Positions 1 through 64,000 of a stretch of DNA of 64,000 nucleotides are shown here, in pieces (the stretch's first letter is position 1; the number at the start of each line of letters is the position of its first letter). Under the pieces are notes generated by a model that searched no databases, had not been told where the DNA came from, and saw only the letters and a program-made list of their open reading frames with translations. The stretch comes from an uncultured Flavobacteriales bacterium (GTDB lineage Bacteria > Bacteroidota > Bacteroidia > Flavobacteriales_D > Crocinitomicaceae), in contig CAYUQU010000006.1 of the NCBI GenBank assembly GCA_964447015.1, forward strand, positions 1,841 to 65,840. Reading direction: 5' to 3'. The position numbers were made by a program, and so were the translations under genes.

Positions 1-1643
1 TACTGTCCCGCTGCATTAAAATTAAATTGTGGCTCCCAACTGTTTGCATCAGTGCCATTTGTAAAATTCCATGTTCCTGCAGACGGCAAGCAAGTCGAAC
101 CATTAAATATCACAGTCCATTGGTAATTTACTGCGCAACTATTAGAAGTGTCTGAATCGTTGTCTATCTGCACATTGAATGGAATACAACTTGTTGAAGG
201 GTCAGGGGTAAATGAGGGGATAGGAGGAAGTTCGATACAAATTTCTTGCTGATGTGTTGTAGTTCCACAACTGTTAGATGCATCCAACGTGACGGTGTAG
301 TTACCAGGAGCTGCATAAGCGTGAGTCGGGTTGGAAAGCGCAAATTGAGTAAGCGTAGTTCCATCGCCAAAATCCCAATTGAATATTGTAGTGGACTGAC
401 AAGTGGAATTGAACCCAAGTGTTGATGTATTTACAAACGTTATCGGAGTGTTCACACATCCGGGGTCTGGACTTGCTGTAAACTCAGCTTCGGGACCTGT
501 GTAGATTCGTATTGGAGAGATAGTGGCAAGTGAATTGTCACATAGATTTTCCGCTTGAATGCTAAAAGTAAAAGCATTACCAGCCTGTCCACACGAAGTT
601 TCTGAATATGCATGACAAAGTGAAGCAGGTGGTGGGTGTGGTAATGTGTCTACAGGAGAATTATCTCCAAAATCAATGATGTAAATGGTTGAAGGGTGAT
701 TTGTTATATAATTTGATAAAGGAAAGCATAAGTCCAAAGGCCCACAACCCGTTGTCGCTCCAGGGTTTGCAGCTCCGATAGCTGGGTTAGTAATGTTTGA
801 AACGATTTGCGTAATTGTTTCCACACAACCGTTACTTCCAGTGACGATAAAAGTGAGGTCAAAAATATCAGCAGTTGTATACGTGTGAGTTAAACCACCG
901 CCAGGAAAAGTAGCACTGTTGTAATCAGGCGTTCCATCACCCCAAATAATCTGATAGTTTGTGTTGTCGGTAGCTGTAGTATTGTTGTAAACAGTAATGT
1001 TGAAATTTGTTCCGTCGCAGTTTCGGAAATTTGTTAGGGGATCCAAAATTTCTGCCCCAGGTAATTGGCTCACTGATAAATCTAAAGTACTTGAAGTCTG
1101 ACAGCCATTTTCGTTTGTGACAACTAAAGTAACAGTGAAATTTTGATTCCCATTTCCAACTGAAACAAACTGATGAGTTGGACTTGTTTCTGTGGATGTA
1201 TTGTTGCTCCCTGATGGAGGATTACCAAAGTTCCATGAATAAGTATGATTTGGATTAATCTCATCAGGATTAAATTGAACAGGAATGTTTGCACAAACAC
1301 CGGAAGGGTCAGCTGTAAATCCTGAATTGGGCAAATCTGAAACAGTTACAGTGACATTATCTGTTGTGCTACAGTCATCTTCGTCCGTAATTGTGACTGT
1401 ATACGTTGTAGTTGTTGCTGGTGTAGCTATAGGCTGCGCACAATCTGTACAAGAAAGTCCTGTAGCTGGTGACCAACTGTATGTGATAACTCCGTCGCCA
1501 TTTGCTGTAGGTGTTAGTTGTGTGTTGCCGCCTGGACATATTGTAACATCATTCCCTGCGTCAACAGTACATTGCGCGTAAATAGTGTTGACAGAAAGAA
1601 ATGATAAAAGGAGCAAAAGTGTGAATTTAGCTACTGTATTCAT
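1..1643 (-). CDS. Secreted PKD-domain repeat protein (surface/T9SS-type), partial, runs off the left edge
   Basis: Manually translated from ATG at 1643: MNTVAKFTLLLLLSFLSVNTIYAQCTVDAGNDVTIC... It has a signal peptide, a YSWSPATGLSC motif and a PKD motif YSWNFG. Absent from the ORF track, probably because it has no stop in the window. Confidence 0.85.
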   Translation of the reverse strand, partial: MNTVAKFTLLLLLSFLSVNTIYAQCTVDAGNDVTICPGGNTQLTPTANGDGVITYSWSPATGLSCTDCAQPIATPATTTTYTVTITDEDDCSTTDNVTVTVSDLPNSGFTADPSGVCANIPVQFNPDEINPNHTYSWNFGNPPSGSNNTSTETSPTHQFVSVGNGNQNFTVTLVVTNENGCQTSSTLDLSVSQLPGAEILDPLTNFRNCDGTNFNITVYNNTTATDNTNYQIIWGDGTPDYNSATFPGGGLTHTYTTADIFDLTFIVTGSNGCVETITQIVSNITNPAIGAANPGATTGCGPLDLCFPLSNYITNHPSTIYIIDFGDNSPVDTLPHPPPASLCHAYSETSCGQAGNAFTFSIQAENLCDNSLATISPIRIYTGPEAEFTASPDPGCVNTPITFVNTSTLGFNSTCQSTTIFNWDFGDGTTLTQFALSNPTHAYAAPGNYTVTLDASNSCGTTTHQQEICIELPPIPSFTPDPSTSCIPFNVQIDNDSDTSNSCAVNYQWTVIFNGSTCLPSAGTWNFTNGTDANSWEPQFNFNAAGQ

Positions 1644-2007
1644 GTTATTTTGAAGTAAAATCAGATTCATATTCTTTGTAAAATAAGGCAGAATTATTCA
1701 TTTTGGCGGGCGAAAATACTCATTTTCAATACAAAATACGTCATTTGACGTATGATTTTCTGTTGGTGCCAAAACATAGGTTCTTTGGTATGTTTTCAAT
1801 AATGCAGAATTGTGAAAAAAATTAATTGTGAAAAAAAATGTAGATAAAAATAAAATACCCCTCCCAAAATAAGGGTGTTTTCAAGTTAAAATGAATTTTA
1901 TTTAAGTAAAGTGTAATTTTTTAGGGGGTATGTTGAAAAAAAGTGATAAAATATTAAATCAACTTCGAAAATCAGTTGTATTTTTGCGCCATAATAATTT
2001 TGAAAAT

Positions 2008-4194
2008 ATGTCATCATTTAGAAAAGCAGCAATTAACGATGTCTTACATCGTACACCAAAGCATGTAGAATCTGAAGGAAAGATTTCTGAGCTTTATGGT
2101 AAAAACGTATTTCATGCAGATGTAATGCGTGAATTCTTAACAGAAGAAGCGTATGATTCTGTGATGGGAGCAATTAATAACGGGTCGCGAATTGACCGTA
2201 AAATTGCTGACCAAGTTGCTTCAGCTATGAAAGACTGGGCGTTATCAAAAGGTGCTACGCACTATACGCACTGGTTTCAACCTTTAACTGGAGCGACAGC
2301 TGAGAAACATGATGCATTTTTTCACCCACTCGCAGCAGGACGTGCCATCGAGCGTTTTTCAGGTGATTTGTTGATTCAGCAAGAACCGGATGCGTCTTCT
2401 TTTCCGAATGGTGGAATTCGAAATACGTTTGAAGCACGTGGATATACCGCTTGGGATCCTTCATCTCCAGCATTTATAATTGGTAGAACGCTTTGTATTC
2501 CTACAATTTTCATCTCGTACACAGGTGAAGCTTTGGATTACAAAATGCCGATGATTAAAGCTTTGTCTGCTATTGAAGATGCGGCACTTCAAGTGTGTCA
2601 GTATTTTGATAAAAATGTAACGAAAGTAAATACAACGTTGGGTTGGGAGCAAGAGTACTTCTTAATTGATAAAGCTTTGTTCAATGCTCGCCCAGATATT
2701 ATGATGACAGGACGTGCGTTGTTTGGACACGCTCCCGCAAAAGGACAACAATTGGATGACCATTATTTTGGTTCTATTCCTGATCGTGTAACGGCTTTTA
2801 TGCGTGATTTTGAAACGGAAGCGATTAAATTGGGAATACCGGTAACTACACGTCACAACGAGGTAGCGCCAAACCAATTCGAATGTGCTCCGATGTTTGA
2901 AGAAGCGAATCTTGCAAACGACCACAACCTGTTGTTGATGGATTTGCTAGAGAAAATTGCACGTCGCCACGATTTCCGCGTATTGTTACACGAAAAGCCT
3001 TTTAAAGGATTGAACGGTTCTGGAAAACACAATAACTGGTCACTTTCAACAAACACAGGAGTAAATTTATTGCGCCCAGGGAAAAACCCGAAAAGCAACT
3101 TGCAGTTCTTGACGTTCTTAGTGAATACTGTGGCCGCAATTAATGAAAATGCAGATTTACTTCGCGCAGCCATTGCTTCAGCGTCGAACGATTATCGTTT
3201 GGGTGCAAATGAAGCTCCACCAGCAATTATTTCTGTTTTCTTAGGTTCACATTTATCTAAAGCATTGGATGATTTAGAAAAGAGTGTGAAAGCTGGAAAA
3301 ATGACTCCTGAAGATAAAACGGAATTGAAATTGAATATCGGTAAAATTCCACAAATTTTATTGGATAATACAGATCGAAACAGAACGTCACCGTTCGCAT
3401 TTACAGGAAATAAATTTGAATTCCGCGCGGTAGGTTCTTCTGCAAACTGTGCATCTGCAATGATTGCGTTAAATGCGATTATGGCTAAGCAATTGCGTGA
3501 GTTTAAGAAAAATATCGATGCTCGAATTGACAAAGGTGAATCGAAAGATGAAGCAATCTTGAAAGAACTTCAAAAATTGATTAAAGGCTCTAAAAAAATC
3601 CGTTTTGAAGGAAATGGTTATGGCGATGAGTGGGTGAAAGAAGCGGAAAAACGTGGACTTTCGAACTTGAAAGACACGCCACGTGCAATCAAAGTGTTGA
3701 CGTCGAAGAAGACATTGGATCTTTTTGAAGAATTAGAGATTTTGTCAAACGTGGAGTTACATGCTCGTCAAGAGATTGAGTACGAAGCGTATGTAATGAA
3801 AGTGCAAATTGAAGGTCGTGTGATGGGTGACTTAGCTCAAAATCACTTGATTCCTGCCGTTATTGAATACCAAAATCGTTTAATCAACAATGTGAAGGGT
3901 ATGATTGACGTGATGGGAGATAAAGAAGCCAAAGAATTGTGCAAAACTCAAATCACGCTTATCAAAGAAATTTCACGTCACTTAAACAAGCTGAAAGAGT
4001 TGGTAGATGCCATGCTTCAAGAGCGCAAAAATGCAAATAAGATAGAGGACATGGAAAAACGTGCCGAAGCTTATTGCGATAAAGTAAAAGCGTATTTTGA
4101 TGACATTCGCTACCACGCTGATAAATTAGAATTATTAGTGGATGATGAAATCTGGCCATTGCCTAAAATGCGCGAGATTTTATTTACGAGATAG
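2008..4194 (+). CDS. glnA: Glutamine synthetase type III
   Basis: GSIII motifs HWFQPLTG, EPDASSFPNGG, HNEVAPNQFE, HEKPF.G.NGSGKH and DRNRTSPFAFTGNKFEFRA. Start moved to ATG 2008 (MSSFRK), which has a TATTTTTG box just upstream. Confidence 0.96.
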   Translation: MSSFRKAAINDVLHRTPKHVESEGKISELYGKNVFHADVMREFLTEEAYDSVMGAINNGSRIDRKIADQVASAMKDWALSKGATHYTHWFQPLTGATAEKHDAFFHPLAAGRAIERFSGDLLIQQEPDASSFPNGGIRNTFEARGYTAWDPSSPAFIIGRTLCIPTIFISYTGEALDYKMPMIKALSAIEDAALQVCQYFDKNVTKVNTTLGWEQEYFLIDKALFNARPDIMMTGRALFGHAPAKGQQLDDHYFGSIPDRVTAFMRDFETEAIKLGIPVTTRHNEVAPNQFECAPMFEEANLANDHNLLLMDLLEKIARRHDFRVLLHEKPFKGLNGSGKHNNWSLSTNTGVNLLRPGKNPKSNLQFLTFLVNTVAAINENADLLRAAIASASNDYRLGANEAPPAIISVFLGSHLSKALDDLEKSVKAGKMTPEDKTELKLNIGKIPQILLDNTDRNRTSPFAFTGNKFEFRAVGSSANCASAMIALNAIMAKQLREFKKNIDARIDKGESKDEAILKELQKLIKGSKKIRFEGNGYGDEWVKEAEKRGLSNLKDTPRAIKVLTSKKTLDLFEELEILSNVELHARQEIEYEAYVMKVQIEGRVMGDLAQNHLIPAVIEYQNRLINNVKGMIDVMGDKEAKELCKTQITLIKEISRHLNKLKELVDAMLQERKNANKIEDMEKRAEAYCDKVKAYFDDIRYHADKLELLVDDEIWPLPKMREILFTR

Positions 4195-4206
4195 AATATT
4201 TTTTCG

Positions 4207-4333
4207 TTGGGGCGAATGCAATTCGCCCCAATAGAAAAATTGAATTTCGCTCCAACAATTTACCCTAAAAACGGTATTGACATCCCCCTCAAATTTTCGC
4301 TCCTTTGTTGAGGCGAATAATTATTTGCCCCAA
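4207..4333. repeat. Pair of REP-like palindromes (4207-4231 and 4308-4333)
   Basis: ttggggcgaat-gca-attcgccccaa and the degenerate copy ttgaggcgaataattatttgccccaa. Confidence 0.7.
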
Positions 4334-4346
4334 TAAAATTTGAGCC

Positions 4347-5039
4347 ATGAGAAAATTTGAATTATTAAACGAAGTCGAGTCACACCGAATCACTGAATTG
4401 GTGAACTTGCGTTACTTTGATGGAAAAACTTCTACTAAAAAGAAACAAGGCGAGTCTGAAAAGCTGATTTCAGCTGTAGAAGAACTTTACCTTGATCCCA
4501 ATCAATTTGACGAGACAAGTTTTAAGGAATTTTCATTTTCGGCTTTATTGGAGTATTTGCGCAACGGGCATAAATTGTATCGCAACAAAATGCTTCCTGA
4601 AATTCAATTGAGCATAGTGCAATTGGCAAAGTCAATCGGGGAGGAGCATCCTCTGACGATGGTTTTGGCTCATTTTATTGAAGATTATCGAAAAGAATTG
4701 GATGCGCACATGTCAAAGGAGGATGATTATGTCTTTCCATACATCGAGCAACTTTATAAAAGCAGTGAAAAGAACAGTGTCTTTAGACCAGCGACTTTCT
4801 TAAATGGTTGGTCAACGCTAGCAGCATTCTTAGAATCACATACAGATACTGAAAAGGATTTGCAAGTTTTAAGTTCGATGTTGAAAAACTTCGCGAAAAA
4901 CAGCGACTATAAAAATCAAATCAACAGACTGCTCACGCAACTAAATTTCCTCGAATTGGATCTTCATATTCACGCGAGAATTGAAGATGATGTATTGATT
5001 CCAAAAGCGTTGTTGCTGGAGAAGAAGGTGCATTCGTAG
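4347..5039 (+). CDS. Hemerythrin-like (HHE cation-binding) domain protein
   Basis: Motifs HM.KED..VFPYI and LHIHARIEDDVLIPK.L.LE, typical of the hemerythrin/RIC-like family. Confidence 0.75.
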   Translation: MRKFELLNEVESHRITELVNLRYFDGKTSTKKKQGESEKLISAVEELYLDPNQFDETSFKEFSFSALLEYLRNGHKLYRNKMLPEIQLSIVQLAKSIGEEHPLTMVLAHFIEDYRKELDAHMSKEDDYVFPYIEQLYKSSEKNSVFRPATFLNGWSTLAAFLESHTDTEKDLQVLSSMLKNFAKNSDYKNQINRLLTQLNFLELDLHIHARIEDDVLIPKALLLEKKVHS

Positions 5040-5042
5040 GGT

Positions 5043-5131
5043 TTTTAACCGCAAAGCAACGCAAAGAAGGCGCAAAGGACGCAATTCTTAGCACTCCTTT
5101 GCGTAAATCTTGGCGCACTTTGCGGTTAAAA
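5043..5131. repeat. Imperfect palindromic element built of CGCAAAG units
   Basis: Terminal inverted repeat ttttaaccgcaaag ... ctttgcggttaaaa with internal tandem cgcaaag/ctttgcg units. Lies between convergent genes. Confidence 0.8.
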
Positions 5132-5160
5132 CAAACCACAAATTGCATCAATTCTAACCC

Positions 5161-7371
5161 CTAAAACTTAATACTCTCAAGCAACACAGAGTTGGGCCCG
5201 ACAGAAATCTTTGCTTTGGCTAAATTTTTATTGAGATGATCGATAACGATTTTCGCTTTTTCTCTTGGTAGATAGCTCCCTGCCAATACGTTGAGTTCAT
5301 CTTGTAGTTTTTTCAGAATGACTGCTGCACGATAGACACTCAACGCTTCATTCCCTGTAATTTTCTTTTGATCACGAAGGGCTTTTAGTGTGGCTTCTTG
5401 TGGAATGAAATCTGTTCTCACAGGGTCTGTGTACGCGTTAACCTCAATCGTTAAATTCGATTTGGTGTCGATAAAAACTTCTGTTCTGCGGCGACTTTTG
5501 TAGACAGAATCTTCTTTGATGCGCAATTTATCTTCTTCCGTTTCGCCAGGATAAAATGCTTCTTCAAATACGGGGTGTTGCTTTACCATTTTTCCTTCTT
5601 TCCATTCTCCCACACCTTGTCCACGAGCTATAATCTCAATAGTTGGTTTCTTTAAAAGAGCCTCAAACAAGTCCATTACTGCTACACTGTCTGTTGGTTG
5701 AATGAGGTTTTCTGAAAGCAAATAGGAATTGGAGTGAAACAAATCCTCAGCTGCCAATTGGAAAGTGCGGTCAAATCCAGGTTCCATGTCAGAAAGACTG
5801 ATGTGAAGCATTACTTCATCAGCTTGAGTACTCAACGCAGAAAAGGGAATAGCGATTAAGCGGACTTCAAACTGTTCACTTAACTTGTGTGCGGGGAAGC
5901 GAAAGTCTTGTGTGTAAAGATCGAAGGTACTACCATCTTCAAAAGTATATAATCCATCTTTCTCCGTCCATTTCACCCAATTATAGCCAATCAACTGTTT
6001 GTATTTATCCAATCGTCTTTCATAATCGGCAAGTAGGATCATCGCCTCTTCCTTTTCTTTTTTCAATCGTTTTACATTTGCTTCACAATCACTTAGGTAA
6101 TTATATTTTGCTAGAAGCGTTTCCTGGTCTTTTTCGCGTTCCTTTTTACCTGATTTTGTATTGCTGACAGTTGACATTCTCAAATCACTCAATTCGATTT
6201 CAAGATTCTTGATTTCTTTAAGTGTTTTGATTCGTTCATTCTCCCAAAAGTCTATCCAATAATCAAACCCCTTTTTGCCGTAAATCATTTCTTTAATTTC
6301 TTTGATCCACTTGTTTTCGAGTTCGGCGATGATGCTATAGAATGTTTTTCCTTCTGAGAATGTAGAGTCAGGCGACAAGAAGCGCGTTTCACCTGAGCCG
6401 AACAGAACATACGCTTTGTTGGTCTTTTCGATAACTACGGTCGTTTGTTTGGTGTCATTATAGCCCCACACATCTGGGTGAATATTGGTAATTCTACCGT
6501 TACCTGTCGTCTGCAAATTCATAGAAGCAAAACGCTCGGGAATTACTGCGCGCTGTTTCTTTTCTCCCTGTTCACCGATGTAAGTTTGATAAGGGAATAA
6601 ACCAACTGCTCTGGGTAGACCTTTGTTCCATCTTCCCTGTTCGTCTTTTTCACGTTCGTTTAACAGACCTGAAGTCATGGAGCCATCACCTGCGGCAATG
6701 AGAATATTGTCAAAATTCACCGTTTTCGCACCAAGTTGCACAAACAAATCTTCGCAGCGTTGTTTTATCCATTCATTAATGGCGCGGTTGATTGCAATTA
6801 TCGTGCGCTCTTGGTCTTCAAGTGAAACACCTTGAAAAGTATTGAGCATAGTAGCACGTTCACTAAACGAAAGACTTGGGTTGATTACCCGATGAAGTTT
6901 GGTGTTAAAAGTTGTTTCTCCCGATGAATTCTTCTGCAACATCGATCCAGGTAGATGGGTGATTAAAAGCTTTTCAAACTGTTCAAATTTCGACTTGTAT
7001 TGAAGCATTTCGCTTTCATCTTGCTGTTTGTATGCCAACAAGGTCTTATTCAACTCCCACACAGCCATTTTATTCGCCAATTCAGCCACTATTCCAGGTG
7101 ATTTCTTCGCAATTTCTGACGTGCGGATCTTGAGTAACTCAGGTTCATTAATGATAAGCACATCAATAGAATCGTAGTTGAGAATGGTATCGCGGAAAAA
7201 TATTTTAGGTCCCGAATATTCAAAATAGCGACCGATATTCTCGCGCAAAATCGGACTTTTCATCACGACGTGATACATATACGCTTTCTCTTCACCGGAA
7301 AATGTAGACGTGTTTTGCGATTGACCAAAAAATGTGAGACCAAGAATAACAACAAGTAAAAATTGTTTCAT
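5161..7371 (-). CDS. Large secreted hypothetical protein with a central coiled coil
   Basis: 736-aa ORF with an N-terminal signal peptide and a charged heptad region (about aa 350-450). No family recognised. Confidence 0.85.
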   Translation of the reverse strand: MKQFLLVVILGLTFFGQSQNTSTFSGEEKAYMYHVVMKSPILRENIGRYFEYSGPKIFFRDTILNYDSIDVLIINEPELLKIRTSEIAKKSPGIVAELANKMAVWELNKTLLAYKQQDESEMLQYKSKFEQFEKLLITHLPGSMLQKNSSGETTFNTKLHRVINPSLSFSERATMLNTFQGVSLEDQERTIIAINRAINEWIKQRCEDLFVQLGAKTVNFDNILIAAGDGSMTSGLLNEREKDEQGRWNKGLPRAVGLFPYQTYIGEQGEKKQRAVIPERFASMNLQTTGNGRITNIHPDVWGYNDTKQTTVVIEKTNKAYVLFGSGETRFLSPDSTFSEGKTFYSIIAELENKWIKEIKEMIYGKKGFDYWIDFWENERIKTLKEIKNLEIELSDLRMSTVSNTKSGKKEREKDQETLLAKYNYLSDCEANVKRLKKEKEEAMILLADYERRLDKYKQLIGYNWVKWTEKDGLYTFEDGSTFDLYTQDFRFPAHKLSEQFEVRLIAIPFSALSTQADEVMLHISLSDMEPGFDRTFQLAAEDLFHSNSYLLSENLIQPTDSVAVMDLFEALLKKPTIEIIARGQGVGEWKEGKMVKQHPVFEEAFYPGETEEDKLRIKEDSVYKSRRRTEVFIDTKSNLTIEVNAYTDPVRTDFIPQEATLKALRDQKKITGNEALSVYRAAVILKKLQDELNVLAGSYLPREKAKIVIDHLNKNLAKAKISVGPNSVLLESIKF

Positions 7372-7585
7372 AGACCATGAGTTAATGTTTCAAAAATAAT
7401 CATACCACGACATAAACTACATGGAATAGCGTAAATGTTTTTAAAAAGTTACTGACGAATTTGATATTTTGTGATATTGGGAACTAAATGAGTTTTTAAT
7501 AGATTCGAAGTTCGGTATTTAGAGTATGGGAAAGATGCGTTGGGTTACGCTTTTTTATGGTGAGATTATAGGGAAGTCAAGACAA

Positions 7586-8452
7586 TTATTTAGTGTAATA
7601 AGATTTTAGAAAATTCAGAGGAGTAACTCCTATGTGCTTTTTGAAAAATCGGATAAAATAAGAAGGTTCGTTGAAACCCAATTCATCACTTATTTGGTTG
7701 ACATTATATTCTGAATGCATTAACATCCTTTGCGCTTCTAATAATACACGATTACTGATTAGTTGGGTACTTGTTTTATTAAAACATTCTTTTGTAATTC
7801 TATTTAAATGTTTTTCTGAGATATTCAACATGTTTGCATAATCCCTTGCAAATTTTGTCTTTTTAAAATTTAATTCAATGATCTCTTCGAACTTTCGAAC
7901 TGTTTGTAAATAAACAGCACTTTTAACTTTGTGGGTGGGTACATAGACTCGGGATATATTAATGTATATTAAAGTAACTAAAGAATGTATTTTCTCCCAC
8001 TTGAGTAGCTCATTTTTCCTGTTTTCCTGAACCAGTTCTTGCATTAATTTTGTTAAATCCCAAAACATTTCACCCTCAATTTTAATGTTTGGTGAGTTTT
8101 GGAAAGAGGAGTAAAACTCAAAATCATTTAAACTAGAAGTAATGTATCTTTTGTCATAAAAATCTCTTGAATGAAAAAAGACATATCCGTCAATGTCATT
8201 AGAAAGTTCCCAATAATGCATTTCACCAGGTTTTAAAATAAACAATGATCCAGGCTCTACTGGATATGTCTCAAAATCTACTTCGTGTTTTCCGCTTCCT
8301 TCAGTAAACAATATGATTAAGTAAAAATCATGTTTGTGAGGGAGTTTGGTAAAGTGATGTTCTTTTACGTGCAGATTCACATAATTTGCATAAAAATGCT
8401 TTTCATTACGCTCTGATTGAAATTCAGTGATACTGTAAATGGGCAACTTCAT
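7586..8452 (-). CDS. AraC family transcriptional regulator
   Basis: N-terminal cupin (PHKHDFY...G.G.HEVDF) and C-terminal HTH (LGFNEPSYFIRFFKKH.G.TP). Confidence 0.93.
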   Translation of the reverse strand: MKLPIYSITEFQSERNEKHFYANYVNLHVKEHHFTKLPHKHDFYLIILFTEGSGKHEVDFETYPVEPGSLFILKPGEMHYWELSNDIDGYVFFHSRDFYDKRYITSSLNDFEFYSSFQNSPNIKIEGEMFWDLTKLMQELVQENRKNELLKWEKIHSLVTLIYINISRVYVPTHKVKSAVYLQTVRKFEEIIELNFKKTKFARDYANMLNISEKHLNRITKECFNKTSTQLISNRVLLEAQRMLMHSEYNVNQISDELGFNEPSYFIRFFKKHIGVTPLNFLKSYYTK

Positions 8453-8546
8453 GCCCGAATATACAAAAATGTCTGAATTATTCTATTATGTGCGTAAATT
8501 GTAGTGACGAAAAAACTCTTTTTGTACGACCTTTGTATCATCAAAA

Positions 8547-8903
8547 ATGAAGAATATGTTCCGCTTTATCAGAAATGTTTATCAAGGAAAATGTCCGAAA
8601 TGTAAAGAAGGAAATACGTTCTCAAAAGAGGGTTCGTTCCTAGCTCTTCCAAAGATGCACGAATCTTGTTCACATTGTGGTTATAGATTTGATAGAGAAC
8701 CTGGCTATTTTATTGGAGCAATGTATCTCAGTTATGGTTTATCCGTCGCTCAGTGCGTCATTGTGTATGTCCTTTTACATCTCTTTTTACCTGATTTAGC
8801 TATAGGATGGATTCTTGGACTCCTCGTTCTTACATTATTGATACTAGCAAAAACAAATTATAAATGGTCACGTATATTGTATATATACATCTTTCCCTGG
8901 TAA
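8547..8903 (+). CDS. DUF983-like membrane protein
   Basis: CPKC...C..CG zinc ribbon, REPGYFIGAMY motif and two TM helices. Divergent from the AraC gene. Confidence 0.8.
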   Translation: MKNMFRFIRNVYQGKCPKCKEGNTFSKEGSFLALPKMHESCSHCGYRFDREPGYFIGAMYLSYGLSVAQCVIVYVLLHLFLPDLAIGWILGLLVLTLLILAKTNYKWSRILYIYIFPW

Positions 8904-8980
8904 TACATTTAGCTTTAGTGAACCACATTTTTAGAATTTTATCGTAAATCTTACAGTTTAAAAATCAGCACGCTATTCAA

Positions 8981-11242
8981 TCAATCCCCCGCAATAGTAT
9001 ACTTCATAATCAGCCCTTTCAATTCAACCTCCTCTTCGGTAGTCGCTTTAAAGTTCATTGCCATTTTTCGGAGTGAGCTTGCATTTAAATCGCTTTTGAA
9101 TACAGATTTACGCAGTTCCAATCCAAATGCAATCACTAAATTGAGGAGTTCATTCTCAGTTTGTGCGTGCTTTTTATTGAGGTGATACTGTCTTTCGATA
9201 CTCAAACTGTCTTCCATGGGTTTGTAGCGCAGTTTTACAAAAGCGAGGTCATTATCAAAGAAAGTGGATTTTGTTTTTACGAAATGACTCTCCACATCTT
9301 CGGCTTTTCCGTGCTCAATTTCGTAGACTGCTGTGACGTGGTGACCGTAACCAATCTCACCTGCATCTTTTGTGTCGTCGGTAAAATCTCTTGGTTTTAA
9401 TAAACGACTTTCGTAACCGATTAATCGGTAGTTTTGCACGAGTTTGGGGTTGAATTCTACATTTAGTTTTACATCGCGGGCTATATTCATCAGATTTCCG
9501 ATGTCGTTTACCAAAACCTTTTTCATATCGTTTAAATTTCGAATGTAAAAGTGATTACCATCGCCACTTTTCGCCAAACTTTCTAAGGTGCTGTTTTTGT
9601 AATTCCCCATCCCAAAACCGAGAGCAGTGAGGTAAATCCCTTGCCCTCTTTTTTCGGTAATATAGTCGCGCAACTCTGTGGGATTGTGAATTCCCACATT
9701 AAAATCTCCATCGGTTGCTAAGATGATACGGTTGTTGAGTTCTGGGTCGAAATTTTCTTCGGCTATTCTGTAAGCTTCTTTGATTCCTCCAATTCCATTT
9801 GTGCTTCCGTTTGCATCTAAGTTGTCCAAAGCTTTGAGAATAATCTGTTTCTCATTACACTTTGTGGACGGCAAAGCAACTCCGCTATTCCCAGCATAGG
9901 TCACTATAGAAATGCGGTCATTCTCGTCCAATGTGGTGACAAAATGTTTCAAGCCTTGAATCATTAGTGATAACTTGTCTGGAGAACTCATAGAGCCAGA
10001 CACATCAATTAAAAAAACAAAGTTGTGCGACTTGCGAGGTAAATCTTTTGGCAAATCCATTGCTTTGAGGTGAATAGACACCAACTCGTTTTGTGAATTC
10101 CACGCACATGGAGAACGTTCTATTTCCACATGCAGCATCTCATCTTTTGGTACTTCGATATTCCGATATTCAAATGAATTAATCATTTCTTCCATCTTTA
10201 CCGCGTCACGCTGAACGTTTCTTCCGTTGTTTATGGCGTGTTTCAAGTAGGTCCAAGCTCCCTGATCCACATCCAGTCCAAATGTAGAATGAGGATGGGT
10301 GAGGGGAGATAGAAAGTCGTTTTCGTAAATGGGAAGAAAATGGTCGTAGTTTGGCGGTGCCACATATTCAGTGTGCTGATAGGAACTCGTATTTCTATTT
10401 CGACTTCTGCTATAACTCTGATCTGAGTATGTCGTGCGCTCATAGCCTGTAGAACGTGTCTCAATGCTGATTACTCCACCTGTCACATCACCATAATTGG
10501 CGGGGATTCCGCCTGTAATCACGGTCACTTGCTGAATTGCACTTTTCGGAACATTGTGCGAACCCTGCACCTTAACTCCATCGATGAAATAGATATTTGC
10601 ATCACCTCTCCCTCCTCGAATGTTAAGATTTTCCGTTCCTTCTTCGTGATACACACCTCCAACCGTACTTGCCACGCCATTAGCACTCCGAACAGGCATT
10701 TTGGTTACATCTTGTCGCGTTACAGTATGCCCCGAGGCGCCACCATCTTTGTCAATCAAGGGAGTTTGATAGTGAACAATTTCCACTTCAGATAGATAAC
10801 TTGATGAACTACTGAAAACATCAGAACTCATTGTAATGGTATTCGTATTTACTTTAACCACGTGCCTGTCATGTCCTTGAGGAGAAACTTGATAATCCTT
10901 CCCCGTTAAATTAACCAGTTCTTCTTCCGCAAAATTGAGCAAAGCCGTATATTGAAACACTTGATTCTCTTGAATGAATATAACGACTTTCTCATTTGTC
11001 AGGCTATCGAGCACAAATCGCACTTCGGTTTGCCCCGGTCTGAGCTTCTCGAAATTGACCACTCCATGTGCATCCGTTTTCAATTCCGCGCAAACAGAAT
11101 CCTGCCAAATTTCCACAACCAAATCCGAAATAGGACTCAACTCTTTTTCGTCCATACACGTAATTACCGCTCGCCCATATTGCCCGAAACCTGCAAAAGA
11201 AACACTCAGCGCACTGATGATAGTAAAGATTATTGTTTTCAT
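8981..11242 (-). CDS. vWA-domain protein (YfbK/DUF3520-like) with N-terminal carboxypeptidase-regulatory-like and TonB-plug-like domains
   Basis: MIDAS motif DVSGSM, ILATDGDFNVG, YRLIGYE.R and DAGEIG.GH.VTA.YEI. Plug-like segment NIRGGR.DAN.YFIDGVKV...VITGGIPANYGD. Confidence 0.88.
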   Translation of the reverse strand: MKTIIFTIISALSVSFAGFGQYGRAVITCMDEKELSPISDLVVEIWQDSVCAELKTDAHGVVNFEKLRPGQTEVRFVLDSLTNEKVVIFIQENQVFQYTALLNFAEEELVNLTGKDYQVSPQGHDRHVVKVNTNTITMSSDVFSSSSSYLSEVEIVHYQTPLIDKDGGASGHTVTRQDVTKMPVRSANGVASTVGGVYHEEGTENLNIRGGRGDANIYFIDGVKVQGSHNVPKSAIQQVTVITGGIPANYGDVTGGVISIETRSTGYERTTYSDQSYSRSRNRNTSSYQHTEYVAPPNYDHFLPIYENDFLSPLTHPHSTFGLDVDQGAWTYLKHAINNGRNVQRDAVKMEEMINSFEYRNIEVPKDEMLHVEIERSPCAWNSQNELVSIHLKAMDLPKDLPRKSHNFVFLIDVSGSMSSPDKLSLMIQGLKHFVTTLDENDRISIVTYAGNSGVALPSTKCNEKQIILKALDNLDANGSTNGIGGIKEAYRIAEENFDPELNNRIILATDGDFNVGIHNPTELRDYITEKRGQGIYLTALGFGMGNYKNSTLESLAKSGDGNHFYIRNLNDMKKVLVNDIGNLMNIARDVKLNVEFNPKLVQNYRLIGYESRLLKPRDFTDDTKDAGEIGYGHHVTAVYEIEHGKAEDVESHFVKTKSTFFDNDLAFVKLRYKPMEDSLSIERQYHLNKKHAQTENELLNLVIAFGLELRKSVFKSDLNASSLRKMAMNFKATTEEEVELKGLIMKYTIAGD

Positions 11243-11256
11243 GACTTTGTTTTATT

Positions 11257-11283
11257 AGTAGATGCAGGGGGCAGGGGGATTCC
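11257..11283 (-). promoter_or_regulatory. Candidate ECF-sigma promoter of the vWA gene
   Basis: Minus strand reads tGGAATccccctgccccctGCATCTAc, about 15 nt upstream of the ATG; resembles ECF -35/-10 elements. Confidence 0.4.
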
Positions 11284-11439
11284 ATAAAATGAGAGGGATA
11301 GGATTTGTTTTAGGAGTGAAGAATTGACAGTTTAGCATACTAACCTCTTGAATAGAGTTGAGCTACAGAGGTATGAGTTTTTTAGTTATTTTTGGTGGGA
11401 GACAAGGAAGATGTGCATACTGATAAGTTGTAATACAAA

Positions 11440-11949
11440 ATGACAAGAAGCTGGATAATAACAGAGAAAACAATTAGTGTATTACAAATTATTTGGGGTG
11501 GGCTTATGCTCAGTTTGACAATTTGGAGTGCTAAATTATTGATTGATTTTGGAGTTGAACATCTTGAATTGACTTGGGAGAATATTTCCTTACCCAAGAT
11601 ACTCAAGAATTATCATTTTCGACTACTTCTTTCATTATTGACAATCTTTGGCGGGTTGACTTTAATGATTAATAAGAGAATTGGATGGATATTAAGCGTA
11701 GTTACTTCACTCTTATATGGAATTACAACAATTTTGGCGTTTCAGAAAGTAAAAATGGATACATCATTCAAACTTGATATTTATGATTTGTTAGCAGGGC
11801 TTATAGCAATCTTATTTTTTACAATATTTGGACTTCTCTTGACGAGACAATTTCGAAATAAGTATAAACCAACTAATAAAACATGGTGGATAATTGTTGG
11901 GCTTGTGATTTTACTATTGGTAGATAGATTATTAATTGATGGATTTTAA
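11440..11949 (+). CDS. Hypothetical membrane protein (about 5 TM)
   Basis: 169-aa hydrophobic ORF. Confidence 0.75.
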   Translation: MTRSWIITEKTISVLQIIWGGLMLSLTIWSAKLLIDFGVEHLELTWENISLPKILKNYHFRLLLSLLTIFGGLTLMINKRIGWILSVVTSLLYGITTILAFQKVKMDTSFKLDIYDLLAGLIAILFFTIFGLLLTRQFRNKYKPTNKTWWIIVGLVILLLVDRLLIDGF

Positions 11950-11963
11950 TTTGGAAAATTTAT

Positions 11964-12680
11964 ATGAAACAAATCTTCGTTATTATATCATTTCTGTTTC
12001 CGTTTATGAGTTTGGCTCAAATGACAGACACAACTTGTATAAAGTATAGGTGGATAGCTTTAAAACCTACTGAGGTAAATAAAGACGTGTTTCTTCTTGA
12101 TTCAACATATGGAGAAAATCTAGATTTAGTTTTTACAATCAAAAGACTTGTTGAAGAAAATAAAATGAATATTTACAATCAAAATAAAGGACCTTTTGGA
12201 ATGAAGGGTTGGTATTATATCGATTATCACCAAGAAATGGAAAATAAGCTAAAAGATTCTATTTCATATTGGGGCTATGATCCATATTTTGAAATTATAG
12301 TGCAAGCTGATATGCCACTGGTAGATATGTATGGTGAAGATAGTTTGTATTTTGAAAATGGGGGATGGTCAATTGTTTATCCCTTACCTGATATTTTTAT
12401 TTTCCCTTCAAAAATATGCGATGAAATTAGAATAAAAGAAGAACGTGTCTATAATGATTCCACTAAGAAATTTGAGTATTCACCTGTTGGTTTAAGTTTC
12501 TATTTTAAAGGACATAATTATTGGCGAGGGCATGAGAAATTTTGGGTTGATTTAAGAGAATTATTTGAGGTGATTGAAGACAAGTCGAAATATCCATGGT
12601 ATGAGGCCATTGTAAACAAAAACTACCAAGGCTTTCAATATATGCAGGTTTCATGCTATGATGATGAGATAAAGAACTAA
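11964..12680 (+). CDS. Secreted protein, GldN/PorN-like
   Basis: Signal peptide; RIKEERVYN...Y.PVGLS and FWVDLREL resemble the GldN IKEDW.FD...IGIAP and LFW.YFP motifs. Confidence 0.5.
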   Translation: MKQIFVIISFLFPFMSLAQMTDTTCIKYRWIALKPTEVNKDVFLLDSTYGENLDLVFTIKRLVEENKMNIYNQNKGPFGMKGWYYIDYHQEMENKLKDSISYWGYDPYFEIIVQADMPLVDMYGEDSLYFENGGWSIVYPLPDIFIFPSKICDEIRIKEERVYNDSTKKFEYSPVGLSFYFKGHNYWRGHEKFWVDLRELFEVIEDKSKYPWYEAIVNKNYQGFQYMQVSCYDDEIKN

Positions 12681-12736
12681 ACTATATTGATGAAATTTCT
12701 ATATGTCTTAACTTTCAGGTATTTAAAAACGACACC

Positions 12737-13411
12737 ATGCAAACAAAAAAACATACAGCTTGGAAAAAAAACCGAAAATTCGGTGACGTAATGGGTGGTC
12801 GAAAAAAAATCAAACTTGCTGATAAGGTGTTTAGTAGACAACATAATTTGACTGCCCCTAATGAAGGAGATGAAATACCAATTTTTATAATTGATAATCC
12901 TTCACGCGATTTTTATTTTCCTGTAACAGTCGAAGAAGTTAAACAAATACTCGGTCGACTTCCTAACGACCACACAGATCACTTGACTCACATTTGGTTT
13001 CAAAAGGTTAAAAAATCGGATTATTTAGAAGGGAAAACTTTTCAAGGTTCTTTTATTTGTGGAAGTGGCGTTTATTTAATTATTCTTCATCCATTTCCAA
13101 CCGATAACAAAATGAGATTTGGAAAATCAAAACCCCTAAAGAAGACACTTAATTTTTATAAGAATTACGTGACAGAACTGAAAGAAGATAAAGATGGCTG
13201 GTTTCTACAATGGACTGAAGAAACGATAAAAAAGTATTATTTGGAAAGCTTATTTCTTCACGAAATCGGACACTCAATTGATAGTTTTTATAAACGCTAT
13301 TGGAGCAAGGCAACAGCACAAAAAAGAGAAAATTGGGCAGACAATTATGTGGCGGTTTGGGCAGACCAAATTAGAGAAACGTATGAGCCGAATGAAATAC
13401 TAAATAAATAA
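12737..13411 (+). CDS. Hypothetical protein with HExxH (zincin-like) motif
   Basis: LFLHEIGH followed by E.WADNY. Confidence 0.7.
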   Translation: MQTKKHTAWKKNRKFGDVMGGRKKIKLADKVFSRQHNLTAPNEGDEIPIFIIDNPSRDFYFPVTVEEVKQILGRLPNDHTDHLTHIWFQKVKKSDYLEGKTFQGSFICGSGVYLIILHPFPTDNKMRFGKSKPLKKTLNFYKNYVTELKEDKDGWFLQWTEETIKKYYLESLFLHEIGHSIDSFYKRYWSKATAQKRENWADNYVAVWADQIRETYEPNEILNK

Positions 13412-13420
13412 CCCCTACCA

Positions 13421-14203
13421 ATGTTCAATCTTTTTAAATCCAAAAAGCATCACGAACCTTTAAACTATGAACTAAGAAAGTATTTCGAGAATAGCTTTCT
13501 TTGGTTGATGCAGGAATTTCCCGAAACTAAAATTGAGGAGCGAAAAATCTTAGTACCGACAAAAGAGGACTTTCCAATAACGTGGAATAAAAGCCATGAG
13601 AATGCCTATGATGCGCTCAAGATTATTTGTCATAATATGGAGATAGATCCAAACGAAGTTGAAATGGACTTTTATGATAATGGGATTAAGGAATTTGACA
13701 TGGGAGCGTCTGTGATCTTTATTGAGTCTGATCCCGATAATCCTGAGGCAGCAGGACTTTATCATCACGAAAAAGTAAACGGCAAATTCCAAATCTCCAT
13801 TGACCAAGCTTTAATTGAATCTCCTGATTCTCTAATAGCCACTATTGCACATGAACTCGCCCATGTAAAATTGTTGGGTGGAAAGAAACTAGAAGAAAAT
13901 GACGAAATGCTCACAGACTTCACAACCGTTTTCTTTGGCTTAGGGATATTCAATGCAAACATGTCTTTTCAGTTTGACAGGAAAACAGACAGATGGGGAT
14001 ACAAAATTCTAGGTTACCTTAAAGTTGAAGAATGGGCTTATGCTTTAGCGTTATTGGCGTTTATTAGAAATGAAGACAACCCAAGTTGGAAAGAATACCT
14101 TAGCAGAGGAATAAAAAGTGATTTCGAGAAAAGCTTAAAGTATATGATTGAGAATGAAAAAGAAATTTTTCGATTTGAGGATGGTGAAGGGGGATGTGGT
14201 TAG
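13421..14203 (+). CDS. Hypothetical protein with HExxH (zincin-like) motif
   Basis: ATIAHELAHVKL followed by DEMLTD. Confidence 0.75.
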   Translation: MFNLFKSKKHHEPLNYELRKYFENSFLWLMQEFPETKIEERKILVPTKEDFPITWNKSHENAYDALKIICHNMEIDPNEVEMDFYDNGIKEFDMGASVIFIESDPDNPEAAGLYHHEKVNGKFQISIDQALIESPDSLIATIAHELAHVKLLGGKKLEENDEMLTDFTTVFFGLGIFNANMSFQFDRKTDRWGYKILGYLKVEEWAYALALLAFIRNEDNPSWKEYLSRGIKSDFEKSLKYMIENEKEIFRFEDGEGGCG

Positions 14204-14260
14204 TGATAACGTGTTTACAATCAAGTTCTAGAATTATGTTTTAATAATTTAATTGTAAAT

Positions 14261-15034
14261 TTGAATTTATCAGGCGAATACGGAAGTGAGCAGGGCAAAA
14301 TAGAATTAATCATCTCTGAAAATATTATTTACAAGTATATGAATGAAGTCGTAAAAATGATCTTAGAAAACAAGCCTGAGTACAAAATTTACATTGATTA
14401 TTTGGATAAAATTTATTCAAATAAGTTTTCTAAGAAAATTACTTCGGAGGAAAATGATATTAATGCTCTATCTTTATTGACCGAAATAGAATTAGGTTAT
14501 ACACTCCATCAATTATTTGAAGATGTAAAATATGAGCCAACAATAAATGGAAAAAAACCTGATTGGTTGGTAAATAGTTTCGGAGAAAACCTGATTTTTG
14601 AAGTTCGCAAAATCAATCCATTAGAAAAAGACGTTACTGATACTATAACACGTTTTAAGAATGGTGAGTATTTTGGAAATACTAGAACTACGTTTTCTTT
14701 TTCCCAGAAGGAATTTGAGGCTTCAATGGGTAAAATAATAGCAAAAGAGGAGTCATACAGAAGTCTCATTACCGAAGATAATTATAAACTTTTAGTATAT
14801 TTTGATGTTGTAATGTTGCCTTGTTATTGTCTGACAAAAGATGATTTTAGAGGCCTTTTTGATTTTGATAAACCCACTTTCCCATTAAGTAAATATCCGA
14901 CTTTTATAGAGAATGTATCGGGTATTTTAGCGAAACCAAATTTTGGAGGTAAAGTTTTTATTTCCAATAATCAGTCCAAGTATCTTTTAAACAACGAAAA
15001 TCTAAAAATATTGGAAAACCTAAATGAATTCTAG
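14261..15034 (+). CDS. Hypothetical protein, possible PD-(D/E)XK nuclease fold
   Basis: E...KKPDWLV...IFEVRK pattern. The start (TTG) is uncertain. Confidence 0.55.
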   Translation: MNLSGEYGSEQGKIELIISENIIYKYMNEVVKMILENKPEYKIYIDYLDKIYSNKFSKKITSEENDINALSLLTEIELGYTLHQLFEDVKYEPTINGKKPDWLVNSFGENLIFEVRKINPLEKDVTDTITRFKNGEYFGNTRTTFSFSQKEFEASMGKIIAKEESYRSLITEDNYKLLVYFDVVMLPCYCLTKDDFRGLFDFDKPTFPLSKYPTFIENVSGILAKPNFGGKVFISNNQSKYLLNNENLKILENLNEF

Positions 15035-15092
15035 ACATAATCATCGTTTTATATTAAATTAAAATCTATCAAACTTCTCAAATGGATCAAAA

Positions 15093-15494
15093 ATGATAAG
15101 CATATTATTATTCATATTTTTTCTTTATATGTCTGTTCGAACTACAAGAAGGGAACTTAAATATTTTAAACAGTATCTTTTTTTAAAACAGAATGGAGCA
15201 GAAATTTCTGCAAAAATTGTGGATTATGTGCCTAATAAATATACTTATGGAGGGATTCCTGTTCTGGAGTATCAATTAAATGATTTCAATTTTAGAAACC
15301 CCATAATACATTCAGAGTTTGACTTTTCTCATTTATTTTATCGTCCAGGGAAAATAGTCACAATATATTGTGACAAAGAAAACAATGAGATATGTGTAAT
15401 AAAATCAAAAACTCAACTACTTATTATTCTTCTAGGTATGCTCCTCATTTATGGAGGATTGATTTTTTCGATTTTTGTACTTTGTGATTGGTAG
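15093..15494 (+). CDS. DUF3592-like membrane protein
   Basis: TM - beta-rich soluble part (GKIVTIYCD) - TM architecture. Confidence 0.6.
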   Translation: MISILLFIFFLYMSVRTTRRELKYFKQYLFLKQNGAEISAKIVDYVPNKYTYGGIPVLEYQLNDFNFRNPIIHSEFDFSHLFYRPGKIVTIYCDKENNEICVIKSKTQLLIILLGMLLIYGGLIFSIFVLCDW

Positions 15495-15556
15495 GTGGTG
15501 TCACCTGTTATTTGTTTAAAAAAGTAACAGCAAATAATTCAACACATACGCTGAAA

Positions 15557-15892
15557 TTAGTTTTCCAATATATAAGTCGTTACCATTATAGTTGCTCCGC
15601 TTGCAAGTGCTATAGACCCTCGGACTTCAGAAATAATTTTAAAACCGTTGTTTCGATATTTTAGTAGGATTTTATTTATTGTTATTTGATTTGACTCAAG
15701 GTCTTTATAATAGAATGGTATGAGTTCAACCTCTTCGATTTTCTTCTCATTTTCTATAACTATAATTTTATTATAGCCTTTGTCTGCCGACTCGTAAGTA
15801 TTAATTGTCAACAAGCTGTTGTTTTGAGCAAACACGTTGTTTAAAAATAAACAAGTCAAAATAACGAATGTGAATGCAATAACCTTTTTCAT
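15557..15892 (-). CDS. Small secreted hypothetical protein
   Basis: Signal peptide MKKVIAFTF...VFAQ. Confidence 0.75.
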   Translation of the reverse strand: MKKVIAFTFVILTCLFLNNVFAQNNSLLTINTYESADKGYNKIIVIENEKKIEEVELIPFYYKDLESNQITINKILLKYRNNGFKIISEVRGSIALASGATIMVTTYILEN

Positions 15893-16000
15893 AATTTTTC
15901 TCGAATTTATTTAACCTCGTTCCAATCGGCATAAAGCTAGTGAAAAATAAGCCATTTCTGTAGCAATACACTGAAGAATTTACTCGAGAAAATAGTTCAA

Positions 16001-16030
16001 TTAACCGCAATGGCGCGGAGTACGCAAAGG
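16001..16030. repeat. Half-copy (arm) of the TTAAC-(CRCRRAG)n element
   Basis: ttaaccgcaatggcgcggagtacgcaaagg; same unit structure as the left arm at 5043. Confidence 0.55.
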
Positions 16031-16140
16031 GATTTATTATAATTAAAACTTATGTATCATTGAATAAAACTCTGTGATTGTCTGATGTTTAATAAAAAAA
16101 ATAGTACTTTTGAAAGTAAGAAATCGTTAAATAGAGCATC

Positions 16141-16695
16141 ATGATAAATAGCAAATTAGTTTTACAACTACTTATACTCTTATTTTCTTCTTCATGTGTC
16201 GCTCAAGTTGTATGGGAGGAAGAAAGTCAATCTGCAAGAATGGATGGTATTATACAGGTTGAGGATGTCTCTATGCAAGAGTTATACGAACGTTCTAAAG
16301 TGTGGATGACGAACAATATTACTTCGTCAAATAAATTATCAGAACACGAGCAAGATTCAGTTAAACAACTGACAGGACATGGTAATGTTATTTTATCTGG
16401 TGGAGGACCTATTAAGAATAAAACGTTAGATTTTAACATCACACTTTATTTCAAAGATGGAAGGTTGAAATATGTAATAAATCAACTAGTTTTGATGGAT
16501 TATGGAGGCGCAATAGGTTCTACAGATGGAAGCCCAACATATCAAGAGATGGATCCACTATATGAAAAGCAGTTTAAAAAGGGGCAAGGTAAAAAAGGTA
16601 TTCAACTTTTAATTGATGAAAAATTATCCTCATTAATAAATTCATTAACTAATGCTGTAAATAAACAAAGTAAATCGGAAACTGAGGGATGGTAA
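16141..16695 (+). CDS. DUF4468-like secreted protein
   Basis: Signal peptide; ELYERSKVW and FKDGRLKYVI motifs. A TACTTTTG promoter box lies upstream. Confidence 0.7.
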   Translation: MINSKLVLQLLILLFSSSCVAQVVWEEESQSARMDGIIQVEDVSMQELYERSKVWMTNNITSSNKLSEHEQDSVKQLTGHGNVILSGGGPIKNKTLDFNITLYFKDGRLKYVINQLVLMDYGGAIGSTDGSPTYQEMDPLYEKQFKKGQGKKGIQLLIDEKLSSLINSLTNAVNKQSKSETEGW

Positions 16696-16743
16696 TCGAT
16701 ACAAGTTTATTGTTTTGAGTAAATAGTAAGCATCTGAAAAAAA

Positions 16744-16832
16744 CTCTCCGTGACCTTTGTGCCTCCTTAGTGTTCTCCGTGGTTTATCTTTTTAACCACA
16801 AGTTCACGGAGTTTTGCACAAAGTCCACAAAG
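16744..16832. repeat. Back-to-back arms of the TTAAC-(CRCRRAG)n element
   Basis: ctctccgtgacctttgtg...ctccgtggtt followed by taaccacaagttcacggagttttgcacaaagtccacaaag. Confidence 0.7.
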
Positions 16833-16845
16833 TTTTTTGTTTTAT

Positions 16846-17664
16846 TTAGGCCATTTCTTGAGGTGGAAATACCGATACCCATTCCCAATAGTCCTCCTTA
16901 GAAACCTCAGTCTCCCACTCAAACACCCCATACAAACAAGACCCACTCCCAGACATACCAGCATACAAAGCGCCTTCATCATACAAAGACTGTTTTATCG
17001 CCCTGAGTTCAGGATACTTATCGAAAAGCGGTGCTTCAAAATCGTTGGATAGCTTATCCTTCCATTTTTCGATGGGCAGTTTCGTGGTTTCGAATGTAGA
17101 AACAGAATCAGATTTGGGAGAAATCCCAGCGTACGCTTCTTGCGTTGAAATATGAATGTGCGGATAGACGAGTTTGAGATACTTTCCCGAAAGTGTTAAG
17201 GGTAAATCGGTCATGATTTCACCTCGCCCTGTGCAGTGTTTGGGAGAAGACGAGATGAAGAACGCGCAATCACTGCCGAGTTGGGTGGCGTATTCTTCTA
17301 GCTTTGTGCGAGTCAGGTTTAACTTGCACAATTCGTTTAAACCCAATAATGTAAATGCCGCATCCGAAGAACCACCGCCAAGTCCTGCGCCGATTGGAAT
17401 GATCTTGTGCAGGTGGATGTGAACGGGTGGCAGGTCAAAGTCGTTCTTCAGCAAATCGTATGCTTTGACGCAAAGGTTTTCTCCGCTCTCGCTGGGAATT
17501 GCAATTCCGCTGGATGAAAATGCAAACGTATCAGAGGGCACAATCTCCAAAATATCGTGTAAGGGAACAGCCATCATGACCGTATCGATGTCGTGAAATC
17601 CGTCTTGGCGTTTGTGGAGAATATTAAGTCCCAGATTGATTTTAGCGGGAGGGAAAAATACCAT
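16846..17664 (-). CDS. ispE: 4-diphosphocytidyl-2-C-methyl-D-erythritol kinase
   Basis: AKINLGL, GFHDI.T, KIIPIGAGLGGGSSDAA, LGSDC.FF and MSGSGS motifs. Confidence 0.96.
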   Translation of the reverse strand: MVFFPPAKINLGLNILHKRQDGFHDIDTVMMAVPLHDILEIVPSDTFAFSSSGIAIPSESGENLCVKAYDLLKNDFDLPPVHIHLHKIIPIGAGLGGGSSDAAFTLLGLNELCKLNLTRTKLEEYATQLGSDCAFFISSSPKHCTGRGEIMTDLPLTLSGKYLKLVYPHIHISTQEAYAGISPKSDSVSTFETTKLPIEKWKDKLSNDFEAPLFDKYPELRAIKQSLYDEGALYAGMSGSGSCLYGVFEWETEVSKEDYWEWVSVFPPQEMA

Positions 17665-17673
17665 AGTTAGCGT

Positions 17674-18423
17674 TTAATTCCCAAGGCTGCCAAATACTTT
17701 TTGTAAAATATCTGTCACACGAGCCATAGGATCTTTTCGAATTTTGTTTTCTTCTTTTTCCACCATTGTGAACAAGCCGTCTATTGCTTTAGTCAGCACG
17801 TAATCATTCAAATCGGGATTAATTTGTTCCGCGCCTGTCAGAATCGTAGATTGATTGTAGCGTGTAATTACCGGATTCCAGTATTTTGTCAATTCCACTT
17901 TCTCAATCGCTTCGTTTACTTTAGGAGCAAAAGCGCGTTTCAATTCAATCGTTGTTTTGTCTTTCAAGAATTTTGTTGCCGCTCCGTCACCGCCTCTAAG
18001 AATGCTGAAACCATCAGAAATACTCATGTTTCGAATTGCATTTAAGAAAATCGGTGCAGCTTCTTTTGACGCTTCTTCTGCCGCGCGATTAAGGGTCGTA
18101 ACAATCTTGTCAACTTGACCTGATAAACCCCAATCTTCTGCTTTTTGCTTTACTTTCAGCGCATCTTCTGGCCACGGAATGCTTATTTCACCGTTTTTAA
18201 GAAACCCATCAGTTCTAGAAGTCAAGTCAGTTGCATTGTTAATTCCTATCGATAATGCTTCTTTCAAACCGCGAATTACTTCGTCATTTGTCAGTGCGTT
18301 GCTTGAAGAATTAGTTGAATCAGTAGTGAGAATTGATGCAGCATCCTGAACGACATCACACGAAGAAAGACCAAGTGCAACAACAATTAAATAAGAAAAT
18401 CCGATATTTTTTTTCATTTTCAT
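17674..18423 (-). CDS. DUF4197 family lipoprotein
   Basis: Lipobox LSSC; GLKEAL, LNRAAE.A, AIDGLF.MVEKEE.KIR.DP.AR motifs. Confidence 0.88.
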   Translation of the reverse strand: MKMKKNIGFSYLIVVALGLSSCDVVQDAASILTTDSTNSSSNALTNDEVIRGLKEALSIGINNATDLTSRTDGFLKNGEISIPWPEDALKVKQKAEDWGLSGQVDKIVTTLNRAAEEASKEAAPIFLNAIRNMSISDGFSILRGGDGAATKFLKDKTTIELKRAFAPKVNEAIEKVELTKYWNPVITRYNQSTILTGAEQINPDLNDYVLTKAIDGLFTMVEKEENKIRKDPMARVTDILQKVFGSLGN

Positions 18424-18485
18424 TAGGGTTTTGTCAAACTTACAAATATTTTTACTCTCGCATACAAATTCAATGCCTAAATAAA

Positions 18486-19727
18486 ATGAGAGTAGAATTA
18501 ATTAATATCGGTGATGAATTGCTCATCGGGCAAACCATCAATACCAATGCATCTTGGATAGGACAGTTTTTAAGTGAAAACGGTGTACGCGTTTCAAAAT
18601 CAATTGTTATTCAGGATGAGAAGGACGATATTATTAATCAACTCAAGGACTGCCTTACTCGTGCAGATGTGGTATTAATTACTGGAGGTTTAGGTCCGAC
18701 AAAAGACGATATTACAAAAGCAACACTTTGCGAATTTTTCGGAGGTAAGTTAGTAATGGATGAGCCTACTTTAAAGAACATTACCGCATATTTTGAGGCA
18801 AAAGGCAGACCGATGTTGGAAAGCAACAAAAACCAAGCACTAATTCCTGATGTATGTACAGTGTTGCCAAATTCTAATGGTACAGCACCGGGAATGTGGT
18901 TTGAGCAAGAAGGGAAGATTGTCGTTTCATTACCTGGAGTTCCTTACGAAATGAAACCCTTGATGCTGATGGAGGTATTACCGAGATTAGTAGAACGATT
19001 TGAATTTGCAGACATTTATCAAGCAAGTATAGTAACCACAGGAATAGGAGAATCTTTCCTTGCGGAAACGATTCGCGCGTGGGAAGACCGTTTGCGTGCT
19101 GAAGAACTGGCATTGGCCTATTTACCTTCTCCAGGAATTGTGCGTTTGAGAGTAACATCATACAAAGGTCAAAAAGACTCGGAGAAAATTGGTAAGTACA
19201 TCAAGGAACTGAAAGAAATCATCGGTGATTATTACTTTGGTGAAGAAAATGAAACCCTGAGTGGAGTAGTGGCCAAACTGCTGATTCAATCCAAATCGAC
19301 AGTGGGAACGGTGGAGAGTTGCACTTCAGGAGCAATTGGAGCGGAGATAACGAAAATTCCAGGTTCCAGTGCCTATTATGAAGGAAGTTTTGTCACTTAC
19401 AGCAACCGATTAAAGAACGAATTGATTCACGTGCCTTATGAAATCCTAGAAAACCAAGGAGCGGTAAGTCAAGAATGCGTAGAGGTAATGGCCGTAGAAG
19501 GTCGAAAAGCGTTAGGAGTAGACTATTGCATTTCCACCTCAGGAATTGCAGGTCCAGACGGAGGTACACCCGATAAACCCGTGGGAACAGTTTGGATAGC
19601 CGTTGCTTTTGACGGAGGAGTGTACTCAAAGAAATTCATGTTCGGTTCAAACAGAGAGCGCAATATCCAAATGTCAATCTTCGCTGGGTTGAATTTGTTG
19701 CGATTGAGGTTGCTTGGTCGGATTTAG
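18486..19727 (+). CDS. cinA: Competence/damage-inducible protein A (MoCF domain + PncC)
   Basis: IGDELLIGQTINTNA, TGGLGPT.DD.T, ESCTSG and SGIAGPDGGT.DKPVGTV motifs. Start reassigned to ATG 18486. Confidence 0.95.
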   Translation: MRVELINIGDELLIGQTINTNASWIGQFLSENGVRVSKSIVIQDEKDDIINQLKDCLTRADVVLITGGLGPTKDDITKATLCEFFGGKLVMDEPTLKNITAYFEAKGRPMLESNKNQALIPDVCTVLPNSNGTAPGMWFEQEGKIVVSLPGVPYEMKPLMLMEVLPRLVERFEFADIYQASIVTTGIGESFLAETIRAWEDRLRAEELALAYLPSPGIVRLRVTSYKGQKDSEKIGKYIKELKEIIGDYYFGEENETLSGVVAKLLIQSKSTVGTVESCTSGAIGAEITKIPGSSAYYEGSFVTYSNRLKNELIHVPYEILENQGAVSQECVEVMAVEGRKALGVDYCISTSGIAGPDGGTPDKPVGTVWIAVAFDGGVYSKKFMFGSNRERNIQMSIFAGLNLLRLRLLGRI

Positions 19728-19767
19728 TGATAATCAGCGGGTTAATTTTGTTTTTAGATGAAGAAAT

Positions 19768-19799
19768 CTGTACGGACAGGTCGCGACCTGCCCGTACAG
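19768..19799. repeat. REP-like palindrome
   Basis: ctgtacggacaggtcgcgacctgcccgtacag, a near-perfect 32-bp hairpin. Confidence 0.75.
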
Positions 19800-20001
19800 G
19801 TATTTTTTTTTCAATTAAACCCACCATATATCGAATTAACCACTATCTTTGCACCCGCGTTCCAAATGATGCTCACTGGTCGCACTCTTTTTTTGGGAGG
19901 TTAAAATCTCAAAAAGGAAAAAATATAATTATAGTTTGCAGAAGTAAGAAAAAAGTCTTTACTTTGCACCCCAATTTTGAATAAAGGTAAATCGTTATAC
20001 A

Positions 20002-20238
20002 ATGTCACGAATTTGTCAGTTAACAGGTAAGAAGGTAATGGTAGGAAACAATGTTTCCCACTCAAAGCGCAGAACTAAGCGTAAGTTTTTCCCGAATTTG
20101 ATTGTAAAGAAATTTTACATTCCAGAAGAAGGTAAAGAAATTACCCTAAAAATTTCGACTTCAGCGTTGAGAACAATCAACAAGAAGGGAATCTCAGCAT
20201 GTTTGAAAGATGCTAGAGCAAAAGGTTTAATGAAGTAA
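20002..20238 (+). CDS. rpmB: 50S ribosomal protein L28
   Basis: [11 protein letters not shown]...GNNVSHS.RRTKRKF.PNL. Confidence 0.98.
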
Positions 20239-20277
20239 TTGTTATCGAGTCGAGAGATTCAGTAAAAGCTAATAATC

Positions 20278-20466
20278 ATGGCAAAAAAAGGAAAAGGTAA
20301 CAGAATTCAGGTGATTCTTGAGTGCACAGAGCACAAAGAGAGTGGTATGCCTGGAACATCGAGATATATCTCTACAAAGAATAGAAAAAATACTCCTGAT
20401 CGTTTAGAGATCAAGAAGTACAACCCTATCTTGAAGCGTTATACAGTTCATAAAGAAATTAAATAA
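20278..20466 (+). CDS. rpmG: 50S ribosomal protein L33
   Basis: [12 protein letters not shown]...[21 protein letters not shown]. Confidence 0.98.
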
Positions 20467-20475
20467 TAAAGTGTT

Positions 20476-20628
20476 ATGGCTAAGAAAGTAGTAGCATCGT
20501 TGCAATCAGGTGGTGGAAAAGAACACACGAAGGTTATAAAGATGGTAAAAACAGAAAAAGGGTCTTACTCTTTTAAAGAAGAAATTGTACACAACGATAA
20601 AGTAAAAGAGTGGTTTGACAAAAACTAA
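20476..20628 (+). CDS. DUF4295 family small protein (50 aa)
   Basis: Manually translated MAKKVVASLQSGGGKEHTKVIKMVKTEKGSYSFKEEIVHNDKVKEWFDKN; in the conserved Bacteroidota position between rpmG and ftsY. Confidence 0.9.
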   Translation: MAKKVVASLQSGGGKEHTKVIKMVKTEKGSYSFKEEIVHNDKVKEWFDKN

Positions 20629-20658
20629 TTCTTACTTTTCGATATAAAATTCTAATGT

Positions 20659-20688
20659 AAGCTTCCTTTGTTTAAAGGAAGCTTTTTT
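20659..20688 (+). terminator. Intrinsic terminator after rpmB-rpmG-DUF4295
   Basis: aagcttccttt-gttt-aaaggaagctt hairpin followed by a T-run. Confidence 0.7.
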
Positions 20689-20699
20689 ACTATACGAGT

Positions 20700-21653
20700 A
20701 TGGGATTTTTTGGATTATTTTCGAAGGACAAAAAAGAAACCCTAGATAAAGGGTTGGAGAAAACAAAGCAGAGTTTTTTGTCCAAAATTTCGCGTTCCAT
20801 TGTTGGTAAATCAAAAGTTGATGATGAGGTACTAGATAACCTCGAAGAAATTTTGATTACATCCGATGTGGGAGTAGAAACGACATTGAAAATAATTGAG
20901 CGCATTGAAGAGCGCGTAGCTCGCGACAAATTTGTTTCTACAGATGAGCTGAATGTAATCCTTAGAGACGAAATTGTTGATCTTCTCGAAGAAAACAACT
21001 CTCTTTCACTTACGGAATTCTCAATTCCAGATCATGGAAGTGATCCTTATGTGATTATGGTGGTAGGTGTGAATGGCGTAGGTAAAACAACGACCATTGG
21101 AAAGCTTTCTCACCAACTAAAAAAGAAAAATTATAAAGTGGTACTAGGCGCAGCGGATACTTTCCGTGCAGCAGCTGTTGATCAATTGATTATTTGGTCT
21201 GAGCGTGTCGGTGTGCCTATCGTGCAACAAGGAATGGGTGCAGATCCTGCTTCTGTGGCTTACGATACGCTTCAATCGGCAAAATCGCAAGGTGCTGATG
21301 TGGCTATTATCGACACGGCAGGTCGTTTGCACAACAAAGTAAACTTGATGAACGAGTTGACCAAAATCAAACGTGTGATGGAGAAGGTAATTCCTGGTGC
21401 ACCACATGAAATTCTCTTGGTTCTAGACGGTTCAACAGGTCAAAATGCATACGAACAAGCGAAGCAATTTGCTTTAGCTACTGATATTAACGCCTTAGCT
21501 ATTACCAAACTTGACGGTACAGCAAAAGGTGGTGTCGTAATCGGTATTTCGGATCAAATGAAAATTCCGGTGAAGTATATCGGGGTGGGCGAAGGCATCG
21601 AAGATCTACAAGTTTTCAACCGTCACGAGTTTGTCGATTCACTGTTTAATTAG
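20700..21653 (+). CDS. ftsY: Signal recognition particle receptor
   Basis: GVNGVGKTTTIGKL, DTFRAAA, DTAGRLH and TKLDGTAKGG motifs. Confidence 0.98.
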   Translation: MGFFGLFSKDKKETLDKGLEKTKQSFLSKISRSIVGKSKVDDEVLDNLEEILITSDVGVETTLKIIERIEERVARDKFVSTDELNVILRDEIVDLLEENNSLSLTEFSIPDHGSDPYVIMVVGVNGVGKTTTIGKLSHQLKKKNYKVVLGAADTFRAAAVDQLIIWSERVGVPIVQQGMGADPASVAYDTLQSAKSQGADVAIIDTAGRLHNKVNLMNELTKIKRVMEKVIPGAPHEILLVLDGSTGQNAYEQAKQFALATDINALAITKLDGTAKGGVVIGISDQMKIPVKYIGVGEGIEDLQVFNRHEFVDSLFN

Positions 21654-21659
21654 AAGATT

Positions 21660-22022
21660 ATGCGTTTTGCTCTCACATTATTAATGCTCATGTTTGTGGC
21701 GACATTGTCTGCCCAATCGAAGTGTGATAGAGTGCGAGTGGGGACGTTTTACTCTAAACCAAACGAAAAGAAACATCAGCCCCTAATTAAAATTGAACGC
21801 ACCGAATTTTTGCAATTTGAAACGGTTGGCGATTCAACTCCTGTTCAATATTCACTCCGTTGGTTAGACGACTGCAAGTTTGTTTTAGAAACAGCTGTAG
21901 AAGAAGAAACCGTAAGAATCGTAGTGACGATTACTAAAGCGAAAAAGAAATTTTATACATATTCTGCAACGCGTCTTGGTTACCCAATCGTTACAGGAAA
22001 ATTATACAGAAAAAAACCTTAA
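21660..22022 (+). CDS. Small secreted hypothetical protein
   Basis: Signal peptide; in-operon spacing between ftsY and rimO. Confidence 0.75.
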   Translation: MRFALTLLMLMFVATLSAQSKCDRVRVGTFYSKPNEKKHQPLIKIERTEFLQFETVGDSTPVQYSLRWLDDCKFVLETAVEEETVRIVVTITKAKKKFYTYSATRLGYPIVTGKLYRKKP

Positions 22023-22033
22023 GTGGAGAGCGC

Positions 22034-23347
22034 ATGAAGACGAAAACATTAAAAAAGAATAAAGTTAATGTAGTGACCTTGGGTTGCTCAAAGAACTTGT
22101 TTGACTCAGAGGTGATGATGGCACAGCTTAAGGCGAATAAGTTTGAGGTGGAGCATGAAGCCAAGCAAGATGATTCGGAAATCGTTATCATCAACACGTG
22201 TGGATTTATTGACAATGCCAAGCAAGAATCTATCGATACGATTTTGCGTTACGTGGATGCGAAGAAAGAGGGAATGGTAGACAAAGTCTATGTGACCGGA
22301 TGTCTTTCGCAACGCTATAAAGATGATTTGGAGACAGAAATTCCAGAAGTGGACGCTTTCTTCGGAACGCGCGATTTGCCACGGTTACTCAAAACATTAA
22401 AAGCCGATTACAAACACGAGTTGGTAGGAGAACGTCTCCTGACAACTCCTTCGCATTATGCTTATTTCAAGATTGCAGAAGGTTGTGACCGTCCGTGTTC
22501 ATTCTGCGCGATTCCAATTATGCGTGGTAAGCACGTGTCAACTCCAATTGAGGAATTGGTAAGACAAGCAAAAGGACTCGCTGCGCAAGGAGTGAAGGAA
22601 TTGATGCTCATCGCACAAGATTTAACGTATTACGGTTTAGATATTTACAAGAAACGCAATTTGGCGGAACTCGTGCAGCAAATCGCTGATGTGGAAGGTA
22701 TCGAGTGGGTACGTCTCCATTATGCTTTTCCAGCCGGTTTCCCGATGGATGTGTTGGAAGTGATGAAGTCGCACCCAAACGTGTGTAATTACCTTGATAT
22801 GCCATTGCAACACGGTTCTACTCGAATTCTACAAGCCATGCGACGTGGAATAACACGTGAGAAGACTGAAGAACTTGTAGCGACCATTCGCGAAAAAGTA
22901 CCTGGAATTGCACTGAGAACCACATTGATTGCAGGTTACCCAGGAGAAACCGAAGTAGATTTCCAAGAAATGTACGACTGGGTGGAAAAAAGTCGCTTTG
23001 ATCGTTTAGGAATCTTCACTTACTCGCACGAAGAAAATACACACGCTCATAATTTCGAAGACGATGTACCGGAAGACGTAAAACGTCAGCGTGCAGATGC
23101 GATTATGGAGCTTCAGTCAGGAATTTCATACGAACTGAATCAAGAGAAAATAGGAAAGACATACAACGTACTTTTCGACCGCATCGAAGGTGATTATTTC
23201 ATCGGCCGCAGCGAATTTGACTCTCCCGAAGTAGACAACGAAGTCCTAGTAAAGAAATCCGAAGCTTATGTACGAATCGGAGATTTTGCCAAAGTTGAAA
23301 TTACCTCGGCAGATCATTATGATTTGTATGGGACAGTGGTGGAGTAA
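22034..23347 (+). CDS. rimO: Ribosomal protein S12 methylthiotransferase
   Basis: TLGCSKN..DSE, NTCGFI, radical SAM EGCDRPCSFCAIP, and TRAM domain GRSEFDSPEVD. Confidence 0.97.
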   Translation: MKTKTLKKNKVNVVTLGCSKNLFDSEVMMAQLKANKFEVEHEAKQDDSEIVIINTCGFIDNAKQESIDTILRYVDAKKEGMVDKVYVTGCLSQRYKDDLETEIPEVDAFFGTRDLPRLLKTLKADYKHELVGERLLTTPSHYAYFKIAEGCDRPCSFCAIPIMRGKHVSTPIEELVRQAKGLAAQGVKELMLIAQDLTYYGLDIYKKRNLAELVQQIADVEGIEWVRLHYAFPAGFPMDVLEVMKSHPNVCNYLDMPLQHGSTRILQAMRRGITREKTEELVATIREKVPGIALRTTLIAGYPGETEVDFQEMYDWVEKSRFDRLGIFTYSHEENTHAHNFEDDVPEDVKRQRADAIMELQSGISYELNQEKIGKTYNVLFDRIEGDYFIGRSEFDSPEVDNEVLVKKSEAYVRIGDFAKVEITSADHYDLYGTVVE

Positions 23348-23422
23348 GTTTCGCATAAATGATATCTTAGAAATATTTGTAGAAGTTGTAAAATAATTAA
23401 GTTATCAATTAGATAAGTTTTT

Positions 23423-23450
23423 AACCGTTTCGAAAGGAGCGGTTTTTTTT
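23423..23450 (+). terminator. Intrinsic terminator after rimO
   Basis: aaccgtttc-gaaa-ggagcggtt followed by a T-run. Confidence 0.75.
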
Positions 23451-23708
23451 GTGCGTCTTTGTTTTTCTCAAATACTTCGGGACAATTATGGTACATCGCT
23501 GGATACGGGTGTTTTTTTTTATAAAGGGATAACTAGTTTTGAATCAATAGTTTTCAATAGAATAACGTTTAAGTCGCCTACCTTCATACTACAATTGTCC
23601 GTGTTTTGTCCTACGAACATTTATCCTAAAGGAGTGTTCCTTCACTACTTTTAGCTTATGAAATCATGCGAAAATTTCACTCTATTGAAAACAAACTCAT
23701 AAACAAGT

Positions 23709-26201
23709 ATGAAAAATTTATTCTTTCTCTTTATCTTTTTTGCAGCATTCACACATGCAGCAAATGCCCAATCCAATCAATATCTTCATTTTGATGGAGT
23801 AGATGATTATGTTTCCCTTTCTGAAGGTGCTCAATTTGTAAATGGTTCAACTACGATTACAATGGCTGGTTGGTTTTACACTGAAGAACTCATTTACGGT
23901 CAAGGAATGATGAGTATTCGTGGTGGCGGAACAGGAACTGGTGAAATGTATTTAATCCAATTAAGCAACGGAACAATTGAATGTCGTTTGGTCACGACAA
24001 CAGGCTTACATCAATTTGTAGCACCAGAAGGTACAATTATAGCTGGGCAATGGCAACACATTGCATGGGTGTTTAATCAAACAACAGTACAACTCTTTGT
24101 CGATGGAGTTTCGATTGGCTCGAGTAGTGCTTCAGGGACTTTTCAATCTGCTAATCGACCATTTTCGATTGGTAAGTGTATTCAATCAGGGTTTAATTTC
24201 ATTTTTAAAGGTAGAGCAGATGAAGTTTCCCTTTGGAATAAAGCATTGAGTCAAGTTGAAATTCAAGACATGATTGACAATGAATTAGTTGGAGATGAAG
24301 CGAATTTGCAAGTGTATTACAAATTTAATCAAGGTACTCCAGGTGGAAACAATTTGGGTATTTCTCAACTATTAGCGAATAGTGGAGAGGCGAATAAAAA
24401 TGGAGATTTATTTAATTTTGCACTCAATGGTTCTGTATCAAATTTTGGAGGAACATTGGATCCAAGTTTTCAAGTGATCAACTTCTCTCTCATTCCAAAT
24501 AAGTTAATCACAGATGAGCCTTTTGAAGCAGTTGCAACTGTAAATTCAGGTTTGCCTTTGAGTTATGAAATAGTTTCTGGCCCAGCAACTATGGATGGAA
24601 CAACCATTACTTTAAATGGAACTACAGGAACTGTGATAGTAAAAGCGAGTCAAGGTGGAGATGGCTTTTTTGATCCTGCTGAAGATGCATATGTTTCTTT
24701 TGAAGTACTTGATCCTGCAACTATTTTGGTAGAAGCTTCTATTCTTCATCCACTTGCAGGTAACGTTCATGTTTCTTCATTGATCCCCGTTCAAGTAGCG
24801 TTTAAAGCTGAAATAGATTACCCAGAATTATTTGAAATTAATCAAATTTCTGCAAATGTTGGTGGCGATAATGTAGAATTAGTGAATCATGGAAATGGTT
24901 ATTTTACAGGTTGGTGGACACCTCAGTCGTATGGTAGTCACACGCTTGAAGTGTTAGCGCAAAATAATTATGGTGCATCAAGTACTGCAACGGCTGTGAT
25001 TAATTTACAACAAGAAACGACGGATCAAACTGTGAATGGAACAACAAATGTTTGGGTGAATGCTGATTATCCATCACAAACAGTTCAAGCAGATTTACCG
25101 AGCTATAGTGGTGCATTTGACCAAATTATAGGAAAGCTTTACATCGATTGTCCAAGTGGCGGTTGCGACCCATGGGACAGGGTTTCACATGTTGAAGTAC
25201 AAGGTAAAGACGGAGAATGGTTTGAAATTATTCGTTATTTGACTCCTTATGGAGTAGCATGTCAAAGTGAAATTGATTTGACTGATTTTAGTTCATTGTT
25301 ACGTGGAAAAACAACTTTCCGTGTGAATTTAGGAACTCAAGGTAACGGATTTTTATACACACTTGAACTTCAATACCGTGCAGGAACCGAAGTAAATCCA
25401 TTCAGTACTGTAGAAAAGTTATGGTACCAAACATATCAATTTGGAGACATGGCTAACCTGCAACCAGCGGAAGAAATAACTGTGAATTTTCCTTCATCGA
25501 CAACTGCTGCAAAAATTAAATTGGTGTCTTCAGGACATGGTTGGGGAAATAATAATACTGGAAATGCAGCAGAGTTTCAGGCAAATACACACAATATTTT
25601 GGTAGATAATGTGGCTACATTTTCACAATACAATTGGAATATTTGTAATCCAAATCCAGATGGATGTAGTCCGCAAAATGGAACTTGGTACCACAATAGA
25701 GCGGGATGGTGTCCTGGAAGTATTGCACAATTTTTCGATTATTCAATGAATCCCTTTACTTCTCAAAGTGAAGTCGATTTGAAATACATTTTCGATCAAA
25801 GTTATATTGACTATTGTCACCCAAATAATCCAGATTGTGTTTCAGGACAAACATGTCCTAATTGCGACGATGGTTTCAACCCACATTTGGTGGTAGCTTC
25901 TTACCTAATTTCATACAGTCAATCACCAATCATTGAATTGGGAATTAGCCCAAATGAGAATAGAACGTTTGTGAATTTATATCCAAATCCATCTGCTGGG
26001 GTGTTTTTTGTAGATCATTCTACAGATGTGAAAGAAATCATCGTTACTGATTACTCGGGACGTGAGGTGAAAAGAATTTCTGAAAAATCGGGGGTTGAAA
26101 CAACACGAATTGATTTAAGTGGTCAGCCATCAGGTATTTACCTTGTATCTATCAAAAAATCGAATAATGAGATGGTAACTAAAAAATTGATTTTAGAATA
26201 A
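23709..26201 (+). CDS. T9SS-secreted LamG + peptide-N-glycosidase F-like protein
   Basis: N-terminal LamG (WQHIAW, FKGRADEV.LW); PNGase F-like motifs CDPWDR, EIIRYLTPYG, GHGWG...AEF and RAGWCPG; C-terminal T9SS domain (LYPNPS...G.YLV.I...TKKLILE). Confidence 0.85.
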   Translation: MKNLFFLFIFFAAFTHAANAQSNQYLHFDGVDDYVSLSEGAQFVNGSTTITMAGWFYTEELIYGQGMMSIRGGGTGTGEMYLIQLSNGTIECRLVTTTGLHQFVAPEGTIIAGQWQHIAWVFNQTTVQLFVDGVSIGSSSASGTFQSANRPFSIGKCIQSGFNFIFKGRADEVSLWNKALSQVEIQDMIDNELVGDEANLQVYYKFNQGTPGGNNLGISQLLANSGEANKNGDLFNFALNGSVSNFGGTLDPSFQVINFSLIPNKLITDEPFEAVATVNSGLPLSYEIVSGPATMDGTTITLNGTTGTVIVKASQGGDGFFDPAEDAYVSFEVLDPATILVEASILHPLAGNVHVSSLIPVQVAFKAEIDYPELFEINQISANVGGDNVELVNHGNGYFTGWWTPQSYGSHTLEVLAQNNYGASSTATAVINLQQETTDQTVNGTTNVWVNADYPSQTVQADLPSYSGAFDQIIGKLYIDCPSGGCDPWDRVSHVEVQGKDGEWFEIIRYLTPYGVACQSEIDLTDFSSLLRGKTTFRVNLGTQGNGFLYTLELQYRAGTEVNPFSTVEKLWYQTYQFGDMANLQPAEEITVNFPSSTTAAKIKLVSSGHGWGNNNTGNAAEFQANTHNILVDNVATFSQYNWNICNPNPDGCSPQNGTWYHNRAGWCPGSIAQFFDYSMNPFTSQSEVDLKYIFDQSYIDYCHPNNPDCVSGQTCPNCDDGFNPHLVVASYLISYSQSPIIELGISPNENRTFVNLYPNPSAGVFFVDHSTDVKEIIVTDYSGREVKRISEKSGVETTRIDLSGQPSGIYLVSIKKSNNEMVTKKLILE

Positions 26202-26234
26202 ACAGACTCTGATCAGAAACGATATGGGTAATAT

Positions 26235-26263
26235 AAAAGACGATCTTCGGGTCGTCTTTTTTT
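26235..26263. terminator. Bidirectional intrinsic terminator
   Basis: aaaagacgatc-ttcg-ggtcgtcttttttt, with an A-run before and a T-run after. Confidence 0.85.
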
Positions 26264-26284
26264 ATGATAAATAATTACAAAGCC

Positions 26285-26395
26285 TTAACTTTCCTTCAAC
26301 TTTTTACCTAATTTCTCAAAATTTTCCCCAACAAAATGCCCTGAGCTCATCGCGAGAAAGGTTTTGTTGTGCCAGTTTTGCGAGCGGATATAGTT
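26285..26395 (-). pseudogene. Diverged orphan copy of the mpl 3' end (copy 3)
   Basis: Translates NYIRSQNWHNKTFLAMSSGHFVGENFEKLGKKLKES* versus mpl NHIHAQNWHNKALLMMSSGNFDGIDFEKLGEELK*; 25 differences in 102 aligned nt, no indels. Confidence 0.88.
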
Positions 26396-26453
26396 TGTGT
26401 CTCTGTTGCCAGAAAAGTATTTTCAGTATGTTACTTGTGTTATTTGTTCTCTT

Positions 26454-27068
26454 TTATTCAATAAAACCGTACTTAATAAACAAATCTTTTAGTATTCTAT
26501 AATCAGCTGAATACATGCTGATTGATTCGGTATAGTTAAATGCAATCTTTCCATTGCCACATTCAAAGCAGATTTCATAGATTCCTAAAATGTGACCACT
26601 GGAATCAAGAAAAACAACTGCGTGACGGGGTATGTAACACATCGTCAATATGTTTGATTTTCGTGTTCCTAAAGAGGATTCGATTGTAGCAAGATAATCA
26701 GTTGTATCAATTTCTCTCCATTTATACATTCTACTACTGTCAAGCCCAAGGACAACCTGAGTCATGAAGGATGAGTCTAATTTTGGTAAATATTTCAAGT
26801 CAGTTTTGATAACCGATTCCATATAGCACCCTTTTTTACGTTTCTTCGCATCAGTTGGAATTGTTTTTCTTTTCTTTCCATCGTCACAAAGCGGTCTTAA
26901 TTGCACAAAACAAATTTTATGCACCTTATTTAGTATGGTATCCGCCCATTCTAGATTTATTTTTTGAATTTTTGTATCGATTTCAGGTTGAGGTGAAATT
27001 GAGTCATATACTTGACTAAATGTATAAGTAGGGAGGGAGTAAAGTAATATTATTATCCAGGTTTTCAT
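26454..27068 (-). CDS. Secreted hypothetical protein
   Basis: Likely start MKTWIIILLYS at 27068 (signal peptide); CYIPRH...ICFEC motif. Confidence 0.75.
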   Translation of the reverse strand: MKTWIIILLYSLPTYTFSQVYDSISPQPEIDTKIQKINLEWADTILNKVHKICFVQLRPLCDDGKKRKTIPTDAKKRKKGCYMESVIKTDLKYLPKLDSSFMTQVVLGLDSSRMYKWREIDTTDYLATIESSLGTRKSNILTMCYIPRHAVVFLDSSGHILGIYEICFECGNGKIAFNYTESISMYSADYRILKDLFIKYGFIE

Positions 27069-27215
27069 ATTACAGTCAATGATTTGGGACAATATCTAGT
27101 ATGGTGTTCAAACCAAAGTTGTTTTTCGAAGATAAGAAAAATCAATGAAGCTTTTGAAGTTGTTTCGTTCAATTAAATAATATTTCGAAGCGCTTAATAT
27201 TTATCAAACATATCA

Positions 27216-27818
27216 CTACAACATGGCATAAAAGATCACCAGCAGTGTTCCAGGAAGCACAAAAACAAACGAAACAATGCGTGCAAAGTTAAACCAGGCA
27301 CTTTGTCGTTTGAAAATATAGGTGAAGAAAGGAATCAGCAGAAATATTTGGAATAAAGGAAACCATGTAAAGATAGATCTCTGTCTGATTTCTGCGTGAT
27401 ATACTATATCTCCACCATTGGCTATGCTTTGGTAGTTTAATTTCTTTCCTGTTTGAAAAATAGGAGTATAGGTGAGTTCGATTGTGTTTTCCACATGCGT
27501 ACCCCAATCAAAATATTGTGGAATAAACATATATCCTTCAATGTCTAACACAGCGTGTCCTTCATAGATCCAATTTTGATCAATTTTCCAGGAATTCTCT
27601 GTTAGTTTTTTTGATGGACCATCGAATAAAACCTCGATCGTAGTAATCAATGCCATTAATGTTGTGAAGATGACAACCACTTTAAAGAAAAACCACCATT
27701 TACCTGAAGTAATTCGCTCGTAAAATTCTTTGTCTTCGCGCTCTTCTTTTTCTTTTCTCAGCCGCAATTTTTCTACTGCAATTCGAAGGGATTCTTCTCG
27801 GTTTATATTTCTAGTCAT
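27216..27818 (-). CDS. Hypothetical membrane protein
   Basis: 200-aa ORF with a charged N-terminal helix and three TM segments. Confidence 0.8.
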   Translation of the reverse strand: MTRNINREESLRIAVEKLRLRKEKEEREDKEFYERITSGKWWFFFKVVVIFTTLMALITTIEVLFDGPSKKLTENSWKIDQNWIYEGHAVLDIEGYMFIPQYFDWGTHVENTIELTYTPIFQTGKKLNYQSIANGGDIVYHAEIRQRSIFTWFPLFQIFLLIPFFTYIFKRQSAWFNFARIVSFVFVLPGTLLVIFYAML

Positions 27819-27859
27819 AAATTTTAGTAATAGCTATAATGTAAAAAATTTTTCGAAGT

Positions 27860-27928
27860 CAATTGTTGGTTTGTCAGTTCCAGAGATGGTAGTGAGCCGT
27901 AATTCACCAACCTCCCTTCAACATTTTT
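27860..27928 (-). ncRNA. Candidate Flavo-1-like small structured RNA
   Basis: Minus strand gaagggaggttggtgaattacggctcactaccatctctggaactgacaaaccaacaa forms a bulged hairpin directly after a TATCTTAG promoter-like box (27942-27935). It resembles my recollection of the Flavo-1 motif; not checked against Rfam. Confidence 0.45.
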
Positions 27929-27990
27929 TTCGCGCTAAGATATATAAATTTCATTAAACGGTGCTTACTAAGGCTTGAGTGTAGGTACTG

Positions 27991-28578
27991 TTAGTGATTT
28001 GGATTCTCTTTATTTTTGTCTTTTAAATACTCATCAGTAAAATGCCCTCTTTGTTTTTGTTTTGAAAATTTACCTTCGTTATATGACTTTGAATCTCCTT
28101 TTGGAATCGATAAGGAAGTCCAATTATTTTCCGCCAACATTTTTCCCAAAAAAACAATCTGTCCAATATGATATGGATAATGAGCAAGTTGTCTGTTTAT
28201 GGCTTCTGTTACTGTGTGGCCTTGATTTCGGATGTAAATAATTTTGTCAAGGTCATCATTTGTCAAAGAGTCAATTGCGTTAAAAAGGCAAGCCCAACCT
28301 GAGTTCCATTTGTCTAAAAGTTCTTGTCTACTTTTTATGTCGTTTTCAAATTCAGCGTCTCTTTTACGAAATTCTTTTTCGCCGTCTGAAGTCAAAAAGT
28401 CCGTCCAACGCGAAAGCATATTTCCCCAAAGGTGTTTTACAATAGTCGCTATGCTGTTACTGTCGTCATTATATTGCCAAAATAACTTGTCATCTTGCAC
28501 TTGAGAAAAGGTCTTTTCTCCAAGCATTTTGTAATACTCAAATTGCTTTTTAACGCTGATTAAATAATCATTTGTCAT
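27991..28578 (-). CDS. DUF1572 (DinB superfamily) protein
   Basis: SNSIATIVKHLWGNMLSRWTDFLTSDGEK..R.RDAEF and QLAHYPYHIGQIV motifs. Confidence 0.92.
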   Translation of the reverse strand: MTNDYLISVKKQFEYYKMLGEKTFSQVQDDKLFWQYNDDSNSIATIVKHLWGNMLSRWTDFLTSDGEKEFRKRDAEFENDIKSRQELLDKWNSGWACLFNAIDSLTNDDLDKIIYIRNQGHTVTEAINRQLAHYPYHIGQIVFLGKMLAENNWTSLSIPKGDSKSYNEGKFSKQKQRGHFTDEYLKDKNKENPNH

Positions 28579-28613
28579 ATTTTTATTTTTAGTTGGTGTT
28601 AACTGCTGAATGT

Positions 28614-29159
28614 TTAATAATTATGTTTAATGTATTCTTTGCATCCAACAATAAGCGGAGTAAGGACTCTGTTTATGTTTAACGGAAACTCCAAATACTC
28701 TTTTGCATCGACATTAAATCGGTCGAAAAGCACGTCTCGTAGTTTTCTATGTCCAGAGTCCTGTTCATTATATCTACCCAATGAATGTGCATATATATTT
28801 CTCAACCTTCTCACGATTTCCACTTCGATGAATCCTGGGCTGTCCTTGTTTAAACTTGCACTTTCTCCAAGGAATTCATAGTAATTGAGAATAGCATATA
28901 ATCGCAGAACAAAGTTTTGATTAATGAAATGTCCAATATCATTGTTTTCCTTTCTTGATTCTTCGGTAAGGGCACTATTAAAACGTAACTCAAAGTTTAG
29001 TCCAGATTTTTGGAAGAATTCGGGCAATTGAATTACTGTTTGCCCAATTTGTGGTTCACCAATTTTCGGGAATCGAGCTCGGACTTTTATATGATACGAA
29101 CGAAACTCATCAATTTCATTAAATATTTCTTCAAGAGAAGCTTTTCGGATCTGTTTCAA
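28614..29159 (-). CDS. Hypothetical protein with HEPN-type RxxxxH motif
   Basis: Helical protein with VRRLRNIYAHSLG (RNxxxH). TTG start. Confidence 0.6.
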   Translation of the reverse strand: MKQIRKASLEEIFNEIDEFRSYHIKVRARFPKIGEPQIGQTVIQLPEFFQKSGLNFELRFNSALTEESRKENNDIGHFINQNFVLRLYAILNYYEFLGESASLNKDSPGFIEVEIVRRLRNIYAHSLGRYNEQDSGHRKLRDVLFDRFNVDAKEYLEFPLNINRVLTPLIVGCKEYIKHNY

Positions 29160-29167
29160 AGTGTTTT

Positions 29168-29305
29168 GCAGTTAACTTTTTGCGGATTGGCGAAGGGGAT
29201 TATTTAATCCACTAAACTTCCAAACACCGCTTAGGCTGCGAAATTAACACTAAATTTTTATTTGAAAGCACACGCCAGCCACTTTTACCAAGGCACTGTT
29301 AGCGG
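29168..29305. mobile_element. attC-like 138-bp imperfect palindrome
   Basis: On the minus strand it begins CCGCTAAC and ends GTTAACTGC. Inner arms ttggtaaaagtgg and ccccttcgccaa can pair. It ends 8 bp before the TTG of the HEPN gene. Confidence 0.55.
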
Positions 29306-29367
29306 AAGTTTTTTGTTGAAGTTAACCAATAGCTTAATTAATCCTTGTGTGTTTGGAATCTTTGTTT

Positions 29368-29375
29368 TATGTTTG
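29368..29375 (+). promoter_or_regulatory. Bacteroidota sigma-70 -7 box of the TAC operon
   Basis: TATGTTTG, 22 nt upstream of the toxin start. Confidence 0.6.
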
Positions 29376-29397
29376 CACTTTACTAATAGGTTAAGTC

Positions 29398-29784
29398 TTG
29401 GAGAATTTCTATTTACTTTGTGAATGCCATCAGAATAAATTTAGAGTTTATCTAAATCAAAGCAATTCTGACTTGACAAAAAAGTTCACTGAAATAAATA
29501 GAAATGAAAAGTTGACAAGAAAGTTTGTATTAGTGATAGAAGCGATAAAAAATAAGACGGAGAATAAAACCCAATATAATTGGGAAGAAGATTTTGAATT
29601 TGGAAAAGTGTATGCAATAAAAATTGATTCACATAGGTTTTACACGCTTCAAACTACAAATGTAGGATATAGGGAACTTTATATTTGTAGATATGGCAAG
29701 AAAGAAAGTCAAGAAAATACCAAAAAATTGACAACAACTATAAAGACAATTCAAAGTATTCAAATCGAAAAAATAGAATTATGA
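29398..29784 (+). CDS. Putative RelE/HigB-like toxin of a TAC system
   Basis: 128 aa, basic; VYAIKI..HRFY...LYICRYGKKESQ resembles the HigB/Gp49 pattern RI.Y...LL..F.KK.Q. ATGA overlap with the HTH gene. Confidence 0.6.
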   Translation: MENFYLLCECHQNKFRVYLNQSNSDLTKKFTEINRNEKLTRKFVLVIEAIKNKTENKTQYNWEEDFEFGKVYAIKIDSHRFYTLQTTNVGYRELYICRYGKKESQENTKKLTTTIKTIQSIQIEKIEL

Positions 29785-30218
29785 ACGAAGTAACACAAAG
29801 ATTCTCTATTCAATCTTATATAGATAAGAATAGAGAAAAAATTGATGAATCTTTAATTAGCTTACGTTTAATGAAAGAGGTTGATAGATTTCTAGATTAT
29901 GAGAAATTAAGTAATAAAGATTTGGCATTAAAAATGGGATATTCAGAATCTTATATTAGTCAACTTATGTCTGGTGTCAAAAATGTAAATATTTCATTTA
30001 TTAATAAATTTGAGAAATGTTTTGACGCCAAGTTTGACTTTAAAATTTATTTAAAAAATGAGAAAGTTTTTCTACATAGATTGGATGAAAGAACTCAATT
30101 TAACATAAACATAAATTTAAATATGTTTTTAATCAGGGAAGACCATTCAATGTTTTCATTTACTCAAAATAGTAAATCAATGTTCAATGTTACCGATGTA
30201 GAATACAAAACTTTGTAA
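29781..30218 (+). CDS. XRE/HigA-like HTH antitoxin with C-terminal extension
   Basis: LSNKDLALKMGYSESYISQLMSG HTH followed by an aromatic/beta-rich tail (candidate chaperone-addiction region). Confidence 0.8.
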   Translation: MNEVTQRFSIQSYIDKNREKIDESLISLRLMKEVDRFLDYEKLSNKDLALKMGYSESYISQLMSGVKNVNISFINKFEKCFDAKFDFKIYLKNEKVFLHRLDERTQFNININLNMFLIREDHSMFSFTQNSKSMFNVTDVEYKTL

Positions 30219-30223
30219 TTATT

Positions 30224-30670
30224 ATGGAAAGTAAAGAGAAAGAAATACAATTTCAAATGAGAATTTCTTCAATAAGTGTTTTGAGATTTTCTCAGCATGA
30301 TATAGAAGAGTTTGATCCTAACAAAGTTGATGCGATAGAATATCAATCTGACTTCGAGGTGAAAACATTACATGAAACCAGTGAAATTGCGGTTGAAACA
30401 ACATTGAAGTTAAAGGTTCAAGAGCTGGATAGTTATTTTGGTGAGTTAAAAGTTTTGATGAAGTTTCATATTTCACCATTTGATACCGTGATAAAAAAAG
30501 TTGATGATGGATATCAAATTCCTGATTTATTAATATTCAATTTATTTAATATTCTAATTGGTACAATAAGAGGGATTTTATATGAAAAATTAAGAGGAAC
30601 GATACTCCAAAATGAAGTTTTACCGCTTTTTGATGTTAGAGATTTAATGAATGCAAAAAAAATTAAATAA
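30224..30670 (+). CDS. SecB-like chaperone
   Basis: 148 aa, acidic, with four beta-strands, then GTIRGILYEKLRGT.LQNEVLPLFD (SecB-like helix plus LP motif). Confidence 0.8.
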   Translation: MESKEKEIQFQMRISSISVLRFSQHDIEEFDPNKVDAIEYQSDFEVKTLHETSEIAVETTLKLKVQELDSYFGELKVLMKFHISPFDTVIKKVDDGYQIPDLLIFNLFNILIGTIRGILYEKLRGTILQNEVLPLFDVRDLMNAKKIK

Positions 30671-30881
30671 GACATCTTTTATTGTGTATGAAGATGAAAC
30701 ATTTTGATTTCTTGTTTGTTGCGAAGCTCTAGCTAACTAATTTATAATCTATGTTTTATAACACCTTACTTCCTATCAGAGTGCAATAGTCGCTACTTCA
30801 TTGCGTATTATTTTCATAAGCCTAAATATAGCTTTTATTCCTATAAATCAGTAAAAGCTTTTCCATAGAAACCCCAATTTA

Positions 30882-31008
30882 CTACCTCAATTCCTCCCCC
30901 AACTTCTCAAAATCAATCCCATCAAAATTCCCTGAGCTCATCATGAGGAGGGCTTTGTTGTGCCAACTTTGTGCGCGAATGTGGTTGAGGACGTGCTCGG
31001 CTTTGTTC
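30882..31008 (-). repeat. 127-bp direct repeat of the mpl 3' end (copy 2)
   Basis: Matches 32641-32767 with 5 substitutions; translates NKAEHVLNHIRAQSWHNKALLMMSSGNFDGIDFEKLGEELR*. Confidence 0.97.
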
Positions 31009-31098
31009 CTTATTCTTTTGAAATAATTCTGACGTGATCTCGCATTTAGGTGAGGTAGAGAGACGGGATTTTCGTTCTTTTTATTTATTCTTTCCCTA

Positions 31099-31214
31099 TT
31101 GAAGTGAAGCCAAAATGGTGTTTATTTTTGTATTTTGGCTGCACTTCAATTTAATTTATTATCTCTAAAAGCAGCCAAAATGATAAATATTTTATATTTT
31201 TGGCTGCACTTCAA
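31099..31214. promoter_or_regulatory. Tandem pair of inverted repeats (65-bp period) upstream of the ATPase gene
   Basis: ttgaagtgaagccaaaat (31099) / attttggctgcacttcaa (31132); gcagccaaaat (31171) / ttttggctgcacttcaa (31198). Confidence 0.8.
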
Positions 31215-31224
31215 AATTTTGCTT

Positions 31225-32634
31225 ATGCCTAAAAAAATCATAGGAAGAGATTTAGAGAAAGAAAGATTGGAAGACGCATTAGCCTCTCAAAGGTCGGAGC
31301 TGATAGCAATTTATGGACGAAGAAGGATAGGTAAAACTTATCTAATAAGAGAATACTATTCCAAACACATCATATTTAGCTTTTCAGGTCTAAGAAACGG
31401 AACTAGACCAGATCAGATTGAGAATTTTATGCTTGAGTTGAACGAATTCACAGACAAATTCAAAGATGAAAAGCCAGAGAATTGGCTTCATGCTTTCAGT
31501 ATACTAAAACAATTCTTAAAAGGAATACGAAAAACAAAAAGGAAGAAAGTCATATTCATAGATGAGTTTCCTTGGGTTGACACATTAAGATCGGGGTTCC
31601 TTCCAGCTTTTGAGAACTTCTGGAATACATACTGCACAACAAGAGACGATTTAATAGTAGTTATTTGTGGCTCAGCAGCTTCATACATGATTAAAAAAGT
31701 AATCAAAAATAGAGGAGGTTTACACAACAGGATTACACAAAAGATTAAATTATCCCCTTTTCAATTGAGAGAGGTGAAGGAATTTTTCGAAAACAAAGGG
31801 ATAAGTCTTCCTGATATCGAAATTCTAAAAATATATATGGCTCTTGGAGGAGTTGCGGAATACTTGGAACACGTCAAAGTAGGAGATTCATCAGTTACTG
31901 CCATTAATCGTCTCTGCTTCCAAAAAGGAGCTCAATTGGAATATGAATTTGATGAAGTCTTCAAATCACTTTTTGAGGAGGGGTCATATCATGAACAAAT
32001 TATCCAATCTTTATCCAAAGGGCCAAAGAAAGGAATGTTCAGAGATGAAATCCTAAAAGACCAAGGACTCAGTTCAGGAGGACAATTTACAAAATCAATG
32101 AATGAATTAATAGAGTCTGGTTTTGTCGAGAAATATCAATCATATCGAGAGAATAGAAAAATGACTCTTTATCGGATTTTTGATGAATTCTGCCTGTTTC
32201 ATTTACAGTTTATTGTTCCATTTAAAGGAAACCCTTGGACACAACTTTACACTAAAAAGGAGTACGAGTCTTGGAGTGGTTATGCATTTGAGATGGTTTG
32301 TTACAAGCATGTTGAATGTATCAAGAGGGAGTTAAAATGTGACCAGATTAATTCTAAGAATTACAGTTGGGTCAATAGTAAAGCACAAGTTGATCTTGTT
32401 ATTGATCGAGATGATAACATTGTAAATCTATGCGAAATCAAATTCTACAATGACACATGTAAAATAGAGGCTAATTATGCAGATAGCTTGCGAAATAAGG
32501 AAACTCAATTTAGAACCGAAACAAGCACCAGAAAGGGAATCAACACAGTAATGGTCACAACGTGGGGAATTACAGGAAAACATGCTGTTGGACTGGTCAC
32601 AAATAGTTTGACCAAGGAATGCTTGTTTAAGTGA
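31225..32634 (+). CDS. AAA-family (archaeal-type) ATPase with wHTH and C-terminal PD-(D/E)XK/DUF234-like domain
   Basis: Walker A YGRRRIGKT, Walker B FIDEFPW, C-terminal QVDLVIDR...LCEIKF. Start reassigned to ATG 31225. Confidence 0.9.
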   Translation: MPKKIIGRDLEKERLEDALASQRSELIAIYGRRRIGKTYLIREYYSKHIIFSFSGLRNGTRPDQIENFMLELNEFTDKFKDEKPENWLHAFSILKQFLKGIRKTKRKKVIFIDEFPWVDTLRSGFLPAFENFWNTYCTTRDDLIVVICGSAASYMIKKVIKNRGGLHNRITQKIKLSPFQLREVKEFFENKGISLPDIEILKIYMALGGVAEYLEHVKVGDSSVTAINRLCFQKGAQLEYEFDEVFKSLFEEGSYHEQIIQSLSKGPKKGMFRDEILKDQGLSSGGQFTKSMNELIESGFVEKYQSYRENRKMTLYRIFDEFCLFHLQFIVPFKGNPWTQLYTKKEYESWSGYAFEMVCYKHVECIKRELKCDQINSKNYSWVNSKAQVDLVIDRDDNIVNLCEIKFYNDTCKIEANYADSLRNKETQFRTETSTRKGINTVMVTTWGITGKHAVGLVTNSLTKECLFK

Positions 32635-32640
32635 GATCCC

Positions 32641-33993
32641 CTATTTCAATTCCTCCCCCAACTTCTCAAAATCAATCCCATCAAAATTCCCTGAGCTCAT
32701 CATGAGGAGGGCTTTGTTGTGCCAATTTTGCGCGTGAATGTGGTTGAGGACGTGCTCGGCTTTGTTCATTACGATTACTCTTCCTCCAAAGGCATTTTGT
32801 ACTTCAGAAACGGAGAGTTCGGGGAGTTTTTTGTTCGCAACGACGTCTGGGTTGAAATAGACGACCGCTACATCAGCTTTGTCCATTGCGTTTTTGTAGA
32901 GGGGTAGAAATTCCTTATTCAAACTGCTGAATGTGTGCAGTTCCATGTAGGCAAAGAGCTCTTTGTCTTCGTACTGTTCTTTTACTGCAGAAGTGGTGGC
33001 TTTCAGTTTGGAAGGTGAATGCGCAAAGTCTTTGAAAAGCACAAAATCGGGTGTTTCAGTCACTTTTTGAAGGCGCTTTCCTGCTCCAGTAAACGATTGC
33101 ATAGCAGTTAAGAAATCTGAAGGTTCAATTCCCATTGCGCGACCGATTTCCATTGCACCCATCATATTCTGAAGGTTGTGCTGACCGAAAACATGCATGT
33201 GATATTCGTGGTTGTCGTAGGAAACAATAGTGGCATTGTCCTCGACCATATATTTGGGTGTTTGGTAGGCAATCACATCCAATTTTCCCTGCCATTTTTC
33301 ACCCAATTTTTTCACTTCAGGATCTTCGGTGTTGTAAATCAATCGTCCGTTGGGTTCTATTTTTTGACAGAAAATATCGAATTGCTCCACGTAATTCTCA
33401 AAAGTCGGAAACACATTGATGTGATCCCATGCAATTCCAGATATCAACGCAATATTGGGGTGGTAAAGATGAAATTTCGGTCGTCTATCCATAGGGGAAG
33501 AGAGGTATTCGTCACCTTCCAGAATAGCGAATTTTGGACCGTGTTCCAATTTAACCATACAATCATACCCTTCAAGTTGCGCACCAACCATGTAGTTGAT
33601 AGGAATCGATAATTCCTGACACACATGCAAAATCATGCTTGTGATAGTCGTTTTTCCGTGACTTCCGCCAATTACAACCCGAGTTTGGTTTTTGGTTTGT
33701 TCGTAAATGTATTCAGGATATGAAAATACGGGGATGTTCAATTCCAACGCACGCTTCAGTTCAGGATTGTCTTCGCGTGCATGCATGCCTAAAATCACCG
33801 CTTCCGTTTGTGGAGTGATGCGTTCGGGAAACCAGCCTTCCGTCTCGGGTAGAATTCCTTCTTTCGCCAAACGTGAACGCGAAGGCTCAAAAATCTGATC
33901 GTCAGAACCAGTTACCTGTTCTCCCTTTCGTTTCAGTGCGATGGCTAAATTATGCATGGCGCTACCACCTATGGCTATGAAATGTATCTGCAT
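32641..33993 (-). CDS. mpl: UDP-N-acetylmuramate:L-alanyl-gamma-D-glutamyl-meso-diaminopimelate ligase (MurC-like)
   Basis: HFIAIGGSAMHNLA, GSHGKTTITSM, EGDEY, DFAHSP.K and MSSGNFDG motifs. Start reassigned to ATG 33993. Confidence 0.9.
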   Translation of the reverse strand: MQIHFIAIGGSAMHNLAIALKRKGEQVTGSDDQIFEPSRSRLAKEGILPETEGWFPERITPQTEAVILGMHAREDNPELKRALELNIPVFSYPEYIYEQTKNQTRVVIGGSHGKTTITSMILHVCQELSIPINYMVGAQLEGYDCMVKLEHGPKFAILEGDEYLSSPMDRRPKFHLYHPNIALISGIAWDHINVFPTFENYVEQFDIFCQKIEPNGRLIYNTEDPEVKKLGEKWQGKLDVIAYQTPKYMVEDNATIVSYDNHEYHMHVFGQHNLQNMMGAMEIGRAMGIEPSDFLTAMQSFTGAGKRLQKVTETPDFVLFKDFAHSPSKLKATTSAVKEQYEDKELFAYMELHTFSSLNKEFLPLYKNAMDKADVAVVYFNPDVVANKKLPELSVSEVQNAFGGRVIVMNKAEHVLNHIHAQNWHNKALLMMSSGNFDGIDFEKLGEELK

Positions 33994-34144
33994 GGTTTCT
34001 ATCTTTCTACGAAATTCGCAAAAAACACCGTTGAAGTTGATGTTTGTAAAATGAGTTTTACACAATTTTAAATGGAAAACAAGATTCTTCTTACCTTTAT
34101 GGCAAAACATACGTCTATAAGAGTAATTTGAAATCAACACAACT

Positions 34145-36385
34145 ATGAATTTTAAACACCTTTTAATCTGTTCATTTCTTCTTTCGTCAACTGTGTATGC
34201 GCAATTTGGGTTTGAACGCAGTAATCATATCCCAGTTATGTTTGCAGGGAATCCAATTGACATGGCTTGGTCAGGAGGCTTGAATTACGGTCAATTTTCC
34301 GAAATAGATATGGATTTTGACGGTCGAATGGATTTGTTTGTGTTTGATAGAAGTGATAACCAAATACGAATTTTCCTTTCTAAAAACGATGGAACGAATG
34401 ATTATTATGAAGAAGCGCCACAATATAGATTTTCGTTTCCATCAGACGTGCGTTACAGAGCTTCTCTTGTAGACTTTAATCAAGATGGTTTGCCTGATAT
34501 TTTTACTTATGGAATTGGCGGAATGAAAGTTTATCGCAATGTGGGTAATATATCAATCGGCCATCAGTGGGAGTTAGAAAAGAATTTGCTTTATTCGAAC
34601 TATTACGGAACGATGGGGAACCTTTACGTAAGTTCCAGTGATTTACCTGCTATTGTCGATGTGGATGGAGATGGTGATATTGATATTCTTACTTTTCATA
34701 TTGGAGGTGAGCGAGTAGAATACCATAAGAATATGAGTATGGAAAATTACGGCGTTCCAGACTCGCTCGAATATGTATTGATGAACGAATGTTGGGGGAA
34801 TTTTAGAGAAGACGCCAATACAAATTCTGTCATTCTAAACAGTGATGTTTTTCCTTGTGGAGACGCGGGAGGCAATATTCCAGATCCTGAAATAGGTCAA
34901 CTTGATTCGCTTAAAAGCAACCGTCATGCTGGCTCCACAATATTAGCAATTGACATGAATGGTTCGGGAGTCAAAGACTTGATTCTTGGTGATATTTCAT
35001 TTCCAAATTTGGTGATGCTCACCAATGGAGGCACAGCGCCAAATATGAATTCAGACATGATAGCGGTAGATAATAATTTCCCAAGTAACACCACTTCTTC
35101 CAATTTAAGTCTGTTTCCTGCTGGGTTTTATGTAGATGCTGATCATGATGGGGTGAAGGATTTGATTGTATGTCCAAACGCAAAAATCGTATCGGAAAAT
35201 CAGCGAAGCATTTGGCGTTACAAAAATTTAGGAACAAATGACAATCCGAACTTTGTGTATCAAGAGAATGATTTTTTACAGAAAGAGATGATTGATGCAG
35301 GCTCATCAAGCATACCCGTGATTGTTGATGTAAACGGCGATGGATTGAAAGATTTAATTGTGGCTAATTTTTATAATTATAAGCCAACGATAGATAAAGA
35401 ATCGCGATTTGCGTATTATCAAAACACGGGAACTGCTGCAAATCCTGTATTTACGTATGTGGAGAATGATAAATTCGGAATGAGTTCACTAGGATTAGGA
35501 TTACGTATTATTCCAACTTTTGGTGACCTTGATGGCGACGGAGATTTGGACATGATTGTTGGTGCAGAAACGGGAAGAGTACACTTGCTTAAAAATAATG
35601 CAGGAGCTGGAAATTCAATGGTATTTGATACTCCTGAGTATAATTTAACTGATGCAGACGGTGTAGAAATAACTGTAGGGTCTTACAGTTCTCCTTTCCT
35701 TGTTGATTTGAATAAAGACGGTTTATTGGATTTAGTAATTGGTAATAAAAATGGGATGTTGACTTACTATCAAAACACAGGAACAGCAGCGGAATATGAA
35801 TTCTCACTATACAATTCGCAATTAGGTCAAATTGACGTAGCGCCTTCTTCACCTGATGGGTATGCAGTGCCTTATTTTATTGAGATAGATAATGTTTGGC
35901 ATCTTTTTATTGGAGCACGAGACGGGAAATTACATTACTATACAGGAATAGAATCCAATCTTGACCCAGGAATGACATTTGGGTTTTCATCATCAAACTA
36001 CGCATTAATTGACGTGGAAGGCTACAGTGCTTTTTGGATAGAGGATGTGAATGATAATGGTGAATTAGAGCTTTTTGCAGGAAATGATTTAGGTGGAATA
36101 GAGCTTTTTGAGGCTGATCCAAATTCTTCTGTTGGGTTCGAGACGCCGTCTAAAAACTTTGAGTTGAAATTATATCCTAACCCTGCTGAAAACATTTTAG
36201 TGATAGAAGGCTTGAGGGCGAATTCTGATATTGCATTTTACGATTTTCAAGGACGTGAAATCATGACATTATCAGCCACAAAAGAGATTGAAACGGTTGA
36301 TGTAGAATCGCTTTCGAAAGGCTTTTATTTTATCGTAGTTTCTGATGGAAACACGAAATTTACAGTTAGATTTGTGAAAAAATAA
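34145..36385 (+). CDS. T9SS-secreted FG-GAP/VCBS repeat beta-propeller protein
   Basis: About seven DxDGDGxxD repeats; C-terminal LYPNPA...KGFYFI.V...TVRFVKK domain. Confidence 0.9.
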   Translation: MNFKHLLICSFLLSSTVYAQFGFERSNHIPVMFAGNPIDMAWSGGLNYGQFSEIDMDFDGRMDLFVFDRSDNQIRIFLSKNDGTNDYYEEAPQYRFSFPSDVRYRASLVDFNQDGLPDIFTYGIGGMKVYRNVGNISIGHQWELEKNLLYSNYYGTMGNLYVSSSDLPAIVDVDGDGDIDILTFHIGGERVEYHKNMSMENYGVPDSLEYVLMNECWGNFREDANTNSVILNSDVFPCGDAGGNIPDPEIGQLDSLKSNRHAGSTILAIDMNGSGVKDLILGDISFPNLVMLTNGGTAPNMNSDMIAVDNNFPSNTTSSNLSLFPAGFYVDADHDGVKDLIVCPNAKIVSENQRSIWRYKNLGTNDNPNFVYQENDFLQKEMIDAGSSSIPVIVDVNGDGLKDLIVANFYNYKPTIDKESRFAYYQNTGTAANPVFTYVENDKFGMSSLGLGLRIIPTFGDLDGDGDLDMIVGAETGRVHLLKNNAGAGNSMVFDTPEYNLTDADGVEITVGSYSSPFLVDLNKDGLLDLVIGNKNGMLTYYQNTGTAAEYEFSLYNSQLGQIDVAPSSPDGYAVPYFIEIDNVWHLFIGARDGKLHYYTGIESNLDPGMTFGFSSSNYALIDVEGYSAFWIEDVNDNGELELFAGNDLGGIELFEADPNSSVGFETPSKNFELKLYPNPAENILVIEGLRANSDIAFYDFQGREIMTLSATKEIETVDVESLSKGFYFIVVSDGNTKFTVRFVKK

Positions 36386-36395
36386 TTCGCATTTT

Positions 36396-37133
36396 ATGTG
36401 GGATGTACTTTTTACCGTTGATGGGCTAATCGCCTTGTTGTCATTAACTTTGTTGGAGATTGTACTTGGGGTTGACAACATTATCTTTATCAGTATTCTT
36501 GCCTCAAAAGTCAACAAAGACAAACAACGGAAAACCCGAAATTTAGGTCTTTTCCTTGCGCTTATCATGCGTATCTTACTACTTTTGGCAATAGGATGGA
36601 TTGTGTCATTAAAAGATGATGTGTTTGTTCTTTTTGATAACGGATACAGTTGGCGAGATATCATCCTAATTCTGGGAGGTTTGTTCTTGATGTACAAAAG
36701 TGTCACTGAAATCCATGTTAAAGTTACTGGTGTAGATGAAGAGTCTGAGCAAAAAAGTAAGGCAACAGTAAGAGGAGTTATTCTGCAAATTGTGCTGATT
36801 GATATTGTGTTTTCATTTGACTCCATTCTAACTGCAGTTGGAATTGTAGATGAAGTAATTATTATGATAGTTGCAGTGATTTTAGCAATGACAGTGATGA
36901 TTATTTTTGCTAAGAAAATTTCAGATTTCATCAATGAGCGACCAACCATTAAGATGATCGCACTTTCATTCTTACTTACCATCGGTTTAATGCTTGTACT
37001 CGAAGGTTATGGAGAAGAAGTACCAAAAGGCTACATCTATTTCGCAATGGTTTATGCCCTAATTGTCGAGTTTCTGAATATCAGAATGCGCAAGAATCAG
37101 GAAAAGAAATTGAAAGTAAGAGACAAAGGGTAA
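36396..37133 (+). CDS. TerC family membrane protein
   Basis: LEIVLGVDNIIFISI and QIVLIDIVFSFDSILTAVG motifs. Confidence 0.93.
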   Translation: MWDVLFTVDGLIALLSLTLLEIVLGVDNIIFISILASKVNKDKQRKTRNLGLFLALIMRILLLLAIGWIVSLKDDVFVLFDNGYSWRDIILILGGLFLMYKSVTEIHVKVTGVDEESEQKSKATVRGVILQIVLIDIVFSFDSILTAVGIVDEVIIMIVAVILAMTVMIIFAKKISDFINERPTIKMIALSFLLTIGLMLVLEGYGEEVPKGYIYFAMVYALIVEFLNIRMRKNQEKKLKVRDKG

Positions 37134-37135
37134 TT

Positions 37136-37300
37136 AGAGACTTTAAGACTCAAGACTACAAGATTCAAGACACGTTAATGCTTAGTTTTTATCAATAAAA
37201 TAATAAGATATAAGCGTGTGTTTAATATGAAACAATTGTCGGGATTACCTAAACCATGCTCATCACAAAGTCTTAAAATCTTGAATTTTGCAGTCTTGAG
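37136..37300. repeat. Inverted arms of AAGACT/AGTCTT tandem units
   Basis: gagactttaagactcaagactacaagattcaagac ... aagtcttaaaatcttgaattttgcagtcttgagt. Confidence 0.7.
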
Positions 37301-37385
37301 TTTATCAAAAGGTGTGTTGAAAAGTTAACATCATAATTCTGCTCAAATATTTTTGTTCCACCACCTCATTGACTATATTTGTTGA

Positions 37386-38969
37386 ATGGAAAATCCGCAA
37401 GATAAATCTACCAATGAACGTGCACGCATGAAAGCTCCTGCAGCTAACTTGCTTTCTGAAATCGGGAAAATGCCTCCGCAGGCTCTTGATTTAGAAGAAG
37501 CCGTTCTAGGCGCGATGATGCTTGAAAAAGATGCGGTTAATGATGTAATTGACATTCTCAGCCCGGAAAGTTTCTACAAAGAAGCCCATAAAAAAATATA
37601 CAAAGCAATTCAGGATTTGTTTGGTGCTTCGGAGCCCATCGATATTTTGACTGTGACCAATAACCTTAAGCGTAAAGGCGAATTGGAGTTGGTTGGCGGT
37701 CCTTATTTTGTATCAAATTTGACTAATCGCGTGGTGTCTTCGGCTCACGTTGAATTTCATGCACGAATTATAGCTCAAAAACACATTCAGCGTGAAATAA
37801 TTCGCTTGTGTTCTGAGTCGCTTAAAATTGCTTATGACGATACTACAGATGTTTTCGAACTATTGAACAAGGTTGAGGGAGACTTATTCTCGATTGCCGA
37901 AGGTAATATCAAGAAAAACTATGACAAATTAGACGACGTTCTTAAGCAGGCTATTCTCCAAATTGAAGAAGCAGCTAAGAATAAAGATGGCGTAAGCGGA
38001 GTCCCAACTGGGTTTAAGGACTTGGATAGAATTACTTCAGGTTGGCAGAAATCGGATATGATTGTATTGGCCGCTCGTCCTGGTATGGGTAAAACGGCAT
38101 TTGTATTGTCTATGGCGCGAAATACAGCGGTGGATTACAATATGGGTGTAGCGGTTTTCTCACTTGAGATGGCATCTGTACAGTTGGTGAATCGTTTGAT
38201 TTCTTCCGAAACAGGAATTTCGTCTGAAAAACTGCGTAAAGGAAACTTGGCAGACCACGAGTTTAAACAACTTCACGAGCGAATTGGCAAACTATCTAAA
38301 GCGCCACTTTTTATTGATGATACTCCTGCGCTTTCAATATTTGATTTGCGTGCAAAATGTCGTCGTTTGAAGCGTCAGCATGACATTCAACTTGTCATCA
38401 TTGACTACTTGCAGTTGATGACGGCAGGAGGTACAGGTAAAGGAGGTAATCGCGAACAAGAAATCTCGACTATTTCTCGATCGATTAAAGAAATTGCTAA
38501 AGAAATCAATGTGCCGATTATTGCACTTTCTCAGTTAAGTCGTTCGGTAGAAACACGTGGAGGTGATAAAAAACCAATGCTTTCTGACCTTCGTGAATCT
38601 GGAGCAATTGAGCAAGATGCCGATATTGTAACATTTATCTATCGTCCTGAATATTATGGTTTGATGGAGGATGAGAATGGAATGCCCACAGCTGATCGTG
38701 GAGATATCATTATTGCTAAAAACCGTCACGGTTCATTAGATACAGTTAGTCTTAAGTTTGTGAAGCACCTTGTGAAATTTACAAATATGGATGATTTCTC
38801 AGACGACCCTATGGCGACTTATAATCAATCCATATCTCCAAATAAAAACTTTGAAGAATCACCTGCTATCGCTCCACCTCAAACCTACACAATAGGTAGT
38901 AAGATGGATAGTCTTGATGACGAAGATGATTTTGATTTAAGAAATGATATTGAGGATAGCCCGTTCTAA
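37386..38969 (+). CDS. dnaB: Replicative DNA helicase
   Basis: PPQALDLEEAVLGA, AARPGMGKTAF, IIDYLQLM, LSQLSR.VE.R and LRESGAIEQDAD motifs. Confidence 0.98.
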   Translation: MENPQDKSTNERARMKAPAANLLSEIGKMPPQALDLEEAVLGAMMLEKDAVNDVIDILSPESFYKEAHKKIYKAIQDLFGASEPIDILTVTNNLKRKGELELVGGPYFVSNLTNRVVSSAHVEFHARIIAQKHIQREIIRLCSESLKIAYDDTTDVFELLNKVEGDLFSIAEGNIKKNYDKLDDVLKQAILQIEEAAKNKDGVSGVPTGFKDLDRITSGWQKSDMIVLAARPGMGKTAFVLSMARNTAVDYNMGVAVFSLEMASVQLVNRLISSETGISSEKLRKGNLADHEFKQLHERIGKLSKAPLFIDDTPALSIFDLRAKCRRLKRQHDIQLVIIDYLQLMTAGGTGKGGNREQEISTISRSIKEIAKEINVPIIALSQLSRSVETRGGDKKPMLSDLRESGAIEQDADIVTFIYRPEYYGLMEDENGMPTADRGDIIIAKNRHGSLDTVSLKFVKHLVKFTNMDDFSDDPMATYNQSISPNKNFEESPAIAPPQTYTIGSKMDSLDDEDDFDLRNDIEDSPF

Positions 38970-39143
38970 TTACCTTTTTATTGAAATTTGATTTCCCCTT
39001 TATTTGTTTAATTGGAGAAAAAAAGGTAGATTTAGTTCATCAGAAGTGGATTTTTACTCTAGTTTTCTTGATTTTTTGTTTTATGTCAAGATTGATTTAG
39101 ATTTTTAGATAGTACGTTCTTACAAATTAGTAAATCATAAACT

Positions 39144-39368
39144 ATGAAAAAGGTAGGTTTTGGAATTGTGTTTATAGCATTTCTTACATTTGTGGGATTC
39201 GGTTCTGCGTCTTGTAAAAAGGAGAGAGGGGTTTGTTATTGCAAATACTTTAGTGGAGATAAAACCGAATATGATTTGCAACATTTAACGAGAAGTCAAC
39301 AAAAAGATTCCTGCGCACATCTCGATGAATTAGCTGAAAATTTTGCTGGCGATTGCAAATTGAAGTAA
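39144..39368 (+). CDS. Small Cys-containing putative lipoprotein
   Basis: Signal peptide ending SASC; four further Cys. Confidence 0.65.
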   Translation: MKKVGFGIVFIAFLTFVGFGSASCKKERGVCYCKYFSGDKTEYDLQHLTRSQQKDSCAHLDELAENFAGDCKLK

Positions 39369-39540
39369 CTGTTTGCAGTTACTCATTTGATTATTAGATA
39401 GATATTCGACGCCAAGTTATATTGAGCCTTTTTGAAAGACAGATGAGTCCATACAAAGATCTGTTTGAAAAAGATTTTCATTATTATTTATAATTGAATA
39501 CTATTAAACTGATTTTTCTTGTTTTTAAAACCTAGAGATT

Positions 39541-41172
39541 CTACTTCTCAATCTCTCTCAAACTCTGCATTTTCTTTAACTCAAGGAATCCTTTAATGTC
39601 TTCATGGTGTTCTTTCACACGTTTGTTTCCAAATTCAAAAACTTTAGTTACAAGTCCATCAAGAAAGTCACGGTCATGAGACACAAGAATTAACGTACCG
39701 TCAAAATCCTTAAGTGCATCTTTAATGATGTCTTTGGTTTTCATGTCAAGGTGATTGGTTGGTTCATCCAAAATGAGAAGGTTGACAGGCTCAAGCAATA
39801 GTTTAATCATCGCCAATCGCGTTTTCTCTCCACCAGAAAGTACTTTTACTTTTTTGGTGCTTGCATCGCCACCAAACATGAAAGCACCGAGAATATCGTT
39901 GATTTTTTTGCGAATTTCTCCTTTTGCTACATTATCAATCGTTTCAAAAATGGTCATGTCCTCATCCAATAAAGACGCTTGGTTTTGGGCGAAATAACCG
40001 ATTTGTACATTGTGACCTAATTCAAGCGATCCCTCAAAATCTAATTGTCCCATGATAGCTTTAATCATAGTCGATTTACCTTCACCGTTCTTTCCGACAA
40101 AAGCAACTTTCTGACCACGTTCTATAGTGAGTGAAGCATCGTTAAAGACTACGTGGTCGTCGTAACTTTTGGATAATCCAGAAACAGTAACGGGATAACT
40201 TCCTGATCGAGGAGCAGGTGGGAATTTCAAGCGCAATGCAGATGAATCCACTTCATCGACTTCAACAATATCCAATTTCTCAAGCATTTTCACACGAGAT
40301 TGAACTTGGTGTGTTTTTGAGTAAGTTCCTTTAAAACGATCTATGAATTCAGTTGTTTCTGCAATAAACTTTTGCTGCTCATCAAACTGTTTTTGTTGCT
40401 GCGCCCGACGTTCTTTTCGCAATTCAAGATAATGTGAGTATTTTGCTTTGTAGTCATAAATTCGACCCATTGTAACTTCGATAGTGCGATTAGTAATGTT
40501 ATCTACAAAAGCTCTATCGTGAGAAATTACCATTACACCTTTGGCGCTATTGATTAAGAAATCCTCTAACCATTCAATAGACTCAATATCCATGTGGTTT
40601 GTGGGCTCATCGAGGAGAATTAAATCCGGTTTTTGAAGTAGAATTTTCGCTAATTCAATTCGCATACGCCACCCACCGCTGAATTCAGAAGTAGGGCGAG
40701 TGAAATCTGGGCGAGTAAACCCCATACCAAGCAACACTTTTTCTACTTCAGCTTCATAATTCGTATCTTCAATTGAATAGAATTTTTCGCTCAGTTCCGA
40801 AACGCGCTCAATGATTTTCATGTATTCATCCGAATCATAATCAGTACGCACTGTAAGTTCATTGTTTAATGTATCAATTTCATCACGCATTGCAAAAATT
40901 GACTGAAAGGCTTTTGATGTTTCTTCAACCAAATTGCAATTATCTTCAGTAAGTAAATGCTGAGGTAAGTATGCAATAATAGCTTCTTTTGGAGCTGAAA
41001 TGTTTCCACGAGATGGTTTATTCACTCCTGCAATGATTTTCAACAACGTGGATTTTCCCGCGCCATTTTTCCCCATCAACGCGATTTTATCTGTTTCATT
41101 TATTACAAATGACACATCGCTAAAAAGTGTTGTTCCACTAAATTCTACCGCTAAACTATCTACTGAAATCAT
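39541..41172 (-). CDS. ABC-F family ATP-binding protein
   Basis: Two ABC cassettes (GKNGAGKST, FSGGWRMR; GKNGEGKST, LSGGEK) and no TM domain. Confidence 0.95.
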   Translation of the reverse strand: MISVDSLAVEFSGTTLFSDVSFVINETDKIALMGKNGAGKSTLLKIIAGVNKPSRGNISAPKEAIIAYLPQHLLTEDNCNLVEETSKAFQSIFAMRDEIDTLNNELTVRTDYDSDEYMKIIERVSELSEKFYSIEDTNYEAEVEKVLLGMGFTRPDFTRPTSEFSGGWRMRIELAKILLQKPDLILLDEPTNHMDIESIEWLEDFLINSAKGVMVISHDRAFVDNITNRTIEVTMGRIYDYKAKYSHYLELRKERRAQQQKQFDEQQKFIAETTEFIDRFKGTYSKTHQVQSRVKMLEKLDIVEVDEVDSSALRLKFPPAPRSGSYPVTVSGLSKSYDDHVVFNDASLTIERGQKVAFVGKNGEGKSTMIKAIMGQLDFEGSLELGHNVQIGYFAQNQASLLDEDMTIFETIDNVAKGEIRKKINDILGAFMFGGDASTKKVKVLSGGEKTRLAMIKLLLEPVNLLILDEPTNHLDMKTKDIIKDALKDFDGTLILVSHDRDFLDGLVTKVFEFGNKRVKEHHEDIKGFLELKKMQSLREIEK

Positions 41173-41337
41173 CTTCTTTCTTTATTTGAGCGGCAAAGAT
41201 AGGGGAGAATTCTTCAATTTAGTAAATGGTAGTGAAATATTCCTTTCTAAGATTTTTATTTACCTCGATATTTCGTACTTTTGGGTTAGAGAAATTGCCG
41301 ATACGTTCGGATTAATTCTTATTCTGTTGAGAGACAG

Positions 41338-41517
41338 AAGCCCATGCAGTTGTTTTGAGACTTAACAACTTATTATTTGGGGAAAGCTTGATTGTTCAAT
41401 GGCGGGCCGCATCCTGATTCGTCAGGAGGAGATAGCATCAACCAGTGGATTACAAAGAATAATCGGAATCCTCATCCGTGTTTTCTGAGGTTTTCAGAAT
41501 ATGTGCTGCATGGGTTT
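41338..41517 (+). ncRNA. 6S RNA-like rod-shaped RNA (about 180 nt)
   Basis: Closing stem aagcccatgcag/ctgcatgggttt; stem tgttttgagactt/aggttttcagaata; 14/13-nt central bubble; stems tgggga/tcctca and ttgattgttc/gaataatcgg; terminal tcctga-ttcg-tcagga. G-U pairs favour the + strand. A TACTTTTG box lies at 41276-41283. Confidence 0.65.
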
Positions 41518-41527
41518 TTTCTTTTTC

Positions 41528-43405
41528 CTAATCCGCAAACTCTGCCAGCTCCAACCAACGATTTGTTTTTGCATCAATTTCTTCAATAACTTTGGTTATT
41601 TCGATGCTGATTTCATTGAGTTGTTCTCCTGAAATAGTTGAATTAGAAAGCTTTTCTGTCAATTCATTCTTTCGCGATTCAAGTTGAGCTAAAACACCTT
41701 CCATTTCTTCAAACTCGATTTTCTCTTTGTAAGACAATTTTCGTTTTTCAGTAGGTGCTTTTACTGGCTCTACTTTTGGTTGCGGAGCTGTTTTCTCTAA
41801 TTTGGATGCGTTCTTTTTTTCCTGAATGTCAAGCTGAAGCTGTTGACGGTATTCTGTATAATTACCTAAAATATCTTTGATTTCACCTTCACCTTTGAAA
41901 TAGAAAATGTGATCTACCATCTTATCCATGAAATAACGGTCGTGAGAGACCACTATTAGGCATCCTGGGAAAGAACGCAGGTAATCTTCGAGTACACTCA
42001 GCGTAAAGATGTCTAAATCGTTCGTAGGCTCATCCAGAATTAAGAAATTAGGATTAGCCATAAGTACAGTCATCAACTTTAAACGGCGTTTTTCTCCACC
42101 ACTTAGTTTACTGACGTAATTCCAATGCATGCTTCGTGGAAACAGGAATTTCTCCAAAAACTGAGCAGCACTCAATTCTTTGCCTTTTTCAAGTGGAATA
42201 AACTCAGCGATATCTTTAATGACTTCAATTAATCTTTTGTCCTCGGCAATCTTAATTTGTTCCTGACGGTAATAGCCAAAAACGATCGTTTCCCCCACCA
42301 CAACTTTACCTTTAGAAGGCTCTTCAAGTCCTGTGAGCATATTTAGAAACGTAGACTTTCCCACTCCGTTTGAACCTACAATTCCAACTCGTTCTCCTTT
42401 TTTGAACACGTACGAGAATTCCTTCAGCATAATTTTACCGTCGTAATCCTTTTGAAGTTTGTGCAGTTCGAGAATTTTCGATCCTACACGTTCCATTTTA
42501 ATGTTCAACTCTAGTTCATCTTTGCTGACATTTTGTGTAGCAACACCTTTAGTCACTTCAAAGGCGTCTAGACGTGCCTTTTGTTTTACACTTCGCGCTT
42601 TAGGTTGGCGGCGCACCCAATCTAGCTCTTTGCGCATAAGGTTTTGCGCCTTGTCAATAGTCGCTGCAAGTTGATCTTCGCGTTCAGCTTTCTTTTCAAG
42701 GTAGTACGAGAAATTACCTTTGTATTTGTATATAGTTTGATCTTCAAGTTCGAAAATAGTGTCACATACAACCTCAAGAAAATAACGGTCGTGAGTTACC
42801 ATCAAAATGGTCGACCTACTTTGTGATAAATAAGTTTCAAGCCACTCAATCATATCCAGGTCAAGGTGATTGGTTGGCTCATCTAGTATGATGAAGTCAG
42901 GGTCAGCGATTAGCACCTTTGCTAAAGCGACGCGTTTCTTTTGTCCACCAGACAATTCACTGATGGGGTTATGGATCTCACTAAGTTTGAGAACGCCTAA
43001 GATTTGTTGAATTTTAGATTCAATATCCCACGCGTTTAATTCGTTCAATTCATCAAAGCTCGCAGCAATAGCATTTTCATTGTTGGTACGCATGGCTTCA
43101 TTGTATCTTTTAATCGCCAGGAGCTCGGGTAAGTCGTGAGAGAGAATCTCATCCATCACCGAATTTTTTGGATTCATTTGATCAGCTTGCTCAAGAAAGG
43201 CAATGCGAATCCCATTTCGAAACACCACACGACCCGAGTCTGCCGGTTCCATATCCATGATACAACGTAGAAGAGTGGTTTTTCCATTCCCGTTTCGCGC
43301 CACGATGGCTGCTTTTTGCCCTTGCTCAATCCCAAAAGTCAAATCCTTGAATAAAACACGGTCTCCGAAAGACTTAGTAAGTTCTTCTATCGATAAATAA
43401 TTCAT
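41528..43405 (-). CDS. ABC-F family ATP-binding protein (Uup-like)
   Basis: Two ABC cassettes (ARNGNGKTT, LSGGQKKR; GSNGVGKST, LSGGEKRR) plus a C-terminal coiled coil. Confidence 0.95.
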   Translation of the reverse strand: MNYLSIEELTKSFGDRVLFKDLTFGIEQGQKAAIVARNGNGKTTLLRCIMDMEPADSGRVVFRNGIRIAFLEQADQMNPKNSVMDEILSHDLPELLAIKRYNEAMRTNNENAIAASFDELNELNAWDIESKIQQILGVLKLSEIHNPISELSGGQKKRVALAKVLIADPDFIILDEPTNHLDLDMIEWLETYLSQSRSTILMVTHDRYFLEVVCDTIFELEDQTIYKYKGNFSYYLEKKAEREDQLAATIDKAQNLMRKELDWVRRQPKARSVKQKARLDAFEVTKGVATQNVSKDELELNIKMERVGSKILELHKLQKDYDGKIMLKEFSYVFKKGERVGIVGSNGVGKSTFLNMLTGLEEPSKGKVVVGETIVFGYYRQEQIKIAEDKRLIEVIKDIAEFIPLEKGKELSAAQFLEKFLFPRSMHWNYVSKLSGGEKRRLKLMTVLMANPNFLILDEPTNDLDIFTLSVLEDYLRSFPGCLIVVSHDRYFMDKMVDHIFYFKGEGEIKDILGNYTEYRQQLQLDIQEKKNASKLEKTAPQPKVEPVKAPTEKRKLSYKEKIEFEEMEGVLAQLESRKNELTEKLSNSTISGEQLNEISIEITKVIEEIDAKTNRWLELAEFAD

Positions 43406-43419
43406 ATAAATATTTTAAT

Positions 43420-43505
43420 TAGACTGCAAGATTCAAGACTATAAGACTTTTAAATACCTTAAGTCTAAGGTCTTTCGTCTATTTTCTATTGTCTAGAGTC
43501 TAAAA
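43420..43505. repeat. Inverted arms of AAGACT/AGTCT tandem units (second copy)
   Basis: tagactgcaagattcaagactataagact ... aagtctaaggtctttcgtct...gtctagagtctaa; shares the 13-mer caagattcaagac with the element at 37136. Confidence 0.7.
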
Positions 43506-43509
43506 GCTT

Positions 43510-44106
43510 TTAACGTAACCTGTCTAGGGATTTTAATAAATCTAAATCTCGTTTCACACCAATGTTACCGAGAAAAATAAAAGGAATTGTTGCGCAAAGG
43601 AGATAAAAACCTAAGCCAAGTGATCGGTTTATATTGATTTCATCATCAGTCATAAAACTTTGTGCTGTTTCAGCCAAATTTCCAGGAATAATCATAATCA
43701 AAGCGAAAAGCCCGATTAAGCACAAAATGGATAAAAAGAAAGCTATTCGACCTAAGCGAAGTTGCCTCTTTTGATTTTTGAATGAAACCAGCGTAATTAA
43801 AATCAATAACGCGATTATCAAAAAGAGAATGTAAACAGGGATGGAGTTTGTCCAAGTTCCATGTGATCCCTCTGTATTAAAAGTTGCGCCTGTAGCCGTG
43901 ATATGTTTTTCAAATTCTTCTAGTTCCGACTCAGTCAAACTTAGTGTGGCGTTGGCATCAATTCCTTTACTGTTTATATTCATTTCAACAGTTTCCACAT
44001 AATTTTGCGCATCAATTTTGAACGAAACAATATTCTCTCCTGTACTAACCCAAGCTAAAAGTGCAATGGCAATGAGGTAATAAATCGTTTGTATGCGTTG
44101 TATCAT
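43510..44106 (-). CDS. DUF4293 family membrane protein
   Basis: MIQRIQTIY, FKN.KRQ.RL and I.RDLDLLKSLDRLR motifs. Confidence 0.88.
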   Translation of the reverse strand: MIQRIQTIYYLIAIALLAWVSTGENIVSFKIDAQNYVETVEMNINSKGIDANATLSLTESELEEFEKHITATGATFNTEGSHGTWTNSIPVYILFLIIALLILITLVSFKNQKRQLRLGRIAFFLSILCLIGLFALIMIIPGNLAETAQSFMTDDEININRSLGLGFYLLCATIPFIFLGNIGVKRDLDLLKSLDRLR

Positions 44107-44313
44107 CTTTTACAGTTTTTTGCAAATATAGTGATATTCGCTCCAAGCAGGTGCGTAAATCTTAAAACAACAAAATTATTACAAACATATTTCTTAAAAT
44201 TTCTTAAAAACGAGAGATTAACTTACATTTGTCGTCAATTGCGATGGTTTTATTTGAGCTTTTCAAAGGTAATCATGCGTAATTACTTGAATAATATATT
44301 TTTAGGGAAATAA

Positions 44314-45828
44314 ATGAGCATCGTAGTTTTATCACTTTATGGATTGGCGTTACTGTTAATATTCTTCTACAGTGTACTTCAACTCACATTAGCAATTTCT
44401 TATTGGAAAAATAAAAGTGCTCGCGACAAAGTAAGACGTCCTGAATTGGACATGAATAACGCGCCTTTTGTGACTGTACAACTACCCGTTTTTAACGAGT
44501 TGTATGTTGTGGAGCGTTTGATTGAAACAGTTGCGAAATTTGATTACCCTCGCGATCGATTTGAAATTCAGGTTTTAGATGATTCTACAGATGAAACAGT
44601 GGATGTTATCGCTAAAAAAGTAGCTGAAATTAAAGCGATGGGGATTGATATTCACCACATTCATCGTGTGAATAGAACAGGGTATAAAGCTGGTGCTCTA
44701 GCTGATGCTATGGATAAAGTGAAAGGTGAATTCATCGCTATTTTTGATGCTGATTTTCTTCCGAATCCAAACTTCTTACTTGAAACAATTCCTTTCTTTG
44801 ATGATCCTAAAGTAGGAGTAGTGCAAACGCGCTGGTCTCACATCAATAAAAAATATTCATTGCTTACCGAGCTTCAGGCTTTTGGTTTGAATGCGCATTT
44901 CAGTATCGAGCAGTCGGGAAGAAATGGCGCGGGTCACTTTATCAACTTTAATGGTACAGGTGGAGTTTGGAGAAAAGAAACCATTGCAGATGCAGGTGGA
45001 TGGCATCATGACACGTTAACTGAAGACTTAGATTTGAGCTACCGCGCTCAAATGAAAGGGTGGAAGTTTAGATTTTTGGAGAATGTTACTGCTCCGGCGG
45101 AACTTCCTGTGGCGATGTCTGCATTGAAAAATCAACCGTTTCGTTGGACTAAAGGTGGAGCTGAGTGTTTTAGAAAAATGTCTGGGACATTGTTGACTGC
45201 AAAAGGAATGAAGTTGTCTGACCGAATTCACGGATTAGCTCATTTATTCAATAGTTCTGTATTCGTATTTATTTTCTTTACAGCGATATTGAGTATTCCT
45301 GTATTGATAATTAAATCAACTACGGATAAGTATGACAATATTATGATGATAGGATCTATTTTCATTTTATCCACCATTTTCTTAATGGTCTATTATTGGA
45401 TGTCCTACAGAGATAAAACGGATAATAAGTTCTTGTCGTTTATTAAATTCTTTGGACGTTTCATTCAATTTCTGACAGTATCTATGGGGTTATCATTACA
45501 CAATACAATAGCTGTAATGGAAGGTTATTTTGGCATCAAAAGTTCATTTGTGCGCACGCCGAAATTTAACATCTCAAGTGGCAAGCAAGACTGGAAAACA
45601 AACAAATACGTAGAGAAGAAGATTAATCTCGTTACAGTTCTTGAAGGAGTACTTTCATTTGCTTTTCTTGGAGCTGTCGCATTTGGCATTGTAGTTGGCG
45701 ATTACGGCCTAGTTCCTTTCCACGCGATGTTATCAATTGGCTTTGGACTAGTTTTCTTCTATTCAATTGGTCAGATGAATTGGTTGAACAAGCGAGCAGA
45801 TGATGTTGAATTAGTCGAGGAAATCTAA
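44314..45828 (+). CDS. Glycosyltransferase family 2 (cellulose-synthase-like)
   Basis: QLPVFNE, DDSTD, KAGAL, FDADF, TEDLD and QxxRW (QPFRW) motifs, with flanking TM helices. Confidence 0.93.
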   Translation: MSIVVLSLYGLALLLIFFYSVLQLTLAISYWKNKSARDKVRRPELDMNNAPFVTVQLPVFNELYVVERLIETVAKFDYPRDRFEIQVLDDSTDETVDVIAKKVAEIKAMGIDIHHIHRVNRTGYKAGALADAMDKVKGEFIAIFDADFLPNPNFLLETIPFFDDPKVGVVQTRWSHINKKYSLLTELQAFGLNAHFSIEQSGRNGAGHFINFNGTGGVWRKETIADAGGWHHDTLTEDLDLSYRAQMKGWKFRFLENVTAPAELPVAMSALKNQPFRWTKGGAECFRKMSGTLLTAKGMKLSDRIHGLAHLFNSSVFVFIFFTAILSIPVLIIKSTTDKYDNIMMIGSIFILSTIFLMVYYWMSYRDKTDNKFLSFIKFFGRFIQFLTVSMGLSLHNTIAVMEGYFGIKSSFVRTPKFNISSGKQDWKTNKYVEKKINLVTVLEGVLSFAFLGAVAFGIVVGDYGLVPFHAMLSIGFGLVFFYSIGQMNWLNKRADDVELVEEI

Positions 45829-45959
45829 ATTTGCCCATCTATTTTTCAAAAATTATTTGCGTTGAATACACAGTTTCACATTTTTTTGTGAAAAAAATAC
45901 TATGTTTTTGATTGTCTTGTAATTATCCTTTATAAATTTGCCTTTGCAAAGAGAGTTGA

Positions 45960-46688
45960 ATGGTAAGAAATAGTTTAAATTCCGTGTCGAAATTTAGTGT
46001 GAAAATAGGAGGGAAGGCTCTAGTTCTTTTGTTGTTGTTTATGTTTGTTTTTCAAGATTCATTTTCACAACAAAACCGATGGCGTAAAAAACCGGAACAT
46101 ACTTGGATCTTAGGTTTAGGTATGCATGTTGTAGATGATTATAGTGTCTCTTTAGGACAGGTTTTTTCAGGAAATCGCACATGGCATTTTGTTCCTTATC
46201 CAGCTCGTTTAAGTGTCGAGAGAAATTTAAAATATGGTTTTGGAATTACAGGTTTATTACACTACAATCAATATCTTCCAGGAAAGCATGTAAACGAAGT
46301 AGTCAACAATCAACTCATGCATGTAGCTAGTTTTGATGCTATGTTGAAGTATCGTTTTAACATGAAGTATAAGAAAGTTTCATGGTTTGATCCTTATCTA
46401 GGAGTAGGGCTTGGCTATACGATGAAATTTGGTGCTACAACAATGGATAACGTGACAGCTAATGTGCACATTGGAAGTAATTTCTGGTTTTCTAAACGAA
46501 TTGGAATGCAGATAGAGACTTCAGCGAAATTTGCGTTAGGAGCTACATTTCCTGCTCATGAAGATAGCTACTTACAACATTCATTGAGTTTTCTTTATCG
46601 AATTTACCCTAATACGAAGAAGAGGCGTGATAAATCGCGTTACAAATGGACGAGGAAAAAGCCAAAAGGCAATATTAACAGAATCTAG
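45960..46688 (+). CDS. Outer-membrane beta-barrel protein (OmpA-membrane-like)
   Basis: Signal peptide; alternating beta-strands (FDPYLGVGLGY, GSNFWF, LQHSLSFLYR). Confidence 0.65.
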   Translation: MVRNSLNSVSKFSVKIGGKALVLLLLFMFVFQDSFSQQNRWRKKPEHTWILGLGMHVVDDYSVSLGQVFSGNRTWHFVPYPARLSVERNLKYGFGITGLLHYNQYLPGKHVNEVVNNQLMHVASFDAMLKYRFNMKYKKVSWFDPYLGVGLGYTMKFGATTMDNVTANVHIGSNFWFSKRIGMQIETSAKFALGATFPAHEDSYLQHSLSFLYRIYPNTKKRRDKSRYKWTRKKPKGNINRI

Positions 46689-46742
46689 TGCTTATACGCT
46701 AATGCTGAATTCTAAAGTATAATTATCTAAATATTCTTGGTT

Positions 46743-47696
46743 CTACAATAATTCGGCAACAATTTTTTCGACAGTATATCCCTCAGCTTCTGCTCTGTAA
46801 TTTCGTACAATTCTGTGGCGTAAAATAGGCAATGCAACAGCTTTTACATCTTCGATATCTGGAGAATATTTACCGTGTAGCGCTGCGTGACATTTTGCGC
46901 CTACAATCAAATTCTGCGAGGCTCTTGGCCCTGCCCCCCAAGCAATGTACTTTTTTGTCAATTCAGGAGCGCGTGCATCGTCTTTTCTGGTTTTATTGAC
47001 CAAACTTACTGCGTATTCAATTACATTATCTGTAACAGGGATTTGGCGAATAAGATTTTGGTATTTAATAATGTCTTCAGCCGAAAGTTGTGGAGTAACT
47101 TGTGCTTCAATATTAGTTGTTGTTGCCTTTACGATCTGAACTTCTTCATCAAATGAAGGGTAATCGACCCAAATATTAAACATGAATCTGTCTAACTGAG
47201 CTTCGGGAAGAGGGTAAGTACCTTCTTGCTCAATAGGGTTTTGCGTGGCTAACACAAAGAAAGGCATAGGCAATTTATGCGTTACACCTGCTGCGGTAAC
47301 TGATTTTTCCTGCATAGCTTCAAGAAGAGCTGCTTGCGTTTTTGGAGGTGTACGGTTAATCTCATCAGCGAGAACGATATTGTGAAAGATGGGACCTTTT
47401 ATGAATTTAAACTGTCTGTCTTCTCCCAATATTTCTGAACCGATAATATCAGATGGCATTAAGTCAGGTGTAAATTGAATTCTATTTCCTGAAAGCCCTA
47501 GTGATTGAGAAATTGTATTTACAAGCAAGGTTTTCGCAAGTCCGGGAACTCCAACCAAAAGACAGTGTCCTTTTGAAAACATGGAGATAAGAACTTGTTC
47601 AATTACCTCGTCTTGACCTACGATAACTTTATGAATTTCAGACTTTAGTTGGTTATATTTTTGAACTAACTCGTCTATTGCTGCAATTTCTGACAT
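46743..47696 (-). CDS. MoxR family AAA ATPase
   Basis: GVPGLAKT, RIQFTPDLMPSDI, LADEINR.PPKTQAALLEAMQE and LPEAQLDRF motifs. Confidence 0.95.
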   Translation of the reverse strand: MSEIAAIDELVQKYNQLKSEIHKVIVGQDEVIEQVLISMFSKGHCLLVGVPGLAKTLLVNTISQSLGLSGNRIQFTPDLMPSDIIGSEILGEDRQFKFIKGPIFHNIVLADEINRTPPKTQAALLEAMQEKSVTAAGVTHKLPMPFFVLATQNPIEQEGTYPLPEAQLDRFMFNIWVDYPSFDEEVQIVKATTTNIEAQVTPQLSAEDIIKYQNLIRQIPVTDNVIEYAVSLVNKTRKDDARAPELTKKYIAWGAGPRASQNLIVGAKCHAALHGKYSPDIEDVKAVALPILRHRIVRNYRAEAEGYTVEKIVAELL

Positions 47697-47721
47697 GATA
47701 ATATTTTACTTTTGTTGTAAA

Positions 47722-49077
47722 TCAATAATTAATGAACCAATTGTAACGATAATCACAATCGCGATATTCGTCATCGATTCGTATGTATGCATTTCCAATC
47801 TTTTCGTCCGTCCATGTTTTGATAGCTTCTTGGCGTTTTTGGTTTAATGCTGCATTTTGAATTAATTGATAATCATCTGTTAAATTAGCTTTATGCGGAG
47901 TTGTGCGATCAGATAGGCGTACAATTCTTACACCTTGCTTGCGTTCCATAAAATTATCGTAAACAGAAGGAGATGTAATGTCTCCAACTTCTAATGCATT
48001 AACAAGGATAAAAATTTGCTGATCAATTTGATTCAAGTCTTCCATGTCCCATAAAGTAGCACCTGTATATGGATTACTTAGCTGCCCTTTGTTTTGATTC
48101 GTGGCTGCATCATTTGAATACTTCAGAACAGCTTCATCCCAAGTAATCTCATTGCGTTTTAGTTTTCTGTGACATTCTTCGATTTTCTCACTCGCTTTCA
48201 TAAACGCTTCTTCAGAAACTTCTGGGATAAGTAAAATGTGACGACAAGTATAATCATCACCTAATCTTTCTACTAATTGTAAAATATGAAAACCATATTC
48301 TGTTTCAAAAATAGGAGAGATTTCACCTGGCTTCATGCTGAAAGCCGTAGTTTCAAATTCTTTCACCATCTGTCCACGACTTGCTTTAAGTTCTCCCCCC
48401 TTATTCCGTGACCCTGGGTCTTGGCTGTATAGTCGTGCCATTGAGGCAAAATTCTTTTCACCTGAAACAATAAGTTCACGGATGCGTTCGAGCTCTGCAA
48501 TTGTTTTGTTTTTATCGTCTTGTGAGATCTCAGGATAAATAACTATTTGTTGTAGTCCTAGCTGTGCATTTATGTACGGCAATGAGTCTGCTGGCAGTTC
48601 ACTGAAAAATTCGCGAACTTCTTTTGGTGATATAATTACTTCTGAAGTAATTGTTCGTTCCATTTCTTGGCCAACTAATCGTTTTCTGATAGCTGGTTTA
48701 AATTCTTCTTTAATCTGCGAAACGCTTTTTCCGTAAAACTTTTCGAGTTCTTCTCTACCACCAATTTGGTTTTCAATTACGCGAATACGTTGTTCCATTT
48801 CTGCGTTAACTTGGTCATCAGAAACAACAACACTGTCCAATTCAGCTTGATTAAGCAATAAATTTTGGTAAAGCAATTCCTCGAGAATAGAACATTCAAG
48901 ATCTCTATTTACTTCAATTTTTTCTTGAATTGCTTGCAGTTTTTGAGACTGAAGCTCTGATAAGAGCACTACATTTCCACCTACTTTAGCAATTACCTTA
49001 TCGATAACATTGTTACCTGGTTGAGCAAAAATCCCAAAACTAAGTAAGCTACTTACGATTATAATAATGTATTTCAT
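47722..49077 (-). CDS. SurA-like peptidyl-prolyl isomerase
   Basis: SurA N-domain plus parvulin motifs (YSQDPGS..KGGEL, FETEYGFHILQ). Confidence 0.9.
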   Translation of the reverse strand: MKYIIIIVSSLLSFGIFAQPGNNVIDKVIAKVGGNVVLLSELQSQKLQAIQEKIEVNRDLECSILEELLYQNLLLNQAELDSVVVSDDQVNAEMEQRIRVIENQIGGREELEKFYGKSVSQIKEEFKPAIRKRLVGQEMERTITSEVIISPKEVREFFSELPADSLPYINAQLGLQQIVIYPEISQDDKNKTIAELERIRELIVSGEKNFASMARLYSQDPGSRNKGGELKASRGQMVKEFETTAFSMKPGEISPIFETEYGFHILQLVERLGDDYTCRHILLIPEVSEEAFMKASEKIEECHRKLKRNEITWDEAVLKYSNDAATNQNKGQLSNPYTGATLWDMEDLNQIDQQIFILVNALEVGDITSPSVYDNFMERKQGVRIVRLSDRTTPHKANLTDDYQLIQNAALNQKRQEAIKTWTDEKIGNAYIRIDDEYRDCDYRYNWFINY

Positions 49078-49921
49078 ATTTGTCTATTGCTTCATCAATT
49101 AGTTGTTTGCCAAGAGTTTCTCGTAAAATACTAATTCTATTTGTGAGTATACGTTGTTTTATATGTTCCTTTTCCATAGAGAAAGGTGAGGGTGCATTTT
49201 TAAGGCGATAGTCGAGTATATTTAAGAAGTAAATGTAACCGTTTTCCTCAAAACTTGTTTTTGTTTTATTCAAAATAAACTTTTCTTTATCAATGCCTTC
49301 AAGAGGAATTTCCTTCATGATGTCGTCAAAATACAACCATTTTTCTTTGTTGTAAAAGAAATTGGCCGCGTACTTGTTGGCATATTCAGTAATCAGAACG
49401 GTATCTTTTGCTTGTCTGAGAAGGTACATGCTATTCACTTTGTTAATATCTGGAGCATTATAAGGAATTTTTAAATAGAGTACCTTCACTATAAAATCAC
49501 TTAATTCAAAGTCCTTTTTATTCATCTCGTAGAAGTTAAGCATCTCTTCTTCAGTTACCAGCGTGTCAAGCATTTGTTCAATCATCATGTTTTCTACTTC
49601 ATAACGTATTAAAGATGCTTTATAGTCTTCAATCTTATAATTTATTTCATTTTGTTTATCGAGAGGAAGACTGTCAAAGTGAATGAGTATTGCAGCTTGT
49701 CTTAGCCATGATTCTATAGCTTGTTCTTCATTTGGTTGATCCCAGCTACCGTTATCTATACGATAGTTTAGTTCCGATTCTAAAAGCACTTGTTTTTCAA
49801 TACGGGCTATTTCAGGGTCATTTTTAGCTTCACAAGAAACAAAAAAAAGAAACCCAAAACATAAAAGGCTGCCTGAAAAGACAGCCTTTTGAAAATTCGA
49901 TATTGTATTAGTTATTGCCAA
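49049..49921 (-). CDS. Putative lipoprotein of the PPIase operon
   Basis: Lipobox FVSC; conserved position between the two PPIase genes. Confidence 0.75.
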   Translation of the reverse strand: MAITNTISNFQKAVFSGSLLCFGFLFFVSCEAKNDPEIARIEKQVLLESELNYRIDNGSWDQPNEEQAIESWLRQAAILIHFDSLPLDKQNEINYKIEDYKASLIRYEVENMMIEQMLDTLVTEEEMLNFYEMNKKDFELSDFIVKVLYLKIPYNAPDINKVNSMYLLRQAKDTVLITEYANKYAANFFYNKEKWLYFDDIMKEIPLEGIDKEKFILNKTKTSFEENGYIYFLNILDYRLKNAPSPFSMEKEHIKQRILTNRISILRETLGKQLIDEAIDKYEIHYYNRK

Positions 49922-51869
49922 GGCTGTATAATACTTCAGTATTTATTTTAATTGGATGTTTTTTAGATAATTCAGCCAACCAAGTCGATTCAAGATATTG
50001 TTGATAAGCAGCAGTTACCGCTCCTTTAGTTTCATTTAAATCCTTTGGACCAGCAGGAATTTCCTCCTTAACCTTTACGACATAAAACTTACCATCATAT
50101 TCGTAGAAAGCATTTATTCCAACTTTAAGGCTTTGATCTTTTAAGAATGCAGTATTGTCAAGTTCAAATTTATTTGATTTGATTTTTACATTCAATGCAG
50201 ATTTCTCATTTACTTTCGCCATTATTTGCGATGGAGTAATTGTGTCATTCTTTAACAGAACAGATACTTTTTGTGCAACATCTTTCGAGTCACATTCATA
50301 CACATCTGCATCAACACGTTTGCCCCAAACAAAGTTGTCTCTATTCTCCTCAAAGAATTGTTTCAAACCTGTAGTGTCTTTTATGGCTTTGTTCCACACT
50401 TTGTCATTCATTATTTCATAAAGAAGTACACCATCATGATATTCATTCATCAAAGCGCGAAACTGAGGGTATTTACTTTCAAGCTGAGCTTCTTCGTATG
50501 CAAGTAGTTGTTCTTTAATGAATGTTTTGTATGCATCGTCAATTAGTACTTTTAAGTCTCCATTACTCCCTTTTGCATTCATGTTTTGAAGATATTCTGC
50601 AAAATCAGTTCTGTGAAAAGTGATTTTATTGAAAGAAAACAAAACAGGATTCTCTGTACTTTCAGGAGCTACCCATTCACCTTGATAATATGAAGAATCC
50701 ACATTGTTGTAGAACCAAGACATTTGCTTAGCTCCCACATCTTTGAATTTATATTCCTTTTTCAATTTGTTGATAAATGATGCTTGCGTAGTTAACGAGC
50801 GCTCATCTTTGTTTACTTTTTGCTGAATTTCTTTCTTTAAATCGTCAAATGACTCAAGTTCTTTAATGCTGTTTCTTTTTACGATATGCCAACCGTATGC
50901 AGTTTGAAAGGGTTCAGAGAAATCCCCATCATTTTTAAGTCCGAAAGCAGCATCTTCAAATTCAGGAACCATGCGTTGGCGACTTCCTGTTCCGAATTCA
51001 GGAAGTACTCCTCCTTTTGATTTTGAAGTTTGATCTTCAGAATATTTTTGCGCCAATTCCTCAAAACTTTCACCAGCAACTAGTTTAGCGTGAATTTCTT
51101 TAATTCTCATTGCTGCATTTTCCTTTGTTTCTTCAGTTGCAGTTTTTGGAGTCATGATCATAATGTGTGAAGTGCTGATAAGGCCTCTAGCTGAGCGTTT
51201 ATCATGTACCTTCAAAATATGGTAACCAAATTTTGTGCGCACAGGCATGCTGACATCACCTATTTTAGTTGTATATGCCGCTTCTTCAAAAGGATATACC
51301 ATTTGGAATGCAGAGAAATAACCTAAGTCACCACCATTATCTTTAACTGAAGGGTCTTCTGAACCAAATTTCCCTCTTGCAACATGAGCAAATTCTTCAC
51401 CTTTTACAATTCGCTTGCGAATTTCCATAATACGGTTGTACGCATTTAACGTATCTTCAGGTGAAGCATTTTCATCCACACGAATTAGTATATGACTTGC
51501 ATGAACTTCTTCTTGTAAACGTTGATATCCTTCTTTTACCAATTGGTTATTTTTAGTAGAGTCTACAAGATAAGGCATAGCTAATTGCTTTCTGTAGCCT
51601 TCAAGTTCTTTCACTAATTTAGGAATGGTGTCATAACCTAAGCGCTCTGCCTCAATAACTTTTAATTTGAACTTTTTGAATAGCTCCATGTATTCATCTA
51701 ACGAAGCTTTATCAAACTGTGGATCATTATTGTTTTTCAAATAAATTTGTAAAAACTCACTTTTAGTTACTGATTTATCGTCCACAGTCATTATTGCAGG
51801 ATCTTTCTGTGCAAAAACTGTTGAGAAAAGAATACTTGAAAAGAATACGATAGCAGTTAGCTTTTTCAT
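49908..51869 (-). CDS. Peptidyl-prolyl isomerase (two parvulin/PpiC domains)
   Basis: ASHILI, GGDLGYF, TKFGYHILKV and TAYGWHIVK motifs. Confidence 0.92.
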   Translation of the reverse strand: MKKLTAIVFFSSILFSTVFAQKDPAIMTVDDKSVTKSEFLQIYLKNNNDPQFDKASLDEYMELFKKFKLKVIEAERLGYDTIPKLVKELEGYRKQLAMPYLVDSTKNNQLVKEGYQRLQEEVHASHILIRVDENASPEDTLNAYNRIMEIRKRIVKGEEFAHVARGKFGSEDPSVKDNGGDLGYFSAFQMVYPFEEAAYTTKIGDVSMPVRTKFGYHILKVHDKRSARGLISTSHIMIMTPKTATEETKENAAMRIKEIHAKLVAGESFEELAQKYSEDQTSKSKGGVLPEFGTGSRQRMVPEFEDAAFGLKNDGDFSEPFQTAYGWHIVKRNSIKELESFDDLKKEIQQKVNKDERSLTTQASFINKLKKEYKFKDVGAKQMSWFYNNVDSSYYQGEWVAPESTENPVLFSFNKITFHRTDFAEYLQNMNAKGSNGDLKVLIDDAYKTFIKEQLLAYEEAQLESKYPQFRALMNEYHDGVLLYEIMNDKVWNKAIKDTTGLKQFFEENRDNFVWGKRVDADVYECDSKDVAQKVSVLLKNDTITPSQIMAKVNEKSALNVKIKSNKFELDNTAFLKDQSLKVGINAFYEYDGKFYVVKVKEEIPAGPKDLNETKGAVTAAYQQYLESTWLAELSKKHPIKINTEVLYSLGNN

Positions 51870-51881
51870 ATTGAACTAATT

Positions 51882-53354
51882 TTATTTTAAACTGTAATTT
51901 GGTGCTTCTCTAGTGATTGATACATCATGAGGATGTGACTCTGTCATACCTGCATTTGTAATTCGAACAAATTCTGCTCCTTTAAGCTTATCTATTGTTG
52001 GCGCTCCACAATATCCCATTCCTGCTCGAAGTCCACCGATAATTTGATACATAACCTCATATAGATGTCCTTTGTAAGGTACACGACCTGAAATTCCTTC
52101 TGGAACGAGTTTCTTTACATCGTCCTCAGCATCTTGAAAATATCTGTCTTTTGATCCTTTTTGCATAGCTTCTAGCGATCCCATACCGCGATACGATTTA
52201 AATTTACGCCCTTGGTAAATAATCGTTTCACCAGGTGATTCCTCCACACCTGCAAACATTGAGCCAACCATAACTGTGTCAGCACCAACGGCAATTGCTT
52301 TAACAATATCTCCTGTGTATCGAATTCCTCCATCCGCAATGACAGGCACTCCAGTACCTTCTAAAGCGCGAGCTACGTCGTTTACTGCAGTTAACTGTGG
52401 TACTCCCACACCCGCAATGATACGTGTTGTACAAATTGAACCTGGTCCAATCCCTACTTTTACTGCATCAGCCCCTGCTTCAACTAAGTATTTTGCTGCT
52501 TCAGCTGTGGCAATATTCCCCACAACGACATCAAGCTTAGGGTAATTTACTTTAACTTCTTTCAATTTAGTGACTACACCTTGAGTGTGACCATGAGCTG
52601 TATCAATAATGATGGCATCAACTCCAGCATCAACTAAAGCTGATACTCGGTCAATAGTGTCACTTGTTACACCAACAGCTGCAGCAACACGTAAACGACC
52701 AAAACTGTCTTTACATGAATTCGGATGTTGGCGAACTTTAATGATATCTTTGTATGTAATCAAACCAACGAGTCTAAAGTCGTTATCAACTACAGGGAGT
52801 TTTTCAATTTTATATTCTTGTAGAATTTGTTCTGCTTGAGCTAAGTCTGTTCCATCTTGAGTAGTCACGAGAGATTTTGAAGTCATTATCTCTTGAACTG
52901 GGCGATTCATGTTCTTTTCAAAACGAAGATCACGGTTGGTGATGATTCCCTTTAAAATTCTATTTTCGTCAGTAACAGGAATTCCACCAATTTTATTTTC
53001 ACGCATTAAGTTCAATGCATCTAGTACAACTGAATCTTCTGAAAGTACAATCGGGTCTAAAATCATTCCGCTTTCAGAACGCTTTACTTTACGAACCTCC
53101 AAAGCTTGATCTGCGATTGACATGTTTTTGTGAATCACACCTATACCTCCTTGCTGCGCAATAGCAATAGCTAAAGCAGACTCTGTTACAGTGTCCATTG
53201 CAGAAGAAATAATAGGTGATTTTAAATTAATGTTTCGCGTAAATTTGGACTCCAGTTTTACATCTTTTGGAAGAACCTCTGAGTACGCAGGCACAAGCAA
53301 TACGTCGTCGTATGTTAACCCTTCTCTTACTTTACTAATATCAGATAAAGCCAT
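51882..53354 (-). CDS. guaB: IMP dehydrogenase
   Basis: [13 protein letters not shown] pair, [13 protein letters not shown] and YRGMGS motifs. Start reassigned to ATG 53354. Confidence 0.98.
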
Positions 53355-53502
53355 ATTGGAACTTACTTTCTTAAATAAATTCTTGCAAAGGTAATAAAAA
53401 TGAGATTGCATTATCACTCTATACTGAGGTTTGTCAGTATTTTTTTTGTTAATTTACCTTAATTTGGCTAACTTTTTGTAGATACTTCGTAAACTTGTAA
53501 AT

Positions 53503-54138
53503 ATGATACGCTTACTTTATACTTTTTCTGCCGTTTTATTTGTGTTAAATATCTCGGTTGTTTCAGCACAAAATGGTGATGAAAAATTGATTCAACTATC
53601 TGGAGTGGTGCTTAGTTCTGATAGTTTGGAGCGTATGCCTTTTACATCTATTTACGATAAAACAACCCGTAGAGGAACAGTTTCTGATTACTATGGTTAT
53701 TTTTCTATGGTGACACGTCCAGGTGATACGCTAGTCTTTGATTATATTGGTTACAAACCAGGTACATACATCGTCCCTGATACTTTATCTGAATTTGGAT
53801 ATGCTTTAATTCAGCTTTTAGATCCTGACACCTTAATGTCAAAAACGGTTCGAGTATATCCATGGCCTTCAAAAGAGGAATTTGCTAAAGCATTTATTGA
53901 AATGGATCCATACGAGGATGATATTCGACGAGCTCAACGTCAACTTTCAGGTAAAAACTTGGCTATTGCAGCAGGAAGATTGACGACAGATGCTAGCTTG
54001 AGCTATAGCTGGCAACGTCAACAAAGTCAGAGTCAGTTGTATTCTAGAGGTCAATTCCCTGTAAACAATTTGTTGAATCCGGTAGCTTGGGCACAGTTTA
54101 TTGAATCATGGAAGTCTGGAAAGTTGAAAAGGGAATAG
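53503..54138 (+). CDS. Carboxypeptidase-regulatory-like domain protein
   Basis: Signal peptide; GTVSDYYGYFS...DTLVFDYIGYK; PWPSKEEF.KAF motif. Confidence 0.8.
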   Translation: MIRLLYTFSAVLFVLNISVVSAQNGDEKLIQLSGVVLSSDSLERMPFTSIYDKTTRRGTVSDYYGYFSMVTRPGDTLVFDYIGYKPGTYIVPDTLSEFGYALIQLLDPDTLMSKTVRVYPWPSKEEFAKAFIEMDPYEDDIRRAQRQLSGKNLAIAAGRLTTDASLSYSWQRQQSQSQLYSRGQFPVNNLLNPVAWAQFIESWKSGKLKRE

Positions 54139-54251
54139 GAAACACTCTTTTTTAGCTTGTAAAATCTGAAATGAGTTCACTTTCGATGACTCACAATACA
54201 ATAAACCACTTTTTTTTCGTTTAAACGGGGTCTTTTATTACTTTTGACCCC

Positions 54252-56906
54252 ATGCAAAATTTGCGCATAATTTTACTTTTTGGTGCACTATTTACCGTGA
54301 CTTGTTTACAGGCTCAATTAGCTGTGGTGAAGGGGTATGTAGTGGATGATGTCGGTTCTAGAATTACAGGAGTTTCCATTCAATCTACAGATAAAACTAT
54401 CCAAACTTTTGTTGATGGACAAGGTAATTTCTCTATAGAATTGGAATCAAATCGCGATTATGATTTGGTTTTTTCGTTTGTTACTAGAAAAAAAATAGTT
54501 CATATTCACTTGCTTAATGGAGAGGTCAGAAATCTTGGTGAAGTTGTTATAGATGCGTTAGAAACAGGCGAAGTTGTGGTTGAAGCAAAACAGGGAGAGT
54601 ATGATGATCCAACTGTCGTAACTCTACCGTATATTGATTTTAGCAATTTCGCATTACCAAACGGTGTCACTCAAGCGCTTGCTTATATCACGCCAGCTGT
54701 TTCAAATAATGAATTAACGGCCAATTATAATGTGCGTGGTGGGAATTATGACGAAAATCTAATTTATGTCAATGGATTTGAGATTTATCGACCGTTTTTA
54801 ACTCGTGCTGGACAACAAGAAGGAATGAGTTTTATCAATTCATCTATGGTTGATAATATCAGTTTTTCTGCTGGTGGTTTTGATGCAAAATATGGCGATC
54901 GTTTAAGCTCTGTTTTGGACATTCAGTATCGAAATCCTGATTCAACTCGCGCGACTTTGGTTGCAGGAATGTTGGGGGCAGAAGTGCATGCAGAAACACG
55001 AAAAAATAGATTTGGTTTCATAGCTGGTGCAAGATATAGATCAAATGGGTATTTGTTAAACACACTTCCTACTAAAGGAGAATACAATCCTGTTTTTTGG
55101 GATGTGCAATTTTTGACTCATTACAATATTACAGAGAATTTACGATGGAATGTTCTGGGGCATTTTTCTTCTAATAAATTTAGTTTTGCTCCACAAACAC
55201 GTGAAACTACATTTGGAACGTTTAATCAAGCTCTTAGCTTTAAGGTCTATTTTCAAGGGCAAGAAATATCGATGTTTCAAACGATTACTGGAGCTACATC
55301 ACTTGAATATGACTTGTCAAAATCAACTCGACTAAACTTTTATGTAAGTGTTTTTAACACGAATGAAACAGAGAATTTTGACGTGTTGGGAGAGTATTAC
55401 ATCAATGAATTAGAAAATGATCCCGCAAAGGAAACTTTTGGTGATTCTGTAAACACCTTAGGTGTTGGTTCTTTCCTTAATCACTCGAGAAATAGACTTA
55501 ACGCAACGATTGCTTCTGTTTATCATACTGGTGAGAAAATTTTCCCGAAGAAGGAAAAGATGAATGACCTAAGACTTGTTCAGCGCGACAGTAGATTAAA
55601 TTGGGGGGCAAAATTTCAGCGCGAGTTTTTTGATGATATAATTAGTGAATGGGTGATGATTGATAGCGCTGGATATGTCACCCCACAAAATTCAGGTGGT
55701 GATTTGGAATTGCGCGATGTTATTAAAGAGAAACACAACTTACAGACTTATCGGGTGACAGGTCATTTAGGATATTCATTCCGTTGGAATTTTGTGAAAG
55801 AAAAGCACATTGTAAAACTCAAAGAAGTAACTCGCGATGAAAACAATAAGAAACAGCGAAGTCACTTTGTTGATACATTGGAACGAATTCCTGCTAGACT
55901 TGCTTTAAATATAGGCTTGCGAAGTGGATATACGAGCGTCAACCAAGAGCCCTGGCTGACTCCGCGTGCATCATTGGTATACACACCACGCCTGTATTTC
56001 TACAGAAATGGTAAAGTATACAGACGAAATATGAAATTGCGTCTTGCTTCTGGACTGTATTATCAACCCCCAATCTACCGTGATTTACGGGGGTATCATG
56101 GCGAATTGAATTTAGATGTACGCGCACAAAAATCATTTCACATTGTAGCTGGTACGGATGTTTTCTTTAATATGTGGAATAGAGAGAGTCCCTTCAAATT
56201 TTCGGCTGAAGTGTATTACAAGTATTTATGGGATGTAAACCCCTATAAAATTTCAGATGTCCGTTTGCGTTATTTTGCTAATAACGATGCTGTTGCATAC
56301 GCTTATGGTGCTGATTTGAATCTAAATGGACAATTCATTAAAGGTGTAGAATCTTTCTTTAAGGTTGGTTTTTTGAGAACGATGGAGAATTTAAAGAACG
56401 ATGATTACTATATGTACTTTAATGCTGCGGGTGATACAATTTATCCAGGTTATACTTTTGATGCTGTGCCAGCAGATAGCGCTCTCCAAACTCCTGGGTA
56501 CATTCCACGACCAAGTGACCAGATGATTACTTTTGGAGCTTTATTTCAGGATAGAATGCCTAAATTTGAGCAATTATCGGTTCAGTTGAGTGCGCTTTTC
56601 GGAAGTAGATTACCTTACGGCCCTCCTGGAGAAGAACGATATAAGGATACCTTGAGACAGAGGTCTTATAAGCGTGTAGATATTGGTGTGAGTTATGACT
56701 TCCTCTATGGTAAATCAAAAGAGTCACGCAAGAAATTTTGGCAAAACTTTACCGATATAAAATTGAGTTTTGAAGTGTTTAACTTACTTGGAATTAACAA
56801 TGTACTTTCTCAGACATGGGTGCAAGATGTAGAAGGTCGTTATTATGCTATTCCTAATTATCTTACCCAGCGCTTGTATAATCTGAAGTTGATAATAAGG
56901 TTGTGA
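54252..56906 (+). CDS. TonB-dependent receptor-like outer-membrane protein
   Basis: Plug NVRGGNYDENLIYVNG, FSAGGFDAKYGDRLSSVLDI; barrel ending FNLLGINN...YLTQRLYNLKLIIRL. Confidence 0.9.
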   Translation: MQNLRIILLFGALFTVTCLQAQLAVVKGYVVDDVGSRITGVSIQSTDKTIQTFVDGQGNFSIELESNRDYDLVFSFVTRKKIVHIHLLNGEVRNLGEVVIDALETGEVVVEAKQGEYDDPTVVTLPYIDFSNFALPNGVTQALAYITPAVSNNELTANYNVRGGNYDENLIYVNGFEIYRPFLTRAGQQEGMSFINSSMVDNISFSAGGFDAKYGDRLSSVLDIQYRNPDSTRATLVAGMLGAEVHAETRKNRFGFIAGARYRSNGYLLNTLPTKGEYNPVFWDVQFLTHYNITENLRWNVLGHFSSNKFSFAPQTRETTFGTFNQALSFKVYFQGQEISMFQTITGATSLEYDLSKSTRLNFYVSVFNTNETENFDVLGEYYINELENDPAKETFGDSVNTLGVGSFLNHSRNRLNATIASVYHTGEKIFPKKEKMNDLRLVQRDSRLNWGAKFQREFFDDIISEWVMIDSAGYVTPQNSGGDLELRDVIKEKHNLQTYRVTGHLGYSFRWNFVKEKHIVKLKEVTRDENNKKQRSHFVDTLERIPARLALNIGLRSGYTSVNQEPWLTPRASLVYTPRLYFYRNGKVYRRNMKLRLASGLYYQPPIYRDLRGYHGELNLDVRAQKSFHIVAGTDVFFNMWNRESPFKFSAEVYYKYLWDVNPYKISDVRLRYFANNDAVAYAYGADLNLNGQFIKGVESFFKVGFLRTMENLKNDDYYMYFNAAGDTIYPGYTFDAVPADSALQTPGYIPRPSDQMITFGALFQDRMPKFEQLSVQLSALFGSRLPYGPPGEERYKDTLRQRSYKRVDIGVSYDFLYGKSKESRKKFWQNFTDIKLSFEVFNLLGINNVLSQTWVQDVEGRYYAIPNYLTQRLYNLKLIIRL

Positions 56907-56956
56907 CAAGTCTGTTTTTTATCGGCACAAGTAGCTGAATTTTCTAGCATAATGTT

Positions 56957-57850
56957 TTAAGATAAGTGAAACTTATCAGGTTGATGCGGTTGCGGAATGT
57001 CAGTTTCCTTAAGCAATTGTTTAATATTTATTTCTATTGTTCGAGCAATAGCAGTTACGGCAGTGTCGGTAGGTTTATTTTCAAATGGGTCTTGCATGTG
57101 TGTAGCTGATTTTTCTAAAAGGAAAAACGCTCCAGAAAGCACAAGTAAAAGTGGAATTTCAAATAATCCTGCGACATCAGTTAATGAAATAGAAAGGGTA
57201 ACAACAAAAAGGTAAATGATAAAATGTAAAAATAAGCGGTAGGTAACAGGAAAAACAGTGTTTTTAATCCGTTCCGACATTCCTTGTGCGTCGCAAAGAC
57301 GCACAATCGTTCTATCTAACTGCAATTGAGAGAAAATGTCCATCTGTCCGTCCTCTTTCAATTTTTTGATATCCATTCCGTTTAATTGTAATATTGCTAA
57401 TGGTTTATTACTGTGTTTTTTTATTTCCTCAAAATCCTCTTGTGACAAAAATTCTTCAAGGTTATCAAGTGGATTCAATCCTCTGAGTGTTTGTCCCAGT
57501 GAATAACACCATGCAATCTGTCTGTAGGCTATTTTCTTAATCGTTTCTTCGTTGCCTTTTGCTGTTAAATTGTTGAGTTGAAGGACTAAGTTGCGCGAAT
57601 CGTTTACGATGCTTCCCCAAACTCTTCGTGCTTCCCACCATCTGTCATAGGACTGGTTGAGTTTGAAAGATAATAAAATTGAAATAGCAGTACCTATGAA
57701 TGCTGGAATTGTTAACGGCATTTCAGGTAAAAAATCCTTGAATTCTTCGGTAAGGTAAATTGCAACAAGAGAAACAATTAGCACATAGATAAGTTCAATT
57801 TTTACTTTGTTGAAAATGTACGTAATTGGAATTCGTTTGTTTAATAACAC
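56957..57850 (-). CDS. Bestrophin family ion channel
   Basis: SYDRWWEAR.VWG.IVN.SR, ERIKNT.FP and MQDPFEN motifs. Confidence 0.92.
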   Translation of the reverse strand: MLLNKRIPITYIFNKVKIELIYVLIVSLVAIYLTEEFKDFLPEMPLTIPAFIGTAISILLSFKLNQSYDRWWEARRVWGSIVNDSRNLVLQLNNLTAKGNEETIKKIAYRQIAWCYSLGQTLRGLNPLDNLEEFLSQEDFEEIKKHSNKPLAILQLNGMDIKKLKEDGQMDIFSQLQLDRTIVRLCDAQGMSERIKNTVFPVTYRLFLHFIIYLFVVTLSISLTDVAGLFEIPLLLVLSGAFFLLEKSATHMQDPFENKPTDTAVTAIARTIEINIKQLLKETDIPQPHQPDKFHLS

Positions 57851-57901
57851 GCTTCTGAATTTTAAGGTTCAGAGTAAAGATAATAATCGTTTCTGAAATT
57901 T

Positions 57902-59074
57902 TTAATTATCTGCAATTAGAATCTTAGTTGTAGCAATAATTTTGTTTCCTTCTTTCACATTTACAAAGTAAAAACCCGCTGATAGATTACCCCGTTTTAG
58001 GGTGATTGTATTCCCTGTGATGTGATTGATTTGTGCAACTTCTTGACCAAATTGATTGCAAATATGTAGGGAAGCCTTATCAAAAGTGTGGTTTGTTTTT
58101 AAAGTTGTTTCAAAAGAAAATGGGTTAGGAAAGATACTTGTTTTGTTAATATCATCAAACTCAGAAATACTTGCGCTGGAACTTACATTATAGGGCATAA
58201 ATGAATAAGCAAACCATTGATAGCCTAAAATATTTATATATTGCTTCCAACTATCAGTTTCATTTTGCAGAAAGGTTTGAATATCATTATAAGGTGTAGT
58301 AACATCATTGGTACTCAACCAAGGTCCCATAAAATTAGGTTCTGCGGAAAAAATTGGAATTACGTCTGTCACTTCATTTCTTGCTGCTATATATTCCAAT
58401 CGCGAGTCTATGTAACTGTATATCCATGAGTAATTACTGATATAATCATGAAGCAGGATACGATCAACCGTGTTGCCTATGGTGATAGCCTGATCTTGCG
58501 TAAACCAACCTACATAAGTTTCGTTAATTATACCTTCAATGTTTGTAAGCGAGTCAACTTGTCGAATTAATTTTTCGAAATAACTGAAAGCTCCTGCATT
58601 ATCACAAGTGTACCCTTCGGGATTTAGATAGGTTGTGCAATAATAGTTTCCTGGTGTTATTGTCTCTTCATTCCAAAATTCGAATTCAACATTATAAACA
58701 TCAAACTTTTGAAGTGGATTTGTATGCTGTATATTGTATGGTTTGATTACATTGTTAAAGAAAAAGAAGTTCTCACCCGCAGCACCTACCTGAATGATGC
58801 CGTAATTTTCCTTTGCATTCTCAATAAAACTAGCTAAAACGACCGATGTACTGACGTTGGTTAAATCATAAGTGACGTGCACGGGCCAAAGATCGTATAG
58901 AGTAAGATAATTAAAGCCATTTTGTTGGGCGTAGTTTAGTAAGCTATCTTCTTTCTCGGGATTTCCTAAAATTTGACTGAAACCGTCTATATATAATCCT
59001 TTTATTGATTGTGCTTTAATAATTGGAATTGAAGTGAATGCACTCAGTAGAAGGAATAGTAGATGTTTTTGCAT
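57902..59074 (-). CDS. T9SS-secreted protein with putative TIM-barrel glycoside hydrolase-like domain
   Basis: Signal peptide; FDVYNVEFEFW resembles the GH18 DxxDxDxE pattern; C-terminal IFPNPFS...AGFYFV T9SS domain. Confidence 0.7.
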   Translation of the reverse strand: MQKHLLFLLLSAFTSIPIIKAQSIKGLYIDGFSQILGNPEKEDSLLNYAQQNGFNYLTLYDLWPVHVTYDLTNVSTSVVLASFIENAKENYGIIQVGAAGENFFFFNNVIKPYNIQHTNPLQKFDVYNVEFEFWNEETITPGNYYCTTYLNPEGYTCDNAGAFSYFEKLIRQVDSLTNIEGIINETYVGWFTQDQAITIGNTVDRILLHDYISNYSWIYSYIDSRLEYIAARNEVTDVIPIFSAEPNFMGPWLSTNDVTTPYNDIQTFLQNETDSWKQYINILGYQWFAYSFMPYNVSSSASISEFDDINKTSIFPNPFSFETTLKTNHTFDKASLHICNQFGQEVAQINHITGNTITLKRGNLSAGFYFVNVKEGNKIIATTKILIADN

Positions 59075-59084
59075 TTTCGAAAAA

Positions 59085-60110
59085 TTACTCTCTAGTTAGC
59101 AAAATCAGACTCGACTGCCCCGTAGCAAATTTATTGAAGATAAGAACTGAGTTTAAAGGTTTATCCCAATTGATGCCATCAAAACTTGTTAAATCATTTC
59201 GCAAAAGCTGTTGGCCTAACCATACTGATAAGGCTGAAACAGTGGGGGAATCACCAAAAAATTTTTTGAAATATATTTGGGGTACATCCTCGAAATAATC
59301 ACTCAGACTACATACGGTATTGTCATTGTTTATATCTCCATTGCAAGGGCTGAGAATTAAATCTGGCTCAAAATTGAGTTGTGTGATGTCACTTTTAATA
59401 TTCATCTGAAAAGGACCTACGTATGTTCGCATAAATGAGATGCACACAGCTTCTTTACATTCAGGGACAGTAGATAGATGAAAGAAAGCAGAGCCTTCTC
59501 CTGGAACAAAGCCAACACCTTTTTTTTGTATTGCTTCCTCAGGAGTAACATCGTCTTTTCTCACCCAATTTAACAGACCAAAAAGATTAAATGTGTATTG
59601 AGATATTTCATCTACAGCACCCACAAGAACGTGTTGAGCCATGTTGTTTTCAAGTAACATCATTCCTTCGAGAAGAGAGTTTTCAAATGAATGAGCTTTT
59701 TGACTATTTGTTGAATTGTACGAAAAATTCTTAGTCATCAGTCCTAGTTGTGCAGAGACCACATTGGTAGTAGATTGAGTGAAATTTGTAGGAGTCATCG
59801 GCCCCTCTTCATATTTATAAATTTGATCCAAAAATTTAAATGACTCCTCGTTACTTCCATATGCTGAGCCACTTACAATGGCATCGAACTCTACATTGCT
59901 TTCTTGAATAACCTTTAACCCTGTGGTTAAGCCCATGCGCGATATTTTTCCCATTCTCCGTAATAAGTTAAGTGGGATATATGGTTTATAGTCAGGTTCT
60001 TGAGCTAGAATGTGATGAGAAGTCTGTTTCAATAAAACTTCATTAGGAAATACCCCTTCAAAAGATTGTTGGGGAGAAATACAGGAGCTATGATTTAAAT
60101 AGAACTTCAT
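59085..60110 (-). CDS. Beta-ketoacyl synthase chain-length-factor-like protein
   Basis: KS N-terminal fold (LRRMGKISRMGL, PTNFTQST.N, VLVGAVDE) lacking the catalytic Cys. Confidence 0.8.
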   Translation of the reverse strand: MKFYLNHSSCISPQQSFEGVFPNEVLLKQTSHHILAQEPDYKPYIPLNLLRRMGKISRMGLTTGLKVIQESNVEFDAIVSGSAYGSNEESFKFLDQIYKYEEGPMTPTNFTQSTTNVVSAQLGLMTKNFSYNSTNSQKAHSFENSLLEGMMLLENNMAQHVLVGAVDEISQYTFNLFGLLNWVRKDDVTPEEAIQKKGVGFVPGEGSAFFHLSTVPECKEAVCISFMRTYVGPFQMNIKSDITQLNFEPDLILSPCNGDINNDNTVCSLSDYFEDVPQIYFKKFFGDSPTVSALSVWLGQQLLRNDLTSFDGINWDKPLNSVLIFNKFATGQSSLILLTRE

Positions 60111-60139
60111 ACCGATTGATTTAGGAGGTTATTAGTCTA

Positions 60140-61333
60140 TTAATTAGTTTCCATTTTATTGAATAACAGCGATGTACAGTTGCCTCCAAAGCCAAATGAG
60201 TTAGTCAAGATACGACTAATAGAAACACCAGTCAAGGTTTTTGTTGGAATTATTTCCATTTTTTCATCTGGAAGTTCGTCTTCATTGGTGTTACCAATGA
60301 TAGTGTCATTTTGGAGCATTAAAATGCAAAAAATAGCTTCAATGGCTCCTGCAGCTCCAAGTGTGTGACCAGTAAATATCTTCGTAGAAGAGTAGGGAGG
60401 TATGGTGCCAAATACATTTTTCATGGCTACATATTCCGTTTCGTCATTATTCTCAGTTCCCGTTCCGTGCGCGTTGATGTAATCGATTTGATTAGATGAA
60501 ACTCCAGCTTTTTTAAGTGCTGTTTGCATAGCTTTCGTCGGGCCAATTCCATCAGGAGATGTAGATGTTGCATGATAGCTGTCATTTGCATTTCCAAACC
60601 CTGAAACTTCGGCAAGTGGTTTTCTGTCTTCTATGAAATCTTCACCTTCTAAAATAAGATAACCAGCTCCTTCACCAAGGTTAATTCCATCTCTGTCTTT
60701 TGCAAATGGTTTACATTGGTTGTCAGATAGCAACATCATCGAGTTGAAGCCATTGATAGTATACTTAGACAACGCATCAGCACCACCAACGAGCAAGCGT
60801 TTTGCGCGTCCTGAGCGAATCATCATTATGCCTTGCATAATAGCATTTGCGGAAGATGAACAAGCTGTGTTTATGGTGTTATGAAAAGGTACATCACCAA
60901 TCAGTTCGCTGATTTCCATAGCGACTGAACCAATGTCGTATCTGTCGTATAAATTGGATTGATTGTCTATTGCCTGTGCGTTCTCATATAGTTTTTTTGT
61001 TTCACACATTGATGAAACAGTACATCCCATGATGATACCGTCAATTTTTGAACTATCTATTTTAGCAGATAATAACGCCTCATTGACAGCAACCATTGCT
61101 AGAAGTGTTGTTCGCGCATAGTTCGAATCTAATGGTAGATTCAGCACATGCTTCAACTCATCATTTGATAAACTGACCTCGGCAAACAAAAAATTTTCAA
61201 TGAGCTTCGAGTCAACATATTTCGCTTTTCGAATTCCACGCTTGTCATTCACAAGGGAGTGCCAATTTTCTTCTACCGAATTACCGATACTAGAAATTAG
61301 TCCTATTCCTGTTATGAATATGCGTTGACTCAA
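60140..61333 (-). CDS. Beta-ketoacyl-ACP synthase (FabF-like; aryl-polyene/flexirubin-type cluster)
   Basis: TACSSS catalytic Cys, NAHGTGT, GHTLGAAG and NSFGFGG motifs. Confidence 0.93.
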   Translation of the reverse strand: MSQRIFITGIGLISSIGNSVEENWHSLVNDKRGIRKAKYVDSKLIENFLFAEVSLSNDELKHVLNLPLDSNYARTTLLAMVAVNEALLSAKIDSSKIDGIIMGCTVSSMCETKKLYENAQAIDNQSNLYDRYDIGSVAMEISELIGDVPFHNTINTACSSSANAIMQGIMMIRSGRAKRLLVGGADALSKYTINGFNSMMLLSDNQCKPFAKDRDGINLGEGAGYLILEGEDFIEDRKPLAEVSGFGNANDSYHATSTSPDGIGPTKAMQTALKKAGVSSNQIDYINAHGTGTENNDETEYVAMKNVFGTIPPYSSTKIFTGHTLGAAGAIEAIFCILMLQNDTIIGNTNEDELPDEKMEIIPTKTLTGVSISRILTNSFGFGGNCTSLLFNKMETN

Positions 61334-61349
61334 TGATTATTGTAGAAAA

Positions 61350-61622
61350 TTAAGCTTTGAACTTGTCGGATTTCTCCATGATATAGTCAGCCATAGCAGA
61401 AACTGTAGCTAAAATCTGACGTCCTTCTTTTGGATCTGTGATTTTAACTCCATATTCTCTTTCCATCAAAACGATTAATTCGAAAGAGTCGATTGAGTCA
61501 AGTCCGATTTCTTCACCGAATAATTGCGCGTCATCTGCAATATCTTCAGGTTTCATTTCCATTAGGTTCAATTGCTCAATGATCTGAGTCTTAAGGTCGA
61601 GTATTAATTCTGAACGATCCAT
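61350..61622 (-). CDS. Acyl carrier protein
   Basis: IGLDSIDSFEL phosphopantetheine site. Confidence 0.93.
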   Translation of the reverse strand: MDRSELILDLKTQIIEQLNLMEMKPEDIADDAQLFGEEIGLDSIDSFELIVLMEREYGVKITDPKEGRQILATVSAMADYIMEKSDKFKA

Positions 61623-61639
61623 TTTGTCTAATTATGGTA

Positions 61640-62917
61640 TTATAAAATTCCTTGTTTTCTGAGTGATGCAAAGGTAATAGAAAAACAACATACCGAAAAC
61701 ATCACGAATAAAAGTGCGTAAATATACAAATCACTGAAAGAAGAATCACGAATAAATAGTCCATAATATGATTCGAGTCCCCAATTCAGTGGTGAAAATA
61801 CACTAATTTTTTGTAAAATTTCAGGCATTGCAAAAGTTGGAACCCAAACTCCTCCCAAAGCAGCGAGTATCATAACCGATATTGCGCCAAATGAACCTGC
61901 CTGTTGGTGTGTTCTAGAAAGCGTTCCTACTAACATTCCGTAGGATGTTGCGGCTAATGCAATAAGAAAAGTCATGAATAGAAACAAAAACGTGTTTTGT
62001 GGCAATTCAATTTGTGGCAAACCAATCACAGGGAAAAGATACAACCCTATCAATAAGATACAACCAAGTTGAATGAAACATACCATGATATATGTCAACA
62101 CTTTTGCGGTTAAAATGTTCATAAAGGAAACAGGTAATGTTCTCAATCGCATAAAACTTCCTTGATCTTTTTCGTAGACGATATTCCCTCCCAAAGCAAT
62201 TACTATAAAGAACATAGCAAATAGAGTCCAGGCAGGAACGTTGTGTTGAGTGGAACTAGGGATTTTAGATTTACCTTCATTGTCTTGAACGAGTTCTTCA
62301 AAATAGCTGCTTGGTTTATCGAGCATATTTTCTACATCTTCTGGCATCTCATCACCTGTTAATTCGGTGAATAATGCTTGCATCATACGTTTAGTTTCAA
62401 TTCGAGCTAGTATGGTTTCTAATCCATTGCGAACAGCAGTTCGAAAAGAAAGTTTCATTACAGGGTCAAAAACGAGCTGAATGTGGATGCTATCACCTAT
62501 AGAATGCTCTTTAAATTCGATTTCATTCAGAGCTGAAATGATTTTATCACCATTGTTTTCACTTTTTGCCGAAATCCATTCTGAAAAGCCTTCAGGAATA
62601 TAAATACCAACTTTGTAAGTTCCTTTTTGAATCTCTTTTTCGAGTGCATTTAACTCAAGTGTCTCATTTTGCTCTATGTTGAAATCTCCGAGCTGCTTGA
62701 TTTCGTGAGTTAAATTCTCCGCTATTTCACCTTTGTCTCTGTCAACAATAACAACTGGAATTCGATTGTCTTGCATCAATTGAAAGGTGCTGTCTTGCAC
62801 AAGCGTAATAATAACCACTAAAGCTGCAGGCATAGCAAATAGTATTCCTAAGCCAGCTTTATCTCGTCTTAAGAGTGTAATTTCTTTCCATATTCCAGTT
62901 AGTAATTTCCGCATCAA
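61640..62917 (-). CDS. ABC-2 type transporter permease
   Basis: TM - large loop - five TM; HNVPAW.LFAMFFIV and LGG.WVP motifs. Confidence 0.9.
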   Translation of the reverse strand: MMRKLLTGIWKEITLLRRDKAGLGILFAMPAALVVIITLVQDSTFQLMQDNRIPVVIVDRDKGEIAENLTHEIKQLGDFNIEQNETLELNALEKEIQKGTYKVGIYIPEGFSEWISAKSENNGDKIISALNEIEFKEHSIGDSIHIQLVFDPVMKLSFRTAVRNGLETILARIETKRMMQALFTELTGDEMPEDVENMLDKPSSYFEELVQDNEGKSKIPSSTQHNVPAWTLFAMFFIVIALGGNIVYEKDQGSFMRLRTLPVSFMNILTAKVLTYIMVCFIQLGCILLIGLYLFPVIGLPQIELPQNTFLFLFMTFLIALAATSYGMLVGTLSRTHQQAGSFGAISVMILAALGGVWVPTFAMPEILQKISVFSPLNWGLESYYGLFIRDSSFSDLYIYALLFVMFSVCCFSITFASLRKQGIL

Positions 62918-63651
62918 TTCCGTAAGGTTTTTCCGGTTAATGTTAAAAATACTTCTTCGAGATTGTGAGCTTCGTGCTTTTTCATCAATTCAGCTGGAGA
63001 ACCTGATTCGAGTAGTTCACCATGCTCAATAATATGAACAAAATCACACAATTCCTGCGCTTCTGCCATTAAATGCGAAGTGTAAATAATGGTCATATTT
63101 TTTTCTTGATTGAGCTTTTTCAAGTAATCGACAATTGCAGCGCGTGACTGCACGTCAACACCAACTGTCGGCTCATCGAGTATTAATATTTTCGGGTCAT
63201 TTAGAATGGACGCGGCCAAATTGATTCGGCGTTTCATTCCTCCCGAGAATGCTTTCAGTTTTTTATGTTGAACAGATCTTAATCCAAGAATGTCGAGTAG
63301 TTCATCTATCTTTTGTTGGAGAATAGTGTTGGGAATTCCCCACATTTTACCGAAATACCACAAGTTTTCTTGTGGAGTCAAATCGAAATAGAGTGCGTAT
63401 TCTTGCGGCACTACACCCAAAATGTATTTTACAGATTTGTCTTTATTTGATTTTCCTAGGAGTTGAACAGAGCCTTCATCTTGCTTGAGTAGTCCACTGA
63501 TAATTGAAATTAATGTTGTTTTTCCAGCTCCATTCGGGCCTAAAATACCAACAATAGTTCCTTTAGCTATAGATAAAGACACATCATTCAATGCACGGTT
63601 TTCAGAACCTTCGTATTGTTTGGATATGTGCTCAACATCTAAAGCATTCAT
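62914..63651 (-). CDS. ABC transporter ATP-binding protein
   Basis: GPNGAGKTT, FSGGMKRRINLA and LDEPTVGVD motifs. Confidence 0.95.
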   Translation of the reverse strand: MNALDVEHISKQYEGSENRALNDVSLSIAKGTIVGILGPNGAGKTTLISIISGLLKQDEGSVQLLGKSNKDKSVKYILGVVPQEYALYFDLTPQENLWYFGKMWGIPNTILQQKIDELLDILGLRSVQHKKLKAFSGGMKRRINLAASILNDPKILILDEPTVGVDVQSRAAIVDYLKKLNQEKNMTIIYTSHLMAEAQELCDFVHIIEHGELLESGSPAELMKKHEAHNLEEVFLTLTGKTLRN

Positions 63652-63653
63652 AT

Positions 63654-64000
63654 CTATAATTTTAATTTCGCTGATGCTCTGAAAGCCTGTTTTTCAACTT
63701 CAGCTACCTCAAGTAATATATCGGCTGCTATATCAAATGCTTCTTGGCCAGTAGCACGTCCTCTGTAGATTGCCGCACACTGCGAAGCAAACTGTCTCCA
63801 TAAGTCACCAGACAACGTAAATTGGTCGCTCAGTTCAAGTAGCTTTTCGTTTGGGATGTAGTTGTATGCTTCTTGAAGAAATGCACCGTGAAGATAGCGG
63901 AATCCACCGCCACCTGTACCTATTTCTTCTTGCATTCTCACTAATTGCCCGAGATAAAGTCCTGCTTTACGGTCACCAAGCTTAGTCTTGTATCCACGTA
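63654..64000 (-). CDS. BtrH-like/DUF4872 protein, C-terminal part (runs off the right edge)
   Basis: The frame stays open to the edge: ...KLGDRKAGLYLGQLVRMQEEIGTGGGGFRYLHGAFLQEA. This gene usually precedes the ABC pair in flexirubin clusters. Confidence 0.75.
   Translation of the reverse strand, partial: RGYKTKLGDRKAGLYLGQLVRMQEEIGTGGGGFRYLHGAFLQEAYNYIPNEKLLELSDQFTLSGDLWRQFASQCAAIYRGRATGQEAFDIAADILLEVAEVEKQAFRASAKLKL

Follow-up and report, generated by a model that had tools for sequence, protein, structure and literature searches.

The region between a PNGase-like gene and an mpl-like Mur ligase gene in a 64,000-nucleotide (64-kb) stretch of DNA, referred to here as the window, is well supported as the product of serial insertion inside the mpl 3′ end in at least two events. 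It would represent an array of scars from two or more insertions that entered the last ~110–130 nt of the mpl-like gene one after another. This architecture, the scar of repeated insertion at one site, is a known one with a new target and is unusual only in the absence of a recombinase gene.

The gene mpl functions in cell-wall recycling. The mpl-like product in the window contains Mur_ligase, Mur_ligase_M, and Mur_ligase_C domains (Pfam), matches the NCBIfam murC and mpl models with scores below their cut-offs, and has relatives annotated as Mpl by JGI, with orthologues at 66–78% amino acid identity in 80 Crocinitomicaceae and Flavobacteriales species. The source record calls a longer mpl-like open-reading frame, from a GTG at 34140. 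A profile HMM built from 81 orthologous mpl C-termini and searched against the six-frame translations of the 64-kb window gave exactly three matches, with the next match at E > 1.
32641..33993, minus strand: functional mpl-like Mur ligase gene (450 aa, ATG at 33993)
32641..32771, minus strand: copy 1, the mpl 3′ end in use, NKAEHVLNHIHAQNWHNKALLMMSSGNFDGIDFEKLGEELK then stop (profile E = 3e-24)
30882..31012, minus strand: copy 2, a displaced mpl end, NKAEHVLNHIRAQSWHNKALLMMSSGNFDGIDFEKLGEELR then stop (profile E = 1e-24; 5 differences from copy 1)
26285..26395, minus strand: copy 3, the oldest, decayed mpl end, a pseudogene remnant (profile E = 4e-13)

All three copies are on the minus strand, the orientation of mpl itself, and no further long repeat family was present in the 64 kb apart from a 42-nt hairpin pair. 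Copy 1 is in frame and retains the family-invariant LLMMSSGNFDG motif, leaving the target gene intact. Copies 1 and 2 differ at 5 positions over 126–131 aligned nt, and their similarity extends from codon N409 to the stop codon and no further. That it stops exactly at the stop codon fits incoming DNA that supplied the terminus together with its own downstream DNA. Copy 3 differs from copy 1 at 25 of 102 nt with no indels and with the frame kept; its translation reads NYIRSQNWHNKTFLAMSSGHFVGENFEKLGKKLKES, with its own stop two codons further on. The remnants are unequal in length, as had been described, with 131 nt in copy 2 and about 108 nt in copy 3: copy 2 begins at codon N409 and copy 3 begins 7 codons (21 nt) later, at an edge too decayed to be placed to the nucleotide. 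The alignments, the profile E-values, and the lack of a comparable repeat together confirm the three similarly oriented ends and the gradient of divergence reported in the preliminary description.

The relative ages of the copies were read from their substitutions. Copy 3 alters residues that are invariant across about 85 orthologues, and its divergence by codon position (0.29/0.12/0.32) shows changes over all positions. The total, about 25%, is comparable to the third-position divergence from relatives L083 and L085 or exceeds it. Its nucleotide identity is nevertheless highest to the ends of its own clade, at 0.70–0.755 versus at most 0.62 for 80 other species. Copy 3 is thus a pseudogene remnant under relaxed constraint, and copies 1 and 2 are normal alleles of the clade. 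Copy 2 carries at most one private change, its variants, AGT excepted, being found also in relatives; its identity to the L084 mpl end is 96%, and a mosaic of variants is common to copies 1 and 2 and L083–L085. The codon CGC (Arg) does occur in copies 2 and 3 where copy 1 has CAC, as noted earlier, but it marks no special link between them, as CGN/Arg is the ancestral state, carried by close relatives (L083–L085 and L001).

Between the copies lie two segments of low-GC cargo that is foreign in composition, its GC falling below that of the flanks to a minimum of 25%. Segment A spans 4.5 kb and seven genes, including a PDC-M64-like trio, and segment B spans 1.6 kb (1.76 kb including one repeat) and a single gene.
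26454..29159, minus strand: four segment A genes, co-directional with mpl, as follows
26454..27092, minus strand: 212-aa protein with a signal-like N-terminus
27216..27818, minus strand: 200-aa membrane protein
27991..28578, minus strand: DUF1572/DinB protein
28614..29159, minus strand: 181-aa protein with an RNIYAH (Rx4H) motif (weak Csx1/Csm6 HEPN match, E = 0.0034)
29398..30670, plus strand: three-gene module of segment A encoding a 128-aa protein, a 145-aa HTH_3/XRE regulator (29781–30218; Pfam HTH_3), and a 148-aa protein (30224–30670)
31013..31097, no strand: unique 85-nt spacer separating copy 2 from the ATPase cassette, a putative P-arm or filler of segment B
31098..31215, plus strand: two palindromic hairpins (AGCCAAAAT-N15-ATTTTGGCT inside longer stems; folding z = −7.9)
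31225..32634, plus strand: segment B AAA+ ATPase (ATPase_2/AAA_14, weak DUF234; Pfam)

The three-gene module has a GC content of 25–30% and gives moderate PADLOC matches to PDC-M64B (2e-7) and PDC-M64C (4e-9), and the ATPase is a strong PDC-S27 match (E = 2e-172). Since the PDC groups are PADLOC candidate families (10.1101/2024.01.29.577857) and the Rx4H match is weak, the earlier view of the cargo as defence-like holds in part, as a set of candidate defence genes of unequal strength. The ATPase gene is convergent with mpl, their stop codons 6 nt apart, and has homologues at 88–90% amino acid identity in unrelated genomic contexts. Nucleotide homology with L089, L090, and L091 begins exactly at the hairpin region and runs to the ATPase stop, and the hairpins, which travel with the gene, are probably its operator or promoter region. 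The 85-nt spacer has no similarity to the cassette flanks of L089 or L090. In L089, an unrelated genome, the flanks of the cassette carry a 32-nt repeat from the 3′ end of a different gene, Smr, covering the last 17 nt of that gene, the stop, and 13 nt beyond, with 27/32 positions matching and none of 500 shuffles scoring as well; no repeat flanks the cassette in L090.

The distal flank of the array is formed by the following features.
23709..26201, plus strand: T9SS-secreted LamG/PNGase F-like protein (Pfam)
26235..26267, no strand: hairpin terminator of the PNGase-like gene and of the expected end of the old mpl
Taken as 26235–26260, the terminator is about 24 nt away from the copy 3 stop, close to the 22 bp originally given. 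Relatives L092 and L094 of the PNGase-like gene have a terminator at the equivalent position with another stem sequence, and the block homologous to the PNGase relatives is limited to 23596–26233. An "empty" order of PNGase gene, terminator, and mpl, predicted by the preliminary description, was not found: the PNGase relatives differ beyond the terminator, do not have copy 3, and have other upstream neighbours. Likewise, no empty site or allele was present among the relatives reached.

The site does vary among relatives, as had been anticipated. In three close relatives, the DNA directly after the mpl stop codon differs, and within the clade at least four distinct sequences begin at the mpl stop (those at window copy 1 and copy 2, the L083/L084 type, and the L085 type), while 0 of 80 other species have an extra mpl end within 10 kb. 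The mpl 3′ site is therefore a clade-specific hotspot.

These observations suggest a mechanism in which each incoming DNA recombined within the mpl 3′ end and brought its own copy of that end. Incoming DNA of this kind leaves mpl intact and shifts the previous end to the distal side of the insert, where it undergoes decay. Growth would have taken place at the mpl-proximal side, with the copy 3 end the oldest, followed by segment A with copy 2 and finally by segment B with copy 1. The relaxed constraint on copy 3 and the single private change, at most, in copy 2 bear out the initial proposal that cargo was added at least twice, each time with a new mpl end that pushed older ends outward.

A source of recombinase activity was sought within the window and beyond it. 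No integrase, resolvase, or transposase domain was detected in any of the 52 window open-reading frames of at least 120 aa scanned with Pfam, including those of both fully visible segments, in agreement with the earlier statement that the window encodes no recombinase. The four minus-strand genes of segment A gave no recombinase-like match, and none was found in the 0.7–2.6 kb visible after mpl in three relatives, or in ten open-reading frames of integrase size picked at eight of the loci from the 80 species. Among viral contigs, no element carried an mpl-like end, and IMG/VR held no relatives except one ATPase homologue at 35%. An integron cassette, recognised by an attC structure and an IntI with attI, is not indicated: no integrase and no attC-like structure were found, and folding of the mpl ends is not stronger than that of shuffled sequences (z +0.4 to +1.1). 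Neither a transposase domain nor inverted repeats at the segment ends were present as for a transposon, and the duplications are 108–131 nt long. As for a prophage or phage satellite, PHROGs gave only a generic HTH regulator and unknowns. The array does share with integrase-made arrays direct repeats of a 3′ end that bound the segments in the orientation of the gene, and a gene kept intact by the supplied terminus; no site-specific recombinase was encoded in the searched open-reading frames or the relatives' visible flanks, and no related element with an mpl-like end turned up in the viral contigs.

On balance, we tentatively favor decayed or trans-mobilised integrative islets resembling CIMEs over homology-anchored capture, at somewhat under an even chance. 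The agent would be site-specific integration of small genomic islets with an attachment site including an mpl-like terminus, as for e14 with icd. The recombinase that we infer to have made the junctions may have been encoded elsewhere in the genome and acted in trans, or its gene may have been lost, so that both segments would be integrase-less CIME-like remnants. The age gradient and the low-GC cargo of candidate defence genes support this reading, and the four or more sequences that start at the mpl stop are hard to obtain by random illegitimate joins. Against it count the failure to find a recombinase, the unequal left boundaries of the remnants, the single-gene content of segment B, and the lack of a viral mpl-like end; nor is the Smr 3′-end repeat at the L089 cassette what an mpl-specific integrase predicts.

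The preliminary description had preferred homology-anchored capture, or a trans-acting integrase, to a classical self-contained island. In homology-anchored capture without a dedicated recombinase, sister-strain DNA pairs with mpl and its far end joins illegitimately slightly upstream of the mpl stop (homology-facilitated illegitimate recombination, HFIR), or a circle with an mpl fragment enters by a RecA single crossover; by both routes, the mpl end is duplicated and the old end displaced, along the lines suggested for T6SS effector-immunity arrays and Rhs orphans. This explanation, for which precedent and mechanism have been discussed (PMC5361080), is consistent with a window that encodes no recombinase, small inserts, and remnants of 131 and about 108 nt. 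The array also has the form of a displacement array, a constant 5′ part followed by displaced 3′ fragments with varying starts (131 and about 108 nt, and 32 nt in the L089 analogue). Copies 1 and 2, as ordinary clade alleles in a variant mosaic with L083–L085, are what sister-strain donors would give, the left junction of copy 2 has only a 3–4-nt match (TAA.G), and the L089 ATPase cassette bears a like scar at another conserved gene, Smr. However, two rare illegitimate joins, both inside the last 131 nt of mpl, would be required by a process whose frequency is orders of magnitude below that of homologous exchange (PMC5361080), and the start of at least four cargo types exactly at the stop codon would be left unexplained. 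Compared with the three available relatives, mpl shows no switch of ancestry along its length, and the L090 cassette has no flanking repeat. The architecture is classical for integrase-made arrays with integrase-less segments (PMC5704250, PMC3146451). These data do not support a preference for homology-anchored capture over an integrase, and we consider capture possible at roughly one chance in three.

A broader form of the same idea, unlikely at present, is a recombinase-independent ratchet in which small defence cassettes are captured at conserved-gene 3′ ends by homology-anchored recombination. Each event would duplicate the gene end and shift older cargo outward, and a defence islet would grow without mobile-element machinery. 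If true, the scars at mpl here and at Smr in the unrelated L089 would reflect a general route of cassette acquisition in Bacteroidota and not a locus-specific accident.

The assembly itself was compared with an independent one, the Logan contigs of run SRR10083315 (k = 31), which are 100% identical to 22210–28362, 28333–30916, and 30979–32675 and back every junction between unique sequence and repeat. The contigs end within the copy 1/copy 2 repeat (blastn identity of 30887–30916 with 32646–32675), so only the original assembly gives the order across this stretch. The copy 1/copy 2 junction could then be partly an assembly choice, with the ATPase unit a 1.76-kb circle or another strain's DNA in the sample, and with a chromosome that runs from cargo A through a single mpl end into mpl, copy 3 being the only truly chromosomal displaced end. 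The identical stretch is long, roughly 83–86 nt as estimated from the positions of the five differences, the k = 31 assembly stops precisely within it, and contigs alone cannot phase the variants on its two sides. This is nonetheless improbable. An independent contig contains the junction at which the truncated copy 2 (from N409) meets the 85-nt spacer, so that the ATPase unit really does carry a truncated mpl end; repeats of this length can be resolved with ordinary 150-nt reads and large-k assemblers; and an ATPase unit that still carried an mpl end would be in an attP-like state, which favors mobility at the site.

An origin of the copies in local tandem duplication, through slippage or unequal crossing-over in the mpl 3′ region and with unrelated genes inserted between the copies later, would account for the single orientation and similar lengths of the copies but is very improbable, as similarity stops exactly at the stop codon with no downstream DNA in common, the copies are very unequal in age, the variants of copy 2 are those of other strains and unlike copy 1, and each spacer would need a separate insertion.

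In a Crocinitomicaceae clade, the 3′ end of an mpl-like Mur ligase gene thus joins, as a protein-coding target, the sites at which accessory and candidate defence genes build up in tandem, and decay of the displaced ends makes the age order of the insertions clearly readable. With both segments devoid of a recombinase and one of them a single gene, the array offers a compact test case for the origin of integrase-less islets, and poses for island biology the practical question of whether such islets descend from integrative elements by decay or are acquired through host recombination alone. That the candidate defence genes, PDC-S27 and the PDC-M64-like trio, lie in a turnover hotspot also makes the case for testing them slightly stronger.

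A known parallel is icd of Escherichia coli, where prophage e14 (and phage 21) integrates in the 3′ end of a housekeeping protein gene, supplies the icd terminus, and leaves at the far side a displaced pseudo-end of similar size, a 163-bp icd′ duplicate in the case of e14 (PMC6379469). The mpl array has two stacked segments and neither phage genes (PHROGs) nor an integrase, whereas e14, a prophage, encodes its own integrase and represents a single insertion. Arrays with integrase-less segments bounded by att repeats have been described as CIMEs and accretion (PMC5704250); in the ICESt1/ICESt3-related elements at fda of Streptococcus thermophilus and in IME/CIME tandems, as here, such segments keep attL/attR-like repeats of the target end and are stacked at a gene-restoring copy (PMC5704250). 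In those systems, related elements with the matching integrase are known and one att core is common, whereas no integrase-bearing relative of the mpl array was found and its repeat boundaries differ by about 21 nt. Tandem islands downstream of one gene, with 3′-end direct repeats and many segments without integration modules, also occur in Dehalococcoides, where 15 ssrA islands have no integration modules (PMC3146451), and in the tycheposon islands of Prochlorococcus, where each arrival displaces older elements into the island (10.1101/2020.12.28.424599). There the targets are tmRNA or tRNA genes, the repeats are about 20 bp, and some segments carry integrases, whereas the mpl array has a protein gene target, 108–131-nt repeats, and no integrase in the visible segments. 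The T6SS effector-immunity arrays of Vibrio cholerae and the Rhs/CDI orphans likewise combine a constant 5′ part with displaced 3′ fragments and cargo in one orientation, for which recombinase-free HFIR has been proposed (PMC5361080). Those arrays form at polymorphic toxin genes whose variable 3′ ends are the selected cargo, whereas the array described here lies at a housekeeping gene whose successive ends are nearly identical in function.

The final 131 nt of the mpl-like gene are present again at 30882-31012, and a diverged further repeat of this gene end lies at 26285-26395, both in the orientation of the gene itself. The end in use (copy 1), the displaced end (copy 2) and the decayed end (copy 3) bound two cargo segments, A and B, in which PDC denotes candidate defence families of PADLOC.

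Features of the mpl locus
32641-33993, minus strand: mpl-like Mur ligase gene with Pfam Mur_ligase domains and 80 orthologues, ending in copy 1
Between copies 2 and 1 (segment B, 1.6 kb): a single AAA+ ATPase gene matching PDC-S27 (E = 2e-172)
Between copies 3 and 2 (segment A, 4.5 kb): seven genes, namely the following
Segment A: secreted-looking 212-aa protein
Segment A: membrane protein
Segment A: DUF1572/DinB protein
Segment A: 181-aa protein, weakly matching HEPN and containing an Rx4H motif
Segment A, 29398-30670: three-gene module with an XRE regulator, genes 2 and 3 matching PDC-M64B and PDC-M64C

A C-terminal profile built from 81 orthologues matched the window in three places only (E = 3e-24, 1e-24 and 4e-13, the next match having E > 1), which, with the alignments, confirmed the three same-orientation copies of the preliminary description; apart from a 42-nt hairpin pair, no other family of long repeats occurs in the 64 kb. 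Five positions separate copy 2 from copy 1, and their similarity is limited by the stop codon at one edge and by codon N409 at the other. Between copy 3 and copy 1, 25 of 102 aligned nucleotides differ, with no indels, and copy 3 translates as NYIRSQNWHNKTFLAMSSGHFVGENFEKLGKKLKES followed by a stop; the remnant starts of copies 2 and 3 are 21 nt apart. Logan contigs of SRR10083315, produced by an independent assembler, were 100% identical to 22210-28362, 28333-30916 and 30979-32675. They thereby confirm every junction of unique sequence with a repeat, and they break inside the part common to copies 1 and 2, whose difference-free length was estimated at roughly 83-86 nt, judging by where the five differences fall. 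An attC-like folding of the repeats was rejected by a folding test, and neither the mpl region nor the whole window matched any Rfam family at the gathering threshold.

The host family is Crocinitomicaceae, the best named relative is Wandonia haliotis (78% amino acid identity), and the close clade comprises four genomes, those of the window, L084 (89% nucleotide identity), L085 (83%) and L083 (76-84%). The AGG-TAG ending of copy 2 recurs in L084, and its GCA in L083 and L085, leaving AGT as its only private variant. Its CGC codon is the state in all three relatives, and the sharing of this codon by copies 2 and 3 is no special link between them. Copies 1 and 2 are thus ordinary alleles of the clade, and the displacement of copy 2 was recent. 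Copy 3 has a nucleotide identity of 0.755 to copy 1, 0.70-0.74 to L083-L085 and no more than 0.62 to any of 80 other species. Since it alters residues that are invariant in about 85 orthologues (LLMMSSGNFDG to FLAMSSGHFVG), and since its changes fall on all codon positions (0.29/0.12/0.32 at positions 1/2/3, compared to 0.02-0.07/0.02-0.03/0.19-0.41 among functional orthologues), copy 3 is a remnant drifting without constraint, for a time roughly equal to the separation of the window lineage from L083 and L085. The divergence gradient already described among the copies reflects their age.

The cargo has a GC content of 25-36%, compared to 37-45% in the flanking genes. The XRE module is the lowest in the profiled region (25-30%, the core genes beside it having 37-45%), which suggests a distant origin. 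An enrichment in defence-like genes had been proposed for the cargo, a label that rests on the PDC matches; as these families are candidates predicted by genomic embedding (10.1101/2024.01.29.577857), the label "defence-like" is a lead and not a finding. Comparison of the unknown cargo proteins with PHROGs, PDB sequences and NCBIfam returned nothing recombinase-like or otherwise informative. In its C-terminal part (32440-32634) the ATPase has a D...E-x-K pattern (VDLVIDRDDNIVNLCEIKF) like those of PD-(D/E)xK nucleases, in a region whose sequence matches no solved structure, and the idea that the ATPase is a replication initiator found no support.

The close relatives all have the upstream FG-GAP gene in common with the window, while the DNA from the mpl stop codon onward is different in each, over the 0.7-2.6 kb visible on their contigs, in agreement with the variable cargo that had been expected there.

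Genes after mpl in the close relatives
L083: 467-aa protein, DUF4325 protein, 182-aa protein
L084: 186-aa ORF
L085: TonB_C-like protein

L083 (~11400-11510) and L084 (~4735-4845) share about 110 nt downstream of mpl at about 80% identity, containing a TTTTTGGT...ACCAAAA hairpin, at a different distance from the stop codon in each and followed by divergence into different genes; this block has no counterpart in the window and matches no Rfam family. Within 10 kb around mpl in 80 other species, no extra mpl end was found. At the distal border, the homology of PNGase relatives (82-88% amino acid identity) ends at 26233, just before the terminator, beyond which they carry other DNA, and their upstream neighbours differ too. 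No copy 3 and no mpl within reach was seen in them, and the "empty" PNGase-terminator-mpl arrangement predicted earlier was not found, as the flanks differ. In one of them, L092, the DNA beyond the terminator (12605-15922) encodes a NUDIX protein together with a PLDc_2-DEAD/ResIII-Helicase_C-DUF3427 protein of 972 aa, the latter a further gene of defence type at this variable border. The PNGase-like T9SS gene (23596-26233) itself behaves as a discrete block, its homology to L092 and L094 running from about 5-110 nt before the gene start to just before the terminator with different neighbours on both sides, and therefore the variable region may extend beyond copy 3. From these comparisons, the mpl site is a hotspot specific to the clade, where DNA turns over on either side.

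Elsewhere in the window, seven small to mid-size ORFs in a row (11440-16695), flanked by ispE and a VWA/YfbK-like gene, have almost no Pfam matches and may form a second accessory islet; the row has HExxH-type motifs in two ORFs, one weak SprT-like match, one DUF4468 match and no visible flanking repeat. Between two ABC-F genes of L083 (1407-1583, minus strand) lies a full-length match to Bacteroidales-1, a suggested 6S-like RNA family in Rfam, at 56.2 bits versus a gathering score of 60.

Directly upstream of the ATPase gene are two palindromic hairpins (31098-31215; z = -7.9) at a spacing of 65 nt, with 18-bp stems around AGCCAAAAT-N15-ATTTTGGCT. Their position and form are conserved in L089 and L090, two loci carrying the ATPase elsewhere, and the first hairpin marks the exact start of nucleotide homology to the window; the pair probably serves as an operator or promoter travelling with the gene. 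The whole block of hairpins and gene (31098-32636) has 81-87% nucleotide identity to loci in unrelated genomes, where it lies among unrelated genes and away from mpl. In L089, from an unrelated metagenomic genome, the cassette is bracketed by a 32-nt direct repeat (5805-5836 and 7433-7463; 27 of 32 positions matching, a score reached by 0 of 500 shuffles) that takes in the final 17 nt of Smr, the gene next to it, with its stop codon and a further 13 nt. In the downstream copy the stop codon is lost. No such repeat flanks the cassette in L090. The same cassette thus bears the same kind of scar at a different target. ATPase homologues on plasmids or in IMG/VR were distant only (at most 41% identity). 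That the many ~1.6-1.9 kb contigs with homologues are mini-circles was rejected as uninformative, because short-contig assemblies truncated at gene length yield the same size distribution.

Whatever the enzyme, the array was very probably built by serial insertion inside the mpl 3' end, each insert supplying its own terminus, which explains why the copies share one orientation, why similarity breaks off sharply at the stop codon, how their ages are ordered and why mpl is intact. As to the agent, we tentatively favour islets that integrate site-specifically and have an mpl-like end in their att site; such an islet would integrate at the mpl 3' end and bring its own terminus, so that mpl would remain intact. 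Integration of this kind is classically behind such arrays and best accounts for at least four cargo types starting exactly at the stop codon. Against it stand the 21-nt offset, the single gene of segment B, the Smr scar in L089 and the complete lack of recombinase genes. The last had been reported before and was borne out by a Pfam scan of all 52 window ORFs of at least 120 aa, which found no integrase, resolvase, recombinase or transposase domain. The window has no tRNA genes, and ten integrase-sized ORFs picked by size downstream of mpl in 8 of 80 species loci encoded housekeeping or T9SS proteins without exception. No viral contig matched the mpl end in an exact or degenerate pattern search, and among metagenome contigs only that of L083 did; apart from the L083/L084 block, repeat-adjacent DNA of the window and relatives has no arm-type motifs in common. 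Homology-anchored capture, by homology-facilitated illegitimate recombination or a RecA single crossover, accounts for these same four difficulties, but requires that rare joins occurred more than once inside the final 131 nt of mpl and leaves the common stop-codon edge unexplained, and we consider it a doubtful though serious alternative. A partial assembly ambiguity, with the ATPase unit a circle or from another strain, is very improbable and would still imply a mobile unit bearing an mpl end.

Several known systems resemble serial insertion at the mpl end. Insertion of e14 leaves a 163-bp icd' (PMC6379469), accretion of CIMEs, integrase-less segments with att-like repeats, builds such arrays (PMC5704250), and further precedents are the 15 ssrA islands without integration modules (PMC3146451) and the tycheposon islands (10.1101/2020.12.28.424599), while homology-anchored capture is the mechanism put forward for the T6SS and Rhs displacement arrays (PMC5361080). 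New here are an mpl-like target gene in Crocinitomicaceae, how much of the gene end is replaced, the single-gene segment and the parallel scar at Smr, and a recombinase-free route, if general, would raise the interest of the array. The locus has the same architecture as known tandem-accretion arrays and works alike, but it lacks the directly testable feature of the integrase-made class, a recombinase or an integrase-bearing relative, and for this reason we file it as a tandem-accretion array of known architecture rather than as a demonstrated CIME array.
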